From an uncultured Rikenellaceae bacterium (GTDB lineage: Bacteria; Bacteroidota; Bacteroidia; Bacteroidales; VadinHA17), in assembly GCA_964399575.1 (NCBI GenBank), contig CAYNRI010000004.1:1-62386 (forward strand): a DNA stretch of 62,386 nucleotides, in the 5' to 3' direction. The notes beneath the pieces were generated by a model. The model was not told the DNA's origin. It did no database searches and worked only from the letters and a program-made list of their open reading frames with translations. Of this stretch, positions 1 to 62,386 are shown piece by piece. How positions within the stretch are numbered: position 1 is the first letter of the stretch; every line of letters begins with the position of its first letter. Position numbers and translations under genes: made by a program.

Positions 1-577
1 ATTCCGGAAAATCAGCCCAGACCCTGTATTTGCTGTCCAGGCTTCGAAGAACTCTTTTCCATGTATTGTCTAAGTTATAACTATCGAGGGCAATAGTTCC
101 CCTCGCTTTTACAATAACCCATGAGTTCTCCTTCAGTTCCCGTTCAAGCTGACCAGCCGACCAGCCTGAATAACCAAGGAAAAACCTTATCTGCGACCTT
201 TGAAGCTTATCCGCATTTATTAAATCACGAACTGATTCTATATCTCCCCCCCAGTAAATACTATCATCTACCCTGACACTCTTAGGGATTTTACTGCCCT
301 GGTTATGAAGATAATGCAGTGTGTCAGGTGATACAGGGCCTCCCATACTCAGATACTCTTCCCACTTGTCAAATCCTGATATAGCATCGCATACCCGGAT
401 GTCAAGTTTCTTGTTAAGGATAAATCCGACTGAACCTTCACTGTTATGATCCGCGAGATAGACAATAGTACGGTTAAAGAAGGTATCAGGAAGAAAAGGC
501 TCCGAGATCAGTATTTTTCCTTTTTCAGGGATCTTGTCTTCCGGAAGAATAGTAAATAAATCAACTTCAGGTTTCAT
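1..577 (-). CDS. YqgE/AlgH (UPF0301) family protein, C-terminal end cut by window edge
   Basis: Absent from the ORF track because it runs off the window. My minus-strand translation from the ATG at 577-575 reads MKPEVDLFTILPEDKIPEKGKILISEPFLPDTFFNRTIVYLADHNSEGSVGFILNKKLD... and stays open to position 1 (192 codons). The ILISEP..F.R..V.L..H...GS.GFILNK pattern is the YqgE/AlgH signature. Confidence 0.7.
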   Translation of the reverse strand, partial: MKPEVDLFTILPEDKIPEKGKILISEPFLPDTFFNRTIVYLADHNSEGSVGFILNKKLDIRVCDAISGFDKWEEYLSMGGPVSPDTLHYLHNQGSKIPKSVRVDDSIYWGGDIESVRDLINADKLQRSQIRFFLGYSGWSAGQLERELKENSWVIVKARGTIALDSYNLDNTWKRVLRSLDSKYRVWADFPE

Positions 578-604
578 AATCATTGTCTGAAGTACTTCAG
601 ATTA

Positions 605-612
605 CAAAGGTA
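605..612 (-). promoter_or_regulatory. Bacteroidota-type -7 promoter box (TACCTTTG = TAnnTTTG) upstream of the yqgE-like gene
   Basis: The plus strand reads caaaggta, whose reverse complement TACCTTTG matches TAnnTTTG. It lies about 28 nt upstream of the ATG at 577. Confidence 0.3.
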
Positions 613-741
613 TAATTTTGATAAGCAGTAATAAATATTTACAGTTAATTTATAACAACTTTAACATTCGTCTTAGAGGCAGTTTAAATCCGGCTGCTGC
701 AACAACACACTGACACTGTTTTAACTCCGGAATTACACCAA

Positions 742-3156
742 TTAGTATTTTTCAGGATAAGATTCTTTCATAATTCTATAGACTGCATCAAAGATATCTT
801 CAGCGCTTGGTTTTGAAAAATAGTCGCCGTCAGTTGTGTACGCAGGTCTGTGTTCCTTACCTGTCAGTGTTACAGGAGGAGAGTCAAGATAGTTCCATCC
901 TCCCTGTTGTTCGAGTACCTGCTGCATCATAAAGGCAGTCGTACCGCCGGGAACATCCTCATCAAGGAATAGAATCCTGTTAGTCTTTCTCACTGAGCCT
1001 AATATTATCCTGTTTAGGTCAAAAGGGACAAGTGTCTGGACATCGATCAGCTCAACAGAAATATTGTGTACATCAAGCTGCCTGGCTGCCTCAGCAGCAA
1101 TCCTGACAGTCGAGCCGTATGTTACAACAGTAATATCCTTACCTTCATTTAATATCTCTGGTATACCAAGTGGTATCCTGAACTCTCCGATATTATCGGG
1201 CATTCTTTCTTTCAGCCGGTATCCGTTAAGGGGTTCAATCACTATAGCCGGGTCGTTACCTTCAAGCAAGGTGTTGTAAAAGCCTGCTGCTCTTGTCATA
1301 TCGCGGGGAGCACAGATATAAACACCTCTTACAGAATTAATTAACATACTCATCGGAGATCCGGAATGCCAGATACCCTCAAGTCTGTGGCCTCTTGTCG
1401 ATATGATCAGAGGAGCAACCATTCTTCCGGCTGTCCTGTAATGGGTTGTTGCCAGATCGTCACTCAGTATCTGCAGAGCATACATCAGGTAGTCAAGGTA
1501 CTGTATCTCGGAAATCGGTCTCATACCCCTGAGAGCCAAACCAATACCCTGACCCAGGATTGTTGCTTCCCTGATTCCGGTATCGGTTATCCGTAACTCA
1601 CCGAATTTTTTCTGGAGTCCCTCAAGCGACTGGTTCACACCTCCTATTCTGCCTGTATCCTCGCCGAAAGTCACAAGCAGCGGATATTTGGAAAACAGCC
1701 TTTCATAATTATCCCGGAGGATTTGCCTTCCGGGGACTTCCGGAGAGCTTTCAGAGTAAACAGGCGGTACCGGCTTAACATTCATAACTGATGCAGGTGT
1801 CTCATTGTAGAGATAAGCATCATAGCTATGATCAGCATCCTCATAATTGCGCTTCAGCCATCCCTGAAGCTCAATGCGCAGATTATCAGCTTTAAGACAT
1901 GTTCCGCAGATATTCCTTAGTATCTTCCTGGCAGCCTGGAAATTATCCTTTCGGATAGGTGAAATCACCTTCATCAGTTCATCGGTTATCTCGTCAACTG
2001 ATGCTTCCTTAACTTCCTCATGGCAACGGCATGTACGTTCCCTGATTATCTTTACAAGAGCATCGCGTTCGATCCTGATCGGTTCCTGGAACATCTCCCA
2101 TCCTTTTTTTCTGGCTTCCTTAGCCTCTTCCTCAGTCTCTGTAGCAATCCTGTCAAGATCCTCCTCACTTGCAACCTTCTGACTAAGGATCCATTCTCTC
2201 ATTTTTTTTATGGGATCGAAATCCTCCTCCCACTTAAGCCGCTCAGGACTTTTATAACGTTCGTGGGAACCGGAAGTTGAATGGCCGAGAGGTTGCGTGA
2301 CTTCTTCTATATGGAACAGAACAGGAACATGTTCCCTCCTGCAAACCCCGATACCCTCTTCATAGAGTTTCAATAATCCGGGATAATCCCATCCCTTTCC
2401 CTTATAAATCTTTATCCCTGGCCTGTTCTCTTCACTTTCAAATCCCTTCAGAATATCAGAGATACTTCCTTTCGTTGTCTGGTATTCTTTGGGAACAGAA
2501 ATACCATAACCGTCATCATACACAGTAACAGCCATTGGTACCTGAAGTACGCCGGCAGCGTTGATTGTCTCCCAGAAATGACCTTCGGATGTGCTTGCAT
2601 CACCTATTGAACCAAAGGCTACCTCATTACCTTTGAGAGAAAGGCTTGTATAGGAGTGGAGATCCTTATTCTGACGGAATAGTTTTGACGCATATGCCAA
2701 TCCCAGCAATCTTGGCATCTGCCCTGCTGTAGGCGAAATATCGGACGAAGAATTCTTTTGTTTCATCAGGTCTTTCCAACTGCCATCCGGATTGATGTTC
2801 GGTACTGAAAAATGATTATTAAAGACCCTCCCTCCGCTGCCTGTAAAAACACTCCTGTCGGTATTACCGTATAGCTGATGAAAAAATTCAAGGGGATTAT
2901 AAAGACCCATCGCCATCATCCAGGTCTGATCCCTGTAATAACCCGATCTCCAGTCTCCATTCCTGAACTGCTTCGCCAGTGCTATCTGCGCCAGCTCTTT
3001 CCCATCTCCGAAAATCCCGAATTTTGCTTTTCCTGACAATACCTCACGACGACCTATTATGCTAAGGTTCCGGCTAAGGATTGCAAGCCTGAAATCGGCC
3101 AGTATCTCTTCATTGCTGGGTTGGGTATTTAATACCGAAACATTTTTTTTCATCAT
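742..3156 (-). CDS. TPP-dependent 2-oxoacid (branched-chain type) dehydrogenase E1 component, fused alpha/beta subunits
   Basis: The N-terminal half resembles E1-alpha (GDGKELAQIA, GDASTSEGHFWE). The C-terminal half resembles E1-beta/transketolase (FGEDTG..GGV, EATILGQGIGLA). The track ORF starts at a TTG (3186); the first ATG is at 3156 (MMKKNVS...). Confidence 0.8.
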   Translation of the reverse strand: MMKKNVSVLNTQPSNEEILADFRLAILSRNLSIIGRREVLSGKAKFGIFGDGKELAQIALAKQFRNGDWRSGYYRDQTWMMAMGLYNPLEFFHQLYGNTDRSVFTGSGGRVFNNHFSVPNINPDGSWKDLMKQKNSSSDISPTAGQMPRLLGLAYASKLFRQNKDLHSYTSLSLKGNEVAFGSIGDASTSEGHFWETINAAGVLQVPMAVTVYDDGYGISVPKEYQTTKGSISDILKGFESEENRPGIKIYKGKGWDYPGLLKLYEEGIGVCRREHVPVLFHIEEVTQPLGHSTSGSHERYKSPERLKWEEDFDPIKKMREWILSQKVASEEDLDRIATETEEEAKEARKKGWEMFQEPIRIERDALVKIIRERTCRCHEEVKEASVDEITDELMKVISPIRKDNFQAARKILRNICGTCLKADNLRIELQGWLKRNYEDADHSYDAYLYNETPASVMNVKPVPPVYSESSPEVPGRQILRDNYERLFSKYPLLVTFGEDTGRIGGVNQSLEGLQKKFGELRITDTGIREATILGQGIGLALRGMRPISEIQYLDYLMYALQILSDDLATTHYRTAGRMVAPLIISTRGHRLEGIWHSGSPMSMLINSVRGVYICAPRDMTRAAGFYNTLLEGNDPAIVIEPLNGYRLKERMPDNIGEFRIPLGIPEILNEGKDITVVTYGSTVRIAAEAARQLDVHNISVELIDVQTLVPFDLNRIILGSVRKTNRILFLDEDVPGGTTAFMMQQVLEQQGGWNYLDSPPVTLTGKEHRPAYTTDGDYFSKPSAEDIFDAVYRIMKESYPEKY

Positions 3157-3263
3157 GCTTCCTGTTAGTGATTTTCTGATCCACAAACAATAAACAAAAT
3201 AACATCGTTGTTGTTTAAAATTAAGAAGAAATGATAATTATCTTTGGCTGGCAGGTAAAAATA

Positions 3264-3494
3264 ATGACGATGTTTATCAAGTTACTTATAATAAGCGCAC
3301 TGATCTTACTTCTTGTTTTTGCTCTTCTAGGGATAAGGATGTTAATAAAACCAGGAGGGCGGTTCCCGGAGACTCATGTCGGTCATAACAAGGACATGAA
3401 AAAGCTTGGTATCAGGTGTGCACAGCACCAGGATCTGGGATGTAATCCTCTTGAAAGTTCCGGCAGTTGTACGACCTGCGGAAAAAGCTTTTAA
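3264..3494 (+). CDS. Small membrane protein with one TM helix and a four-cysteine C-terminal tail (possible NqrM-like factor)
   Basis: Reads MTMFIKLLIISALILLLVFALLGIRML then ...GIRCAQHQDLGCNPLESSGSCTTCGKSF. Alternative ATGs are at 3231 and 3270. It converges on apbE with a 4-nt overlap at the 3' ends. Confidence 0.45.
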   Translation: MTMFIKLLIISALILLLVFALLGIRMLIKPGGRFPETHVGHNKDMKKLGIRCAQHQDLGCNPLESSGSCTTCGKSF

Positions 3495-4507
3495 TTTGCT
3501 TCTGAGATATTCTTTTTCAGCGATTCTGACATCCAGGTCCTGAAGTTCCCCGAATCATCCGAGTAAACAAGAAATCCCTCAAATTCCGGATGACCCGCAA
3601 GGAATTCAATTGTTCTATCCTTCCCCATTACCATACAGGCAGTTGCCACTCCGTCGGCAGTAGCACAGTCTCCTGCCAGGATTGTTGCGCTTAGCAACTG
3701 ATTCCTTGCCGGATAGCCTGTGACAGGATCAATTGTATGGGAATATTTTATCCCGTTTTCAACATAGAATTTCCTGTAGTTACCGGATGTAGCCAGAGAC
3801 CTGTTTTTCATGCTTATTATAGCCTGGAGTTCCTGTCCGGCAACCATATTATTTTCTTCCGGCCTGTCAATACCAATTCTCCACTCTCTTCCACCTCTGT
3901 CTCCTCTTACTCTCACTTCCCCTCCTATCTCAATCAGGTACCTCTTAAGCCCAAGTCCGTCAAAAAAACCGGCTATCACATCAACTGAATAACCCTGGGC
4001 TATGGCATTAAAATCGAGACTGACCCGGGGATCTGTTTTTACAAGCATCCCATCTTTTATGTCAACTTTTTCCATTCCAATAAGGGCCAGCAGACTATCC
4101 CTGGATGATTCCGTAAAACCCCTTACTTCATCAGGTCCGAAGCCCCATGCCTTAACAAGAGGCCCTATTGTAATATCAAAAGCTCCCCCGGTAAGTTCCC
4201 ATATCTTTTTTGACTGCGAAAAGACATCAAGAAAAAAAGAATCAGGAACAGCATATTCATTCCGATTGATCTTTGTTACTATCGATGAATCCTGATATAA
4301 AGAAAGAGACATGTCGAATTTGTAAAGGATAGTCTCCACTTTGAACTGAAGTTCCTCAGGACTCAGATTCCCGGGGTTTTCATACGTAATGCTGTATGTT
4401 GTACCCTGGGTGAACCCATTGAAAGAAGAAAACTCACTTTCCTTCTCTTTACATGATAAAGAGGTAATTAACAATAAAATAACAAAGCCGGTCAGTCCTT
4501 TTTTCAT
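3491..4507 (-). CDS. apbE: FAD:protein FMN transferase ApbE (lipoprotein)
   Basis: Has a lipobox (LITSLSC) and ApbE motifs (GAFDITIGPLV, AIAQGY, TSGNYRKF, YSHTIDP.TG). It sits directly downstream of nqrF. Confidence 0.85.
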   Translation of the reverse strand: MKKGLTGFVILLLITSLSCKEKESEFSSFNGFTQGTTYSITYENPGNLSPEELQFKVETILYKFDMSLSLYQDSSIVTKINRNEYAVPDSFFLDVFSQSKKIWELTGGAFDITIGPLVKAWGFGPDEVRGFTESSRDSLLALIGMEKVDIKDGMLVKTDPRVSLDFNAIAQGYSVDVIAGFFDGLGLKRYLIEIGGEVRVRGDRGGREWRIGIDRPEENNMVAGQELQAIISMKNRSLATSGNYRKFYVENGIKYSHTIDPVTGYPARNQLLSATILAGDCATADGVATACMVMGKDRTIEFLAGHPEFEGFLVYSDDSGNFRTWMSESLKKNISEAN

Positions 4508-4544
4508 AACAGATTCTTCCTCCAGTTAGCAACTTACTCGGAAC

Positions 4545-5798
4545 TCATATTCCGAAATCATCAAATGATATATTCTCCGCAGGTATCCCAAGATTATAAA
4601 GCATCTTAACAACTGCATTGTTCATCATCGGAGGTCCGCAGAAATAGTACTCAATATCCTCAGGTTCATCAAGTTTGCTAAGATAATTATCATACAGGAC
4701 CTGATGTATAAACCCTTTATAGCCTGTCCAGTTATCCTGAGGCAAAGGTTCAGACAGTGCGAGATTAAAAGTGAAATTCGGGAATTCCTTTTCAATTGCC
4801 CGGAATTCATCCTCATAGAAAACTTCCCGTAATGAACGGGCCCCGTACCAGTATGATACTTTCCGGGTAGTCTTAAGGGTATGAAAGAGATGAAAGATAT
4901 GGGACCTGAGTGGCGCCATTCCTGCGCCTCCCCCTATATAGATCATCTCATTGTTAGTCTTCTTTATATGAAATTCCCCGTAAGGACCTGATATCATTAC
5001 CTTATCACCCGCCTTCCTTGAGAAAATATAGGAAGAACATATTCCTGGAGGCACATTCAGGAATTGTTTCTTAACATTATCCCAGGGTGGAGTTGCTATC
5101 CTTATGTTAAGCTTGATAAGATTTTTCTCGGCGGGATAATTAGCCATTGAATAAGCCCGGAAAGTTTCCGTTCTGTTTTTGATGCTCAGATCCCACATTT
5201 TATATGAATCCCAGTCAGCCCTGAACTGTTCCTGGATATTAAAATCCCTGAATTTTACCTCATAATGAGGCACATCTATCTGGATATAGCCTCCCGGCTC
5301 GAATTCAAGCTTCTCTCCTTCCGGAAGCTTAACGACAAATTCCTTTATGAATGTTGCAACATTCCTGTTCGAAACAACTTCGCATTCCCATTTCCTTATT
5401 CCGAGAACCGATTCCGGAAGCTTTATTGTCATGGGTTCCCTTACTTTAACCTGGCAGCCAAGGCGCCAGTTGTTAAGCTGTTCTTTCCTTGTGAAGAATC
5501 CTGTCTCGGTAGGCAGTATTGATCCGCCCCCTTCCATCACCTGGCATTTGCACATACCGCATGTTCCGCCTCCTCCGCATGCAGAAGGAAGAAAGATACT
5601 ATTAGATGATAATGTAGTCAGCAGATTAGAACCCGGTGATACTGTTATTTTCCGGTCATTAATATTAAGTTCAACATCTCCTTTAGGGGTTAACTTATCT
5701 CTGGCAAACAGAAGGAGTCCGACAAGAATAATTATTACAAGCAGAAATACAATTATACTGTAGAATATTGTTCCGAGAGTAGTGACAGCTAAGATCAT
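4545..5798 (-). CDS. nqrF: Na+-translocating NADH:quinone reductase subunit F
   Basis: N-terminal TM helix, a 2Fe-2S ferredoxin motif (CGGGGTCGMCKC) and FAD/NAD-binding motifs (RAYSMAN, GGGAGMAP). Confidence 0.9.
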   Translation of the reverse strand: MILAVTTLGTIFYSIIVFLLVIIILVGLLLFARDKLTPKGDVELNINDRKITVSPGSNLLTTLSSNSIFLPSACGGGGTCGMCKCQVMEGGGSILPTETGFFTRKEQLNNWRLGCQVKVREPMTIKLPESVLGIRKWECEVVSNRNVATFIKEFVVKLPEGEKLEFEPGGYIQIDVPHYEVKFRDFNIQEQFRADWDSYKMWDLSIKNRTETFRAYSMANYPAEKNLIKLNIRIATPPWDNVKKQFLNVPPGICSSYIFSRKAGDKVMISGPYGEFHIKKTNNEMIYIGGGAGMAPLRSHIFHLFHTLKTTRKVSYWYGARSLREVFYEDEFRAIEKEFPNFTFNLALSEPLPQDNWTGYKGFIHQVLYDNYLSKLDEPEDIEYYFCGPPMMNNAVVKMLYNLGIPAENISFDDFGI

Positions 5799-5814
5799 TA
5801 CAAGATAATATCAG

Positions 5815-6432
5815 TTATAGTTTAATTCCCATAAATCCCATGAAGGCAATTGCCATAAGCCCGGTGAGTATGAATGTTATGCCAAGACCCCTCAAGGGAG
5901 CTGGCACATTACTGTAACGCATCTTCTCCCTTATTGCCGCTATACCCACTATAGCCAGGAACCATCCCACACCTGATCCCACACCAAATACAGTTGCTTC
6001 AATGACATTATCATATTCGCGTTCCTGCATGAAGAGTGAGGCACCAAGTATCGCACAGTTGACTGCAATCAGCGGAAGGAAGATCCCAAGGGAATTATAC
6101 AGTGCCGGACTGAACTTCTCGACAACCATTTCAACAAGCTGGACCATAGCAGCAATTATTGCTATGAAGATCATAAAAGTAAGGAAGCTGAGGTCGACAT
6201 CTGCAAATCCTTCACCAAGCCATATAAGTGCACCTTTTTTAAGTATATATTTTTCAATAAGGAAGTTAACAGGCACTGTTATCAGGAGAACGAAAATAAC
6301 CGCTACACCCAGTCCTATCGATGTTTTAACCGTTTTGGAAACAGCAAGATAAGAGCACATCCCAAGAAAGAATGCGAATATCATGTTGTCGACGAAAATC
6401 GATTTAATGAATATGTTCAATAGGTTTTCCAT
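5815..6432 (-). CDS. nqrE: Na+-NQR subunit E
   Basis: Polytopic RnfA/NqrE-type membrane protein ([20 protein letters not shown]) in the correct operon position. Confidence 0.9.
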
Positions 6433-6445
6433 AATGTCTCACTCT

Positions 6446-7096
6446 TTATTTTTCAATCAATTCCTTGTTTCTGCTTCTCTGCACCCATATAATCAGCCCT
6501 ATCAGTATGAGCGCCATGGGAGGCAGGATAACCATTCCGTTATTTTCATATCCGGTTCTGTAAACTCCAAGCTTTTCCATAACAGGATAACCATAGATAG
6601 TTCCCGATCCAAGCAGTTCCCTGACGAAGGCAACGATTATCAGTATAATTCCGTATCCGCCTCCGTTCCCCAGTCCGTCAATAAAGGAGGGCCATGGTTT
6701 GTTTGCCATTGCAAATGCCTCCAGCCTGCCCATAATTATACAGTTGGTTATTATCAGTCCGACAAAGACCGAGAGCTGTTTGCTTACATCAAACACATAA
6801 GCCTTGAGGAACTGGTCAACAAGGATAACAAGAGTAGCTATCACTACAAGCTGGACTATTATCCTGATCCTGTCGGGGATATACTTCCGCATTGCAGCTA
6901 TTATAAGATTTGAAACAGCCAAAACAATTGTAACAGAGAGGGCCATTACAATTGCCGGTTTCAGTTTCACTGTAACAGCCAGGGCTGAACATATACCAAG
7001 GACCTGGACTGTTATCGGATTATTCTTATTCAGGGGACCCGTCAGTAATGTCAGATTCTTCATTGAGAACACAGGGTCTTTTTCAGTATTGCTCAT
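6446..7096 (-). CDS. nqrD: Na+-NQR subunit D
   Basis: NqrD/RnfE-type sequence (NNPITVQVLGICSALAVT, FVGLIITNCIIMGR). Confidence 0.9.
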   Translation of the reverse strand: MSNTEKDPVFSMKNLTLLTGPLNKNNPITVQVLGICSALAVTVKLKPAIVMALSVTIVLAVSNLIIAAMRKYIPDRIRIIVQLVVIATLVILVDQFLKAYVFDVSKQLSVFVGLIITNCIIMGRLEAFAMANKPWPSFIDGLGNGGGYGIILIIVAFVRELLGSGTIYGYPVMEKLGVYRTGYENNGMVILPPMALILIGLIIWVQRSRNKELIEK

Positions 7097-7099
7097 ATC

Positions 7100-7801
7100 C
7101 TATATCTTTATTTTATTGAAGTATTCCGTATACTTTGAAAGGCAGTCGGAAAGCATTTTTTCAAGGCCCTTGCTTGTTATTGTTCCCCCGGAGATAGCAT
7201 CAACGCCATGAAGATCATCAGTATCTGCACCCCCCTTCAGAACCTGTACCGATACAAAATGTCCGTTCTCGAAAAGCTTTTTGCCGGCAAACATGCTTTC
7301 GAAGGCAGTAGTGTTTATTTCTGCTCCAAGACCCGGTGTCTCACCTTTGTGGTCAAAATTGACTCCGTAGATCGTATTCAGATCAGACCTGAGTGACACA
7401 TATCCATATATGGGACCCCACAGTCCTTTGCCCTCTACAGGCAGAATAAGAACTTTTTCACCATCATCAGGAAATGCCCTGAAAACCGGAAGATTCTGAT
7501 CTTCTATCTTTTTTTTCTGTTCATTTCTGAGAACGACTGTAAAGGCATCAACACCTTCAACAGGTTCTCCCCTTGAGTTAAGGACAAAACCTTCAGTTAT
7601 ATACTTGTCATAAAGCTCTTCGGTATTACTGCGGGTGGAAGATACGCCGATCGATTCAAGCATGCTCCTTTTCTTTTCGATCTCAAGGTTCTTTTCCTGA
7701 GCCGGCTGAAACAATGTGGCTGCAAGAGACAAAAGAGATGCCACAGCTACAACCATTATAGTTGAAAAAACAAAAATATAGCGGTTACTGAACTGTTTCA
7801 T
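7100..7801 (-). CDS. nqrC: Na+-NQR subunit C (FMN-binding)
   Basis: N-terminal anchor plus the FMN attachment motif SGGTITS. Overlaps nqrB by 4 nt. Confidence 0.85.
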   Translation of the reverse strand: MKQFSNRYIFVFSTIMVVAVASLLSLAATLFQPAQEKNLEIEKKRSMLESIGVSSTRSNTEELYDKYITEGFVLNSRGEPVEGVDAFTVVLRNEQKKKIEDQNLPVFRAFPDDGEKVLILPVEGKGLWGPIYGYVSLRSDLNTIYGVNFDHKGETPGLGAEINTTAFESMFAGKKLFENGHFVSVQVLKGGADTDDLHGVDAISGGTITSKGLEKMLSDCLSKYTEYFNKIKI

Positions 7802-8973
7802 TTTACCTGTATATTAAGTGCGGGTCTGGCGCGTTTAACCCTTCTTTTTATATGTGATTCGATCACGAAATGATCTATCAGGGGGGCAAAGAGGTTCATC
7901 AGCAGAATTGCAAGCATTACGCCCTCCGGGTATGCAGGGTTAAGGACCCTCAGCAGGATCGAAAGAACCCCGATAAGGAAGCCGTAGATCCACTTGCCCT
8001 TTTCAGTCTGGGCTGCCGTTACAGGATCCGTGGCCATGAAGACAGCCCCGAAAGCAAATCCTCCCATTACAAAATGATAATAGAAAGGCAGCTCCATATA
8101 GGCATTGGCAGCTACAGCATTCAGAAGCAATCCCATTGAAAGGCCTCCGGCAAATACACTTACAATAATTTTCCAGCTGCCTACTCCTGTAATAATAAGT
8201 ATAAGAGCTCCCAGGAGAATTGCAGCAGCAGAGGTCTCACCAACAGACCCTGGTATCGTTCCAATGAACATTTCAATGAAAGATGGAAGCTCTGACAGCT
8301 CACCTGCAGCACTTAATGAAAGAGGGGTTGCACCTGAAAAACCATCAACAATATTCTTACCAGTCCTCAGTCCTTCCGTCCAAACCTCGTCGCCTGTCAT
8401 CCAGCCCGGATAACTGAAGAAAAGGAAAGCCCTTGCAAGAAGTGCGGGGTTGAAAACATTCATACCTGTTCCCCCGAAGACCTCCTTGCCCAATATCACA
8501 GCAAACGCCGTCGAAACAGCAAGCATCCACAAAGGCACATCAATTGGCATTATAAGCGGAATAAGCAAGCCTGAAACAAGGAAACCCTCATTTATTTCAT
8601 GCCCCCGTATCTGCGCAGCAATAAATTCAATACCGAGACCTGTTATATAGCTTACAATTATTAGTGGGAGAAGCTTCAGGAATCCGAATCCAAAACATCT
8701 CAGCACCGTTGCGTCAACCCCGACCGATCTGAAGTGCTGTAAACCCACATTCCAGGCTCCGAAAAGCAGAGCCGGGACCAGAGCTATAATGACAACTGTC
8801 ATTGTACGTTTCAGATCGATACTGTCGCGTATATGGGATCCTTTGAAAGTAACCCTATCCGCAACAAACATAAAGGATTCAAAACCCTCGAAAACCGATC
8901 GCAGTTTCGAAAACTTCCCTCCCTCAGAGAAGTGCGGTTTCAGTTTATCTATCTTGTTTCTTAAGGAATTCAT
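7798..8973 (-). CDS. nqrB: Na+-NQR subunit B
   Basis: Polytopic NqrB/RnfD-like protein (GKEVFGGTGMN.FNPAL, FSGATPL, FMATDPVT). Confidence 0.9.
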   Translation of the reverse strand: MNSLRNKIDKLKPHFSEGGKFSKLRSVFEGFESFMFVADRVTFKGSHIRDSIDLKRTMTVVIIALVPALLFGAWNVGLQHFRSVGVDATVLRCFGFGFLKLLPLIIVSYITGLGIEFIAAQIRGHEINEGFLVSGLLIPLIMPIDVPLWMLAVSTAFAVILGKEVFGGTGMNVFNPALLARAFLFFSYPGWMTGDEVWTEGLRTGKNIVDGFSGATPLSLSAAGELSELPSFIEMFIGTIPGSVGETSAAAILLGALILIITGVGSWKIIVSVFAGGLSMGLLLNAVAANAYMELPFYYHFVMGGFAFGAVFMATDPVTAAQTEKGKWIYGFLIGVLSILLRVLNPAYPEGVMLAILLMNLFAPLIDHFVIESHIKRRVKRARPALNIQVK

Positions 8974-8994
8974 TCCAGTATATTTCTCAGATTC

Positions 8995-10347
8995 TTAACT
9001 CATTTCTTTTATCATCAGATCAAGACCTTTCCGTATTATTGACTGTATCTCGATCTTTGAAGGACAAATAAACTCACAAAGAGCAAAATCCTCTTCAGCG
9101 ACTTCATATATCCCAAGGTTTTCCATCAGATCAATATCCTCAGCAAGTATTGCTTTAAAGAGCTGCATCGGATAAATATCCATCGGAAGCACTTTCTCAT
9201 ATAAGCCGGTCATTACGAAGGCTCTTTCGCCTCCATGGAAATTTGTATCAGGCCTGAACTGTTTTTTTGGCATAAAAGCTGAAGCAAATGTCCTCGAGAA
9301 ACTGAGCTTCCCTGTTCCGGGAAGTGCCCATCCGAAAAATTCAAAGTAATCACCTTCAGGAATCACAGTAAACTGAGAATCGTAATATCCCAGGAATCCT
9401 TCATCAGTTATTCCGGACCCGGTAAGAATATTACCACTTATATATCTCACATTGCCAGGCTTTATATTACCTTCTGCACAAGCTTTTACAGATGAGCCCG
9501 AGAGCATCCTGTAATATTGCGGATGCATAACCTCAGAGCCAGTAAGGGCAATAATTCTTTCGGGCTTATAAATACCTTCAGAGAATAGCCTTCCGATTGC
9601 TATTATGTCCTGCAGATTGACTGTCCAAACCACTTCTCCCTTATTAACAGGATCAATGTGATGGATATGAACTCCCACGTTGCCTGCAGGATGAGGTCCG
9701 GAGAAATAGGAAATCTCAATACCGGCCGCTCCCTTAAGCACCTGTGATGAATCAGCCTTACCGTTAAGAACAAGATGTATTTTGCCGTCAGTAAGTTTCG
9801 TTAATGCGTTGATCCCTGTCTGAAATGATCCGTCAGCATAATTATCAATTACAAAGTCAAGATCCGGAGCAAGAGGAGCCGTGTCAAATCCTGATATGAA
9901 TATCGCTTTCGGGTTTTCAAAGGGTTTAGCAACGATATTGTAGGGTCGCTGCCTTACCGCAGGCCATAGTCCTGATTTCAGCAGCAGCCTTGTCACTTGT
10001 TCACGCGAAAGGGATAAAGGATCCGCCTTCCCGAAACTGATATAATCATCTCCCTGCTTTTCCACCACAACCTCAAGCATCTTCCTGCGGTCACCTCTCT
10101 CAACAGACAGTACTGTGCCGCTTACCGGTGAAGTGAACAGGATATCAGGATTTATTTTATTGTGAAAAAGAGGGCTTCCGGCTTTGACCTGATCGCCGGG
10201 TCTCACATTCAGCTTTGGTATAAGGCCGGGAAAATCTACCGGTTTAACACCAAATTTCGAAGGATTGATATCCCCGGACAGGACTTTTTCAGCAGCTCCC
10301 TGAACCGGGATATCATATCCCTTCTTAAGCTTTATGGATTCAGGCAT
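8995..10347 (-). CDS. nqrA: Na+-NQR subunit A
   Basis: 450-aa soluble NqrA-like protein (IKLKKGYDIP..G, HPAGNVGVHIHH), first gene of the operon. Confidence 0.9.
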   Translation of the reverse strand: MPESIKLKKGYDIPVQGAAEKVLSGDINPSKFGVKPVDFPGLIPKLNVRPGDQVKAGSPLFHNKINPDILFTSPVSGTVLSVERGDRRKMLEVVVEKQGDDYISFGKADPLSLSREQVTRLLLKSGLWPAVRQRPYNIVAKPFENPKAIFISGFDTAPLAPDLDFVIDNYADGSFQTGINALTKLTDGKIHLVLNGKADSSQVLKGAAGIEISYFSGPHPAGNVGVHIHHIDPVNKGEVVWTVNLQDIIAIGRLFSEGIYKPERIIALTGSEVMHPQYYRMLSGSSVKACAEGNIKPGNVRYISGNILTGSGITDEGFLGYYDSQFTVIPEGDYFEFFGWALPGTGKLSFSRTFASAFMPKKQFRPDTNFHGGERAFVMTGLYEKVLPMDIYPMQLFKAILAEDIDLMENLGIYEVAEEDFALCEFICPSKIEIQSIIRKGLDLMIKEMS

Positions 10348-10536
10348 TTGATATTTAGTTAATTATGTCAGATTTGTTCTTTTGAAATTTTGGATCCCTC
10401 AGTATTAATTTGCTGTAGAAAATACCGTTAATCGTTTTTACAAACCAGTCAGCATAAACAAAGAAATAACAAATGCAAAAATAAAAAAGGTTATGACATT
10501 AAAGAATGAGGCCGGGCATGAATAATAATTTTGCAC

Positions 10537-10544
10537 TATTTTTG
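10537..10544 (+). promoter_or_regulatory. -7 promoter box TATTTTTG (TAnnTTTG) for the DUF5103 gene
   Basis: Exact TAnnTTTG match 28 nt upstream of the ATG at 10572. It lies inside the longer track ORF that begins at 10506, which argues for the 10572 start. Confidence 0.35.
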
Positions 10545-10571
10545 TTAACAATTTCCAGATACACAATCCCG

Positions 10572-11861
10572 ATGCAGAAATTTCTTACTATAATTTCAAT
10601 TATACTGTTGTCAGCTATTAATTTACAGGGAATTGATACCGACTCGCCCTATTCTTCCAACGGCGTTTTCGACAACCGAATTAAAAGCGTCCAGCTATAC
10701 AAGGAAGGGTGGAATCTTTCCTATCCTGCACTGAAACTGAATGGAACCGACAGACTTGAACTGCATTTCGATCTGCTTAATGATAACAGTGAGACATATT
10801 ATTATACTTTCTATCACTGTGACAGAAACTGGCAGAGATCAGATATATTCACAAACGAATACCTTGAAGGGTTCCCCGAAAACCCTATAGAAGACTACAG
10901 ACCTTCTTTTAATACGACTGTTGATTATTTCCACTACAGGTTGCTTTTTCCGAATGACCGGGTAAGCTTAAAACGATCAGGCAATTACATTATTTATGTA
11001 TATCCTGCCGACGATCAGGAAAATCCGGTCCTCACACAGCGCTTCATAGTAACAGAAGATGATTCAAGGATCGATATAAAAATGCACAGGCCTCTTATGA
11101 CAACAGATGACAATGCAGGTCAGCAGGTCGATTTTACTGTAAACATATCCGGATTGAACATTATAGATCCTGCAAGGAATATCTATTCATTCATCCTTCA
11201 GAACGGCAGATGGGATAATGCCAAAAAGAACCTTCAGCCTGAAATATCCGGAGGCAATCAGCTTATATACAACTCATTATCTGACAAGAACATCTTCATA
11301 GCCGGAAATGAGTTCAGGTATTTCGACATCAGAAACATTAAATATCTTTCAGAGAATATAGTAAGCATTGACTTTATTCCCCCGAATTATCATTTCTATC
11401 TTAAACCTGTGGAGAGCAGGCAGCTGAAACCCTATTTTTATTACCAGGATTTCAACGGAAAATATTACATAGCAACAAGCCAGGGTAAAGATGCAGACAG
11501 CGATGCAGATTATGTCTATGTATACTTTACACTTAATTCCGATAATGTACCGGCTGGAAGCAGGATCTATGTGACAGGAAGTATGAATGGCTGGTCAGCA
11601 GGGAATGATAACCTGGCAAAATATAACCAGTTAAAAAGGCAGTATGAATGTACAATGCTTCTCAAGCAGGGGTGGTATAATTACGAATATTCGCTTCAAA
11701 GTAAAGCAGGAGCTCCTCTCTTGTCTGCAGAATTCGAAGGAAGCTATTATGAGACTGAGAACGACTACCTTGTACTTGTTTATTACAGGGGTCCGGGTGA
11801 CCGTTACGACAGACTGATAACAACTGGCTCCGCCAACACGCTCAACCACCTCTCCTATTGA
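10572..11861 (+). CDS. DUF5103-family protein (the family called the T9SS plug protein)
   Basis: From M23 it has a signal peptide (MQKFLTIISIILLSAINLQG). I recognise IKSVQLYKEGWNLSYPALKLNGTDRLELHFDLL...YYYTFYHCDRNWQRS...EYLEGF...SGNYIIYVY as the DUF5103 pattern. Recalled from memory, not searched. Confidence 0.55.
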   Translation: MQKFLTIISIILLSAINLQGIDTDSPYSSNGVFDNRIKSVQLYKEGWNLSYPALKLNGTDRLELHFDLLNDNSETYYYTFYHCDRNWQRSDIFTNEYLEGFPENPIEDYRPSFNTTVDYFHYRLLFPNDRVSLKRSGNYIIYVYPADDQENPVLTQRFIVTEDDSRIDIKMHRPLMTTDDNAGQQVDFTVNISGLNIIDPARNIYSFILQNGRWDNAKKNLQPEISGGNQLIYNSLSDKNIFIAGNEFRYFDIRNIKYLSENIVSIDFIPPNYHFYLKPVESRQLKPYFYYQDFNGKYYIATSQGKDADSDADYVYVYFTLNSDNVPAGSRIYVTGSMNGWSAGNDNLAKYNQLKRQYECTMLLKQGWYNYEYSLQSKAGAPLLSAEFEGSYYETENDYLVLVYYRGPGDRYDRLITTGSANTLNHLSY

Positions 11862-12370
11862 TGTTTACCATGTACATCGATCCCATGCTGCATCAGGATA
11901 GCATGCTTCAGGGTCTTCAGTATCTCATCCATATATTCATCAACAGCTTTTACTGATCCCGGCAGCGTGTAAATAAGTGATTTCCCTATAACTCCTGCAA
12001 CACTCCTGCTAAGGAGGGCATTAGGTTTTTCAGTGCCGTATCTTATCCTGATATATTCCATTATACCCGGGATCTCTTTTTTTAGGAGCGGCCGCACTGT
12101 GTCAGTTGTAATGTCATTTGGCCCAATACCTGTCCCTCCTGTTGTTAATATGATATTACAATTTCCCGACGCGTTCACAAGGATATCCCTCAGCCTGACT
12201 GCATCATCCGGAATAAGTTCCATCTTAAAACCAGCGGTCCATCCTTCTGTACGAAAGAATTCTTTCAGCCTTTCCCTTACAACAGGACCGCTAAGATCAT
12301 TGTATTCACCTCTGTAAGCCCTGTCACTCAGCGTTATTACAAGAACTTCAAATTTATCAGGCAGGTTCAT
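11855..12370 (-). CDS. mogA: MogA/MoaB-type molybdopterin adenylyltransferase
   Basis: VITLSDR...G.Y.D.SGP, TTGGTGIGPNDIT and LPGS.KAV motifs. ATGA overlap with moaC. Confidence 0.8.
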   Translation of the reverse strand: MNLPDKFEVLVITLSDRAYRGEYNDLSGPVVRERLKEFFRTEGWTAGFKMELIPDDAVRLRDILVNASGNCNIILTTGGTGIGPNDITTDTVRPLLKKEIPGIMEYIRIRYGTEKPNALLSRSVAGVIGKSLIYTLPGSVKAVDEYMDEILKTLKHAILMQHGIDVHGKHQ

Positions 12371-12813
12371 TGTTTTTTCTTTTCGATCAGTTCAATTTTT
12401 TCTATTACCATGGACTTATCAACGGCCTTGCACATATCATAAACTGTAAGCAAAGCCACAGCCACTGAGGTGAGAGCTTCCATCTCAGCTCCGGTCTTTC
12501 CGGTGCATTTAACTTCACTTTCAGCTATGACACAACAACCGTCTGACCGGAGATTTACTTTTATGCTGTCAAGGACTATATTATGGCATAAAGGTATCAG
12601 GGCGGCAGTCTCCTTGGCGGCATTGATACCTGCAATCTGAGCGACAGTAAGCACATCGCCCTTCTTAAGCTGATTTTCGCTTATCATCCTTAGGGTCTCC
12701 GGGGCAAGCCTTATGCTGCCGCAGGCCTTTGCTATCCTTGTCCGGACTGTCTTACTCCCGACATCCACCATCCTGGCTTTGCCGTCTTTATCAATATGAG
12801 TCATTTCTTTCAT
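12367..12813 (-). CDS. moaC: Cyclic pyranopterin monophosphate synthase MoaC
   Basis: THID..G.ARMVDVG.K, IPLCHNI, GKTG.EMEALT and TVYDMCKA motifs. Confidence 0.9.
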   Translation of the reverse strand: MKEMTHIDKDGKARMVDVGSKTVRTRIAKACGSIRLAPETLRMISENQLKKGDVLTVAQIAGINAAKETAALIPLCHNIVLDSIKVNLRSDGCCVIAESEVKCTGKTGAEMEALTSVAVALLTVYDMCKAVDKSMVIEKIELIEKKKQ

Positions 12814-12815
12814 TG

Positions 12816-13616
12816 TCAGCCTCCTATATTATAAAACCTTCCTGTCAGATTTCTTACTCCGCATTCAGGCTTCATCTGTATAGCTTCCTGAATGGCTCTC
12901 TCATAACCTGTTTTTCTTATATCTATTTCAATATCACTGAAAAGGCATGGTTTAAGCTTACCGTTGGCTGTAAGCCTGAGCCGGTTGCATGACGAACATC
13001 TGCCGCCTTCTCCCCCCTCCACAGGAAAGAAATGACCGTTTACCAGATCCATCTGACGTATATACCTTATTGCCAGTCCCTTCTTATAACAGTAATCCGT
13101 TACCTCCTTTGCGTCTTTTTCTTCAATTGATTCACGTATAACACAATTGATCTTTACCGGAGTCAATCCTGCTCTTATTGCAGCATCTATACCTTCAATA
13201 ACATCTTCAACGTTCCCTCCTCTGGTGACAGCAGCAAAACGTTCCTTGCTGACAGAATCGAGGCTGACATTTACCCTGTGCAGACCAGCCTCTTTCAGAT
13301 CATCGGCAAAATCCTTAAGGAGGACTCCATTTGTTGTCATCGAAAGATCCTTTATCCCATCTATGGCTGCTATCATCCTTACCAATACAGCAATATCCCT
13401 TCTTACAAGAGGTTCTCCTCCTGTTATCCTGACTTTCTTAATGCCGGTTTTAACAGCGAACCGGGTAAATTCAGCAATCTCATTGAATGAAAGGATATCC
13501 TCATGCCTGAGTAAATTGACTCCTTCTTCCGGCATACAATAAACACACCTGAGATTACAACGGTCAGTGACCGATATACGCAGGTAGTCTATAGATCTGT
13601 TAAACCTGTCTAACAC
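12816..13616 (-). CDS. moaA: GTP 3',8-cyclase MoaA, unusually compact (266 aa), GTG start
   Basis: Radical-SAM motif YLRISVTDRCNLRCVYCMP, auxiliary-cluster cysteines CSSCNRLRLTANGKLKPC, and the C-terminal GG typical of MoaA. The start codon is GTG at 13616 with no in-frame ATG nearby. Confidence 0.85.
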   Translation of the reverse strand: MLDRFNRSIDYLRISVTDRCNLRCVYCMPEEGVNLLRHEDILSFNEIAEFTRFAVKTGIKKVRITGGEPLVRRDIAVLVRMIAAIDGIKDLSMTTNGVLLKDFADDLKEAGLHRVNVSLDSVSKERFAAVTRGGNVEDVIEGIDAAIRAGLTPVKINCVIRESIEEKDAKEVTDYCYKKGLAIRYIRQMDLVNGHFFPVEGGEGGRCSSCNRLRLTANGKLKPCLFSDIEIDIRKTGYERAIQEAIQMKPECGVRNLTGRFYNIGG

Positions 13617-14775
13617 TTACAAAAGCTCCTTTCTCTATTGTATTCCTTCCCAACGGGATCATAATAATGCCATCTGCAAACGGGATTGCTGATATATGTG
13701 CAGACCCGTGATATTCAACCGGCAATACCATATTATCTTCAGTAATGACCACAGGTATCAGGCCCATTCTCTCTGAAGACCTCCTGATATACTTTTCTTT
13801 CATAGGCAGGTTGATCATTACAGGATCCCAGGAAGATCCCATTATTTTATATATCAGCGGCCTCACAAGCAATTCAAATTGCATGAAAGATGAGACCGGA
13901 TTTCCCGGTAGTCCGAAAACGACAGCATCCTGATGAAGGCCGAAAGTTGTCGGTTTACCGGGCTGAACAGCAATCCGGTCAAATTGTATTTTTACACCTG
14001 CTTTCATAAATACTGAAGGAACAAAATCAAAATCACCCATAGATACACCGCCTGTAAGGATCACGATATCATTCTCTTCAATTGCTTTTCTGACAACTGC
14101 AAGAGTTTCATCTTCATCATCCTTTACTATTCCATAATACCTTCCGGATGCTCCGGCTCTTTCAATCTGCGCCATAAGCTGGTAAGAGTTACTGTCCCTT
14201 ACCTGTGAGCCTGCAGGCGTCGAATACGGTTCAATAAGTTCGCTCCCGGTACTGATAACAGCCACTTCGGGCATTCTGCTTACTACAACCGATGTATTAC
14301 CTGTTGAAGCCAGTACAGCAATATCTTCCGGTTTGATAATTCTTCCCTGCCTGAGCACCACAGCTCCCTTTTTCACATCTTCTCCCTTGTATGAGATATT
14401 ATCTTTAATAAGCGGATTCGTTATCCTTATCAATCCGGTTGAAAGTGTCTCCGTATCCTCTACCATAATAACACAATCAGCTCCTGCCGGCACCATTGCC
14501 CCTGTCATGATCCTTGAGCATTGCCCGCTTCCAATCTCCTTAAGCGGGGATTTGCCTGCAGGGATAGTCTCAATTACCTCAAGATCAACATTCATATCAG
14601 CTTTCCTTGCAGCAAATCCATCCATTGAGGATCTGTCGAAAGAAGGCATATCGATATCACTTGACACATCCGAGGCAAGTACCCTGCCCAGGGACCTGGT
14701 AAACGGGACTGTTTCCTTTTCAACCCGCTTTTCTGCTGCCATAACAATGCTTAAAGCTTTGTCAAAACTTATCAT
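13600..14775 (-). CDS. moeA: Molybdopterin molybdenum/tungsten transferase MoeA
   Basis: SP.D.SSMDGFA, GD...P.G.R, ILTGGVSMGDFD and QPGKP motifs. Confidence 0.85.
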   Translation of the reverse strand: MISFDKALSIVMAAEKRVEKETVPFTRSLGRVLASDVSSDIDMPSFDRSSMDGFAARKADMNVDLEVIETIPAGKSPLKEIGSGQCSRIMTGAMVPAGADCVIMVEDTETLSTGLIRITNPLIKDNISYKGEDVKKGAVVLRQGRIIKPEDIAVLASTGNTSVVVSRMPEVAVISTGSELIEPYSTPAGSQVRDSNSYQLMAQIERAGASGRYYGIVKDDEDETLAVVRKAIEENDIVILTGGVSMGDFDFVPSVFMKAGVKIQFDRIAVQPGKPTTFGLHQDAVVFGLPGNPVSSFMQFELLVRPLIYKIMGSSWDPVMINLPMKEKYIRRSSERMGLIPVVITEDNMVLPVEYHGSAHISAIPFADGIIMIPLGRNTIEKGAFVSVRQV

Positions 14776-15851
14776 ATTGGTTCTTTTCTTGAGAAAACTA
14801 TCGGAGCCTCAGAAGAAAATGTTATCCACACTTCAGATAGCTCTTTAATATTTAGTTCCTTAAATTCACTACTCTTAATTTCGGCGTGTATGATCTCACC
14901 TGCATCAAGGCTTATTTCCATCCCTGTCTCTGAAGGATAAATTTCCCTGACAACAGCTCTGAACATATTCTTCTGATTATAACCTGCTGACAATATATTT
15001 AAAATTTTTACTTCTTCACTCCTTATAGCCAGCAGTCCTTCCTGAGGGTAGTCTCCTGACGAAATACTGATCATCATCTTATTCCCTGTCAAGGCTTTCC
15101 ATGAACCATCCTCGGTATAAAGTTTTACACTGAAGAAATTCCTTATGCCGGCATATCGTGCTATAAACTCATTTGAAGGCCGTATGAAAACCTCATCTGG
15201 TTTTCCTTCCTGAATTATACGGCCGTTATGCAGGACCCCAACTCTTGCAGCAAGGCTTATTGCCTCCCTGTAATCGTGAGTGACATGTAAAATTGTTAAT
15301 CCATCAGCGTTCAGCTTCCTGAATATCTTCCTTATATCGTCCTTCAGGCTTGCATCAACAGAAGCCATCGGTTCATCAAGAAGAAGAAGCTTCGGAGCTG
15401 TTATGAGTGTTCTGGCAAGAGCTACACGCTGCAGCTCACCTGCTGACAGATTATGTGTTAAACGGTCAAGCAGATCATGAATATTCAGCCTTTCAGCTGC
15501 CTCAGCAACCATTTTACCTATGTCGGCATGGCTGTACTTTCTGCAGCGCAAAGGGAATGAGATATTCCCGGACACCGTCATATTCGGAAAAACAGCAAAA
15601 TCCTGGAACATCAGCCCTATATTGCGGTCCTGTATCCTGGCTTTTGTGACATTCTTCCCAGCTATCCTTATCTCACCTGAATCAGGGACATTCAATCCGG
15701 CTATCAGTTCCAGGAGCTGTGACTTACCTGAACCTGACCTGCCGAGTAGGACAAAATATGCACCTTCAGGGATGTCGAGATTGATTCCTGAGAGAGCAAA
15801 ATCGCCCAGCTTCTTATTTACATCAATCAGTTTCAGCATGAGGACGGGCAT
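14772..15851 (-). CDS. ABC transporter ATP-binding protein (molybdate/tungstate type, C-terminal TOBE-like domain)
   Basis: Walker A GRSGSGKS, signature LSAGELQRV, Walker B LLLDEP, plus a roughly 120-aa C-terminal extension. An alternative ATG at 15839 would give MLKLIDV. Confidence 0.8.
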   Translation of the reverse strand: MPVLMLKLIDVNKKLGDFALSGINLDIPEGAYFVLLGRSGSGKSQLLELIAGLNVPDSGEIRIAGKNVTKARIQDRNIGLMFQDFAVFPNMTVSGNISFPLRCRKYSHADIGKMVAEAAERLNIHDLLDRLTHNLSAGELQRVALARTLITAPKLLLLDEPMASVDASLKDDIRKIFRKLNADGLTILHVTHDYREAISLAARVGVLHNGRIIQEGKPDEVFIRPSNEFIARYAGIRNFFSVKLYTEDGSWKALTGNKMMISISSGDYPQEGLLAIRSEEVKILNILSAGYNQKNMFRAVVREIYPSETGMEISLDAGEIIHAEIKSSEFKELNIKELSEVWITFSSEAPIVFSRKEPI

Positions 15852-16632
15852 TCAGATGATTTTTTCCTGCAGGTATAAGCCTGAGTATTATGAAAACTGC
15901 CAGTGCAATTATTATGAACAATACTGAAGCAGGCCTTGCATATTTAAGTCCGAAAGAAGTGAATCTGTCATAAATCATTACAGGGGCTATCATCGGGTGA
16001 TAGGCAATTATAACAACTGCTCCGAATTCACTCATTCCCCTGGCAAACATAAGGACGAATCCCGATGTAATATTACGCCATGCAAGAGGCAGTGAGATGC
16101 TGAAAAATACTCTTGACTGGCTTGCACCGAGAGTCAGGGCGGCTTTTTCAAGACGTTCGGGAACCGAGGCGAATCCGTCGCGAGCAGAATTGATAAGGAA
16201 AGGCAGGCTTACGAAGGCCATTGCAAGAGCAATTCCTGCAGGCCTGTTGATAAAAGTAAGTCCTACAGAATCAGCAACTTTACCCAGGAAACCATCGCGG
16301 GAGATAAAACCGAGCACTGCAATTCCTGCTGCAGTATGGGGCAAAACGACAGGAAGATCGATTATCCCCTGCACTAATCCTTTAAAAGGGAATTTCTTCC
16401 TTGCAAGCACCCATGCGAGCGGCACTGCCCCGATAGCAAAAAAGAAAGTCGCGGCAAAGGAGACCCAGAGGGTAAGCCAGATACTCTGCTGCACATCCTT
16501 ATCACCGACAGTCTCTAGCAGCTCAGAACCTTCTGTATGAAGGAACATGCCTGTTAGCGGTGCCAGAATGAAGAGCAGCACCAGCGATGACAGGATAAGC
16601 AGTATCCAGTTAAATGGGCTATTCTTTAGCAT
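15823..16632 (-). CDS. ABC transporter permease (ModB/WtpB-like)
   Basis: Polytopic permease with an EAA-like loop (LEKAALTLGASQSRVFFSISLP). The track start at 16701 is GTG; the first ATG (16632, MLKNSPFNW) leaves a 14-nt overlap with the binding-protein gene. Confidence 0.75.
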   Translation of the reverse strand: MLKNSPFNWILLILSSLVLLFILAPLTGMFLHTEGSELLETVGDKDVQQSIWLTLWVSFAATFFFAIGAVPLAWVLARKKFPFKGLVQGIIDLPVVLPHTAAGIAVLGFISRDGFLGKVADSVGLTFINRPAGIALAMAFVSLPFLINSARDGFASVPERLEKAALTLGASQSRVFFSISLPLAWRNITSGFVLMFARGMSEFGAVVIIAYHPMIAPVMIYDRFTSFGLKYARPASVLFIIIALAVFIILRLIPAGKNHLNARPHAETD

Positions 16633-17599
16633 CAGCAGGTTTTTCTTTCCCGGATCCAAGGTATTTTCTGAGTATTTCAGGTACAAGATCCGTTTGTTCA
16701 CTTATTAAAGGCGTTAACGGATCCTGCCCGTTCCTCCTGAATATTTCAATACCTTCCGGGCTGAGCAGGAAAGATACAAAATCCATTGCCGCCTCCTCAT
16801 TGGGAGCATCTTTTAGTACAGTCAGACTGTAATTAATATATTCACCCCTGACAGTCATCCTGCTTCCGGGCGAACTTCCCGTAACTTCAAGTGAGACAGA
16901 ACTGTACAAAGAGTCATAAGCAGGATTACCAAGATTGATCTCCGAAGGCAGTACTACATAGTTCAGTCCGTGTTGTATTGCAACCGATTTATACTGGAAC
17001 ATATAATCAATTGAATTTGATTCAATCAGAACGACAAGATCAACCTCTTTCGGTCGAATGAACTCCCTGTTTTTTATAGTCATTTTATCTGCCAGACCGT
17101 TCACTCCGTAGTGTTTTTCGGCAAGCTTTAAGAGCATTACGGTTCTGTATCCGCAAGGATCGGCATCAGGGTCAGACCTTCCGAAAATGACGTCATCCCT
17201 CATAAGAATATCGTACCAGTTTTCAGAACTTATCTCATCTGAATACTTTGCTTTTGACTGAAAGGCTATCACTAATTCATTTGTTGCAAACCGCACTGCC
17301 CAGGATGCATATTCAGGTATCAGAAGCTCATCAATTACAACATAATCTGCAGATGCAACTATGTCGCATGGCCTTTTCAGCTCTGTCACTTTACGGGCAC
17401 AGACAAGGCTGCCGGCAGGTTCAGAAAGTACCCTTATACCAGGGTTTTTCTCCTGATAGATATCAGCGATCTCCTTAAAAGGGACAGACAGGCTCCCTGC
17501 ATGAAAAATTATTATTTCTCCTGTCCTTTTATTCGCGAGCGATATACATCCCGTGAGTGAACAGGCGGCTAAAAAAATCAGAATGACAGTCCTCTTCAA
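16619..17599 (-). CDS. Periplasmic oxyanion-binding lipoprotein, WtpA-like (tungstate/molybdate)
   Basis: Lipobox LAACSLTGC. The pattern IIIFHAGSLSVPF...AGS...ARKV......CDIVASADY resembles the WtpA/ModA class as I recall it. TTG start at 17599, no in-frame ATG. Confidence 0.65.
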   Translation of the reverse strand: MKRTVILIFLAACSLTGCISLANKRTGEIIIFHAGSLSVPFKEIADIYQEKNPGIRVLSEPAGSLVCARKVTELKRPCDIVASADYVVIDELLIPEYASWAVRFATNELVIAFQSKAKYSDEISSENWYDILMRDDVIFGRSDPDADPCGYRTVMLLKLAEKHYGVNGLADKMTIKNREFIRPKEVDLVVLIESNSIDYMFQYKSVAIQHGLNYVVLPSEINLGNPAYDSLYSSVSLEVTGSSPGSRMTVRGEYINYSLTVLKDAPNEEAAMDFVSFLLSPEGIEIFRRNGQDPLTPLISEQTDLVPEILRKYLGSGKEKPADAKE

Positions 17600-17657
17600 A
17601 CAGCCTATATATTATTATACGTAAAAAATGACCTGCAAGTTAGGTAATGCAGCCTGT

Positions 17658-19811
17658 TTATTGATATTTTTCAACCACTTCTATCACCTCTGGAAAATCC
17701 ATTCCTATTTTTTTCAGGAATTCAATTGTTGGAACACCGTTACTATTCCAGCCCCTTCTTCTGTACACTGCATCCTGGAGTTTTTCGTACTGGTCTTCAC
17801 GGTATTTCCTCAGTATCTTCATTTTTTCCTCAGTAGTCATTCCTTCCGGATCCACTCCCACTTTTTCCTTCAATTGCTTATCATATCTTTCGGCACGAGA
17901 TTCATATTCAGCTTTTGTGACCGGCCCGGCAGCCCGGTAAGGCTGTCTGTCGTTGATCCTTTTTCCGTATCCCCTTCTTATGTTGAACACCCTCTGAAAA
18001 CTATAAACCCTTTCTGAGTCTTCAACAAGTCTTTCCCTGCTGAACTCCCGTCCTGTTACAGCTTTGTATATAGTCACATAATTATCGACATGTTCGGGGA
18101 CTTTAGCAGGTTCGTCAGTCTGTGCATTGCTTTCCGGTTCTACATCGTTCCATGGCAGCTTGCAGAGGCCCACAAGGCCGAACCAGGTCCTGAACATCGG
18201 AAAATAGTGAAGAGCTTCAGCTTTATTCTCAAAGGTAGGGATCTGGTTATTGACCATATCCATGAAGATCAGCCATGCTTCATCGTGCTGGGGACCTTTA
18301 TTTGTCAGTCCGAATCCTCCCTGTTGTGCAAGTGATTCCTTTGGCATATACTGTGAATATTCAAGCCCTTTCTGTTCCATTGCAATATCGTTAAGGAAGC
18401 CGGCATCGCCCCATTCGTTTCTGATGAACAGCTCTTTCATCTTTCTCACACCCTGGCCGGCTATGATCCCGAATCCTTCACCCCTGGCCAGCTGGTGCAG
18501 GAGTTCCAGGGCATCCCCGGAATTTCCGAATCTCAGTTCGAGTCCTCCGGTCCTTTCGGTATTAAGTATGCCATTCTCAAAGCACTCCATTATGAAAGCC
18601 ATGCTTGTGCTCCATGTTATTGTGCAGATGCCGTAGGTATCACAATAGAAGTTTGTTTCGATAATGTAATCCGGATCGAATATCCCGGAGTTTGCACCCA
18701 GTCCGGCTGCGTTTTCATATTCCGGGCCATCAACAATTACTTTATGTCCGGCATAGGGACCTGTTTTTATCTCATAATCATCGATCCCTTTGGTGCACGA
18801 CATATTGCATCCTATCCAGCAACCGTCGGGGATATTCTGGGTAAAATGACTTTTCCACACTGATGAATCGATCTTCCATGCATCGGGGTGGCTGCCATAC
18901 TGGTAATTCATTACGGGAAGCAGGTCGTGGTCGTTCATTATCTCCATAAGGTGGGCTGTTCCCACCTGGCGCATCTGGCATTGCTCGTCGTCAAGTTCGC
19001 GTATTTCCCGGTTGAATCTTTTACCTCTCTCAATTATTGCCTCAAGGTCAACCACATTATTAAGGTTCCCTTTCACTCCCGGGATCTTGCAAACGAGGGC
19101 CCGAATTTTTTTATTCCTGAAAACTGTTCCGATTCCTCCGCGTCCGGCTTGTTTCAGCCTGATCTTTTTTCTTCTCGGGTCATAGAAGCTGAAGTTAAGC
19201 ATCCCGATGAGAGAATTATCGGCTGCAGAACCGGTTGAGACAATCCCGATATTTTTCTTTTCATCTTCACTGTCAGCAAAAATACCGGTAAGCTGTTCAA
19301 CAAGCACATGGCTGTCGGGAGCAGCATCAGGAGCTTCGTACAACTCAACTTTATGGTTTATCCCGTCGATGAATATTATCACATCTTTTTCAGCTTTCCC
19401 CTGCAGTTCGAGGGCATCGAAGCCCGAGAATTTCAGGAAAGGACCGAAGAAGCCCCCAACGTTACTGTCCATTACAGAGTTGGTCTGAGGAGAAATACTC
19501 ACTACAAGTGATTTACCAGTACCGGAATACTGGGTTATCCCTCCTATCGGTCCTGACGAAATTATTATTTCATTTTCCGGATCGTCCCATTTTGTATCAG
19601 GAGAAGTGGCATCCCAGAGAAGGCGGAGGCCATAGCCTTTTCCTCCAATGAATTTTTCTTTCATAACAGGAGGTACATCTTTTTCTTTTATCTCCGCGGT
19701 TCCGGCGTTTACATAAAGGATTTTATCGGTGTAGCCCCTGCTCAGAGGAGTCCACACGTATTCCCAACTCTTAATAAGCCGGTAATTAATCTTTTTCGGA
19801 TCTTTATCCAT
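17658..19811 (-). CDS. Aldehyde:ferredoxin oxidoreductase (AOR) family tungstopterin enzyme, long form (717 aa)
   Basis: AOR N-terminal domain (GYTDKILYVNAGTAEI...FIGGKGYGLRLLWD), a central Cys cluster (DGCWIGCNMSC) and the C-terminal AOR domains. Followed 58 nt later by the transporter and cofactor genes. Confidence 0.85.
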   Translation of the reverse strand: MDKDPKKINYRLIKSWEYVWTPLSRGYTDKILYVNAGTAEIKEKDVPPVMKEKFIGGKGYGLRLLWDATSPDTKWDDPENEIIISSGPIGGITQYSGTGKSLVVSISPQTNSVMDSNVGGFFGPFLKFSGFDALELQGKAEKDVIIFIDGINHKVELYEAPDAAPDSHVLVEQLTGIFADSEDEKKNIGIVSTGSAADNSLIGMLNFSFYDPRRKKIRLKQAGRGGIGTVFRNKKIRALVCKIPGVKGNLNNVVDLEAIIERGKRFNREIRELDDEQCQMRQVGTAHLMEIMNDHDLLPVMNYQYGSHPDAWKIDSSVWKSHFTQNIPDGCWIGCNMSCTKGIDDYEIKTGPYAGHKVIVDGPEYENAAGLGANSGIFDPDYIIETNFYCDTYGICTITWSTSMAFIMECFENGILNTERTGGLELRFGNSGDALELLHQLARGEGFGIIAGQGVRKMKELFIRNEWGDAGFLNDIAMEQKGLEYSQYMPKESLAQQGGFGLTNKGPQHDEAWLIFMDMVNNQIPTFENKAEALHYFPMFRTWFGLVGLCKLPWNDVEPESNAQTDEPAKVPEHVDNYVTIYKAVTGREFSRERLVEDSERVYSFQRVFNIRRGYGKRINDRQPYRAAGPVTKAEYESRAERYDKQLKEKVGVDPEGMTTEEKMKILRKYREDQYEKLQDAVYRRRGWNSNGVPTIEFLKKIGMDFPEVIEVVEKYQ

Positions 19812-19896
19812 ATGTTTTCCTTTGTTTCCGGAAATTAGAATAACTGATATAAAGTTACATTTTCTATCAGAAATTCAGTATGATAATAATCAGTTT

Positions 19897-20062
19897 GTGG
19901 GAAGGGGCGGGAAGCGTGAAGTGGTGAGCTATGAGCTGTGAGTGATGAAGCACTGGGTTTCAAATTCCCCCTTTGAAGGTTGGAGCGAAGCGGAAATCTG
20001 CGAGATCTGCGGGAAAAATCTTAAGTTCCTGTGATTGTTGTTCTGCGCCGTAACGCCTACGT
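19897..20062. repeat. G/C-rich short-motif island 1, in the divergent gap between the AOR and thiF-like genes
   Basis: Contains GGGAAGGGGCGGGAAG, degenerate GTGAAG/GTGAG/GATGAAG units, ATTCCCCCTTTGAAGG (19964-19979), ATCTGCG x2 and GCCGTAACGCC (20047-20057). These motifs recur in three other intergenic gaps. Confidence 0.6.
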
Positions 20063-20122
20063 CTTGTATATAGCTAAAAAGCTTCATACCTTTAGCATTT
20101 AGCGGATCTGTATAAAAGGAGA

Positions 20123-20728
20123 ATGAGATCATCAGATATCAGAAATCATCTTTCCCGTTTCAGGGTAGGGATTGCCGGTGCCGGAGGACTAGGCTCAAAC
20201 TGTTCTGCCGCTCTGGCCAGGAGCGGCGTGGGGACACTGGTGATCTGTGATTTTGACGTTGTTGAACCGGCTAATCTGAACCGGCAATATTATTTCATCA
20301 GCCAGATCGGAACCCTGAAAACTATCGCCCTGAAGGAAAGTATCGCCAGAATTAATCCGGATATTGTGATACTTGCTTATACAGAAAAACTTACCAGGGC
20401 AAACATTCCCAAGATCTTCAGCGGATGCGACATTATAGTCGAGGCTTTCGACAGAGACGAAATGAAAGAGATGATCATCGAGACTGTCCAGTCGGAGATG
20501 CCCGGCGTTCCTCTTATAGTGGGATCAGGCGTTGCAGGATGGGGCAACAGCGATTCTGTCAGATGCAGGAAGATTGATGATACTCTTTATGTATGCGGCG
20601 ACGAATCTACAGAGGTAAGCGAGGACCATCCACCTATGGCACCAAGAGTGGGAATTGTTGCCAATATGCAGGCCGATATCGTAGTAGAACTGTTAATGAA
20701 GAAATCAAGCGACTATTTCAGGCAATGA
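20123..20728 (+). CDS. ThiF/MoeB-type E1-like adenylyltransferase, short form (thiF family 2-like)
   Basis: Rossmann motif GIAGAGGLGS, then D.D.VE.ANLNRQ. Roughly 200 aa, with no rhodanese domain. Confidence 0.8.
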   Translation: MRSSDIRNHLSRFRVGIAGAGGLGSNCSAALARSGVGTLVICDFDVVEPANLNRQYYFISQIGTLKTIALKESIARINPDIVILAYTEKLTRANIPKIFSGCDIIVEAFDRDEMKEMIIETVQSEMPGVPLIVGSGVAGWGNSDSVRCRKIDDTLYVCGDESTEVSEDHPPMAPRVGIVANMQADIVVELLMKKSSDYFRQ

Positions 20729-20928
20729 AAATAATCCTGAATAACAGAGTTGAGATACTCCCCGGAGAAACATTGACTGTCAGCGGGATGCTGCTGCTGA
20801 AAAAATTTTCATATAAAATGAGGATAATCAAGATCAACGGTTTACTGGTGACAAAAGACAAATACGAAACAACACTGATAAAAGAAGGAGACAATGTCCA
20901 GATGCTTTATCTTATGAGCGGCGGATAA
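20725..20928 (+). CDS. ThiS/MoaD-type ubiquitin-like sulfur carrier (67 aa, C-terminal GG)
   Basis: MKIILNNRVEILPGETLTVSGMLL...IKEGDNVQMLYLMSGG followed by a stop. The ATG at 20725 overlaps the thiF-like stop (ATGA). The longer track ORF from 20593 overlaps thiF out of frame and was not used. Confidence 0.7.
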   Translation: MKIILNNRVEILPGETLTVSGMLLLKKFSYKMRIIKINGLLVTKDKYETTLIKEGDNVQMLYLMSGG

Positions 20929-20954
20929 AAAAAAAGTTATAGCTTTGCATCATA

Positions 20955-21293
20955 ATGATCAGGTTCAGGTACATAGATAAAATACCCGTTATTTTCAGGA
21001 ATAAGTATTTCCTTACAATCCTTGTATTTCTTATCTGGATCATCCTAATGGATTCAAATAATCTGCTTTCCCGTGTCAAAGAGATCCGCGAGCTGCGAAA
21101 GCTGAAAAGCGATAAGGAGTACTATACAAATAAGATAGAGGAAGATCAGAGTAAGCTCAGAGAGCTGAAAACAGATAACCATAACCTCGAGAAGTTTGCC
21201 AGGGAACAGTACCGGATGAAAAAACCTGATGAAGATCTCTTTATTGTTCTTACCCCCCGCGAAGACAGGCAGATAAACCGAAAGAATAAATAA
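20955..21293 (+). CDS. Septum formation initiator (FtsB/DivIC family)
   Basis: One TM helix, a coiled coil, and the ..FAREQY.MKKP.EDLF.. ending typical of this family. Confidence 0.7.
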   Translation: MIRFRYIDKIPVIFRNKYFLTILVFLIWIILMDSNNLLSRVKEIRELRKLKSDKEYYTNKIEEDQSKLRELKTDNHNLEKFAREQYRMKKPDEDLFIVLTPREDRQINRKNK

Positions 21294-21306
21294 TCTGCAG
21301 CTTCCG

Positions 21307-22578
21307 TTACCTGAGACTTATCCCTCTTTCCAGCCTCCGGTAAGTCATCAGCACATCATAAGGATTATGTTCAGGCTCAGGGATACCAGTTAGTGAAAGC
21401 AGTTCTGTTGCCGCTTCTGTTACCGGTTGTTTTCTGAAAATGTCAGAATGCACATGGTTTATATACCTGACGATCATTAACATATTGAACCACCCGAAGA
21501 ATCGTTTCCTGAATGATACCACGCCTGCAGTGTTTGATCTGATACCGGATATCTGCACTGTCCATCCTTCTTCACTTATAAATGATCTTATGCCTTCCGG
21601 TAATTCCTTATAATACTTCCTCAGCTGATCAATCTCAGTATCAAAAAGAAATTCAATATTATCAAAGAGTGATCTTAGTTCCTTGAATGCATTTATATTA
21701 TATGTCAGGAAATCCTGTCCGGGATTTTCGATGAATTTTGTCATTGCGGCCCCGGTTCCGAAAGGTGCCCGGGATGATGCCCTCGGTGAAGGATAAACGG
21801 TTGTTGTATTAAGTGAAAAGAAACCTCCCTGCGGGACTATCTTCTGAATGAAATAGAAATCCTCCCCTGCCCTCCTCCTGTTCATGCCTCCGGCTTTCAT
21901 GTAATCGAGTGCCTTTACAGCCAATGCCGAACCTATTGTATGAAAAGGATAAGGAAAGCCAGAATAGCTAAGTCCTTTTACATAATACCTCATATGCAAC
22001 TCATACAGGATTATATAACGATAATTAATTTGAGGATACTCATCGCCTTCAAGGAGATGCTCGAAATAAATTGAACAGGCTGTCCTTTCCTTTTTTACCA
22101 ACAGCTCATCAAAGATCGATGTGAAATAATTTTCCTCTACTGTGCAATCTGCATCCAGGCTCACTATAACGCCACCGGGTTTGTCAATCTCATCAAACCG
22201 TCGTAATGCCTCGTCCATCCCTGTCTTTCTGGCCATTCCGGCACCCCATTCGAGCAGAGATGAGAGACCTGCATCAAAGACAAGAGTCCGGAAAAAGCAA
22301 TTACTATTTCCCTTCTTCCAGTTGTCAATCCTGCTTATGCATAATTTGTTATTAAAGATACTCTCCGGACTTGCATCCTGCCTGGCATTCACAATGATGA
22401 TTATCTCTGCCTTGCATCCTGGTTCACTGCATTGTGAGAGGCTGTCGAGGAGTGTAGTAATACCCGGTTCATTGAAAGCAGGCACAACGACTATTATGCC
22501 TGTATCCTTATCAGGTAATTCTTCGAAAATAAGCGGAAAAAGGGCCCTTTTTTCAAGCCACGATGTGGCAAAACCCAT
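21307..22578 (-). CDS. Family 2 glycosyltransferase
   Basis: VVVPAFNEP...IIIIVNA...SLDADC (DxD-type) GT-A fold motifs. Confidence 0.65.
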   Translation of the reverse strand: MGFATSWLEKRALFPLIFEELPDKDTGIIVVVPAFNEPGITTLLDSLSQCSEPGCKAEIIIIVNARQDASPESIFNNKLCISRIDNWKKGNSNCFFRTLVFDAGLSSLLEWGAGMARKTGMDEALRRFDEIDKPGGVIVSLDADCTVEENYFTSIFDELLVKKERTACSIYFEHLLEGDEYPQINYRYIILYELHMRYYVKGLSYSGFPYPFHTIGSALAVKALDYMKAGGMNRRRAGEDFYFIQKIVPQGGFFSLNTTTVYPSPRASSRAPFGTGAAMTKFIENPGQDFLTYNINAFKELRSLFDNIEFLFDTEIDQLRKYYKELPEGIRSFISEEGWTVQISGIRSNTAGVVSFRKRFFGWFNMLMIVRYINHVHSDIFRKQPVTEAATELLSLTGIPEPEHNPYDVLMTYRRLERGISLR

Positions 22579-22583
22579 TAGTT

Positions 22584-23186
22584 TTATTTTTTACCAACCC
22601 TGTATTTGTTGTTCAGGGCTTCAGTAACCTTATCTGTAATATCCAGCGCACTGTCGCCGTAAAGCACCACGCTTCCGAAGGTTTTCCCCAGTATATACTG
22701 GTAGTTGTATTCTGATTTGTTCTCTTCGAGGTAAGATGTGATATATTCTATTATCTGTCTGTTCATCACCTGTTCTTCTTCCATCAGATTGGTTTGAAGA
22801 TTGTCGCGTAGTGTTACAAGCTCCTGTTGCTGTTGAAGAAGCGACTGTTCCATCTCAGCTGCTGTAGCCCTTGTAACAAGTCCTTTGTTCACCTTATCCT
22901 GAAAATCCCTTGCGTTTCTCTCGTACTGGCTTCCTTTTGAATTAAGCTCAGCTTCAGCTTTTTTCTGCTTTTCCACAAGATCTTCTCTCCTGTCGAAGAA
23001 CATATCGAAATTAAAGATAACTGAATCGATGTTTACATATGCTATTCCCTGAGCTTCAGACTGTACTGTTGCAAAGTCTCCATCTGAACCTTGTTTACTT
23101 TTACCCTTACCGGTAAAATGGAGAACATAAAGAAACGCTGTTGCAAGAAATAATGCTGAAAACAGGACTATGGTAATTTTCTTCAT
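22584..23186 (-). CDS. OmpH/Skp-family periplasmic chaperone-like protein
   Basis: Signal or anchor sequence MKKITIVLFSALFLA, a long coiled coil and an OmpH-like C-terminus. The track start at 23210 is TTG; the first ATG is at 23186. Confidence 0.7.
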   Translation of the reverse strand: MKKITIVLFSALFLATAFLYVLHFTGKGKSKQGSDGDFATVQSEAQGIAYVNIDSVIFNFDMFFDRREDLVEKQKKAEAELNSKGSQYERNARDFQDKVNKGLVTRATAAEMEQSLLQQQQELVTLRDNLQTNLMEEEQVMNRQIIEYITSYLEENKSEYNYQYILGKTFGSVVLYGDSALDITDKVTEALNNKYRVGKK

Positions 23187-23316
23187 CACGATTTTTTTTT
23201 TATTAAACAAAAGTCACGCGCAAATATAAAAAAATTAACAAACAGGCGCGCAACTGACTGTAAATAATTATAAAAAGCAAAATTGTTAATATGCTCAGGG
23301 ATTGAGGTAGTAGAAG

Positions 23317-24315
23317 CTAAAATTCCGGGCAGGGGATAGCTCTTATCCTCTTTTTCTGTGATCCCATTGTAAATGAAGTAAACTCGTATACAAGAGAAAC
23401 TTCATGAGCTCCTGCTGTCGAACTGATAAGGTTAGATATTGTAAAATCGTAGCTGTATCCAATGTGCAGGTTGTCTGATTTAAATCCGATCAGGCCGATT
23501 ATTGCATCTCCTGCCTGGGATGTCATGAAAGGAATTCCACGGTACCATAATCCGAATATCAACGGGCTTTTGAAGTAATATAATCCTACGTCAGTCTGGT
23601 AGAATTTAGCCTGTTTCTGAAAATTCATTGCTATAGACAGTGTTTCCTGAAGTTTTACTCTGAGACGGGTTTTTTTAATAAGCTGAATACCTCCGAAAAG
23701 GTTGAATTTGATAGGAACATTGGCATCATCTCCGTAAAATGAAGTTTTTGGGACAAGGAGGTGATCAAGCGTGAATCCTGCCCATATGCGGTCGTTATAC
23801 ACGAGTGCCGATGTTGCAAAATCAACGTCAGCTACATTGTCGAATGGCGGAGGATATACTGAAGGAGATGTTCCGCTGCCTGTAAGCTGGCTGTTGAAGA
23901 TCAGTTTATAGATGTCGAGCCCCAGATAATAGAACTTGAAATGAACGCCCGGTCTGATATGCCAGTCATTGCTTATGTTGAAATCGTAAGAATACAGCAA
24001 TCCAATATTAGTGGTACTCAGTTCACCCGATCCGGCCACATCGTAGGAGGCAAGGATCCCGAAGCCTGAATTAAAATTGGGCATTGCCTTATCAAATGAT
24101 ACGCTGTAAGTATGGAACACACCCGGAACAGCCGGCCATTGATTCCTGTAATTCAACCCCAGTCTGTATTCCTCTGTAGCACCGGCAAAAGAAGGCGCCA
24201 GATAGAGTGGATTCGCATAAAACTGCGAAAATGTAGGGTCCTGGCCGTAACTATCGAGAAAAAGGATAAATGACAGTAGAGCTATATATTTAATCCTCTT
24301 AAACAAAGTTTTCAC
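23317..24315 (-). CDS. PorP/SprF-family T9SS outer-membrane protein
   Basis: GQDPTFSQFYANPLYLAPSFAG....RLGLNYRNQW is the hallmark PorP/SprF N-terminus, followed by a beta-barrel-like remainder. GTG start at 24315. Confidence 0.8.
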   Translation of the reverse strand: MKTLFKRIKYIALLSFILFLDSYGQDPTFSQFYANPLYLAPSFAGATEEYRLGLNYRNQWPAVPGVFHTYSVSFDKAMPNFNSGFGILASYDVAGSGELSTTNIGLLYSYDFNISNDWHIRPGVHFKFYYLGLDIYKLIFNSQLTGSGTSPSVYPPPFDNVADVDFATSALVYNDRIWAGFTLDHLLVPKTSFYGDDANVPIKFNLFGGIQLIKKTRLRVKLQETLSIAMNFQKQAKFYQTDVGLYYFKSPLIFGLWYRGIPFMTSQAGDAIIGLIGFKSDNLHIGYSYDFTISNLISSTAGAHEVSLVYEFTSFTMGSQKKRIRAIPCPEF

Positions 24316-24492
24316 GTTAGGTTTACTGAAGACGAAAATACTTAAATCATTTCACAATTCACTACAATTAAACGGAATTTATAACCAAAAGTGACACAAC
24401 CCGGAGCTTTTTTTAAATATCCGTATCAGAAAAATATTTTGATTTATATTTAGCAGGAACTGAGACTGGCTTATAATGAGGACTCCAGAATA

Positions 24493-25824
24493 TTACATAA
24501 AGTCCTTCAGGAGGGTGACATCACCCATTTTAGTAAAAGGTTCCCTGTTGATAAAATTTCCGCGTACTTTCCAGATATATACGCCGGGCTCGCATAGCTG
24601 GCTGTTGTAGTATCCATCCCAGCCTATGTTGATATCATTACTTTCGAAAATAAGCAGCCCCATTCTGCTGAAGATCTTCAGCTGGTACTCCGAGACGCCA
24701 TCTGCCTGCGGATGGAAAACCCTTGCAGATTCATCGCTTTTTGCTGAATAATAGCCATCTGACGGTCCTTCCGGATTTGGTATGAAGGCGTTCGGAAATT
24801 CAATAAAATATTTCTCCCTATTAAAAGCATTCTCAACTACAAGCGTGTCATAACACCCGTTTTCCGATATTGCCACCAGCTTGATAGTATAACTACCTTC
24901 TTTTTTATATGAATGTCCGGGCTCGTTCATTTCCGACGTGCTCCCGTCTCCAAAGATCCATTTGAATCTATCCGCCCCTGTCGAATAATTGTAAAAGGTA
25001 ACATTTTCTTCAGGCTGAACCTCATCGGCATGAACGATCTCAAAGCGTGCAACAGGTACCGGGTGGACTCTTATAGTGCACGAAGAAACTGCTTTCAGAA
25101 TCCCGGAATTATAAAGTCCAAGGCTTACCTCATATTCACCGGGAAAGTCAAATATCCATTCCGGTTCTCTTTCTTCTGAATAACCTCCATCTCCAAAAGC
25201 CCATCTGAATGATTCATAAGATGATGATATATTTGTAAATCTGACTTTTAAAGGAGAACAACCTTCAAACACTGAGGGTATTATTTCATCACTGAGCTGT
25301 TTAACTCCTTTCAGTCTGTCCTTTTCACCCAGATTCTCATTAAAAAATGCCTTATAGCGATTTATATCCGTATCCGTTCGTGAAGGAACTGCCAGTCTTT
25401 GATCAGGGGTTATCCTGCTATTGCCCTTAACAGTGCTTATCTGTGCCGAAACGAACGGTATTCCCCTGCCAGCCGACTGCTCCTGCATCCATGTCACATC
25501 GCTTTCAATAGTAACCCTTGATCCCTCCTCGGCATATTCAGGATCTGAAATGATGTTATTAATCACTGAAGATGTTATATCGGGTCTGCTGTCCTCATTT
25601 TTTTTCTGGCCTGAGAGCAGAACTAAAGCGATTGCAGCACCTGCCATTGCCACTCCGCATGCATACCAAACATTGAATTTAGAGGGAATAAAATGAAAGA
25701 ACTCTCTCACAGCAAGTCTTCGCATAAGATCGCTTCCTGCCGAAGATGAAGGCATAACCTCAGCATTTTCAAGCTTATGCCTGAATAATTCCCTGAATGC
25801 CCTATCGTCTTTTTTACCTTTCAC
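24493..25824 (-). CDS. Membrane-anchored PKD-repeat protein with a T9SS type-B C-terminal sorting domain
   Basis: Roughly 50-aa N-terminal segment, one TM helix (VWYACGVAMAGAAIALVLL), two PKD-like repeats (FTNISS...W.FGDGG; FYNYSTG...W.FGDGS) and a C-terminal FPNAFIPN...W.G......PGVY.W motif (gliding-motility CTD). GTG start. Confidence 0.75.
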   Translation of the reverse strand: MKGKKDDRAFRELFRHKLENAEVMPSSSAGSDLMRRLAVREFFHFIPSKFNVWYACGVAMAGAAIALVLLSGQKKNEDSRPDITSSVINNIISDPEYAEEGSRVTIESDVTWMQEQSAGRGIPFVSAQISTVKGNSRITPDQRLAVPSRTDTDINRYKAFFNENLGEKDRLKGVKQLSDEIIPSVFEGCSPLKVRFTNISSSYESFRWAFGDGGYSEEREPEWIFDFPGEYEVSLGLYNSGILKAVSSCTIRVHPVPVARFEIVHADEVQPEENVTFYNYSTGADRFKWIFGDGSTSEMNEPGHSYKKEGSYTIKLVAISENGCYDTLVVENAFNREKYFIEFPNAFIPNPEGPSDGYYSAKSDESARVFHPQADGVSEYQLKIFSRMGLLIFESNDINIGWDGYYNSQLCEPGVYIWKVRGNFINREPFTKMGDVTLLKDFM

Positions 25825-25842
25825 CTGTATTTTAACTTCTTT

Positions 25843-26406
25843 TCAGTCCCCGCAGGGATATTTACTTTTAATACCCCGAAGCTTATCCAGTTTTTCTCTT
25901 AAGGCTGCTTTTGCCCTGCTGTATTGAGATTTTGATGTATTCGTATCTATCCTGAGCATTTTTGCTATTTCCTTATGCTTATATCCTTCAACAGCATAAA
26001 GATTAAATACGATCCTGTATCCTGCCGGCAGTTCATTCAGTACCTTGTGTAACTCATCAGCAGTAAACTGTTCTTCTTCAAACCCTTGTTCTCCGGTCTC
26101 TGTCGAAACAAACTCGTCTATTTCAACATAATACCTGAATTTCAAATTCTTATGATAATGAGTTATTGCCGTATTAACAGCTATCTTTCTCAACCAGCCT
26201 GTAAAAGAACCCGTTCCCGAATATTTCCTGATATTGAAAAAGACCTTCAGGAAACTATCCTGTAAAATATCTTCAGCCTCAGCTCTGTCGGCAGCATACC
26301 TCAGGCAAACACCAAGGAGGAAAGGCGAATACCTGTCGTATAACAGTTGCTGCGCTTTCCTGTCGTGCTTTGCGCACCCTTTTATTATCTGAAGGTCACT
26401 CATCAT
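25843..26406 (-). CDS. ECF-type RNA polymerase sigma-70 factor
   Basis: Region 2 (LYDRYSPFLLGVCLRY..D...AEDILQDSF.KVF) and region 4 (YRIVFNLYAVEGYKHKEIA). Confidence 0.85.
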   Translation of the reverse strand: MMSDLQIIKGCAKHDRKAQQLLYDRYSPFLLGVCLRYAADRAEAEDILQDSFLKVFFNIRKYSGTGSFTGWLRKIAVNTAITHYHKNLKFRYYVEIDEFVSTETGEQGFEEEQFTADELHKVLNELPAGYRIVFNLYAVEGYKHKEIAKMLRIDTNTSKSQYSRAKAALREKLDKLRGIKSKYPCGD

Positions 26407-26597
26407 CGACTGAGGACATTTTTAAGACTTCACTCTGAAAAAAATGGTTGCACAATCTTAAAAAATTATTCCAAATTAACTAATTTCCCCTTTCTTTGCC
26501 TGCTGTTGTAATGATAAACATCATTAATTAAAGAAACAGAATTGGTTTAATTAGCAAATCAAAATTAATAAAGGATAACAAATTAAATATAATCATC

Positions 26598-27509
26598 ATG
26601 TTCAACAGATTCATTGCATCAATACTTCCTTATTTCCCAAAAAAATTTATCTGGATCTTTTCAAGGTCCTATATCTCCGGTGAAAAAATAGAGGATGCCA
26701 TGCGTGTTTCAAAAGAGCTCAACAGCAGGAATATAAAGGTGACATTTGATATTCTTGGTGAATTCATAAAAGATCTGGACGAAGCTGAGATAAACAAGAA
26801 GGAATATCTTAACCTGATTGAATTTGCCATTGCCAACAATATAGATGGCAATTTTTCGGTAAAGCCTACAAGCTTTGGCCTCCTTATTGACAAAGAGGTA
26901 TGCTACAGGCATATCCGTGAAATTGTAGCTAAAGCTTCCTCCTATAACAACTTCATAAGAATAGATATGGAGGATTCTCCCTGTACTACTCTGGAAATAG
27001 AGCTATTCCGCAGACTAAAAGTTGAATTCCCCTCCAGTGTGGGACTCGTTGTGCAGGCTTACATGAAGAGAACCCTTGACGACATAAAAGGCCTCTCAGA
27101 TCTTAACAGTGAAGCTGCTCCCCTGAGCTTCAGGCTGTGTAAAGGAATATATATTGAACCTGAAAGTATATCGTATAAAAAATACGATGAGATAAACAAA
27201 CACTACCTTGAAGATCTGGAATATATGTTAAAGAATAAGATACATGTCGGTATTGCCACCCATGACAGGCCTCTTATTGATGGGGCCTGCAGGCTGATTG
27301 AGAAATATAATGTACCAAAAAACCTGTATGAGTTCCAGATGCTTTACGGCGTTACCCCAAAGCTGAGGGAAGAAATTGTGAGCAAAGGACACAACATGAG
27401 AGTCTATGTTCCCTATGGTGAGAAATGGTTTGGCTATTCGACCCGACGACTGAAGGAGAATCCGAAGATGGCAAGCCATATTATCAAGGCAATATTTTAT
27501 AAGGGCTAG
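26598..27509 (+). CDS. Proline dehydrogenase family protein
   Basis: LCKGIY, GIATHD, EFQMLYGV and RVYVPYG..W..Y..RRL.ENP motifs. Confidence 0.8.
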   Translation: MFNRFIASILPYFPKKFIWIFSRSYISGEKIEDAMRVSKELNSRNIKVTFDILGEFIKDLDEAEINKKEYLNLIEFAIANNIDGNFSVKPTSFGLLIDKEVCYRHIREIVAKASSYNNFIRIDMEDSPCTTLEIELFRRLKVEFPSSVGLVVQAYMKRTLDDIKGLSDLNSEAAPLSFRLCKGIYIEPESISYKKYDEINKHYLEDLEYMLKNKIHVGIATHDRPLIDGACRLIEKYNVPKNLYEFQMLYGVTPKLREEIVSKGHNMRVYVPYGEKWFGYSTRRLKENPKMASHIIKAIFYKG

Positions 27510-27597
27510 ATCGGGGAGTCGGGAGTCGGGAGTCGGGAGTCGGGAGTCGGGAGTCGGAAGAAGGAAAGGGAGAAGGGGGAATGAGGTGAAGGGGCGA
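27510..27597. repeat. G-rich island 2: (GGGAGTC)x6 tandem heptamer plus a purine-rich tail, filling a whole convergent gap
   Basis: Six exact GGGAGTC units at 27514-27555, followed by GGAAGAAGGAAAGGGAGAAGGGGGAATGAGGTGAAGGGGCGA. It is bounded by the stop at 27507-27509 (plus strand) and the stop at 27598-27600 (minus strand). Confidence 0.95.
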
Positions 27598-28314
27598 TTA
27601 TTTTTTCCTGGTTTTTTCAAGGTAGATCCTGTTTATCCGGTCTATTTCCTGGGTTGTAAGCTGCGGCTCAATCGCTGATTGTTTATCCGGGAATCCGTTG
27701 ATAAGCAGATTTACAACGGGTATCAGTAAAAAAGGGCTGAGTCCAACTATCCTGTCCGCGGGTAGTTGTCCTTTGCTGTATGCTTCATCCTGTTGTTTCT
27801 GCTGCAGGACTTTATAGTTTATGGCCGGATCGCCCATCTTATTCTGACCCATCCTTCCCTGGTAGGCAGAAAGAGCAAGATTGTATTTTGCATTTTCCAT
27901 TTGGATATTTGGCTCAATCTTACTGTTCATAAGCTCCGATTTAAGGTTCCTTAGTCTTGGTGTGATTATCACCTCAGCTATTGAAAGTGTATCTGAACTC
28001 ATATAGATCCCTGCAAGGAATTCCCTGCCGGCAAGAGTGTCACTTACAATAAAATTGGCTGTCTTGTACCCAAGCCTCGTAAAGACAACAGTATCACTTC
28101 TATTCACGTAAAAAGCAAATCTGCCTTCCTTGTCGCTCACGGAAAGATATCTTCTGTTTATAATTATCTGAGTGTTGGCAAGCGCAGTATTTGTTCTTGA
28201 ATCCATTACTATACCATTGAAAAGGAAGAGTCCCTGCGATCCGGATGCCTGCTGGCCGTTGCCGGGAACATTAATCAGAAAGAGAAAGAATGATATGACA
28301 GTGATCTGTTTCAT
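27598..28314 (-). CDS. Carboxypeptidase-regulatory-like domain protein (secreted)
   Basis: Signal peptide MKQITVISFFLFLINVPGNGQ (ATG at 28314; the track start at 28326 is TTG). G.V.D..T...L....I........SD..G.F is a CarbopepD_reg-type motif. Confidence 0.55.
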   Translation of the reverse strand: MKQITVISFFLFLINVPGNGQQASGSQGLFLFNGIVMDSRTNTALANTQIIINRRYLSVSDKEGRFAFYVNRSDTVVFTRLGYKTANFIVSDTLAGREFLAGIYMSSDTLSIAEVIITPRLRNLKSELMNSKIEPNIQMENAKYNLALSAYQGRMGQNKMGDPAINYKVLQQKQQDEAYSKGQLPADRIVGLSPFLLIPVVNLLINGFPDKQSAIEPQLTTQEIDRINRIYLEKTRKK

Positions 28315-28322
28315 CTTCAGTT

Positions 28323-28895
28323 TCAAAGGTCAATAATTATCTCATCCAGAGGTCTTTTTGGCACATGATGATTCTCTTCAGAATCGCGCCAGTACTTAAC
28401 ATCTCCCTCTTTCATTTCATCAATAATTATTTTCTCAGCCGGTTTGCCTAATGCAAGAACAAGCAGTATCTCATATTTCCCAGGGATCTCCAGTTCATTA
28501 CTTAGCTTATCGCGTTTCACTGAAGCTATTATGCATGTCCCTAAACCTGCTTCGGTGGCACCCAGCCTGATGCTCTGAACTGCTATGCCATGATCCACCC
28601 CGAAAGATTCGGTAATTGATTTATCGCCCAGGATTATAATATATGCAGCAGGTCTTTCTCCTTCGGAAGGTCCGTCCCAGTCTTTCAGATATGCTGCCCA
28701 GGCAAGTGAAGAGAACACTCTTTCACACTTATCCGGTGTATTGATAATTGCATATTTCAAAGGCTGTCTGTTTGCTCCGGAAGCAGATAGCCTGGCCAGG
28801 TCAACAAGGTCCTGAAGAGTTTTATAAGGGATCCTGTATGATCCGTCAAAGCGTCTGTATGACCTGGTTTCAAAAACTAAATCCTTAAGAATCAT
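28323..28895 (-). CDS. Nitroreductase family protein
   Basis: TRSYRRF, ASGANRQP and the overall nitroreductase layout. Confidence 0.75.
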   Translation of the reverse strand: MILKDLVFETRSYRRFDGSYRIPYKTLQDLVDLARLSASGANRQPLKYAIINTPDKCERVFSSLAWAAYLKDWDGPSEGERPAAYIIILGDKSITESFGVDHGIAVQSIRLGATEAGLGTCIIASVKRDKLSNELEIPGKYEILLVLALGKPAEKIIIDEMKEGDVKYWRDSEENHHVPKRPLDEIIIDL

Positions 28896-28989
28896 TTTAG
28901 TAAATTATATCACTAATTACTTTTCTGTCCTGAATTTCAGGATTATTTTTATATATACAAATTTAATCAATTATTTATCCTTAAAGAAA

Positions 28990-29823
28990 TTAAACTCCTG
29001 CAAACAGCTGGTCCGGTATGGCAGGTATTATGCCCTTATCCGAGGCTATCCTGTACAGTCTGGTGACTGCCTCTCTGCCTTCATGACCCAGGTTAACCGT
29101 GAATTTATTCACATATAGTTCTATATGCTTTTGCACCACATCCCTTTCCATCTCACGGGCATTCCCAGAAACAAATTCCTGCGATGCAACCGGATCTCTT
29201 AAAGCAAATCCGATGCTTCTGTGAATTATCCGATTAACGGCCAGAGCTGTTTCTCCGGGGATACTCCTGTTTATAACTATCATTCCAAGCGGAACAGGTA
29301 GTCCGGTCATTCCTTCCCAGAATTCACCCAGATCTGCTATCTTCTGTAATCCTTTTTTCTTATATGTAAACCGGCCCTCATGAATAATGAGCCCTGCATC
29401 CGCTTCGCCGTTGAGCACTGCGTTTTCGATCTCAGAAAAGAGATACTCAGTCTTATTTGCAGCCTCAGGCCAGGCGATACTGAAAAGCATGTTTGCGGTC
29501 GTATATCTGCCTGGTATTGCAATCCTCGCAGTAGCAAGACTGGCATTATCAATTTTCCCCCTGCTGACAAGCAAAGGACCATTTTTAAATCCGAGAGCGC
29601 TTCCTGAATCGAGTATCATATAATTTCCTGCAGCAAATGCATAAGCAAAGCTGCTTATCTTTGTAATATCAGGCTTTCCGGTAAAAGCTTTCCGGTTCAG
29701 TTCCTCGATATCTGCCAGATAATATTCAAAATCAATCCCTTCGGTATCAATTTTCCCATTCACAATTGCATCGAAGATGAATGTGTCATTAGGACATGGA
29801 GAAAAACCAAGAGTCAGTCTCAT
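28990..29823 (-). CDS. mqnD: 1,4-dihydroxy-6-naphthoate synthase (futalosine pathway MqnD)
   Basis: The N-terminus MRLTLGFSPCPNDTFIFDAIVNGKIDTEG matches the MqnD signature (SPCPNDTF). Confidence 0.75.
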   Translation of the reverse strand: MRLTLGFSPCPNDTFIFDAIVNGKIDTEGIDFEYYLADIEELNRKAFTGKPDITKISSFAYAFAAGNYMILDSGSALGFKNGPLLVSRGKIDNASLATARIAIPGRYTTANMLFSIAWPEAANKTEYLFSEIENAVLNGEADAGLIIHEGRFTYKKKGLQKIADLGEFWEGMTGLPVPLGMIVINRSIPGETALAVNRIIHRSIGFALRDPVASQEFVSGNAREMERDVVQKHIELYVNKFTVNLGHEGREAVTRLYRIASDKGIIPAIPDQLFAGV

Positions 29824-29824
29824 G

Positions 29825-30514
29825 CTATATGCTAATTGTTGTAAGAAATTCTTCCAATGCCAGGGCCAGAGTTTTAAGAGCCAGCGGGATATCCCACTTT
29901 TGTTCCGGACGCGGACCGATAAGATTGGATACCGCCCTCAGTGCAAGATAATCAACTCTTTCACAGCTGCAGATATATGCAAATGTTGCACCTTCCATAG
30001 TTTCTATATCAGGATCATATTTATTTACAAGTCGGGCTATTGTTTCCAGAGTTCCTGTTGCGGTGTTCACAGTCACTGCCTTCACTTTTCTGAGTTTAGC
30101 TGCAGCAAGGTCAACAAACCTGTTATCGCAGATTATCTTTCCGCTCCTGAAAGGGAAGTTGTCGGGATCCTCAAGTCCGGCTTCAGCAAGTGTTATAAAG
30201 CCTCTTCCTGATTCAATCCCTGCATCGGCAAAGCAATCTGAAACCGGCAAAACCACTTCACCTGCCGGGATATCTTTTCTAAAACTCCCGGCGATTCCGA
30301 TATTGATTGCCAGATGCGGTTTCTCATTTACTGAGAACCATTTTGACAACGACCATGAAGTGCCTACAGATCCGACCCCTGTAACCAGAAGGTCAATCTT
30401 ATTGTCATGCAAAGTATATCCCCCCCCCGATTCAGTGAGAAACGGAATATTTCTTATTATACCGGCTTCTCCTTCTGTCGCAGCTACAATCAAAATCCTT
30501 TTCAACCTATTCAA
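29825..30514 (-). CDS. mqnB: Futalosine hydrolase (MqnB, nucleosidase family), TTG start
   Basis: ILIVAATEGE...LLVTGVGSVGT...E.MEGA nucleosidase motifs, adjacent to mqnD. The N-terminal region has no in-frame ATG; the TTG at 30514 (or 30505) lies inside a GTTGAA repeat array. Confidence 0.7.
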   Translation of the reverse strand: MNRLKRILIVAATEGEAGIIRNIPFLTESGGGYTLHDNKIDLLVTGVGSVGTSWSLSKWFSVNEKPHLAINIGIAGSFRKDIPAGEVVLPVSDCFADAGIESGRGFITLAEAGLEDPDNFPFRSGKIICDNRFVDLAAAKLRKVKAVTVNTATGTLETIARLVNKYDPDIETMEGATFAYICSCERVDYLALRAVSNLIGPRPEQKWDIPLALKTLALALEEFLTTISI

Positions 30515-30610
30515 CTTTTCAACTTTTTCAACTCTTCAACCTCTCTGTTCCATAATGCCGTAATGCCGTAACGCCTTAGAGCCGTAACGCCTTACCGCCT
30601 TTTCACCCCA
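30501..30610. repeat. Short-motif island 3: TTCAAC x5 array plus GCCGTAA(C/T)GCC x3
   Basis: TTCAAC at 30501, 30510, 30518, 30527 and 30535 (8-9-nt period). GCCGTAATGCC at 30557. GCCGTAACGCC at 30565 and 30581. Lies in the divergent gap between mqnB and the PTPS gene. Confidence 0.9.
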
Positions 30611-30681
30611 TAAATATATGACACAAACCGCTTAATACCTTAATTTTATTGGTTAATATTGCACTTTAATAACATTGCCTT

Positions 30682-31092
30682 ATGATCTATCTGACTCGCA
30701 GAGAAAGATTCAGTGCTGCCCACAGGATGTTCAGGCAGGACTGGCCGGATGAACAGAACCGTGAAGTTTTTGGCAAATGCTCGAATCCTAACTGGCATGG
30801 ACACAATTACGATCTTTATGTAACAATAAAGGGTGAAATTTCTGAAGGCAGGGGATTTATAATGAATATCAGCACTCTTAAAGAGATAATTACTGAGAAG
30901 ATCATAAGCAAGATCGATCATAAGAATATTAATCTTGAGGTTGATTTCATGAAGGGTAAGATAGCAACAACCGAGAATCTCGCAATTTCGATCTGGAACG
31001 AGCTGGAAGAGCCAGTCGGGAAAGCAGGCGCTCTTCTCCATTGTGTAAAAATAAGTGAAACCGAAAATAATTCTGTAGAATACTATGGCTAA
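30682..31092 (+). CDS. 6-pyruvoyl-tetrahydropterin synthase family protein (Cx5HGH type)
   Basis: FSAAHR....W...[17 protein letters not shown]. Overlaps folE by 8 nt. Confidence 0.85.
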
Positions 31093-31732
31093 AAAGAATG
31101 TCTGCGAAACAAAGATCTCAGGGAATAACTCAAACGGATACACCAGAATAGAACAGTGGGATGAGAAAAACATAAAAGAGTTATCTAAGGTCTACTATAA
31201 AGTACTGAAGCTAATCGGAGAGGACCCCGACAGGGAAGGTCTCATAAAAACACCCGAAAGAGTAGCCAAGGCAATCTATTTCCTTACAATGGGATATTCA
31301 ATGAATCCCTGTGAGATAATCAATTCAGCCAAATTCAAAGAGGAATACCGGCAAATGGTTATTGTTAAGGACATTGACATCTATTCAATGTGTGAGCATC
31401 ATATGCTCCCGTTCTTCGGAAAGGCTCACGTTGCATATATTCCTGACGGTTATATAACCGGACTAAGTAAAATAGCGCGCGTTGTTGAAGCCTTCAGCCG
31501 CCGGCTGCAGGTACAGGAAAGACTTACAACCCAGATAAGGAACTGTATCCAGGACTGCCTCAATCCTCTTGGTGTAGCTGTTGTTATTGAAGCCCAGCAT
31601 ATGTGCATGCAGATAAGAGGAGTGCAAAAACAAAACTCCGTGACAACAACATCGGCTTTTACAGGGATCTTTCTCAGTAACCTTAATACAAGGGAAGAAT
31701 TCATTCACCTTATCGGTTCAAAATTACACTGA
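31085..31732 (+). CDS. folE: GTP cyclohydrolase I
   Basis: [32 protein letters not shown] and QERLT.QI motifs. Confidence 0.9.
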
Positions 31733-31733
31733 C

Positions 31734-32615
31734 ATGAAAGCTTTTGTTTTTCCGGGCCAGGGAGCCCAGTTCCCGGGTATGGGAAAAGATATGTATGAGA
31801 AATCCGCTGTTGCCAGGAAACTTTTCGATAAAGCTGATTCAATACTCGGATTCAGTATAGCTGAGAAAATGTTCTCAGGAACAGATGAAGATCTGAAGCA
31901 GACTAAGGTAACACAGCCTGCAATATTCCTTCATTCAACTATACTTGCCACTGTTAAGGGATCAGACTTTAAACCAGATATGGTTGCAGGGCATTCACTT
32001 GGTGAATTCTCTGCTCTTGTAGCTAACAAAGCTCTTGAATTTGAAGATGCCCTCGTACTTGTCTCCAGGAGGGCTAAAGCAATGCAGAAAGCTTGCGAAA
32101 AGCATCCATCGGCAATGGCTGCAATCATTGGCGCTGATGATAAGACTGTTGAGGAAGTATGTGCCGGAATAGATGAGATTGTCGTTCCGGCTAATTACAA
32201 TAGTCCGGGACAGATAGTCATCTCTGGCACAAATGAAGGTATTGATAAAGCTATAGAAGCACTTAAATCCAGAAGTGTCAAAAGAACACTTAAACTGGCT
32301 GTCGGAGGTGCCTTCCATTCACCACTGATGGAACCTGCAAGGGCAGAGCTGGAGGAAGCAATAAGATCGACAAGATTCAGTGATCCTGTATGCCCCGTTT
32401 ATCAAAACGTCTCAGCAAAACCATCACGCGACCCGGAAATAATAAAATCGAATCTTATCGCTCAGCTTACTTCACCTGTACTCTGGACACAGAGTGTAAT
32501 TAACATGATAGCCGACGGGGCTGATTCATTCACTGAGGTCGGCCCTGGTTGCGTTCTTCAGGGATTGATACGTAAGATAAACAACAGTGTAATCACCGGA
32601 GGGATTGTGGTTTAG
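31734..32615 (+). CDS. fabD: Malonyl-CoA:ACP transacylase
   Basis: FVFPGQGAQ..GMG and GHSLGEFSAL active-site motifs. Confidence 0.9.
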   Translation: MKAFVFPGQGAQFPGMGKDMYEKSAVARKLFDKADSILGFSIAEKMFSGTDEDLKQTKVTQPAIFLHSTILATVKGSDFKPDMVAGHSLGEFSALVANKALEFEDALVLVSRRAKAMQKACEKHPSAMAAIIGADDKTVEEVCAGIDEIVVPANYNSPGQIVISGTNEGIDKAIEALKSRSVKRTLKLAVGGAFHSPLMEPARAELEEAIRSTRFSDPVCPVYQNVSAKPSRDPEIIKSNLIAQLTSPVLWTQSVINMIADGADSFTEVGPGCVLQGLIRKINNSVITGGIVV

Positions 32616-32761
32616 GAAAACAGGGAAAAAACATCCCCCTGCCCCCTTCAAAGGGGGAATCGGCTTGTGCTGCACCGTGTGGCCCGCCCCCTGCCCTGCT
32701 TTTCTTGCCGTCGCGCCTTTGTGCCGTCGCGCCTTTAAGCCGTTGTGCCGTTGCACCGTTC
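32616..32761. repeat. G/C-rich island 4, filling the convergent gap between fabD and the 988-aa gene
   Basis: CCTTCAAAGGGGGAAT (32645-32660) is the exact reverse complement of 19964-19979. Hairpin CCCCCT(TCAA)AGGGGG. TGCCGTCGCGCCTTT repeated at 32706 and 32722. GCCGTTG x2. Confidence 0.85.
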
Positions 32762-35728
32762 CTAGGGCTTCATTATCACACCCTTGTGTCTTCTGCCATC
32801 GATCATAATGCCTAGTGGCTTATCAAATCTCACATGCCTTATATAGTTGTCTTCGTACACAGCCGCTATATTGTTAAGGTACCCGACATCATAATATCCT
32901 TCATTTATAAAAGGATTAATTGTAAAATACCCTACCCGGAAAGATGTGAGATTCTGGAAGAAATGTGTACCCTGACTGGGATCAATACGGTAATTCTGTA
33001 GCCCGGATTCAATGATTATTCTTGCTGCAGAAATCTGAGCCCATTTAACCGGAATCCCAAGCCATGGATCGGCAGAGCCCCACCTTCCAGGTCCGATAAG
33101 CACATATCCGCTGCCCTGTCTGACAAATGAGGAGTTAAGATTATCTATAACAATAGCTGTTTTTTTATTATTGACAGGGTTGAAGGAGTCTGGTTTTACA
33201 TACACAAGATCCTGAATGCCCTTAAAGGTGCCATTCCCAAGCGCTGACTCGGAGAGTATGATTGTATTTTCAGATCTTACGTTCTGCAGATTGATATTAT
33301 GTGTTTCATCCGAGTGGACTACTGGTCTTATCTGGAGAAAATTAAATGTTTTAGGTGTTCCGGCAGGAGTCTCAAGGTTTGCCGCAAATTCTATTTCTAT
33401 AGGATTATTCATCTCCTTCTGGCCAAGATCAAGAATTGTTGTCAGTATCTCCGCCAGCGGGAAGGCCTTATGTTGCAATACCCCTGCAAAGGTTATTAAC
33501 CTCTGCCCGGATTGATTTATTCCGTCACGAAGAACATTATTGGTCCTGTCATAGGTTGATGCCAGATACTTCAACGCGCCATCGTTGTTTGCATCCTTTA
33601 TGTCAATGCTTGGTATGTTAACACCATCGTCAGTTGACGGGACAAAACTTTCAATATTCAGATCAAGAGCCCTGAATTCTTTCTGTGTATCCCGCAGTGC
33701 TGTCCCTGGTGAAGAGAGCTGAAGTATCTTTTTGGGATGCTTCGGACAGAACCGGAGTGATAGTCCTCCCTCAACTATAAGCTTCCCAAGCCCGAAGGCA
33801 ACATTAGCTATTCCATCCTCTGCTTTTTCAGGACCTATGGGATAATAGTTTATTGATCGTGCCACCCCTGATATTGTCGGGTAAAAGATATTACCATGCC
33901 TGCTGCCGCACACCTCCTGAAGTATTATCCCCATTTTTTCTTCATCGATCACATTAGCTGTGGCTGTCATATAGGCTTTACTGGATTTAAAATATACAGA
34001 CGCATAAACCTCTTTTATTGCATCCGACAGAGCTTTAACCATTAGCTTGTTATCTGCCAGCCGTGGTATCATATAGGTTGAGTAAACACCAGCAAACGGT
34101 TGATAATGTGAGTCTTCTAATTTACTTGAAGATCGTACAGCTATGGGATTGCTGCGTGATACAGAAAGATATGCATAGAAATCCTGATAAACCCTCCCGG
34201 GAAGCTCGGCATTCAGGAATCTGTTAAGTATCTCATTATCGGGAAGGTCTGACAGAGCTGCCGAATAGAGATTGTTATGTTCCATGAACTCGTCAAAGAT
34301 ATCCGTGCTCAACACTACTGTCCGCGGGATAGTTATCAGTACATCCGGAAACTTATTGAACAACTTGTTGTTCTTTATCATCCTGTTGATGAAGGCAAGT
34401 CCTCTTGCCTTCCCTCCTATTGAACCTTCTCCGATACGCGAGAATATCTGGTATTCATCAAAGCTTGTTTTGTCAAACTTGGCTATAACTCCCCTCCCCT
34501 TACCCAGACGGAAACTTGAAATGGCTACGTACAGAAAACGACGCATTTCATCCATTGTTGAGAAATCTTCCTTTCTGATGTATTTGAACATCTGAGCAAC
34601 AGGGAAAAGTGCTCTTGCATTCAGCCATTTCGAAAAATGGTTCCTTGTTGCATGGTATTCAAGGGAGTTATCCGGTATAGTGAGAAGCTTCTGCTGAAGG
34701 CTCTGGAGATCTGTTGCTATTGCTATTGGTTCAAGGGTATCAGGATTCCTGAAGACAAATGGTCCGAAAGCCAGGTTCTGGATGATGAAGTTGCGGAGCT
34801 CAATCGATAATGATCTGGAATACTTATGAATGAAAGCCGCCCCCATCTCTTCAGCCCTTTTTTTATGCCCGAGATTTGACGACTGCAGCAGGATAGGAAC
34901 CTTGTCATCATCAGCCATCACAACCTTGCAGAGCTCAAAACCCGCATCCTCATCCTGCATATCATCCCTTTTATAGCTTATATCTGAGATCACTCCCAGA
35001 ACATTATATTTATACTTTTTGTACAGAGCAACTGCATCATTGAAATTATTTGCCAGCAGTATCTTTGGTCTGCCTCTCATCTTCAGCGTTCTCTGGTGTT
35101 CATTAAGAGCCTCTCTTTGAAAATCAAGAGATTGCATAAGAACTATCCTGTAAATATTGGGCAGATATGCTGAAATATATCTTATAGAGTTCTCAACAAG
35201 TATTATTGACTGAACACCAATATCTATATCATGTTCGGCATTCATTTTATCCTCAATAAGCTTTATTATTGCAAGGATAAGCGATGCGTCACCTAGCCAG
35301 CAGAAAACATAATCAATAGCACTCAAATCTTCTCCCTGGAGCCGCAGAGAAACTTCCCGTGAGAAATGAGTAAGAACAACTATCGGGATTTTGGGATATG
35401 TCTCTTTGATTCTTTTAGCCAGGGCAAATACATCGCTTCCCTTTAGGCTTATCATTGAGATCACAAGGTCAACGTTCTCATCCTGAAGTATCCTGAATGC
35501 ATCCGCATCATTGTCAGTCTGAACGAAAATGGGAGGATATCTGAGATTAAGCGACACATACTCATTGAAGATCTGTTCATCGATCCTGCCATCTTCTTCA
35601 AGCATATAATTATCGTAATTGCTGCAGATAAGAAGGACACGATGGATTCGTTTCTGCATCAGGAGATTGAACGAAGTATCCGCAAAATCATATTTCTGAA
35701 GATCCAGTATTCCTTCAATGATTGTCAT
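32762..35728 (-). CDS. Receiver-like x2 / PEP-synthase-type ATP-grasp (PPDK_N) domain protein, 988 aa
   Basis: Two receiver-like modules (VLLICSNYD..; IILVENS...GVISDIS...PILLQSS...FIHK). ATP-grasp motifs GGKARGLAFIN, PIAVRSSSKLEDS and GIILQEVCG. C-terminal YVLIGPGRWGSADPW...GTHFFQNLTS. There is no room for a PEP/pyruvate TIM barrel. Confidence 0.7.
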   Translation of the reverse strand: MTIIEGILDLQKYDFADTSFNLLMQKRIHRVLLICSNYDNYMLEEDGRIDEQIFNEYVSLNLRYPPIFVQTDNDADAFRILQDENVDLVISMISLKGSDVFALAKRIKETYPKIPIVVLTHFSREVSLRLQGEDLSAIDYVFCWLGDASLILAIIKLIEDKMNAEHDIDIGVQSIILVENSIRYISAYLPNIYRIVLMQSLDFQREALNEHQRTLKMRGRPKILLANNFNDAVALYKKYKYNVLGVISDISYKRDDMQDEDAGFELCKVVMADDDKVPILLQSSNLGHKKRAEEMGAAFIHKYSRSLSIELRNFIIQNLAFGPFVFRNPDTLEPIAIATDLQSLQQKLLTIPDNSLEYHATRNHFSKWLNARALFPVAQMFKYIRKEDFSTMDEMRRFLYVAISSFRLGKGRGVIAKFDKTSFDEYQIFSRIGEGSIGGKARGLAFINRMIKNNKLFNKFPDVLITIPRTVVLSTDIFDEFMEHNNLYSAALSDLPDNEILNRFLNAELPGRVYQDFYAYLSVSRSNPIAVRSSSKLEDSHYQPFAGVYSTYMIPRLADNKLMVKALSDAIKEVYASVYFKSSKAYMTATANVIDEEKMGIILQEVCGSRHGNIFYPTISGVARSINYYPIGPEKAEDGIANVAFGLGKLIVEGGLSLRFCPKHPKKILQLSSPGTALRDTQKEFRALDLNIESFVPSTDDGVNIPSIDIKDANNDGALKYLASTYDRTNNVLRDGINQSGQRLITFAGVLQHKAFPLAEILTTILDLGQKEMNNPIEIEFAANLETPAGTPKTFNFLQIRPVVHSDETHNINLQNVRSENTIILSESALGNGTFKGIQDLVYVKPDSFNPVNNKKTAIVIDNLNSSFVRQGSGYVLIGPGRWGSADPWLGIPVKWAQISAARIIIESGLQNYRIDPSQGTHFFQNLTSFRVGYFTINPFINEGYYDVGYLNNIAAVYEDNYIRHVRFDKPLGIMIDGRRHKGVIMKP

Positions 35729-38700
35729 TTTTCCTTCTTTTCATTGTTCATAGTGATGACAGCCAGGCTTTTTTTCCCGTCCATTCTGATATTGAGAGGC
35801 TTGTCAAAACGGACATGACTGAAGAAACGGCCTTCCCTGATGACTCTCTGTGCCCGCAGCTTTTCCCAGTTGACTGATCCCTTCTGAGCCATCTGATCAA
35901 TTGAAAAATAACCTACTTTCATGGAGGTAACATTATGAAAGAAATGAGAACCGAGCGAAGCATCAAGCTGAAAGCCGGGAATTCCAATTTCGACAATCAC
36001 CTTGGCATTACATATCTGAGGCCATGTAACAGGTATCCCAAGGAACTTATCTCTTGTTCCCCATCTGCCCGGACCAATAAGCACATAGTTACGGTTCTCT
36101 TTAAGCATATCATCGTTGAAATCATCAATTTCCTCTGCCATGTTATTCGTGGAAAGATTATCGAATTTTTCAGGTTCCAGGTAAATGAGATCTGTTATGT
36201 TTTCTATTATTCCGTTTCCCATGCTCCTGGGAGACTCAAGTATCAGGTCGTCTTTTCTAATTAACCCCGGGTCAATGCTATATCCTGCCCCGCTCCCAAT
36301 CAGCGGCTTGATCTGCAGAAGGTAGAATGTTGCCTGACCCTCGCTGTCCTTTGTCATATCGACTGCAAACTCAATTTCTGAAGGATTGGCTGTTGCTTCC
36401 GCAACAACATCAAGGATTGTTTTCAGAGAAGAAGAAAGGGGTATATAGTTGTATTTAAGTATATCGGCAAAATTAACAACCCTCGGACCATATGAATCAA
36501 GTCCTGGTATTATAGCATCATTATCTGAATTGAGCACGGAAGCCAGATGATCCAGGGAACCATGAGACTCAGCAACACTTATATCAAGCAAAGCCAGTCC
36601 GGTTTTCTCTCCCTCCAGGAGATCAAGATTCGTTTTAGACAGGTCAACAGCATAAAATTTTACCTGTGAATTCCTGTAGAGATCCGTCTGTGAAATAATA
36701 TCAAGATTCGGATAGGCTGGCGAAAAGCGAAATGCCCTTTCTCCTTCGGCAACATAATGTCCCAGTCCTAATGCCATTACAGCGACTCCATCCTGGGGTG
36801 TCATATGCGAAACAGGATAGAAATTATATGACTGGGCAGTCCCGCTTATGTGAGGATAAAAATAATCTCCAAACCTGTTGCCGACAACCTCCTGTATCAC
36901 AACGGCCATTTTTTCAAGTTCAATCTTATAATTTATAGCATCAAAGAAAGTCCGCGAGCTCTTTGAATAAATAGACGAAAAAACCAGTTTTATTGCTCCG
37001 GCAAGCTGCCTTAACCTGACCTCAAATTCAGTATTGTTATTCGGGAGCAGATAGGTGCCGAAGACACCCGAGAAAGGCTGGTTCATAGAATCTTCGAACA
37101 GGCTTGATGATCGAACCGCTATTGGTTTGTTGACCTGCTTCAGGAATACCCTTAGTTCCTTTTCAAGTGTATAGCTCAGGCTTCCCTGCAGGAAATACTT
37201 CTGAAGAACTTCATAATCCCTCTCTGTATTGATCTTGTCCCATAAATGGTTACGCTCCATGAACATATCAAACTCATCGGTGCCGATAATAGCCGTTACA
37301 GGTGTCTTGATTGTTATGCCGGGCAATAGTCTTCCAAGCTCAAAACTGTTGATAAGAGTATTAATAAAAGCCAGCCCTCTTCCCTTTCCGCCAAGCGACC
37401 CGGCTGACAGACTTACAACATTAGTGTCGTCTATAACAGCCGTTTCCTCGAAATTGATTACCCGGCCCTTATTCAGTTCACGCCTGCGCATTCTTATGAG
37501 AGACAAAAGATGTTCCCTGAGCTCTTTAAGGTTTTTATATTCCGATACCCTCAGAGGATTTATCTGTTTGGCAATCTTTACCTCTCCCCTCGCCATTAAC
37601 CAGAGGGAAAAATGATTTCTTAATGCGTGATATTCAAGTGAATCTTCAGGTACTGTTTCCAGGTAAGCTTCAAATTCCTTCATTGTTTTGGCAACTGCTA
37701 TCTGCCGTCCCTTGTCGTCTCTGTAAACGAAATGACCAAAGCCCAGATAATAGTTGATAAATGACTTCAGATCCTTCATAAGGCTCTCTGAATTCTTGTT
37801 TATGAAGTTCGATTTAAGTGAATATGCGTAAGTTGCATTATCCGGATCAGACGACTGAAGAACTGTCGGCAGATTAGGTATCACCGACTTTATATGCTTT
37901 ATAAGCTCAAAACCAGCAGTATCATGTACTACTCCGTTTTTTGTGAACCGGATATCGGAGATAACACATAAAAGGTTGTTTTCATATTTATTAAAAACAG
38001 TTATTGCATCCTCATAATTCGATGCAAGAAGTATCTTCGGCCTGGTCTTAAGCTTAAGCACTTTAAAAAGCTCATCGGCTGAAACCTCTTCAATAAGGTT
38101 CCTTGTCTGCTCCATAACGAGGTTATACAACATCGGCAGGTAACTTGAATAATACTCCGATGAGTCCTCAACAAGCAATATTACTCCAATGAGCCCTTTC
38201 TTGGTGTCATTGTCAACATTAACCCTGTCCTCAAGAAGATTTACCATTGCAAAGAAGACCTTTGATTCACCTGTCCAAACGAAATAATTGTCAATCGGAA
38301 CACCTGCCTCTTTCTGGCTTTTCACAAAAGGTACATCTGCCGGATTATTGAGGAGGAGATAGGTCGGCATGTAAGGATATTTATCCTTTATTTTTCTGCA
38401 CATCTCGATGGGGTTCTCCTTGTGAACGCCTATCATTATTATGACCATGTCATAATGTCTTGCTTTCAGTCTTGTGAAAGCTTCCTCTTCACTTGATACT
38501 CCTGTAACACGTGGCAGGGAAGTAAGGCTCAGCTGGTAATACTCACCGAGCATATGATCAGCGAATCTTCCTTCTCCTTCAATTGAATAGGCGTCATAGA
38601 GATTGGCAACAAGAAGTATCTCCTTAACCTTGAAAGGCTGGAGGTCATGGAAAACATCCCGTTCTGCATTATGCCTTTCAAGGAATTTCTGCAGCAGCTT

Positions 38701-39186
38701 TCTGCTTGAGGCCTCTTTCAGGTCCTCTTCCTCTTCATCGGAGACCTGTTTCCTTAAGATTATATCACGGGCCTTGGCACTGTTGATGTATCCTGTTATA
38801 AGGCCTGCAATGTTCTGTATCAGGTCTCTCTCCTCTTTGAGAAAGGGTCCTTCTTCTTCCCGGTTAAATTCTTTTGTATAGCATATCTCGATATATCCAT
38901 TCTCATTATCGATAGTGTTGAATTCCTGTTTCATTATCCAGCTCGTTTGCAGGAATCCAGGTGTCTCGAATGACTTATCAATGTATGAAATGCGGGCTAC
39001 TGTGTATTTCGGGTATTGCCAGGCAGCTGGCAGTAAGAGTACGATCTGCTGCAGAGTCTCTTCTACTGGTTTGCCTTCCTTGAGAATGTAGGTTGTCTGG
39101 TTTATGCAGCCGAGCTCTTTTAACCGTTCATGCTGCTCATGCATCAAACGGTGGTATTCGGGACTTATCTGATTGTTATCTTCCAT
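35725..39186 (-). CDS. Sensor-module / receiver-like x2 / PPDK_N ATP-grasp protein, 1153 aa (paralog of the downstream gene)
   Basis: Extra N-terminal 140 aa (LKELGCINQ...AAWQYP...GPFLKEERDLI). The rest is collinear with the 988-aa paralog (GGKGRGLAFIN, PIAVRSSSLFEDS, VVIQEVVG, YVLIGPGRWGTRD, GSHFFHNVTS). ATGA overlap with the next gene, and 32 nt after the korB stop. Confidence 0.7.
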   Translation of the reverse strand: MEDNNQISPEYHRLMHEQHERLKELGCINQTTYILKEGKPVEETLQQIVLLLPAAWQYPKYTVARISYIDKSFETPGFLQTSWIMKQEFNTIDNENGYIEICYTKEFNREEEGPFLKEERDLIQNIAGLITGYINSAKARDIILRKQVSDEEEEDLKEASSRKLLQKFLERHNAERDVFHDLQPFKVKEILLVANLYDAYSIEGEGRFADHMLGEYYQLSLTSLPRVTGVSSEEEAFTRLKARHYDMVIIMIGVHKENPIEMCRKIKDKYPYMPTYLLLNNPADVPFVKSQKEAGVPIDNYFVWTGESKVFFAMVNLLEDRVNVDNDTKKGLIGVILLVEDSSEYYSSYLPMLYNLVMEQTRNLIEEVSADELFKVLKLKTRPKILLASNYEDAITVFNKYENNLLCVISDIRFTKNGVVHDTAGFELIKHIKSVIPNLPTVLQSSDPDNATYAYSLKSNFINKNSESLMKDLKSFINYYLGFGHFVYRDDKGRQIAVAKTMKEFEAYLETVPEDSLEYHALRNHFSLWLMARGEVKIAKQINPLRVSEYKNLKELREHLLSLIRMRRRELNKGRVINFEETAVIDDTNVVSLSAGSLGGKGRGLAFINTLINSFELGRLLPGITIKTPVTAIIGTDEFDMFMERNHLWDKINTERDYEVLQKYFLQGSLSYTLEKELRVFLKQVNKPIAVRSSSLFEDSMNQPFSGVFGTYLLPNNNTEFEVRLRQLAGAIKLVFSSIYSKSSRTFFDAINYKIELEKMAVVIQEVVGNRFGDYFYPHISGTAQSYNFYPVSHMTPQDGVAVMALGLGHYVAEGERAFRFSPAYPNLDIISQTDLYRNSQVKFYAVDLSKTNLDLLEGEKTGLALLDISVAESHGSLDHLASVLNSDNDAIIPGLDSYGPRVVNFADILKYNYIPLSSSLKTILDVVAEATANPSEIEFAVDMTKDSEGQATFYLLQIKPLIGSGAGYSIDPGLIRKDDLILESPRSMGNGIIENITDLIYLEPEKFDNLSTNNMAEEIDDFNDDMLKENRNYVLIGPGRWGTRDKFLGIPVTWPQICNAKVIVEIGIPGFQLDASLGSHFFHNVTSMKVGYFSIDQMAQKGSVNWEKLRAQRVIREGRFFSHVRFDKPLNIRMDGKKSLAVITMNNEKKEK

Positions 39187-39218
39187 ATCATATTTAAGAA
39201 AGCTGTGTGTCCGGGGGA

Positions 39219-40241
39219 CTAATCAACTTTCCATGTTGATCCGCTTGTAAGCAGATCATCCATACATTTTATCTTTGCGGTTTTTCCTATGTTACTTATC
39301 TGTTCCTCCACATCAGTCTCATAAGTATGCCCTTCCACAGACCTAATCACTCCGAGTGCGACCGGATAATCAGGGTATCTCATATTAGCAAGCATATAGT
39401 GTATCCCGGGATTTGATTCACCGGAATCATGAACAAGAATATCTTTCTCTGTGATATTATTCTCACCCAGGCGGACTACTTTAAGTTTCAGCCCTTCAAG
39501 GATCAGACCCTTATCGTTATTCTTTCCGAATAACATTGGCTCACCATGTTTCAGAATTATAGTTCTGTCTTCACGTACCTCTTTGCCCGTAACAGCTTCA
39601 TGAATACCGTCATTGAAGATCACACAGTTCTGCAGCACTTCAACTACAGATGTTCCCCTGTGCCTTCCGGCTTCAACGAAGATGCCTGTTGAAAGTGCAA
39701 CACTGGCATCGAAGGTCCTGGCAAAGAATTTCCCCCTTGCACCAATTACAATTTCTCCTACAGAGAATGGTTCTTCTACTGTCCCGAAAGGAGAAGTCTT
39801 TGTAACAAGTCCTCTTTCAGAGGTCGGCGAATACTGACCTTTTGTTAGACCATAGATCTCATTATTGAACAGAATGATATTAATATCTATATTTCTGCGT
39901 ACCGCATGAATGAAATGATTCCCTCCGATTGCCAGTGCATCGCCGTCACCTGTTATGTTCCAGACTGAGAGCTGCGGATTTGCAGTTTTAACGCCTGTTG
40001 CAATAGCAGCAGCTCTTCCGTGTATACTGTGAAATCCGTAGGTATTCATATAATACGGGAATCTTGATGAACAGCCTATTCCTGAAATGAAAGCAAATTT
40101 CTCCCTGGGTATCCCCAGTTCTGAAAGAGCTTTCTGGATTGCATTCAGAACGGCATGGTCACCACAGCCCGGGCACCATCTCACTTCCTGGTCGCTCTTA
40201 AAATATTTTGGCGTATGATTTAAGTTAAGATTCTCTTCCAT
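39219..40241 (-). CDS. korB: 2-oxoacid:ferredoxin oxidoreductase beta subunit (KorB-like, TPP-binding)
   Basis: WCPGCGD, GIGCSSR, GDGD and NN..YGLTKGQ.SPT motifs. Confidence 0.85.
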   Translation of the reverse strand: MEENLNLNHTPKYFKSDQEVRWCPGCGDHAVLNAIQKALSELGIPREKFAFISGIGCSSRFPYYMNTYGFHSIHGRAAAIATGVKTANPQLSVWNITGDGDALAIGGNHFIHAVRRNIDINIILFNNEIYGLTKGQYSPTSERGLVTKTSPFGTVEEPFSVGEIVIGARGKFFARTFDASVALSTGIFVEAGRHRGTSVVEVLQNCVIFNDGIHEAVTGKEVREDRTIILKHGEPMLFGKNNDKGLILEGLKLKVVRLGENNITEKDILVHDSGESNPGIHYMLANMRYPDYPVALGVIRSVEGHTYETDVEEQISNIGKTAKIKCMDDLLTSGSTWKVD

Positions 40242-40245
40242 AATA

Positions 40246-42093
40246 TTATCCCTCCAGGATTTTGATGCAATTATCCTTTATTTCTTTTATTGTAAAAGGC
40301 ATTCCCTGTACCTTGTTTATCTTGTGATAAGAGAATTCGGGGAATTTTATCCGTAAATAATCAGCGAACTGTCCGAGGTTCAATTCCGCAACAGCTATTT
40401 TTTTGAATTTACTGAATACCTCCTTTACATTCTTTGGCAGGGGATTAATAAAATTGAAACATGCCAGGCTGACACTGTACCCTTCTTCCTGTAATTCACT
40501 TGCCGCTGTCATCAGATAACCTTCTGATCCTCCCCATCCTGTGAGAAGAAGATCTCCCTGTGTCTCACCAAAGAGAGCCAGATCAGGTATATCATCTGCC
40601 ACTCTTGCAACCTTATCGGCTCTAATCCTTACCATCTGTTCATGGTTCTCAGGTATATAGGACACTGTTCCCTTCATAGTTTTCTCAAGCCCACCGATCC
40701 TGTGTTCAAGTCCGGGCGTTCCCGGGATAGCCCATGAACGTATCAGTTTCTCACAATCGCGCCTATATGGCAAGAACGGGATATCATTTTTATCAGCATA
40801 AGGCGGTTTTATTTCCGGAAGATCTTTCATCGCCGGGATTTTCCAGGGCTCTGAACCATTGGCAAGATATCCATCAGTCAGCATTATAACCGGGGTCATG
40901 TGTTCAACCGCTATTTTTGCTGCTGTAAAAGCAAAGTTGAAACAGTTGGCAGGTGTACTTGCTGCAATAACAACGACCGGGCTTTCGCCGTTCCTGCCGT
41001 AAAGGGCCTGTGACAGATCTGCCTGTTCAGTCTTTGTAGGAAGGCCTGTTGACGGGCCACCTCTCTGAACATCAACAATTACTATCGGAAGCTCCGCCAT
41101 AACTGCAAGACCAATTGCCTCTGATTTAAGCGCCAGTCCCGGACCTGAGGTTGATGTCACAGCCAGATATCCGGCAAAACTTGCGCCCAGAGCAGTACAG
41201 ATACCTGCAATCTCATCTTCAGCCTGGAAGCTTTTTACACCAAGGTCCTTACGGGCTGCCAACTCCTCAAGTATTCCGGTAGCCGGGGTAATAGGGTAAG
41301 ATCCTATAAAAACCTTCAACCCTGCCTTTTCTGCAGCAGCAAGGAAACCCCAGGCTGTTGCAGTGTTCCCGCAGATATTCCTGTAGCGGCCGGGAGCAAT
41401 CTGAGCAGGTTCAATCTTAATAACCGGATTCAGAGCCTCTATAGTTTCAGCATAATAATATCCTTTTCTCAGGGCAACCTTGTTCGCTTCGGCTATCTCA
41501 GGTTTGCTGGCAAACTTTATATCGAAATACTGCTCGGTATATTTAAGTTTACGGTCAAAAAGCCAGTAAACCATTCCCAGTGTAAACATATTCTTTGTTC
41601 TCAGTACCGATTTGGGATCAAGTCCGAAATCCTTTAGAGCTTCCCTGACCATTGAAGAAATGGGAGCAGCAATTATATTGTAATGCTCAAGCTTTTCCTC
41701 AGCAACAGGATCCAAAGTATATCCGGCCCTCTCAATATTCTTTTCCGTAAAATTATCCTTATCAAAAATTATAGTGCCGCCTGGTTTGACCCACCTTGCA
41801 TTTGCTTTTACTGCAGCGGGATTCATTGCAACAAGGACATCAGCATAATCACCTGGTGTTTTTATATCTGAATGCCCCAGATGGACCTGAAACCCTGAGA
41901 CACCGCCAACAGTTCCCTGTGGTGCACGTATCTCCGCCGGATAATCCGGAAAGGTTGACAGGTCATTTCCAAAAAGTGCCGCAGTATCAGAAAAAAGAGT
42001 ACCTGTAAGCTGCATCCCGTCTCCCGAGTCGCCTGAAAAACGGATCACAACCTCCTCCTTTGTAATAACCTTTGAGTTTTTGGCCATTATCAT
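40246..42093 (-). CDS. korA: 2-oxoacid:ferredoxin oxidoreductase alpha subunit (KorA-like, fused gamma/alpha domains)
   Basis: 615-aa two-subunit-type alpha subunit (GDSGDGMQLTG, YPITPAT, VDVQRGGPSTGLPTK). Confidence 0.85.
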   Translation of the reverse strand: MIMAKNSKVITKEEVVIRFSGDSGDGMQLTGTLFSDTAALFGNDLSTFPDYPAEIRAPQGTVGGVSGFQVHLGHSDIKTPGDYADVLVAMNPAAVKANARWVKPGGTIIFDKDNFTEKNIERAGYTLDPVAEEKLEHYNIIAAPISSMVREALKDFGLDPKSVLRTKNMFTLGMVYWLFDRKLKYTEQYFDIKFASKPEIAEANKVALRKGYYYAETIEALNPVIKIEPAQIAPGRYRNICGNTATAWGFLAAAEKAGLKVFIGSYPITPATGILEELAARKDLGVKSFQAEDEIAGICTALGASFAGYLAVTSTSGPGLALKSEAIGLAVMAELPIVIVDVQRGGPSTGLPTKTEQADLSQALYGRNGESPVVVIAASTPANCFNFAFTAAKIAVEHMTPVIMLTDGYLANGSEPWKIPAMKDLPEIKPPYADKNDIPFLPYRRDCEKLIRSWAIPGTPGLEHRIGGLEKTMKGTVSYIPENHEQMVRIRADKVARVADDIPDLALFGETQGDLLLTGWGGSEGYLMTAASELQEEGYSVSLACFNFINPLPKNVKEVFSKFKKIAVAELNLGQFADYLRIKFPEFSYHKINKVQGMPFTIKEIKDNCIKILEG

Positions 42094-42144
42094 TGAATAT
42101 TAACTGTAAATAATAATCGCACTTAATAAGCTGCTTAATTTAAT

Positions 42145-42152
42145 CAAAATTA
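42145..42152 (-). promoter_or_regulatory. -7 promoter box TAATTTTG (TAnnTTTG) upstream of korA
   Basis: The plus strand reads caaaatta. It lies about 52 nt upstream of the korA ATG at 42093. Confidence 0.3.
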
Positions 42153-42260
42153 GCTTTATAAGTTCGAAAGAACATATTATTAATAATAATTGCGAATGAT
42201 TTTGATCATATTTCAGATCAATATGAAACAAGATTCAGTCTAGTTAGAGGAACTCTGATA

Positions 42261-43061
42261 TTATACCCAGATATCAGCTTTTTTCAGGTTTATCTCCTTC
42301 TCGAAAAACATCCGGGCAATTTTCTCGAAATAGGGAGTATAATCAGACACAAAGAACTGATCGTATACTATCCCCGTGTCGTTAAGAAGGTCTTTATTCT
42401 CAAGTGTATTTTTAAGTATCTGGGAAACCAGTCTTGCCGAGTCAATTACTTCAATCCCGAAATTAAAGATCCTGCTGATCTGGTTCTTGATTATCGGATA
42501 ATGGGTGCATCCAAGTATAAGGGCCTGGATGCCTGTAAGAGAATTATCGGTCAGGTAAGCCCTGAGGATTGCATTGCTTATATCATCGAAAATAAAACCC
42601 TCTTCAATCATCGGTACAAGCAATGGTGTTGCCATTGAAACGACTGAAGTCCCGGGAGATTTCTCAGCTATTTTGGTCTCATAGGTACCTGAGCTTATTG
42701 TCCTTTTTGTTCCTATTACCCCTATCTTATTGAAATTTCTTACTCCAAGATAATCAACAACAGGATCAATTACATCTATAAGTACCACCCTCTTGCCAAA
42801 TTCTTCCTTTAATGCATCGAATGCTGAGGAAGAAGCAGAATTGCATGCTACAAGAACAACTTTTGAATCCTGCTCAAGAAGAAATTCTGTTATCCGGCGC
42901 GAGTACGACTTTATTGAATCTGCTGATTTGTCTCCGTATGGAAGGTGTGCGGTATCGCCGAAATACACAAGGCTCTCTCCCGGGAGTAATTGTTTGACTG
43001 CATGAGCTACAGTAAGACCTCCGACACCGGAATCAAAAATGCCGATTGGCTGGTTTTTCAC
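42261..43061 (-). CDS. murI: Glutamate racemase
   Basis: IGIFDSGVGGLTV, ACNSAS and GCTHYP motifs. GTG start. Confidence 0.9.
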   Translation of the reverse strand: MKNQPIGIFDSGVGGLTVAHAVKQLLPGESLVYFGDTAHLPYGDKSADSIKSYSRRITEFLLEQDSKVVLVACNSASSSAFDALKEEFGKRVVLIDVIDPVVDYLGVRNFNKIGVIGTKRTISSGTYETKIAEKSPGTSVVSMATPLLVPMIEEGFIFDDISNAILRAYLTDNSLTGIQALILGCTHYPIIKNQISRIFNFGIEVIDSARLVSQILKNTLENKDLLNDTGIVYDQFFVSDYTPYFEKIARMFFEKEINLKKADIWV

Positions 43062-43069
43062 TTTAAGAG

Positions 43070-43111
43070 GAAATTAAAAAAATGACCATCAACCTTATGG
43101 CAGATGGTCAT
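43070..43111 (-). terminator. Intrinsic terminator-like hairpin after the skp genes
   Basis: ATGACCATC (43082-43090) pairs with GATGGTCAT (43103-43111) around a 12-nt loop. On the minus strand the hairpin is followed by TTTTTTAATTT. Confidence 0.55.
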
Positions 43112-43129
43112 AAAAATCTTTTATAACTG

Positions 43130-43642
43130 CTACTTTATACCTAGTTTGGCTTTGGCAAGAGGCGTCACGTCTGTGCTTTTTGTCTCATCAAAAAACAGAA
43201 GAGCTCCTTTTGAGATGTCAAAAATATAAACGAAGCCATTTTCTTTGCCAAGATCCTTGATAGCTTTATCAACCTTGGCATAGATCGGTTGCAAAACTTC
43301 CACCTGCTTGTTCTGAAGCTGGGATTGTGCATTAGTCTGGAACTCCTGGATCCTTCTGTTAAGGTCGACAAGTTCCTGTTCCTTTGTCTGCCTAACTATA
43401 TCGGTCAGGTTTTTGCTCTCCTTATTATAGGATTCACTTTTGTTATTCAATTCAACCGACATAAGCTCAAGTGTGTTAATAAGTTCTTTCTGAAGGTTCT
43501 CAAGCGTGATGTTTGCTGAATCAAATTCAGGTAAAGCCTGAATAAGCTCCTCGCTGTTTATATGGCCGAATTTTAAGGTCTGAGCCTCTGTCGTTAAAGC
43601 TGTTAATATAATGATGGTAGCTAACCCTAGTATCCTTTTCAT
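43130..43642 (-). CDS. OmpH/Skp periplasmic chaperone
   Basis: Signal peptide, coiled coil and OmpH layout, downstream of bamA. Confidence 0.8.
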   Translation of the reverse strand: MKRILGLATIIILTALTTEAQTLKFGHINSEELIQALPEFDSANITLENLQKELINTLELMSVELNNKSESYNKESKNLTDIVRQTKEQELVDLNRRIQEFQTNAQSQLQNKQVEVLQPIYAKVDKAIKDLGKENGFVYIFDISKGALLFFDETKSTDVTPLAKAKLGIK

Positions 43643-43677
43643 CTTTATGGTATTATAATTTCTGCAAAAGTAGTTAT

Positions 43678-44193
43678 TTAATTTTTATAACCTAATTTTT
43701 CAAGTATCTGATCGCTGATATCAAATTTCGGATTTGCGAAAAGAATATTTCCTCCTGCTGCTGAGTCGAAAATAACCGCATAACTTCCTTCAACTGCAAT
43801 ATCCTTGATAGCTTTTAGTATTTCATCCTGGATCGGTTTTACAAGTTCCTCCCTCTTTTTAAAGAGATCGCCTTCCATCCCGAAATATTTATTCTGGAGT
43901 TCTTTCATCTCTTTTTCTTTATTGATTATCGCTTCCTCCCGTTTTGTTTTCATTTCCTGTGAAAGCAGCGGTGCTTCATTCTGGTAGGATTTGTACATCT
44001 GCTCAACAACAGCATATCCATCAGCAACTTCCTTTTCCCATTGCTCTGAAAGCTTATCCAGCTGTTCCTGCGCTGTTGTAAATGCCTGTATATTCTTCCT
44101 GATATACTCCGAATCAACAAACGCATACTTCTGTCCTGCAGCAAGAGCTGTTGACAAAATAAATATCCCTATAATAATTATTGATTTTTTCAT
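43678..44193 (-). CDS. OmpH/Skp periplasmic chaperone (second copy)
   Basis: Same layout as the neighbouring copy, directly after bamA. Confidence 0.8.
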   Translation of the reverse strand: MKKSIIIIGIFILSTALAAGQKYAFVDSEYIRKNIQAFTTAQEQLDKLSEQWEKEVADGYAVVEQMYKSYQNEAPLLSQEMKTKREEAIINKEKEMKELQNKYFGMEGDLFKKREELVKPIQDEILKAIKDIAVEGSYAVIFDSAAGGNILFANPKFDISDQILEKLGYKN

Positions 44194-44210
44194 GATTCAA
44201 ATTTTAACTG

Positions 44211-46724
44211 TTAAAACTGCTGACCTATAACAAAATGAAATTGTGATTTATTTGCGTCTTTTGCACCTGTTGGTACTTCATCAAAACCATAACCCCAGTC
44301 AACTCCGAGAAGTCCAAACATCGGGAGATTAGCTCTCAATCCTATGCCTGCGGCCCTGTTCATCCTGAAGGGATTATAATCTTTCAGTTCCTTCCAGGCT
44401 CTTCCTGCTTCAAGAAAAGCAAGACCATAAATTGTTGCCTGGTTATTGAGTGACACAGGGTATCTCAGTTCAAATGTGAGCTTGGAGTAAACATTCCCCG
44501 ACGGAGCTCCTGATTTTGAGTCAGTAGGGGTAAGTGATCCGTTTGTGTAACCTCTCAGCGCTATTATCTCTCTGCCATAGAAACTATATCCTGTCATACC
44601 GTCGCCGCCGACATAAAAGTTTTCAAATGGTGAAGGCCCGATAGCCTTATTGTAATGACCCAGATAGCCAAAAGCAAAACGGGCGCTTAATATAAGCTTA
44701 TCATTACTTGACATCGGGAAATAGCTTTCCGATTTAAATACCCACTTGTGGAATTCGATCCATTTGTATTTTACTTCGTCAGATTCACCTGCCATCTTCT
44801 GTCCGCTTATCGCAGAATAGGGAGGAGTTATCTGAAGTGATAATGTAAACGATGATCCGCTTCTCGGGTAGATAAGATTCGGACCGACCGAATATCTTGA
44901 AAGTCTTCCCGTCATACTGAACAGGTTTGATTCACCTGACTCAAAAAGGAACTGGTAATAACTGTATTTATTCAGATTATATCGTTGATAATTGAGTTCT
45001 CCGTATATTGAGAAGTAATCATCCGGCCACTTGAGTCTCTTACCTAAACCAACTGATGCTCCGCTTATTATCATAGACTGATAGTCTTCCGAGTTTTTCT
45101 TCCTCCCGTTTGTCATCAGTGATCTGTACATTGAAACGGAGAAGGAATTTGGTTTTTTGCCTCCAAGCCAGGGTTCACTGAATGAGAGATTATAAGACTG
45201 GTAGTATCTGCCGTTTGACTGCGCCCTGATGCTAAGAGACTGACCGTCTCCGGACGGGTACGGTCTCCACTGTTTCCAGTCAAAGAAATTTCGCATTGCA
45301 AAATTATTGAACCTTACGCCTATTGTACCTACCATCATTCCTGCCCCCCATCCCCCGGAGATCTCAAACTGGTCATTTGCTTTTTCCTCAAGCTTGTAAA
45401 GAAGATCCACATTACCTGTAGTCATATCAGATAATGGGGTGGGATTTATCTTTTCAGGATCAAAGTGTCCTAATACTCCAAGCTGACGTATCGATCTTAA
45501 TATTTTTTCCTTGCTGAACAGATCTCCGGGAAGAGTATAAAGTTCCCGGCGGGCCACATGTTCATTAGTTCTTGTATTTCCGTTGATAAGGATATCATTT
45601 ATATATGCCTGGTCGCCTTCATAGATCTTTATCTGAAGATCTATAGAGTCATTGTCAATCTTGGCTTCGACCGGATTCAGCTGTGAAGAAAGATACCCGT
45701 AATCGAGGTAGAGATTGCTAACTGCATCCTCCGCACCGCTTGTGCCCTTGAGCCTGTCAAGAATAAGCGACTGGTTGTAAACAGAACCTTTTTTAACATT
45801 GAAAACTCTTTCAAGGTCTTCTTTCCTGTAAACACTGTTACCTACCCACTCCACGTCCCTCAGAAAATACTGATTGCCTTCATCTACTCTTATCTGCAGA
45901 CCAACCCTGTCTTCAGATATTTTGTAAATTGAGTCGGATATGATCTCAAAATCCCTGAATCCGTTATCGTTATAAAAGGTTATTAGCTTTTGTTTGTCAT
46001 CCTCGAACTTTTCATCTATGAATTTAGAGGCCTTGAAAAAGTTCAGATTCTTCTTTTTCGTATCCTTCATCTGCCGCCGGAGCTTCTTTTCATCAAAATA
46101 TTCATTGCCGGCAAATGTTATCTCCCCAATCCTGACTTTCTCTTTTTTATCAATATCAATTGTAAGGATAACATTATTAGGCTGTGATGGATCGTCTTTC
46201 TGAACAAATTCGACTGTTGTGTTAAGAAATCCTTTTTCAACAAAATGATCAAGAATGATCTTCCTTGTATTTTCGATTATATAAGAAGTTACCTGTGAGC
46301 CTATTGGCAGGCTTATTTTTTCTGTTATATCCTGCGATTCAGATCCTTTTAAACCATTGAATCTAAGTGATGACAACCTTGGACGTTCCTGAAGGAAAAT
46401 ATTAATGAATGCCGTGTCGGCTTTAAGGCTGTCGATTGTGATCCTGACATCAGAGAACAAGCCCTGCTGCCAGAGTTTCTGAGCCGCATTCTTGATCTCT
46501 TCTCCAGGGACGTACACCTCCTGACCTCTTTTAAGACCTGACAATCCGATCAGGGCATTCAGATCCAGGAATTTGATACCGGAGACTGTAACACCCCCCA
46601 CTATATAACTATTTGATTTTGAATAATCGTAAATCTCTTCTTTCTCCTGCGAAAATAAACATATGCTTATTGTAACCAGAAAAAGGCCCAAAATAGCTTT
46701 TTTGTATTCTCTCCTCCTCTTCAT
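44211..46724 (-). CDS. bamA: Outer membrane protein assembly factor BamA
   Basis: POTRA repeats followed by an Omp85 barrel ending ...FHFVIGQQF. The track start at 46790 is TTG and overlaps uppS. The ATG at 46724 (MKRRREYKKAILGLFLV) removes that overlap. Confidence 0.9.
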   Translation of the reverse strand: MKRRREYKKAILGLFLVTISICLFSQEKEEIYDYSKSNSYIVGGVTVSGIKFLDLNALIGLSGLKRGQEVYVPGEEIKNAAQKLWQQGLFSDVRITIDSLKADTAFINIFLQERPRLSSLRFNGLKGSESQDITEKISLPIGSQVTSYIIENTRKIILDHFVEKGFLNTTVEFVQKDDPSQPNNVILTIDIDKKEKVRIGEITFAGNEYFDEKKLRRQMKDTKKKNLNFFKASKFIDEKFEDDKQKLITFYNDNGFRDFEIISDSIYKISEDRVGLQIRVDEGNQYFLRDVEWVGNSVYRKEDLERVFNVKKGSVYNQSLILDRLKGTSGAEDAVSNLYLDYGYLSSQLNPVEAKIDNDSIDLQIKIYEGDQAYINDILINGNTRTNEHVARRELYTLPGDLFSKEKILRSIRQLGVLGHFDPEKINPTPLSDMTTGNVDLLYKLEEKANDQFEISGGWGAGMMVGTIGVRFNNFAMRNFFDWKQWRPYPSGDGQSLSIRAQSNGRYYQSYNLSFSEPWLGGKKPNSFSVSMYRSLMTNGRKKNSEDYQSMIISGASVGLGKRLKWPDDYFSIYGELNYQRYNLNKYSYYQFLFESGESNLFSMTGRLSRYSVGPNLIYPRSGSSFTLSLQITPPYSAISGQKMAGESDEVKYKWIEFHKWVFKSESYFPMSSNDKLILSARFAFGYLGHYNKAIGPSPFENFYVGGDGMTGYSFYGREIIALRGYTNGSLTPTDSKSGAPSGNVYSKLTFELRYPVSLNNQATIYGLAFLEAGRAWKELKDYNPFRMNRAAGIGLRANLPMFGLLGVDWGYGFDEVPTGAKDANKSQFHFVIGQQF

Positions 46725-46728
46725 AACT

Positions 46729-47475
46729 TCATTTTTCCGATATCTGTTCGCTAGTCTTTCCAAACCTTCTTTCCCTTTTCTGGAAATCAATTAATGCACT
46801 GTAAAAATCATTCTTACCAAAATCAGGCCAAAGTATGTCAGTGAAATAAAATTCTGTATAAGCACTTTGCCAAAGAAGAAAATTGCTTATCCTCTTTTCT
46901 CCGCTTGTTCTTATTATAAGATCAGGATCCGGTACATCTGCAGTGCAAAGATATTTCCCAAACAGAACATCATCAATTGATATGATATCCAGGACTCCAT
47001 TTTTCACTTCAGAGGCAATCGTTCTGGCAGCTCTTATTATTTCCCACCTGGCACTGTAACTTAGTGCGACAATAAGCCTCAGGCCGCTGGAAACGGAAGT
47101 GATCTCAATTGTTTCTAATAACCTGTTTCTTACTTCATTATCCAGCCGGTCGAGATCTCCTATTGCTGTAAGCTTAATATTGTTTTTTAAAAGAGTCGCG
47201 GTCTCATCATTAAGCGACTGCACCATAATTCCCATCAATGCTGCTACCTCATCATCAGGCCGTTCCCAGTTCTCCGTCGAGAATGCATAGAGAGTAAGAT
47301 ATTCCAGGCCAATCTCTGCAGCAGCTTCAATCACCTTCCTGACAGATTCGACCCCCTGATGGTGCCCTAATATCCTGCTTTTGCCATGATGAAGGGCCCA
47401 CCGTCCGTTTCCGTCCATTATAATTGCCACATGGGCCGGGAGCTTTGATTGATCAATTTCCTGTCGCAATGACAT
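46729..47475 (-). CDS. uppS: Undecaprenyl diphosphate synthase (isoprenyl transferase)
   Basis: HVAIIMDGNGRWA, FS.ENW.RP and IRTSGE.R.SNFLLWQ motifs. Confidence 0.9.
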   Translation of the reverse strand: MSLRQEIDQSKLPAHVAIIMDGNGRWALHHGKSRILGHHQGVESVRKVIEAAAEIGLEYLTLYAFSTENWERPDDEVAALMGIMVQSLNDETATLLKNNIKLTAIGDLDRLDNEVRNRLLETIEITSVSSGLRLIVALSYSARWEIIRAARTIASEVKNGVLDIISIDDVLFGKYLCTADVPDPDLIIRTSGEKRISNFLLWQSAYTEFYFTDILWPDFGKNDFYSALIDFQKRERRFGKTSEQISEK

Positions 47476-47478
47476 AAT

Positions 47479-48156
47479 TCAACGTTTTCTCTTACCATCC
47501 ACGTCATCATAGGCCGGACATCCGGTCATCTTACTGTAGATCTTCCATGTTAATGCAACACCTATCAGTGAGTACCAGTCGTTATTATGGATCAATCCAT
47601 AGTCTGCCGGAGCTACAATATCGTTAAGGCCGTCAAAGTTATCATAAAAAGATTTACGAAAACCATATTCTATCTCCAGGCCCATATTTTTAAAAATATT
47701 TGCCTTGAAACCTATTGAAAATGGTATGACAGGTTCAAAAGACTGATATTCGGCATTAAAATAGGCTAGTCCTGCTCCTGCTGCTATATAAGGAGTAAAA
47801 TCCCATAGCTTGCCCTGTGTGGTATATGGCAGGAAATTAAATTCGAACTGGATAGCGACTTCCCCTACTGAACCGGAAAAAGATTCGTTCCGGCTTTGCT
47901 GGAAACTGTTTTCAAAATCTAGGTCGTCGGCTCTGATGCCTCCGTAAAAGATATTGGCCCTGAGAGCCTGTCTGGGATGTAGATTAAACCTGTAGAAAAC
48001 TCCGCCGGCGGGCCTTGGTGAATACAAGAGCCTTCCGGGATTTATATCTCCCAGATAAGAAGAAATACCACCAAAAATGCCATAATCAGCGCTACGTTGT
48101 CCGGAAGCAGTAATATAAAAGCTGATCAGAAAGAAGATCCAAGGTATTCTTTTCAT
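47479..48156 (-). CDS. Small outer-membrane beta-barrel protein, DUF6089/PorG-like
   Basis: Signal peptide and alternating beta-strand pattern. Its position next to uppS-bamA-skp matches my memory of the Porphyromonas PorG locus. The assignment is tentative. Confidence 0.45.
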   Translation of the reverse strand: MKRIPWIFFLISFYITASGQRSADYGIFGGISSYLGDINPGRLLYSPRPAGGVFYRFNLHPRQALRANIFYGGIRADDLDFENSFQQSRNESFSGSVGEVAIQFEFNFLPYTTQGKLWDFTPYIAAGAGLAYFNAEYQSFEPVIPFSIGFKANIFKNMGLEIEYGFRKSFYDNFDGLNDIVAPADYGLIHNNDWYSLIGVALTWKIYSKMTGCPAYDDVDGKRKR

Positions 48157-48177
48157 TAAAATATATCGCGTTTATTA

Positions 48178-48927
48178 TCATCTGAATGACGGCCATCCTC
48201 GAGGGCCTGTCTTCAACTTATAAGTTAATGTAAAGTTCAAAAAATAATAAACGTCATTTGCCTTGGAAAATTGTGGTGAAGAATAGCCGTCAAGAAAATC
48301 AGAAAATGCATACCGGCCTCCGAGCTCAAGTCCGAAATTGAGATTTGGATTATATATCAATGTTGCCCCCACACCCCCCGGTATTACAGCAGAGAATCCG
48401 CTTGTGGGCATATCCCGGGCCAGAAGCGCTTCATTCGGGTCAACATTATAAGCAGCTCCCCCGATACCTGCAAAAGCATAAAAATCAAGAGACCTTAAGA
48501 TCTGAGAAAAGAAACTCCTTCTTCCTTTAATGAACAGATAGCTCATTTCTGCCCGGTTCTTGATAAAATAATACTCACCTAACAAAGCCGGTTCAAAAAG
48601 AGAAGTTGAAGATTGGTATTCTCTGTCTTCGTTTGACCCCCTGTTGTCGGTAGCATTAAATAGTGCATAAGTCATGCTGAGCCTTATATTAGCAACCCTG
48701 GTGATCCTGTATTTGAAGTTGCCGTTTATATCAAATCTGGTCTGAAGATAGGTCAGGTCGCGGAATCCTAAGAAATTCTTCGTCCTTGAATAACCTCCGA
48801 CATCTCCGAAAAAGAACGATGGTCCGGCACCTGCTGACAGCTCCCATCTTCTCATTCTCCATAACTGACCTTGTGAAAAGGGAACGGCAAGGTAAAAGAG
48901 TAATACTGTTATAAGAATCCTTTTCAT
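48178..48927 (-). CDS. Small outer-membrane beta-barrel protein (paralog-like of the neighbouring gene)
   Basis: Signal peptide MKRILITVLLFYLAVPFSQGQ from the ATG at 48927 (the track start at 48954 is TTG). Beta-barrel-like repeats ending ...TYKL. Confidence 0.45.
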   Translation of the reverse strand: MKRILITVLLFYLAVPFSQGQLWRMRRWELSAGAGPSFFFGDVGGYSRTKNFLGFRDLTYLQTRFDINGNFKYRITRVANIRLSMTYALFNATDNRGSNEDREYQSSTSLFEPALLGEYYFIKNRAEMSYLFIKGRRSFFSQILRSLDFYAFAGIGGAAYNVDPNEALLARDMPTSGFSAVIPGGVGATLIYNPNLNFGLELGGRYAFSDFLDGYSSPQFSKANDVYYFLNFTLTYKLKTGPRGWPSFR

Positions 48928-49060
48928 GTTATGCATTTTTGGTTGCTGATACAAATATAATAATCTAAAATTTAGAGCAAGTAATAATACAGTATAAAAT
49001 TACAAACTATATCAATACTAACCTATTATCCGGACAGGGATAATTACGGAAATAAAAAAT

Positions 49061-49939
49061 TTAGTTCCTTTTGTCGATCCCCCACATAAGCCTGTTTCTC
49101 AGGGTACTGTAAAAATCCCTTCCTTTAAGCATCACAGTTTTTAGTTTTACTGAACTCCCTATTATGCTAAGCTCCTCGCTTATTGGCAAAGTCCTGAACC
49201 GAAAGTCACAGGTGGCCAGGAATTCCTTCGTTCTGCCCTCCAGTACCATCCTGAGCTGACTGCTGCCCGATAGTACTATTGGTCTTATAGTCAGATTATG
49301 GGGTGATATCGGCGAGATAATAATACTTTCATCTTCCGGAGATAATATAGGTCCTCCTACGCTAAGATTATAAGCAGTCGATCCTGTGGCAGTCGATACT
49401 ATCAATCCGTCAGACCAGTAGGTGTTAAGGAATTCACCATTGACATAGACATGGATTGTTATCATGCTCATGCTCGATTTCTGGATTGTGATCTCATTGA
49501 GAGCTACTGCCGATTCACCGTTAAAAAGGTCGTGCGGATTCAAAATCTCAAGCATCGAGCGGCTTATCAGTTCATATTCATTGTTGCATAACTGATCTAC
49601 TGACGTTCCCAGCTCTTCATTCGGTATATTTGCAAGAAATCCCATTCTGCCGGTATTTACACCGGCGACAGGTATGCCAAGGTCCTTGACCCTCAATACA
49701 GTCTCGAGAAAGGTCCCGTCACCTCCCACACTCAATATCATCTCAGGAAGAGGCTTTAATGATAAAACATCACTAAAGACTTCTATATCCCCCTTATAAT
49801 CAGGAACACGGGTCCCATCCGGCCTCTGATGGATCAGTAAACCAATACCCCTTTTACTGAACTCGGAGATCAGTGTTTGTACCGCATCTCTTGTCTTTGC
49901 ATTATTATCTTTGCTGAAGACAGCAACTCTTTGTAACAT
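49061..49939 (-). CDS. nadK: NAD kinase
   Basis: GGDGTFL, the GxLGFL-type motif (GRMGFLA), and STATGSTAYNLS.GGPI. Confidence 0.85.
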   Translation of the reverse strand: MLQRVAVFSKDNNAKTRDAVQTLISEFSKRGIGLLIHQRPDGTRVPDYKGDIEVFSDVLSLKPLPEMILSVGGDGTFLETVLRVKDLGIPVAGVNTGRMGFLANIPNEELGTSVDQLCNNEYELISRSMLEILNPHDLFNGESAVALNEITIQKSSMSMITIHVYVNGEFLNTYWSDGLIVSTATGSTAYNLSVGGPILSPEDESIIISPISPHNLTIRPIVLSGSSQLRMVLEGRTKEFLATCDFRFRTLPISEELSIIGSSVKLKTVMLKGRDFYSTLRNRLMWGIDKRN

Positions 49940-49945
49940 AGCAGG

Positions 49946-50611
49946 TTACATATTTAGATATTTCATAAGCAGATCAAACCTCTCTGAATAAAAGCGGTCG
50001 AGCGAATCATCTGTAGTTACCCAGGTCTTTAAATCGTAATTATATCGTTCAAAGGTCCGGATCACCGAAACCAGATCTGTGCTGTTCACTTTCAATGTAA
50101 CCTCAAGCCTTGTTGAATCTGCCGGGGAAGTGATATACATGCTTAGCACCTTTATGTTATTGCCTTCAATTATCTGAGCGATCTGGGTAAGAGAATAATC
50201 TCTTTCTGTAATTTGGAGAACGATTATCCCTCCAGGTTGCTCCATCGAAGATACACCGGCAATATGACGGATCAGATCCGAGGTTGTAACAACACCTTTA
50301 TAATGGTTATTACTGTCAAGAACAGGGACAACGGTCAACTTCAGGCGTGACGCAAGGCCGATAATTTCAAACAGGTGCTGCTCTGTTGTTACAAATGGTT
50401 TTAATAGTGTAAGCTCATGATTACCAATAGGTTCTTCAGGCTGATTCATATCATATATATCACTGTCGGATATAAGGCCGAGAAAATCCTGACTGTTTAC
50501 AATTGGCAAATGGGATATCCTGAATATCTCCATCAGGTTCAATGCTGTCTGGCCTGTATCCGAAGTCTTAAGAGGAGGAATGTTCTGAGATATCAGATCA
50601 ACTGCTACCAT
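49946..50611 (-). CDS. CBS domain pair protein with a C-terminal ACT-like region
   Basis: Two CBS-type repeats (HLPIVN...LGLISDSD; VPVLD....KGVVT.SDL). Confidence 0.7.
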   Translation of the reverse strand: MVAVDLISQNIPPLKTSDTGQTALNLMEIFRISHLPIVNSQDFLGLISDSDIYDMNQPEEPIGNHELTLLKPFVTTEQHLFEIIGLASRLKLTVVPVLDSNNHYKGVVTTSDLIRHIAGVSSMEQPGGIIVLQITERDYSLTQIAQIIEGNNIKVLSMYITSPADSTRLEVTLKVNSTDLVSVIRTFERYNYDLKTWVTTDDSLDRFYSERFDLLMKYLNM

Positions 50612-50795
50612 TTCTGTTTAATTTTCATCTAATGTAATAAAAAAAAGACAGTTCTATTATTTTTGTATTATGAAACATATATGTTATTCAGAATCAATAA
50701 TGATAAAATTCCTTTTAAATCTTATAGTGTCCATCTGAAATTTAAGATCAGATTAATGTCCACATGACAGTACGGAAAATTGAAATAATTATTAT

Positions 50796-51512
50796 ATGAC
50801 AAAGCTAAGTGTAAACATAAATAAAATTGCCACTCTCCGCAATGCCCGTGGAGGGAATATACCCAATGTGTTGAATGCAGCAATAAACTGTCAGTTGTAC
50901 GGTGCTGAAGGTATCACTGTCCATCCCAGGCCTGATGAAAGACATATAAGATATAAAGATGTTCTCGAGATAAGACCGATAATAAAAACTGAATTAAATA
51001 TTGAAGGCAATCCCTCCGACAGTTTCATCGACCTTGTTCTTTCCGTGAAACCGCACCAGGTAACTCTTGTCCCGGACAAACATGATGCCATCACCTCCAA
51101 TGCCGGATGGGATACCCTGAGGAACAGGTCTTTTCTTACTGATATTGTATCCACTTTTAAAAGAGAAGGGATCAGAACTTCTCTCTTTGTCGATACAAAA
51201 CCTGTCAACATTGAAAATGCAGCAACAACAGGTGCTGACAGAATCGAGCTCTATACTGAACCATACGCTTCAGGTTTCAGCAGTAATGCCGCTGAAGCAA
51301 TTGAACCTTTCATCAAGGCTGCGGTATTTGCCAGGGATTTAGGAATGGGCATTAATGCCGGGCATGATCTGAATCTTGATAACCTGAATTACTTTCATAA
51401 AAGCATCCCCTGGATACTTGAAGTATCTATTGGTCATGCACTTATCGCTGACGCATTGTACCTGGGCCTTGAAAATACTATACAGATGTACAAACGCCAG
51501 CTGGCCGATTGA
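50796..51512 (+). CDS. pdxJ: Pyridoxine 5'-phosphate synthase
   Basis: [29 protein letters not shown] and NAGHDLN motifs. Confidence 0.9.
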
Positions 51513-51518
51513 AGGCTG

Positions 51519-52316
51519 ATGAAACTCTTCTTCAGAAAATACGGACAGGGACCACCGCTTATAATCCTTCACGGTTTATACGGATCTTCAGATAACTGGC
51601 TTTCTGTTGCAAAAACAATCAGCGACAGATTCACGGTTTTTCTTCCCGACCAGAGGAATCATGGTCACTCACCCCATGATGACAACCTTGACTACGGCTC
51701 AATGAGTGAGGATCTGCTTGAGTTCGTAAACGATCAGGCACTGCCGGAATTCTTCCTTGCCGGGCACAGCATGGGTGGCAAGACCGCTGTATTATTTACT
51801 GTCAGACATCCCGAAAGAGTTTCAGGCCTGGTTGTTGCCGATATATCCCCTTTTCTGGAATTAAATACAAGCTCTGGGCAATTCAGGCTGCATGCCAGAA
51901 TTATAAGGGCTATCAGTGGTCTTGAGATCTCTGATGCATTATCAAGGAAAGAGATAGACAAGAGACTATCGCTGATGATATCATCGGAAAGGATAAGAGG
52001 CTTGATAATGAAGAACCTTGAAAGGGAGCCTGTAAAAGGATTTAAATGGAAACTGAATATCCGGGCTTTACAGAATAATCTTGAGAAGATCATGGGAGCT
52101 CTGCCAAGACCGGCGGCTGATTACCAGGAGATCACAGGATTCCCGGTACTGTTTCTTAAGGGAGAGTTCTCTGATTACCTGCCTGATAATGACATACCTG
52201 ACATACTTAAAATATTCCCGGGTGCTGAGTTCAGGATCATAAAAAATTCTGGCCACTGGATACACAGCGATAATCCCGAAGCAGTCACTGAGGCCCTCCT
52301 GAGCTTAAGGGAGTAA
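51519..52316 (+). CDS. Alpha/beta hydrolase (YbfF-like esterase)
   Basis: LHGL.GS..NW, the nucleophile elbow GHSMGG, and a C-terminal GHW.H. Confidence 0.75.
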   Translation: MKLFFRKYGQGPPLIILHGLYGSSDNWLSVAKTISDRFTVFLPDQRNHGHSPHDDNLDYGSMSEDLLEFVNDQALPEFFLAGHSMGGKTAVLFTVRHPERVSGLVVADISPFLELNTSSGQFRLHARIIRAISGLEISDALSRKEIDKRLSLMISSERIRGLIMKNLEREPVKGFKWKLNIRALQNNLEKIMGALPRPAADYQEITGFPVLFLKGEFSDYLPDNDIPDILKIFPGAEFRIIKNSGHWIHSDNPEAVTEALLSLRE

Positions 52317-52331
52317 GTATAAAATATACTG

Positions 52332-53057
52332 TCAGAACAGGGTCACCGATTCGATATGATCTTCGGGTATAGCAGGCAGATTCATTAATCGCAGAAGAAC
52401 CTGTCCTATTGCAAGAACATCTTTTTCACAATACCTTACAATACGTTCGATATTCTTCTCCCTGTAATAAATCTCTGAAACCATGCTTCCGTCAATGTCG
52501 TCCTTTGGAGACTGTATTCCAAGAACAGCAGTAAGCAGGTTAAGGGAAGTATAGTTCTTATAATCGCCGAATTTCCACAGATCCATTGTATCCAGCAGTT
52601 TGACCTCCCATGGTTTCTTACCTGCATTATCAAGTATCTCAGGTATCTCAAGCCTGTTTATTATCATCCGCCGGGCTATATAGGGAAAGTCAAACTCTTT
52701 CCCGTTATGTGCACACAGCAGGGCCTCCCTGTTTGATTTTGAAAACTTTGAGACCATTGCCGAGAATTCCTGAAGAATTGTTTTCTCATCATCACCGTAA
52801 AAGGATTTGATCCTCAGACTGAAAGGATTCCTTTCCCTTATGAATCCCACTGAGATACATATTATGCGGCCAAATTCGGAATAGATCCCCGCTCTCTCAA
52901 AAACATCCCCGGCAGACTGGTCAGGATTCCTGAACTGCCTTGATTTTTTGTCCCACAGTTTCTGCTTCAACGGGTCAAGCAACTCCAATGAAGGAACCTC
53001 AGGGACTGTTTCAATATCAATGAAAAGGATGTCCTCAACCTTTATACTTTCAAGCAT
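52332..53057 (-). CDS. Predicted 3'-5' exonuclease (PolB-exonuclease-like / RNase H fold)
   Basis: FIDIET (Exo I-like), HNG..FD.P (Exo II-like) and YCE.DV (Exo III-like). Confidence 0.6.
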   Translation of the reverse strand: MLESIKVEDILFIDIETVPEVPSLELLDPLKQKLWDKKSRQFRNPDQSAGDVFERAGIYSEFGRIICISVGFIRERNPFSLRIKSFYGDDEKTILQEFSAMVSKFSKSNREALLCAHNGKEFDFPYIARRMIINRLEIPEILDNAGKKPWEVKLLDTMDLWKFGDYKNYTSLNLLTAVLGIQSPKDDIDGSMVSEIYYREKNIERIVRYCEKDVLAIGQVLLRLMNLPAIPEDHIESVTLF

Positions 53058-53679
53058 CTTCCCCGGTTTTTTTATTGAGATGTTTCTCTATTATTGAAAC
53101 AAGTACCTCTATCCCGACCTCATTTTCTCCACCACGTGGAATTATTACGTCGGCATATCTTTTTGAGGGTTCAATGAACTGAAGATGTGAAGGTTTAACA
53201 GTATCATTATAACGCTCAAGTACAACTTGCACCGATCTGCCTCTCTCGGCTATATCCCTTTGAATTACTCGTCCAAGACGATCATCAGCATCGGCATCAA
53301 CAAAGACCTTTATATCGAACATCTTTCTCAGGCCAGTGTCAGCAAGTATAAGTATCCCTTCAACTATTACAACTGTGGCCGGTTTGACTGTAATTGTCTC
53401 TTCTGACCTCAGACAGGTCAGATATGAATAGACAGGCATTTCAATAGTCTTGCCCTTTTTCAGTTGCTGCAGATGGTCAATAAGCAGGCTGAACTCAAGA
53501 GAATCGGGATGGTCAAAGTTTATCTTCTGCCTCTCTTCCAGCGTTATATGTCTGTTATCCCTGTAATAAGCGTCCTGCGGTATAACAATAACCTCACCAT
53601 TCGGAAACACATTCAGCAATTTATTTACAACAGTAGTTTTGCCTGAACCAGTCCCTCCTGCTATTCCAACAATAAGCAT
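53050..53679 (-). CDS. udk: Uridine kinase
   Basis: P-loop GIAGGTGSGKTT, NFDHPD, EGIL and the RD..ERGR motif. Confidence 0.85.
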   Translation of the reverse strand: MLIVGIAGGTGSGKTTVVNKLLNVFPNGEVIVIPQDAYYRDNRHITLEERQKINFDHPDSLEFSLLIDHLQQLKKGKTIEMPVYSYLTCLRSEETITVKPATVVIVEGILILADTGLRKMFDIKVFVDADADDRLGRVIQRDIAERGRSVQVVLERYNDTVKPSHLQFIEPSKRYADVIIPRGGENEVGIEVLVSIIEKHLNKKTGEDA

Positions 53680-53686
53680 TTATTTG

Positions 53687-53694
53687 TAATTTTG
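53687..53694 (+). promoter_or_regulatory. -7 promoter box TAATTTTG upstream of the mannose-6-phosphate isomerase gene
   Basis: Exact TAnnTTTG match 85 nt upstream of the ATG at 53779. Confidence 0.25.
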
Positions 53695-53778
53695 TATAAA
53701 TTAAAGTTACAAAAAAAGTAATTATTTATCAAGTAACTGATTTCTTCAGAAGGAAGTTTTACTTACATTGCTAATAAT

Positions 53779-54774
53779 ATGTCAGAATTGTACCCGATTA
53801 AATTTGAAAGTATCCTGAAAGAAAAGATCTGGGGAGGTACTTTCTTCGCAAATCATCTGCATAAAAAAGCTGATCCTTCAGTGAAATATGGGGAAAGCTG
53901 GGAATTATCGGCAGTAAAAGATAATGTATCAGTCGTAAGTAATGGATTCCTTTCAGGCAATAATATAGAAGAACTGATTGAGGTTTATATGGGGGATCTT
54001 ACAGGAGATACTATATTTGATAAGTTCGGTAATGAATTCCCTCTGCTGATAAAACTGATTGAAGCCAGAGAAGACCTGTCGATACAGGTTCATCCCGGCA
54101 ACAAGATGGCAAAAGAGAGACACAGTGCTTACGGGAAGACCGAGATGTGGTATGTACTTGAGAGCGGCAATGATTCGAAAATATTTACAGGATTTAAAAA
54201 GCCTTACTCCAGGGAGGATTACCTTAATGCGCTTAACTCAGGCGGCCTTGCAGAACTCCTTAATTCTGACTGGACAAAGCCAGGGGATGTATTTTTTACA
54301 CCTGCTGGCAGAATACATGCAATTGGAGCCGGTAATGTACTTGTTGAAATACAGCAGACCTCTGATATAACATACAGGATCTCAGACTGGAACAGGATGG
54401 GACATGACGGTAACCCGAGGGAGCTTCATACTGATCTGGCTCTTGATGCAATTGATTTCAATGCAACAGGCAGCAATAAAATTGAGAAGATTCCTGTTAT
54501 AAATAAGACTGAAAACCTTGTAAACTGTGAATTTTTCATTACGAACATAATCAACTTTAATCAGATCATCCGTAAAGATTACATGCTTATCGATTCATTT
54601 GTAATTTTCATATGTATCGAGGGAGAGTTCCTGATCAGATGGGACGGTAATTCAGAACCGGTCCTGAAAGGTGAAACAATTCTTCTTCCCGCAATGATAA
54701 AGGAAGTAGTCCTTGAGCCTTCACCCGAAGCAAAGGTCCTGGAAGTATTCATAAATGAACCTAAAAGAAACTAA
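53779..54774 (+). CDS. manA: Class I mannose-6-phosphate isomerase
   Basis: YPIKF....KEKIWGG, LSIQVHP, KTEMWYVL and P.G..HAIG motifs. Confidence 0.8.
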   Translation: MSELYPIKFESILKEKIWGGTFFANHLHKKADPSVKYGESWELSAVKDNVSVVSNGFLSGNNIEELIEVYMGDLTGDTIFDKFGNEFPLLIKLIEAREDLSIQVHPGNKMAKERHSAYGKTEMWYVLESGNDSKIFTGFKKPYSREDYLNALNSGGLAELLNSDWTKPGDVFFTPAGRIHAIGAGNVLVEIQQTSDITYRISDWNRMGHDGNPRELHTDLALDAIDFNATGSNKIEKIPVINKTENLVNCEFFITNIINFNQIIRKDYMLIDSFVIFICIEGEFLIRWDGNSEPVLKGETILLPAMIKEVVLEPSPEAKVLEVFINEPKRN

Positions 54775-54785
54775 TAATATAAACA

Positions 54786-55553
54786 ATGAAACCATTCCCG
54801 ATTTATTTTGCAATTTTCCTGACTATAATCCTGTCGGCTTGTTCAGGAAGAGGATCTTCAAAACAAAATGCTGTTGCTGAAGCTGATACAGTATCAGTGC
54901 CCGACACTGGCTATACGGGTATCAAACAATATATGAGCGGTAATCTTCTTGTCAAAGAAGTTACATTTAAAAATGGTGTAAGACAGGGGCTTACTAAAAC
55001 ATATTATCAGTCAGGTGAACTCTACCAGACATTCTGGTATGAGAACGGCGTGCGGGTAGACACAGGCAGGTATTATTACAGGGAAGGTCAGCTCTTCAGG
55101 GAAACACCATATAAGAGCGACACAATAGACGGAATACAGATACAGTATTACAGGGGAGGAAAGATAAGGGCTAAAATAGGTTTCAGCCAGGGAAAGAGAA
55201 CTCCCTACCTGGAAGAATTTACTTCTGAGGGTAAACTTTTCAGGGATTACCCTGAAATTGTTGTCAATGTTATTGATGAATATAACTCAAAAGGGATCTA
55301 CAGGATCGGACTTGAACTGTCTGATAAAAAAACAAAAGTAGATTTTTACAGGGGTGAATTTATAAATAACAGGTTCGATACAGCTCTTTACAAACAGATA
55401 AAATCGGTCAACGGAACGGCCCGGCTCGATCTTAAAAAAAGCGGTAAACCAGGTCAGAATTATATCGGAATAATAGCTTCGATGCTTACCCCATACGGAA
55501 ACAGAAACCTTGTATACAGGAGGATCGAATTGCCCTATAATGACCTCAATTAG
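54786..55553 (+). CDS. Lipoprotein with MORN-variant (YwqK-like) repeats
   Basis: Lipobox LSAC. Repeated G...(K/E)...Y..G......Y.NG units. Confidence 0.55.
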   Translation: MKPFPIYFAIFLTIILSACSGRGSSKQNAVAEADTVSVPDTGYTGIKQYMSGNLLVKEVTFKNGVRQGLTKTYYQSGELYQTFWYENGVRVDTGRYYYREGQLFRETPYKSDTIDGIQIQYYRGGKIRAKIGFSQGKRTPYLEEFTSEGKLFRDYPEIVVNVIDEYNSKGIYRIGLELSDKKTKVDFYRGEFINNRFDTALYKQIKSVNGTARLDLKKSGKPGQNYIGIIASMLTPYGNRNLVYRRIELPYNDLN

Positions 55554-55560
55554 AAAGGAC

Positions 55561-56169
55561 ATGCTGATTCGTTCTGCCAGTTTTGTCAAAAGCAGTGAAA
55601 CACTGAAGCAATGCCCGGAAGCCGGTCTGCCTGAATTCGGTTTCATAGGCCGTTCAAATGTCGGGAAATCATCAATTATCAATATGATCACAGGATGGTC
55701 AAGGCTGGCAAGAATATCATCCGAACCCGGAAAAACGAGAACTATAAATCACTATCTTATAAATTCCGGGTGGTACCTGGTAGATCTGCCTGGATACGGC
55801 TATGCAAGAGTCCCTATTAAGCTGAGGGACAAATGGCAGAAAAATACAAGGGATTACATTACAAGGAGGGAAACACTTATATGCCTGTTCGTACTTATTG
55901 ATTCACGTCTTAAACCCCAGCGATCTGACCTTGAATTCATGGAATTCCTCGGAAGAAGCGGGATCCCCTTTGCCAGGGTATTCACAAAAAGCGATAAATT
56001 AAGCCGGCCGGATCTGAAAAAATCAATACAGCAATATGACGGGGCGATGCTTCAAATATGGGAAAACCTGCCCTCAACATTTATTTCATCAACAGTCAAA
56101 CGGACTGGAAGAGAGGAGATTCTGAGCTTCATAGAAGAAACTATCAACAATTTGAAAAAAGATTCCTGA
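55561..56169 (+). CDS. engB: Ribosome-biogenesis GTPase YihA/EngB
   Basis: F.GRSNVGKSS.IN, DLPGYGYA and TK.DK motifs. The ATG at 55561 (MLIRSASFV) avoids overlapping the previous gene; the track ORF starts at 55510. Confidence 0.85.
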   Translation: MLIRSASFVKSSETLKQCPEAGLPEFGFIGRSNVGKSSIINMITGWSRLARISSEPGKTRTINHYLINSGWYLVDLPGYGYARVPIKLRDKWQKNTRDYITRRETLICLFVLIDSRLKPQRSDLEFMEFLGRSGIPFARVFTKSDKLSRPDLKKSIQQYDGAMLQIWENLPSTFISSTVKRTGREEILSFIEETINNLKKDS

Positions 56170-56185
56170 AATTTTCAGGAATATT

Positions 56186-56193
56186 TAATTTTG
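56186..56193 (+). promoter_or_regulatory. -7 promoter box TAATTTTG upstream of prs
   Basis: Exact TAnnTTTG match 40 nt upstream of the ATG at 56233. Confidence 0.3.
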
Positions 56194-56232
56194 TAGGCAC
56201 AATCTTTATCAATTAAGCAAAGGACAGATCCT

Positions 56233-57171
56233 ATGTACGGTAAAGCACCAATGAAAATCTTTTCCTGCAGGTCATCACGCCAGCTGGCAGAGAAGATAGC
56301 AAAGGAGCTGGGAGTGGAACTTGGCAATAGCTCTGTAACCAGTTTCAGCGATGGTGAATTCCAGCCTTGTTTTGATGAATCTGTCAGAGGTGATATGGTT
56401 TTCATTGTCCAGTCTACTAATCCTCCTGCAGATAATATTTTTGAGCTCCTTCTCATGATCGACGCTGCGAAGAGAGCGTCTGCCTATAAGGTTATCGCTG
56501 TTATACCATATTACGGATTTGCCCGTCAGGACAGGAAAGACAGACCAAGAGTATCAATCGGATCAAAACTGTCGGCTGACCTGTTAAGCACGGCAGGTGT
56601 TGACAGGGTAATGACAATGGATCTGCACGCCGACCAGATACAGGGATTCTTTAATGTCCCAGTAGATCATCTTTTCGGCTCAGCAATATTCGCTCCATAT
56701 ATAGAAGCCCTGAAGCTTGATAACCTGACAGTCTCAGCTCCCGATATGGGAGGTTCCAAAAGAGCCAACGCCTATTCAAGACACCTTCAGACTGAAATGG
56801 TCCTGTGCTACAAACTGAGGAAAAAACCGAATGTCGTTGAGGAGATGTCGATAATTGGGGAAGTAGAGGGAAGGAATGTCGTAATAATTGACGATATGAT
56901 CGATACAGCCGGGACCCTTGTGCTTGCAGCTGATATGATGAAGGAGCGGGGAGCAAAAAGCATAAGGGCTTTTGCTACACACCCCATCCTGTCAGGGAAT
57001 GCCGTTGAAAGAATAAATAATTCAGCTATTGAGGAACTCGTAGTCACTGACTCTGTCCCCATAAATAAAACTTCAGATAAAATAAAAGTGCTTTCAATAG
57101 CCCAGATCTTCGCCAAAACGATCCAGGCAGTCACAAACAATAGTTCAATAAGCACAAATTTTGTATTCTGA
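56233..57171 (+). CDS. prs: Ribose-phosphate pyrophosphokinase
   Basis: Y.GYARQDRK, DLHA.QIQGFF and VIIDDMIDTAGT motifs. An alternative ATG is at 56251. Confidence 0.9.
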   Translation: MYGKAPMKIFSCRSSRQLAEKIAKELGVELGNSSVTSFSDGEFQPCFDESVRGDMVFIVQSTNPPADNIFELLLMIDAAKRASAYKVIAVIPYYGFARQDRKDRPRVSIGSKLSADLLSTAGVDRVMTMDLHADQIQGFFNVPVDHLFGSAIFAPYIEALKLDNLTVSAPDMGGSKRANAYSRHLQTEMVLCYKLRKKPNVVEEMSIIGEVEGRNVVIIDDMIDTAGTLVLAADMMKERGAKSIRAFATHPILSGNAVERINNSAIEELVVTDSVPINKTSDKIKVLSIAQIFAKTIQAVTNNSSISTNFVF

Positions 57172-57182
57172 TCCCTTTATAA

Positions 57183-57190
57183 TATATTTG
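57183..57190 (+). promoter_or_regulatory. -7 promoter box TATATTTG upstream of rplY/ctc
   Basis: Exact TAnnTTTG match 77 nt upstream of the ATG at 57267. Confidence 0.3.
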
Positions 57191-57266
57191 CAGTCCGTTT
57201 TTTTATAATATTTAACGTGTAATGGGTTCCGTTTCACGGAATGAGTAGCACAATAATACTTTAACA

Positions 57267-57938
57267 ATGAAGACAATCGAAATCAGGGGATCGTTCAGGA
57301 AAGAACTGGGAAAGAAAAGCTCAAAACAGATCAGAAAAGTTGGGAATGTGCCTTGTGTTATTTATGATAAGGAAAGCAATCTGCACTTCCATGCTCATGA
57401 GAACAGCTTTCAGAAACTCGTATATACGCATGAAGCTCACCTTGTAAAACTGTTGATTGACGATCAGGAAATTAATGCTGTCCTTCAGGACATGCAGTTC
57501 CATCCTGTGACAGATAAAATAATTCATGCCGATTTTATGAAGATCTACGATCACAAGCCTGTTGTGATAGATGTTCCTGTGACTGTCACCGGAGATGCTG
57601 CCGGGGTAAAGGCAGGCGGCAAACTGATAGTGAAAAGAAGACATCTGAAGGTAAAAGGACTTGCTGAACACCTCCCTGAAGACCTTGTTGTTGATGTTAC
57701 CGACCTAAAAATAAACCATTCGATAAAAGTCGGCGAACTCGCCTATAATAATATTGAATTGCTCGATCCGAAGATTACAACTGTAGTCTCTGTTGCTACC
57801 TCACGCGTTGCTCTCAAGACTGAAGAGGAAGAGGCTGCTGAGGCCGCCGCCGCCGCCGGAGCTGAAGGAGCTCAGGCAGCTGCCGAAGGAACTGCTGAAG
57901 GTAAGGATAAGGAAAAGGATAAAGAAAAGAAATCTTAA
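57267..57938 (+). CDS. rplY: 50S ribosomal protein L25 / general stress protein Ctc, with an acidic Ala/Lys-rich tail
   Basis: R...GK...R..R..G..P.V.Y at the N-terminus and a two-domain Ctc-length protein. The C-terminal tail is EEEEAAEAAAAAGAEG...KDKEKDKEKKS. Confidence 0.85.
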   Translation: MKTIEIRGSFRKELGKKSSKQIRKVGNVPCVIYDKESNLHFHAHENSFQKLVYTHEAHLVKLLIDDQEINAVLQDMQFHPVTDKIIHADFMKIYDHKPVVIDVPVTVTGDAAGVKAGGKLIVKRRHLKVKGLAEHLPEDLVVDVTDLKINHSIKVGELAYNNIELLDPKITTVVSVATSRVALKTEEEEAAEAAAAAGAEGAQAAAEGTAEGKDKEKDKEKKS

Positions 57939-57962
57939 TCCCTCTTTAATTTATCAGGCACA

Positions 57963-58583
57963 ATGAAGTATCTTATAGTTGGCCTGGGAAATATTGGTGA
58001 CGAGTACTCTGATACCCGGCATAACATTGGATTTACAGTTCTTGATGCATTCGTTTCAGCAGCAGGTTCTTCATTTGATGACAAACGCTATGGCTTTATT
58101 TCAAGGATAAAATATAAAGGACGTGAACTGATCCTTCTTAAGCCATCAACATTCATGAATTTAAGCGGAAACGCTGTCAGATACTGGCTGAACAAAGAGA
58201 AGATCCCTGTCGAAAATCTTCTTGTGATAGTGGATGACCTGGCTATTCCTCTCGGAAGCATCAGGATGAGAGCCAAAGGCAGTGACGGAGGCCATAATGG
58301 ACTCGCTCACATAAATTCAGTTCTTGCAACAAACGTTTATGCACGCATCAGAATAGGAATCGGCAACGGATTCCCTAAAGGAGCACAGGTTAATTATGTC
58401 CTGGGAAGATGGACCAATGAAGAAATGCATTTCCTCCTGGATAGGATAGGGATAGTAAGTGAAATGATAAAATCATTCTGCACGGCTGGCACCGAACTTA
58501 CAATGACTTCCTACAATAAGGAAGGCAAAGTGCAGGTAAAGGAAGTGAATAAGCGATCCCCGGAAAAGACTGGCACGGAATAA
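57963..58583 (+). CDS. pth: Peptidyl-tRNA hydrolase
   Basis: LIVGLGN.G.EY..TRHN.GF, MNLSG and GG.NG motifs. Confidence 0.9.
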   Translation: MKYLIVGLGNIGDEYSDTRHNIGFTVLDAFVSAAGSSFDDKRYGFISRIKYKGRELILLKPSTFMNLSGNAVRYWLNKEKIPVENLLVIVDDLAIPLGSIRMRAKGSDGGHNGLAHINSVLATNVYARIRIGIGNGFPKGAQVNYVLGRWTNEEMHFLLDRIGIVSEMIKSFCTAGTELTMTSYNKEGKVQVKEVNKRSPEKTGTE

Positions 58584-58598
58584 TCTTTCACTGTTAAG

Positions 58599-59000
58599 AT
58601 GAACGATAACGATATCCAGGCAGTAAGAATAGACAAATTCCTCTGGGCAGTCAGGATCTATAAGACCAGAGGACAGGCTATCAGCGCCTGTAAAATGGGA
58701 AGAATACTTGTAAATGGAAACCTGGTCAAACCTTCAAGGGATATTGAAGGAAATGAAATCCTTACTGTACGAAAGCCTCCTGTAATATATTCTTACAGGG
58801 TAATAAGGCCTCTGTCAAACAGGGTCACTGCTAAAATGGTGGAGAGCTATCTTGCAGATATTACCCCGGACAGTGAAAAAGCAAAACTTAGCCTTACACG
58901 CACAGATCCGTTCGGTTACAGAAAAAAAGGAGAAGGACGCCCTACAAAAAAAGAAAGAAGGATAATAGATAAATGGAAAGACAATTCCGGAGATCTGTAA
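58599..59000 (+). CDS. S4-domain RNA-binding protein (Hsp15/HslR-like)
   Basis: VRIDKFLW..R..KTR..A......G...VNG...KPS motif. Confidence 0.75.
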   Translation: MNDNDIQAVRIDKFLWAVRIYKTRGQAISACKMGRILVNGNLVKPSRDIEGNEILTVRKPPVIYSYRVIRPLSNRVTAKMVESYLADITPDSEKAKLSLTRTDPFGYRKKGEGRPTKKERRIIDKWKDNSGDL

Positions 59001-59114
59001 CATAGTGGTATAAAGACGTATATTGGGGCTAAATACCCTGTACCGGTGAACACTTTAAATCCATTTTTTATAAATTGCGCCAATCCGCGAATTTGATCGT
59101 CTCAATCACGGTAA

Positions 59115-60458
59115 ATGAGTCTTCACGGGATGGGTAAGGAAAACATTGAAAAGTATTCCAGGGGGTATACATTAATAAGGAAAATTTCAGGTTTCTGGCA
59201 TAATAATGTATATTACAGGAAGGTTATCGTGACCGGACGTGAAAACTATAATCCAGACGACCACCTTATTTTTGCCCCTAATCATCAGAATGCCCTGATG
59301 GATGCTCTTGCGATAGTCTACGCCCTGAAAACCCAACCAATTTGTCTTACGCGTGCCGATATATTCAAAAAAAAATTCGTATCCTCAATACTTTATTACC
59401 TGAAAATGCTGCCTGTATACAGGATCAGGGACGGATTCACTTCCCTTAAGGGCAACGAGGAGATATTTGAAAAAACAATAAGTGTATTACATAATAAAAA
59501 CGGGCTTGTAATACTTCCTGAAGGTAACCATGCAGGCTTCAGGAGACTGAGACAGCTGAAAAAAGGTATCTGCAGAATAGCATTCCAGGCCGATGAAGCA
59601 TCAGATTTCAGTCTTAAAATAAAAATAATACCCGTTGGACTTGAGTTCAGCCACTATACCAGATACAGACAGGTCCTGACTGTTGCATTCGGGAAACCAA
59701 TTGAAGTCTCCGAGTTTTATGACATTTATAATCAGAACCCTGAGATAGCCCTTAATGAGCTGAGGAAAAAACTCTCGGCTGAAATGAAAAAAGTAATGGT
59801 CCATATTGAGTCGGAGGAGGACTATGAAGCCCTAGACGAGCTAAGATCCCTTATTAACGGGCAGCACAGCGATGATGTGAAGTTCCCTAAACTGTTCCGC
59901 GACAGGATACTTATAGATAAACTTAACGGACTTAAAGCCACTGACCTCTCTCTGTATAAAAAAATATGTTCTCTAACCCTCAGGATAAAACAGAAAGCCA
60001 GGAAGCTGAAAACTGATTACAGGCTTCTGGCAAAAAAGAAACACTCGCTTGGATGGCTCCTGACAGGAAGCGCCGGACTTATTGCTTCCTTACCCCTTTT
60101 CCTCTACGGTAATATATTTAACCTTACATTCCTTTCAATTCCAAACTACCAGACCCGGAAAATAAAAGATATTCAGTTCCACAGTACAATGAAATACGGA
60201 TTTTCACTGGCCCTGGCTATTATTCTGACACCATTGTTCCTGATCCTTTCATTTATTATCTTTTCTCCCTGGTGGTTTTCATTATTAGTCTTCCTGACAA
60301 TCCCGCTCTCCGGTCTGTTTGCATGGCATTATTATCTTGAATTGAAGAGGATAATCGGGGGATTCCGGATTAAAAACTATCTTCGGACCCGGAACCAGGA
60401 GTACCTGGACCTCAAGAGAGATCACGATGAATTAGTCAGGATTGTAACAGCCCTTTAA
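59115..60458 (+). CDS. Lysophospholipid/glycerol-phosphate acyltransferase family protein with C-terminal TM helices
   Basis: Acyltransferase blocks (APNHQNALMDAL; ILPEGNH) followed by roughly three hydrophobic helices at the C-terminus. Confidence 0.6.
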   Translation: MSLHGMGKENIEKYSRGYTLIRKISGFWHNNVYYRKVIVTGRENYNPDDHLIFAPNHQNALMDALAIVYALKTQPICLTRADIFKKKFVSSILYYLKMLPVYRIRDGFTSLKGNEEIFEKTISVLHNKNGLVILPEGNHAGFRRLRQLKKGICRIAFQADEASDFSLKIKIIPVGLEFSHYTRYRQVLTVAFGKPIEVSEFYDIYNQNPEIALNELRKKLSAEMKKVMVHIESEEDYEALDELRSLINGQHSDDVKFPKLFRDRILIDKLNGLKATDLSLYKKICSLTLRIKQKARKLKTDYRLLAKKKHSLGWLLTGSAGLIASLPLFLYGNIFNLTFLSIPNYQTRKIKDIQFHSTMKYGFSLALAIILTPLFLILSFIIFSPWWFSLLVFLTIPLSGLFAWHYYLELKRIIGGFRIKNYLRTRNQEYLDLKRDHDELVRIVTAL

Positions 60459-60460
60459 AC

Positions 60461-61264
60461 ATGACAAGAAATACTTTCCAGGGGAAGAATGCATGGATAA
60501 CAGGAGCTTCATCCGGCATAGGAGAAGCGCTCGTTTATGAATTTGTCAACAGAGGTGCTAAAGTAATTATATCATCAAATGATGATCCCGGACTGGAAAG
60601 GGTCAGAAAAGCCTGCGGTGAAAAAGCAGGTAATGTTATCTGCATTCCCTTTGATCTCGCTGAGACCTCAGCTATAGAAAGCCTTGTTGAGGAGCAGATG
60701 AATAAAATCGGGAACATAGACTACCTGTTGAATATCGGCGGTATAAGCCAGCGGGCAAGGGTTGATGAAACACCCCTGTGGCTCGACCGTAAAATATTCG
60801 AAATAAATTATTTCGGAACTGTTGCACTGACAAAAGCGGTATTGCCCTATATGATCAGACAAAAATCAGGTCATATAATTGCGACGAGCAGTATCGCTGG
60901 ACGTTTTGGCTTTCCCCTGCGCTCCGCCTATTCGGCTTCAAAACAGGCCCTTCACGGATTTTTTGAAACCGTCTTCCTCGAAAATAAGAAACATAATATA
61001 AGGACCTCTGTAATCATCCCAGGCAGGGTAAGAACTAAAATTTCCTATCATGCATTGAACTCCGAAGGAAAAGAGCATGGCCAGATGGATAAAGGCCTCG
61101 ACAAAGGAATTTCACCTCAGAAGGCTGCTGAAACTATTATCAGCGGTATCTTAAAGAACAGAAGAGAGATACTTGTCGGAGGAAAAGAGCTCATGATGCT
61201 ACATATCCGAAGGTTGTGCCCCTGGCTGTTCTTCCGAATAGGCGACAGAATCAAATCAACATAA
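60461..61264 (+). CDS. Short-chain dehydrogenase/reductase (SDR)
   Basis: TGASSGIGEA, NIGG and the YSASK catalytic motif. Confidence 0.8.
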   Translation: MTRNTFQGKNAWITGASSGIGEALVYEFVNRGAKVIISSNDDPGLERVRKACGEKAGNVICIPFDLAETSAIESLVEEQMNKIGNIDYLLNIGGISQRARVDETPLWLDRKIFEINYFGTVALTKAVLPYMIRQKSGHIIATSSIAGRFGFPLRSAYSASKQALHGFFETVFLENKKHNIRTSVIIPGRVRTKISYHALNSEGKEHGQMDKGLDKGISPQKAAETIISGILKNRREILVGGKELMMLHIRRLCPWLFFRIGDRIKST

Positions 61265-61275
61265 CAAAATATAAA

Positions 61276-62355
61276 ATGCAAAAGGGGTATAAGATCTGTG
61301 GGATACAGCAAATTGGGATCGGGGTAAAAAACCTTAATGAAGCCTGGAAATATTACATCCGTAATTTTGGAATGGACTGCCGGATCTTTGATGATGATTC
61401 AGAGGCCAGACTGATGCTGCCTTATACAGGTGGACAGCCCAGGAACAGGCATGCTGTGCTGGCATTGAATCTTCAGAGTGGTGGCGGATTCGAGATATGG
61501 CAGTATAAGGACAGAGATCCTCAGCAAATAAAGGAAGAGATCAGACTTGGCGATACCGGCATCATAGCCTGTAAAATGAAAGTGAAAATGATTGATAAAG
61601 CTTATGCTTTCCTTAAAAACAATAATGTCAGACTGCTTGGTGAGCCCGTGCAGGATCCTTCAGGAAAGAAAACATTCTTTCTAAAGGATCCTTATGATAA
61701 TATTTTTCAGATGGTGGAGGGAAATAACTGGTTCATTGATGAGAAAAAGGAATCGGGTGGTACTAATGGCGTAATAATTGGAGTTTCCGATATTGAAAAG
61801 GCTAAGGTACTTTACTCAGACATCCTTGGTTATGATCTTGTCGTATATGATAAAACAGATGTTTTCCCGGATCTTTCATCGCTGCCCGGAGGGGAAAACA
61901 AGATCCGCAGAGTTCTCCTGAAAGCATCCGAGCCTTTCAGTGGTCCGTTCACAAGGATCTTCGGCCAGAGCCAGATCGAACTGGTCAGCACCGTTGGCAG
62001 ACAAGGAAAGAAAATATTTGAAGGGCGCTTCTGGGGCGATCCCGGATTTATACATCTCTGTTTTGATATCAGGGGAATGGATGAACTTAAGAGCTATTGC
62101 CTTAGCAGGGATTACCCTTTTACAGTCGACAGCAAAAAAAGTCATGATGGAAACAGCTTTGACATGGGTGAAGCTGCAGGGCATTTTTCTTATGTAGAAG
62201 ATCCTGATGGTACCCTGATTGAATTTGTTGAATCACATAAACTGCCTGTGCTTAAGAAAATCGGATGGTATATCGATCTTCGCAGGAGAGCCTTCAAGCC
62301 CCTGCCCGACTGGATTTTAAAAACATTAAGATTCTCGCGTGTAAAGATCCGATAA
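61276..62355 (+). CDS. VOC (glyoxalase/bleomycin-resistance fold) family protein, two-module
   Basis: Two beta-alpha-beta-beta-beta-type modules (IQQIGIGVKNL..A..YY; GVIIGVSDIEKA..LY..ILGY; F.DPDG.LIEFVE). The ATG at 61276 avoids overlapping the SDR gene; the track ORF starts at 61216. Confidence 0.55.
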   Translation: MQKGYKICGIQQIGIGVKNLNEAWKYYIRNFGMDCRIFDDDSEARLMLPYTGGQPRNRHAVLALNLQSGGGFEIWQYKDRDPQQIKEEIRLGDTGIIACKMKVKMIDKAYAFLKNNNVRLLGEPVQDPSGKKTFFLKDPYDNIFQMVEGNNWFIDEKKESGGTNGVIIGVSDIEKAKVLYSDILGYDLVVYDKTDVFPDLSSLPGGENKIRRVLLKASEPFSGPFTRIFGQSQIELVSTVGRQGKKIFEGRFWGDPGFIHLCFDIRGMDELKSYCLSRDYPFTVDSKKSHDGNSFDMGEAAGHFSYVEDPDGTLIEFVESHKLPVLKKIGWYIDLRRRAFKPLPDWILKTLRFSRVKIR

Positions 62356-62386
62356 CCAGGGAAAAACTCTAAATCAGGCCCGGTCT

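Follow-up and report, generated by a model that had tools for sequence, protein, structure and literature searches.

What function is served by two long paralogous proteins that carry a phosphoenolpyruvate (PEP) synthase-like ATP-grasp domain and are encoded side by side downstream of the genes for a 2-oxoacid oxidoreductase? The locus lies in a 62,386 nt stretch of DNA, termed the window, that was analysed as a whole; all features described here are on its minus strand. The first gene (P1, 1153 aa) occupies positions 35725..39186 and the second (P2, 988 aa) positions 32762..35728, each supported by Pfam matches and by orthologues that are 75-97% (P1) and 84-95% (P2) identical. As stated in a preliminary description of this DNA, both open reading frames are present, and the P1 stop and P2 start codons share an ATGA at 35725-35728. 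The description also held that the proteins are collinear over the length of the shorter one, and BLASTP bears this out with 36% identity over 982 aa (E=0), far past chance. The expected two-subunit 2-oxoacid:acceptor oxidoreductase is encoded upstream, by a korB-type β subunit gene (39219..40241; TPP_enzyme_C; 239 bits on TIGR02177, slightly below the cut-off of 262) and a korA-type gene for a fused γ-α subunit (40246..42093; POR and POR_N; TIGR03710 score 642 bits, cut-off 483). A candidate operon promoter, TAATTTTG at 42145..42152, lies 52 nt before the korA ATG and matches the Bacteroidetes -7 motif; this is weak evidence, and the motif is no more frequent across the window than expected by chance. 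A terminator-like hairpin at 32635..32655, about 110 nt past the P2 stop, is a candidate for the end of the transcription unit.

P1 and P2 share one domain order: a pseudo-receiver is followed by a true receiver, then by a DUF5752-like linker, a complete PPDK_N ATP-grasp and finally a C-terminal domain. The P2 pseudo-receiver (residues 25-165, 35234..35656) scores 38.4 bits on Response_reg and adopts a (βα)5 fold in the AF2 model. Met92 is at its acceptor position, with ISMI opposite D54 in an alignment with NtrC, and Y38 and D39 are invariant by column counts. Its P1 counterpart (approximately residues 185-326, 38209..38634) was delimited by alignment to that of P2 and by a weak Response_reg match at 224-278, and has IIMI at the acceptor position. 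The receiver of P2 (residues 170-318, 34775..35221) is also modelled as a (βα)5 fold, with Foldseek matches to the tandem-receiver protein PleD. Its quintet E179/N180/D249/S283/K302, in which Asn replaces the second acidic residue, is conserved in 30, 22, 26, 30 and 29 of the 30 sequences of a diverse alignment. The P1 receiver (approximately residues 331-480, 37747..38196) carries VEDS...ISDI (D411)...LQSS...K. The linker, with the motif LEYHA.RNHFS.WL, spans approximately residues 482-592 of P1 (37411..37743), where PF19027 scores 24.1 bits against a cut-off of 23 and is precomputed on many orthologues; residues 320-430 of P2 (34439..34771) are homologous to this region and were delimited with the aid of AF2 secondary structure. 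Thus, the earlier proposal of two receiver-like modules, of which only the second retains acceptor residues, holds for the modules themselves, but the approximately 435 aa before the ATP-grasp contain three domains, including the DUF5752-like domain of about 110 aa. Only P1 has an additional N-terminal domain of about 165 aa (residues 1-165, 38692..39186; motif ER.KEL.CIN.TT...LLP.AWQYP...GPFL.EE.DL), a candidate sensor module with no match in Pfam or among PDB sequences. The same domain is found between the two cores of a fusion protein (P0366, E=9e-15). The full-length AF2 model is mediocre (pLDDT 66) and is no guide to interdomain geometry.

The assignment of the ATP-grasp to the PPDK_N type is confirmed by PF01326 matches at residues 597-962 of P1 (36301..37398; E=3.1e-31, profile positions 3-309 of 328) and 436-811 of P2 (33296..34423; E=3.6e-36, positions 3-317 of 328). 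In P2, K440, R532, E780, Q799 and R801 are invariant or nearly invariant, and the previously noted motifs GGKxRG, RSSS..ED, GPGRWG and HFF are invariant throughout the family. Profile matches of this domain in the PDB are rifampin phosphotransferase (RPH), HpeI and PEP synthases, and Foldseek returns 9goj and 5hv3. Pfam detects no PEP/pyruvate TIM barrel in either protein, as had been predicted. The remainder beyond the ATP-grasp had been put at about 250 aa and is in fact shorter: PPDK_N ends at residue 811 of 988 in P2 and 962 of 1153 in P1, which leaves about 177 and 191 aa, respectively.

This C-terminal domain comprises residues 812-988 of P2 (32765..33295) and 963-1153 of P1 (35728..36300), the latter with GPGRWG...IVE...SLGSH(1081)FF. 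The AF2 model of the P2 domain has a pLDDT of 91.7, and its fold has no recognized relative: Pfam and a profile search of PDB sequences gave no match, and the best Foldseek match in the PDB has E=0.065 and TM<=0.33. The domain occupies the place of the canonical phospho-His swivel domain, which was not detected in P1 or P2, an absence that had not been anticipated. Invariant residues, in P2 numbering, are N865, G881, R882, D887, G891, E907, S918, G920 and H922. His922 (codon 32963..32965; equivalent to His1081 of P1, codon 35944-35946) lies in S-x-G-[ST]-H-F-F and is present in 30/30 sequences of the diverse alignment, and is a candidate catalytic or phospho-acceptor residue. A relay through this histidine of the dikinase type would be a guess, because the domain is not recognizable as a phospho-His swivel domain.

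Clustered at 50% identity, the family to which the proteins belong numbers 5094 clusters at E<=1e-3, 3171 at 1e-10 and 1182 at 1e-30; more than 150 align end to end. Members occur in Bacteroidota, Chloroflexota, Gemmatimonadota and Ca. Eisenbacteria, and the Bacteroides cluster by itself holds 2222 sequences. Between Bacteroides species, protein identity is 94-96% compared with about 80% for DNA; at the sequence level, the family is under strong purifying selection. Most genomes have a single copy at the locus, and the P1/P2 duplication is lineage-specific. Two natural fusions (P0366 and P0386) combine two cores with the P1 N-terminal domain, and because of these fusions and the ATGA overlap we favour a complex between P1 and P2. 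A second core subtype, termed type B, is fused to a nucleotidyltransferase and, at locus L242, encoded directly after a glutamate dehydrogenase (GDH) gene; it keeps all C-domain invariants, the His922 equivalent among them. In line with the preliminary description, searches of Pfam, NCBIfam, the PDB and the searchable literature turned up no characterized member. The family appears to be a widespread, highly conserved and apparently uncharacterized group of ATP-using enzymes under signal control.

Genomic context points to the process that these proteins may serve. Among 63 diverse Bacteroidota loci, GDH is the commonest neighbour: 25 have it, separated from the family gene by a median of about 65 nt and arranged in several different ways, although the loci in this and the other neighbourhood counts are phylogenetically non-independent. 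It lies within 8 kb in 43/79 Bacteroides loci, in 46/120 partial 8-kb stretches (P. vulgatus ATCC 8482 among them), and within 7 kb in 7/7 loci from Chloroflexota, Gemmatimonadota, Eisenbacteria and unclassified organisms. At several Bacteroides loci the stretch of about 3 kb that follows gdh is the family gene itself, in convergent orientation; at some others a hybrid two-component gene is the neighbour instead. No GDH gene was found in the window, and intermediate arrangements occur elsewhere, namely korA-korB-P1-P2-GDH (L077, L094) and korAB-P2-GDH (L100). Other neighbours encode saccharopine dehydrogenase with aldehyde dehydrogenase, a GltD-like protein and peptidases, which also feed the 2-oxoglutarate/glutamate node. 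As GDH is the partner conserved across phyla, the link is to this node rather than to KorAB specifically. The family sits beside 2-oxoglutarate/glutamate enzymes in several phyla and therefore probably controls this carbon/nitrogen junction.

We propose that P1 and P2 are receiver-gated, ATP-dependent regulators or modifiers at the 2-oxoglutarate/glutamate node, a reading to which we assign a probability of roughly 45%. A kinase would phosphorylate the receiver Asp (D249 in P2, D411 in P1), which would shift the oligomeric state through the pseudo-receiver in the style of PleD-type tandem receivers and so turn on the ATP-grasp. The core formed by the ATP-grasp and C-domain would then spend ATP to modify a target, perhaps via the invariant His, and flux through the node would be tuned to the signal. 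The target would be a member of the node, most likely GDH, and also KorAB in the lineage of the window, and the N-terminal domain of P1 may be a sensor added to the shared plan. The earlier label of signal-gated ATP-dependent phosphotransferases is consistent with this anatomy.

Alternatively, the proteins could be metabolic enzymes and not regulators: at the 2-oxoglutarate/glutamate/amino-acid catabolism node, their core would phosphorylate or otherwise ATP-activate a small molecule, with receivers that simply gate this activity. Their nearest ATP-grasp relatives (RPH, HpeI and PEP synthases) are small-molecule dikinases, their neighbours are metabolic enzymes, and the C-domain may be a substrate-binding domain of a new type. 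Such a role would match that of PPDK-superfamily enzymes with pyruvate, phenol, 4-hydroxyacetophenone, rifampin or glucans as substrates. We nevertheless consider this alternative doubtful. No known pathway at the node needs such a step, and the family remains unchanged although the pathway beside it differs from locus to locus (KorAB, GDH, saccharopine, peptidases). Moreover, about 1000 aa with two receivers, plus the sensor-like domain of P1, are more typical of signalling, and the nucleotidyltransferase fused to the sister core is typical of protein- or nucleotide-modifying regulators.

The preliminary description had instead wired the pair to KorAB, with which it would be co-transcribed and on which, or on whose substrates, it would act. 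The P1 start follows the korB stop by 32 nt with no terminator-like site in the interval, the promoter-like motif lies upstream of korA only, and korAB is directly upstream in approximately 84/159 Bacteroidota loci, of which a few, such as L100 and L153, are distant. However, most of these loci are close relatives with entirely syntenic neighbourhoods. Some close relatives (L008-type loci) have three opposite-strand genes between korB and P1, and L074, L076 and L078 have the pair but no korAB. No korAB was found around the gene in Bacteroides, Prevotella, Flavobacteriia or the 7/7 non-Bacteroidota loci, where GDH is found instead. Adjacency to korAB is confined to the Bacteroidales lineage of the window and missing from most distant relatives, an absence that the preliminary description had itself named as grounds for refutation and that counts in part against it; specific wiring to KorAB, which is too narrow a claim, seems improbable to us.

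We hold a similarly low opinion of the view that these are general signalling proteins with coincidental metabolic neighbours, for example global regulators or energy sensors that use ATP binding only as an input. Neither GDH nor korAB is present in the flanks of 41/159 Bacteroidota loci, and no partner histidine kinase is encoded nearby within the window. Yet GDH, with one or two genes per genome, is adjacent or nearby in 30-100% of sampled sets from at least four phyla and in differing orientations, and the strict conservation of ATP-grasp catalytic residues and C-domain invariants argues for catalysis. Finally, although PPDK_N is present and many database records read 'phosphoenolpyruvate synthase' or 'pyruvate, phosphate dikinase', membership tests refute this identity (no PEP-utilizers His domain or PEP-utilizers_C barrel in Pfam; 40-52 bits on NCBIfam PEP synthase models with cut-offs of 600-1060; an unrelated fold in the approximately 177-191 residues beyond the ATP-grasp), and the name is wrong because both the barrel and the canonical swivel His domain are lacking.

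Other bacteria regulate the 2-oxoglutarate/glutamate node with GarA/OdhI and PknG, and with the nucleotidyltransferases GlnD/GlnE. The role that we propose for P1 and P2, signal-dependent post-translational control, would be functionally analogous, and the sister core next to GDH carries a nucleotidyltransferase domain, but there is no kinship in sequence or fold. PleD-type tandem receivers, the top Foldseek matches (E about 1e-7), likewise have two consecutive (βα)5 folds, only one with an acceptor Asp; in P1 and P2 the pseudo-receiver precedes the true receiver, opposite to the PleD order, and the output is an ATP-grasp core and not GGDEF. PpsA and PPDK share the homologous ATP-grasp (PF01326) with its GGK, RSS..ED and E.E...LQ.R motifs. 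They also have a swivel phospho-His domain (PF00391) and a PEP/pyruvate TIM barrel (PF02896), whereas P1 and P2 have two receiver folds and the DUF5752-like domain before the ATP-grasp and a domain without a recognized fold after it. The best profile and Foldseek matches to the ATP-grasp are RPH (5hv3, 5fbs, 5hv6) and HpeI (9goj), with just 15-16% identity over the aligned part. HpeI supplies the ATP-grasp of a split dikinase. RPH relays phosphate via a swivel His domain at its C terminus, and the HpeI-type component cooperates with a partner that carries the His domain; no such domain is detectable in P1 or P2. Both systems show that the substrate domain paired with a PPDK_N-type ATP-grasp need not be the PEP/pyruvate barrel.

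The two large open reading frames on the minus strand were recovered by ORF calling as P1 (35725..39186, 1153 amino acids) and P2 (32762..35728, 988 amino acids), with the stop codon of P1 overlapping the start codon of P2 as ATGA and with 32 nt separating the stop codon of the upstream gene, korB, from the start of P1. In BLASTP the encoded proteins align over 982 residues with 36% identity and only 12 gaps, and are thus true collinear paralogs. The preliminary description, which had claimed the two reading frames, their overlap, the spacing to korB and the collinearity, was borne out in each respect. The surroundings are of a housekeeping character, with bamA, two skp genes and murI upstream of korA and convergent fabD and folE downstream of P2. 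A terminator-like hairpin follows P2, a scan of the window finds no terminator-like site between korB and P1, and a promoter-like motif lies upstream of korA. TAnnTTTG motifs occur in the window at chance level, and a scan for sigma-70 promoters is uninformative for Bacteroidota. Co-transcription of korA, korB, P1 and P2 is a tentative reading of the short gap, the missing terminator-like site and the korA motif.

The genes preceding P1 on the same strand, korA (40246..42093) and korB (39219..40241), are predicted to encode the alpha and beta subunits of a 2-oxoacid:acceptor oxidoreductase of the two-subunit type. TIGR03710 gives the alpha subunit 642 bits (cut-off 483), and the beta subunit carries TPP_enzyme_C and scores 239 bits against TIGR02177, slightly below the cut-off of 262. 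None of the substrate-specific equivalog models reaches its cut-off, and specificity for 2-oxoglutarate is not readable from the sequence. The window holds a second ferredoxin-linked oxidoreductase, a 717-amino-acid aldehyde:ferredoxin oxidoreductase (AFOR_N, AFOR_C) encoded near a MoeA gene for molybdopterin/tungstopterin biosynthesis (13600-19811, minus strand). Also on the minus strand are a gene for a fused E1 alpha/beta 2-oxoacid dehydrogenase component of 814 amino acids (742-3186) and, downstream of it, genes with NqrF-like (Fer2, FAD_binding_6, NAD_binding_1), NQR2/RnfD/RnfE and NqrA domains that are probably part of a Na+-NQR operon (4545-10347). A VitK2_biosynth gene of the MqnA/MqnD type adjacent to a PNP_UDP_1 phosphorylase-family gene (28990-30514, minus strand) suggests a futalosine route to menaquinone.

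Pfam places PPDK_N (PF01326) at residues 436-811 of P2 (E=3.6e-36) and 597-962 of P1 (E=3.1e-31). The profile is almost fully covered in both proteins, so the PPDK_N-type ATP-grasp proposed earlier is complete, and about 177-191 residues are left behind it rather than the 250 or so first estimated. The PEP/pyruvate-binding TIM barrel (PF02896) has no Pfam match in P1 or P2, in agreement with the earlier proposal that it is missing, and the C-terminal 171 amino acids give no match to the swivel phospho-histidine domain (PF00391, GG.TSHAA) even at E<=10. Databases misname the family PEP synthase, PPDK or histidine kinase. The top score against the NCBIfam PEP synthase equivalogs is 52 bits, compared with cut-offs of 598-1063, and by this measure the names 'phosphoenolpyruvate synthase' and 'pyruvate, phosphate dikinase' do not apply. 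In a profile search of the PDB, rifampin phosphotransferase (RPH), HpeI and PEP synthases were matched over the ATP-grasp first half only, and receivers were matched as well; Foldseek with the full P2 model likewise returned HpeI (9goj) and rifampin phosphotransferase (5hv3) as ATP-grasp relatives. A dikinase-like enzyme acting on a small molecule is one rival reading of the family.

The region behind the ATP-grasp appears to be a new domain (hereafter the C-domain) with an invariant His/Arg/Asp/Glu constellation, its invariant residues being N865, G881, R882, D887, G891, E907, S918, G920 and H922 in P2 numbering. Modelled alone it reaches a pLDDT of 91.7. Foldseek finds no significant fold relative in the PDB (best E=0.065, TM<=0.33), no Pfam model covers the domain, and a 30-sequence profile finds no sequence relative in the PDB. 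By eye, the motifs G.G..V, ILV..P.W and IVE..S.G[ST]H had raised the idea of a diverged swivel phospho-histidine domain; this idea is unsupported, as Pfam gives no match, PEP-utilising enzymes are missing from the PDB hits of the profile, which are led by a longin domain (E=0.11), and the confident model fares no better in Foldseek. P1 carries a further N-terminal domain (residues 1-165; 38692-39186, minus strand) with a conserved Cys motif, ER.KEL.CIN.TT ... LLP.AWQYP ... GPFL.EE.DL, for which neither Pfam nor the PDB yields a match. It recurs between the two ATP-grasp cores of the fusion protein P0366 (E=9e-15), which argues that it is a mobile module of the P1/P2 system, possibly a sensor.

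Upstream of the ATP-grasp, the AlphaFold2 model of P2 (pLDDT 66) contains two (beta-alpha)5 receiver folds in tandem, at residues 25-165 and 170-318, followed by a small alpha/beta domain at 320-430; the C-domain comes last. The region had been described as two receiver-like modules, which holds for the two folds and omits the additional, DUF5752-like alpha/beta domain. DUF5752 (PF19027) matches P1 with 24.1 bits (cut-off 23) over profile positions 20-106 of 208, is precomputed on many P1 orthologs, and has no match in P2. In the first receiver fold the acceptor position is Met in 16 of 30 diverse family members and Asp in none, and the acidic pair is missing, as the earlier reading of an absent acidic pocket had it; the module is thus a pseudo-receiver. 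The second module, correctly credited with candidate acceptor positions, retains the quintet E179 (30/30), D180 (22/30), D249 (26/30), S/T283 (30/30) and K302 (29/30), complete in P1 and with Asn at the second acidic position in P2, and in the P2 model these residues sit at the expected strand ends. By predicted fold and by residues, the second module is a response-regulator receiver domain. No histidine kinase gene was found among the window ORFs scanned. At L121, L123, L125, L127 and about eight more Bacteroides loci, a hybrid two-component protein of about 1300 amino acids (Reg_prop/Y_Y_Y, HisKA, HATPase_c, receiver and AraC HTH) divergently adjoins the family member in place of glutamate dehydrogenase (GDH), and could be a phosphoryl source for the family receiver.

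P1 and P2 belong to a family that, when 1.84 billion cluster representatives were searched exhaustively, amounted to 1182 clusters (50% identity) at E<=1e-30; over 150 of these can be aligned along their full length, with identities of 32-51%. The family comprises thousands of sequences, 2222 in the Bacteroides cluster alone, and is nearly always about 990-1000 amino acids long. It occurs in Bacteroides, Phocaeicola, Prevotella, Paludibacter, Muribaculaceae and Flavobacteriia, and also in Chloroflexota, Gemmatimonadota and Ca. Eisenbacteria. In many Bacteroidales MAGs, P2 orthologs keep 84-95% identity; comparison of Bacteroides species gives 94-96% for the protein and about 80% for the DNA, with synonymous sites saturated, a pattern indicative of very strong constraint. 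Bacteroidales- or Bacteroides-like copies (51-94% identical) also turn up on contigs from Thiohalospira, Acutalibacteraceae and Coprobacillus bins (L075, L113, L133, L170), in L075 with synteny of the Bacteroidales type; these contigs are probably misbinned. Literature searches on PPDK_N with receivers, on DUF5752 and on proteins encoded downstream of gdhA found nothing on the family, which is an uncharacterised, abundant and cross-phylum group with a domain lacking any significant PDB fold match.

A second core subtype, consisting of ATP-grasp and C-domain, is found at L242 directly after a family member and GDH. This 908-amino-acid protein (11374-14097, plus strand) has no receivers and ends in an NTP_transf_2/Polbeta nucleotidyltransferase; its core is 25% identical to P2 and retains every C-domain invariant. 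P0366 (1639 amino acids) and P0386 (1523 amino acids) are natural fusions with two PPDK_N cores per chain, in P0366 one of the window type and one of the nucleotidyltransferase-associated type, and in each chain the P1 N-terminal domain accompanies a family-type and a second-subtype core. Together with the ATGA overlap, these fusions suggest joint action of such cores and a complex of P1 with P2.

In close relatives the entire block bamA-skp-skp-murI-korA-korB-P1-P2 keeps its gene order, a synteny that reveals little of function; more is learned from the exceptions. In some relatives a P2-type gene alone follows korAB, others have the P1-P2 pair without korAB, and in others again three opposite-strand genes lie between korB and P1, so that the pair needs its own promoter there. 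More distant loci (<=58% identity) mostly carry a single copy and lack korAB. The commonest neighbour there is instead a 445-amino-acid GDH, typically about 65 nt away, at 25 of 63 loci, and GDH lies within 8 kb at 43 of 79 Bacteroides loci, in 46 of 120 partial 8-kb stretches including Phocaeicola vulgatus ATCC 8482, and within 7 kb at all seven non-Bacteroidota loci (four directly adjacent). These counts do not come from phylogenetically independent loci. Arrangements at the distant loci include GDH>P>GDH>, GDH<P>, P>GDH>, GDH<P1>P2>GDH> and P>GDH>P>. The two contexts are joined by intermediates, korA-korB-P1-P2-GDH in L077 and L094 and korA-korB-P2-GDH in L100. A scan of the window itself found no gdh.

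The korAB adjacency behind the proposed wiring is thus a trait of the Bacteroidales lineage of the window: the first description had the anatomy largely right and drew the functional wiring too narrowly. A KorAB-specific partner, the second rival reading, would fit the synteny of the close relatives and would leave the distant loci with GDH unaccounted for. Across these neighbourhoods, what is conserved is an association with the 2-oxoglutarate/glutamate node, with korAB as its local form in the lineage of the window. As a genome has one or two gdh genes among thousands, the adjacency is far above chance, which argues against a general signalling protein with coincidental neighbours, the third rival reading.

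In Bacteroides, GDH often lies beside peptidases and a second GDH with a MaeB-type malic enzyme. At seven Bacteroides loci (L168, L169, L171, L172, L174, L175, L185) the family member lies between two different GDH genes, usually in the order M24 aminopeptidase<, GDH<, S9 prolyl oligopeptidase<, family member>, GDH<, MaeB-type malic enzyme<; these may be NADPH- and NADH-specific enzymes around one regulator. Further enzymes of the 2-oxoglutarate/glutamate node are encoded at the non-Bacteroidota loci: saccharopine dehydrogenase accompanied by aldehyde dehydrogenase, and a GltD-like protein. At L243 and L245 the family member directly follows, on its own strand, AlaDh_PNT_N, saccharopine dehydrogenase and aldehyde dehydrogenase genes; at L242, where the locus ends, it follows the latter two only. 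Lysine degradation via saccharopine consumes 2-oxoglutarate and makes glutamate.

GDH and 2-oxoglutarate synthesis are a meeting point of carbon and nitrogen metabolism. Baggio and Morrison reportedly found in 1996 that an unidentified trans-acting gene product is needed for Bacteroides GDH activity, and are said to have described a 3-kb complementing fragment and a failure to obtain mutants; to our knowledge this requirement has gone unexplained since. The stretch of 3 kb downstream of a gdh gene is taken up, at several Bacteroides loci, by the family gene in convergent orientation. The B. thetaiotaomicron locus was absent from the best 80 Bacteroides loci and from the matches listed for a degenerate DNA pattern scan; the locus tags BT_1970-1973, considered for this species, were dropped, BT1971 being described as a catalase.

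The analysis links a predicted receiver input, an intact ATP-grasp and a new histidine-containing domain to a GDH/KorAB context. Phosphorylation of the receiver would gate an ATP-dependent modification of a target at the 2-oxoglutarate/glutamate node, most likely GDH itself. In its full form, to which we give a probability of only about 0.3, our tentative reading is that the family provides the catalytic centre of a cross-phylum regulatory system that had escaped recognition, in which the receiver-gated ATP-grasp core and the new His domain covalently modify GDH (KorAB in some Bacteroidales) and set the balance of 2-oxoglutarate and glutamate, and that it is the trans-acting GdhA factor of 1996. 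Bacteroides, Phocaeicola and Prevotella dominate gut and rumen communities, and control of their carbon/nitrogen junction is, as far as we know, poorly understood. The family offers a testable link to that central control point in gut Bacteroidota, directly accessible in genetically tractable Bacteroides. Its chemistry, once found, would be a new branch of the PPDK-type ATP-grasp superfamily and could also account for the way in which such bacteria adjust ammonia assimilation and amino-acid catabolism to supply.

Among known systems, P1 and P2 share PF01326 with PEP synthase and PPDK but are without the PF00391 and PF02896 domains of those enzymes. The receiver pair of P2 resembles that of tandem-receiver proteins such as PleD, which Foldseek matched with the full model. 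In its regulatory role, the family would, on the same tentative reading, take in the dominant Bacteroidota of the gut the place that systems of the PknG/GarA or GlnD/GlnE type occupy in other bacteria.
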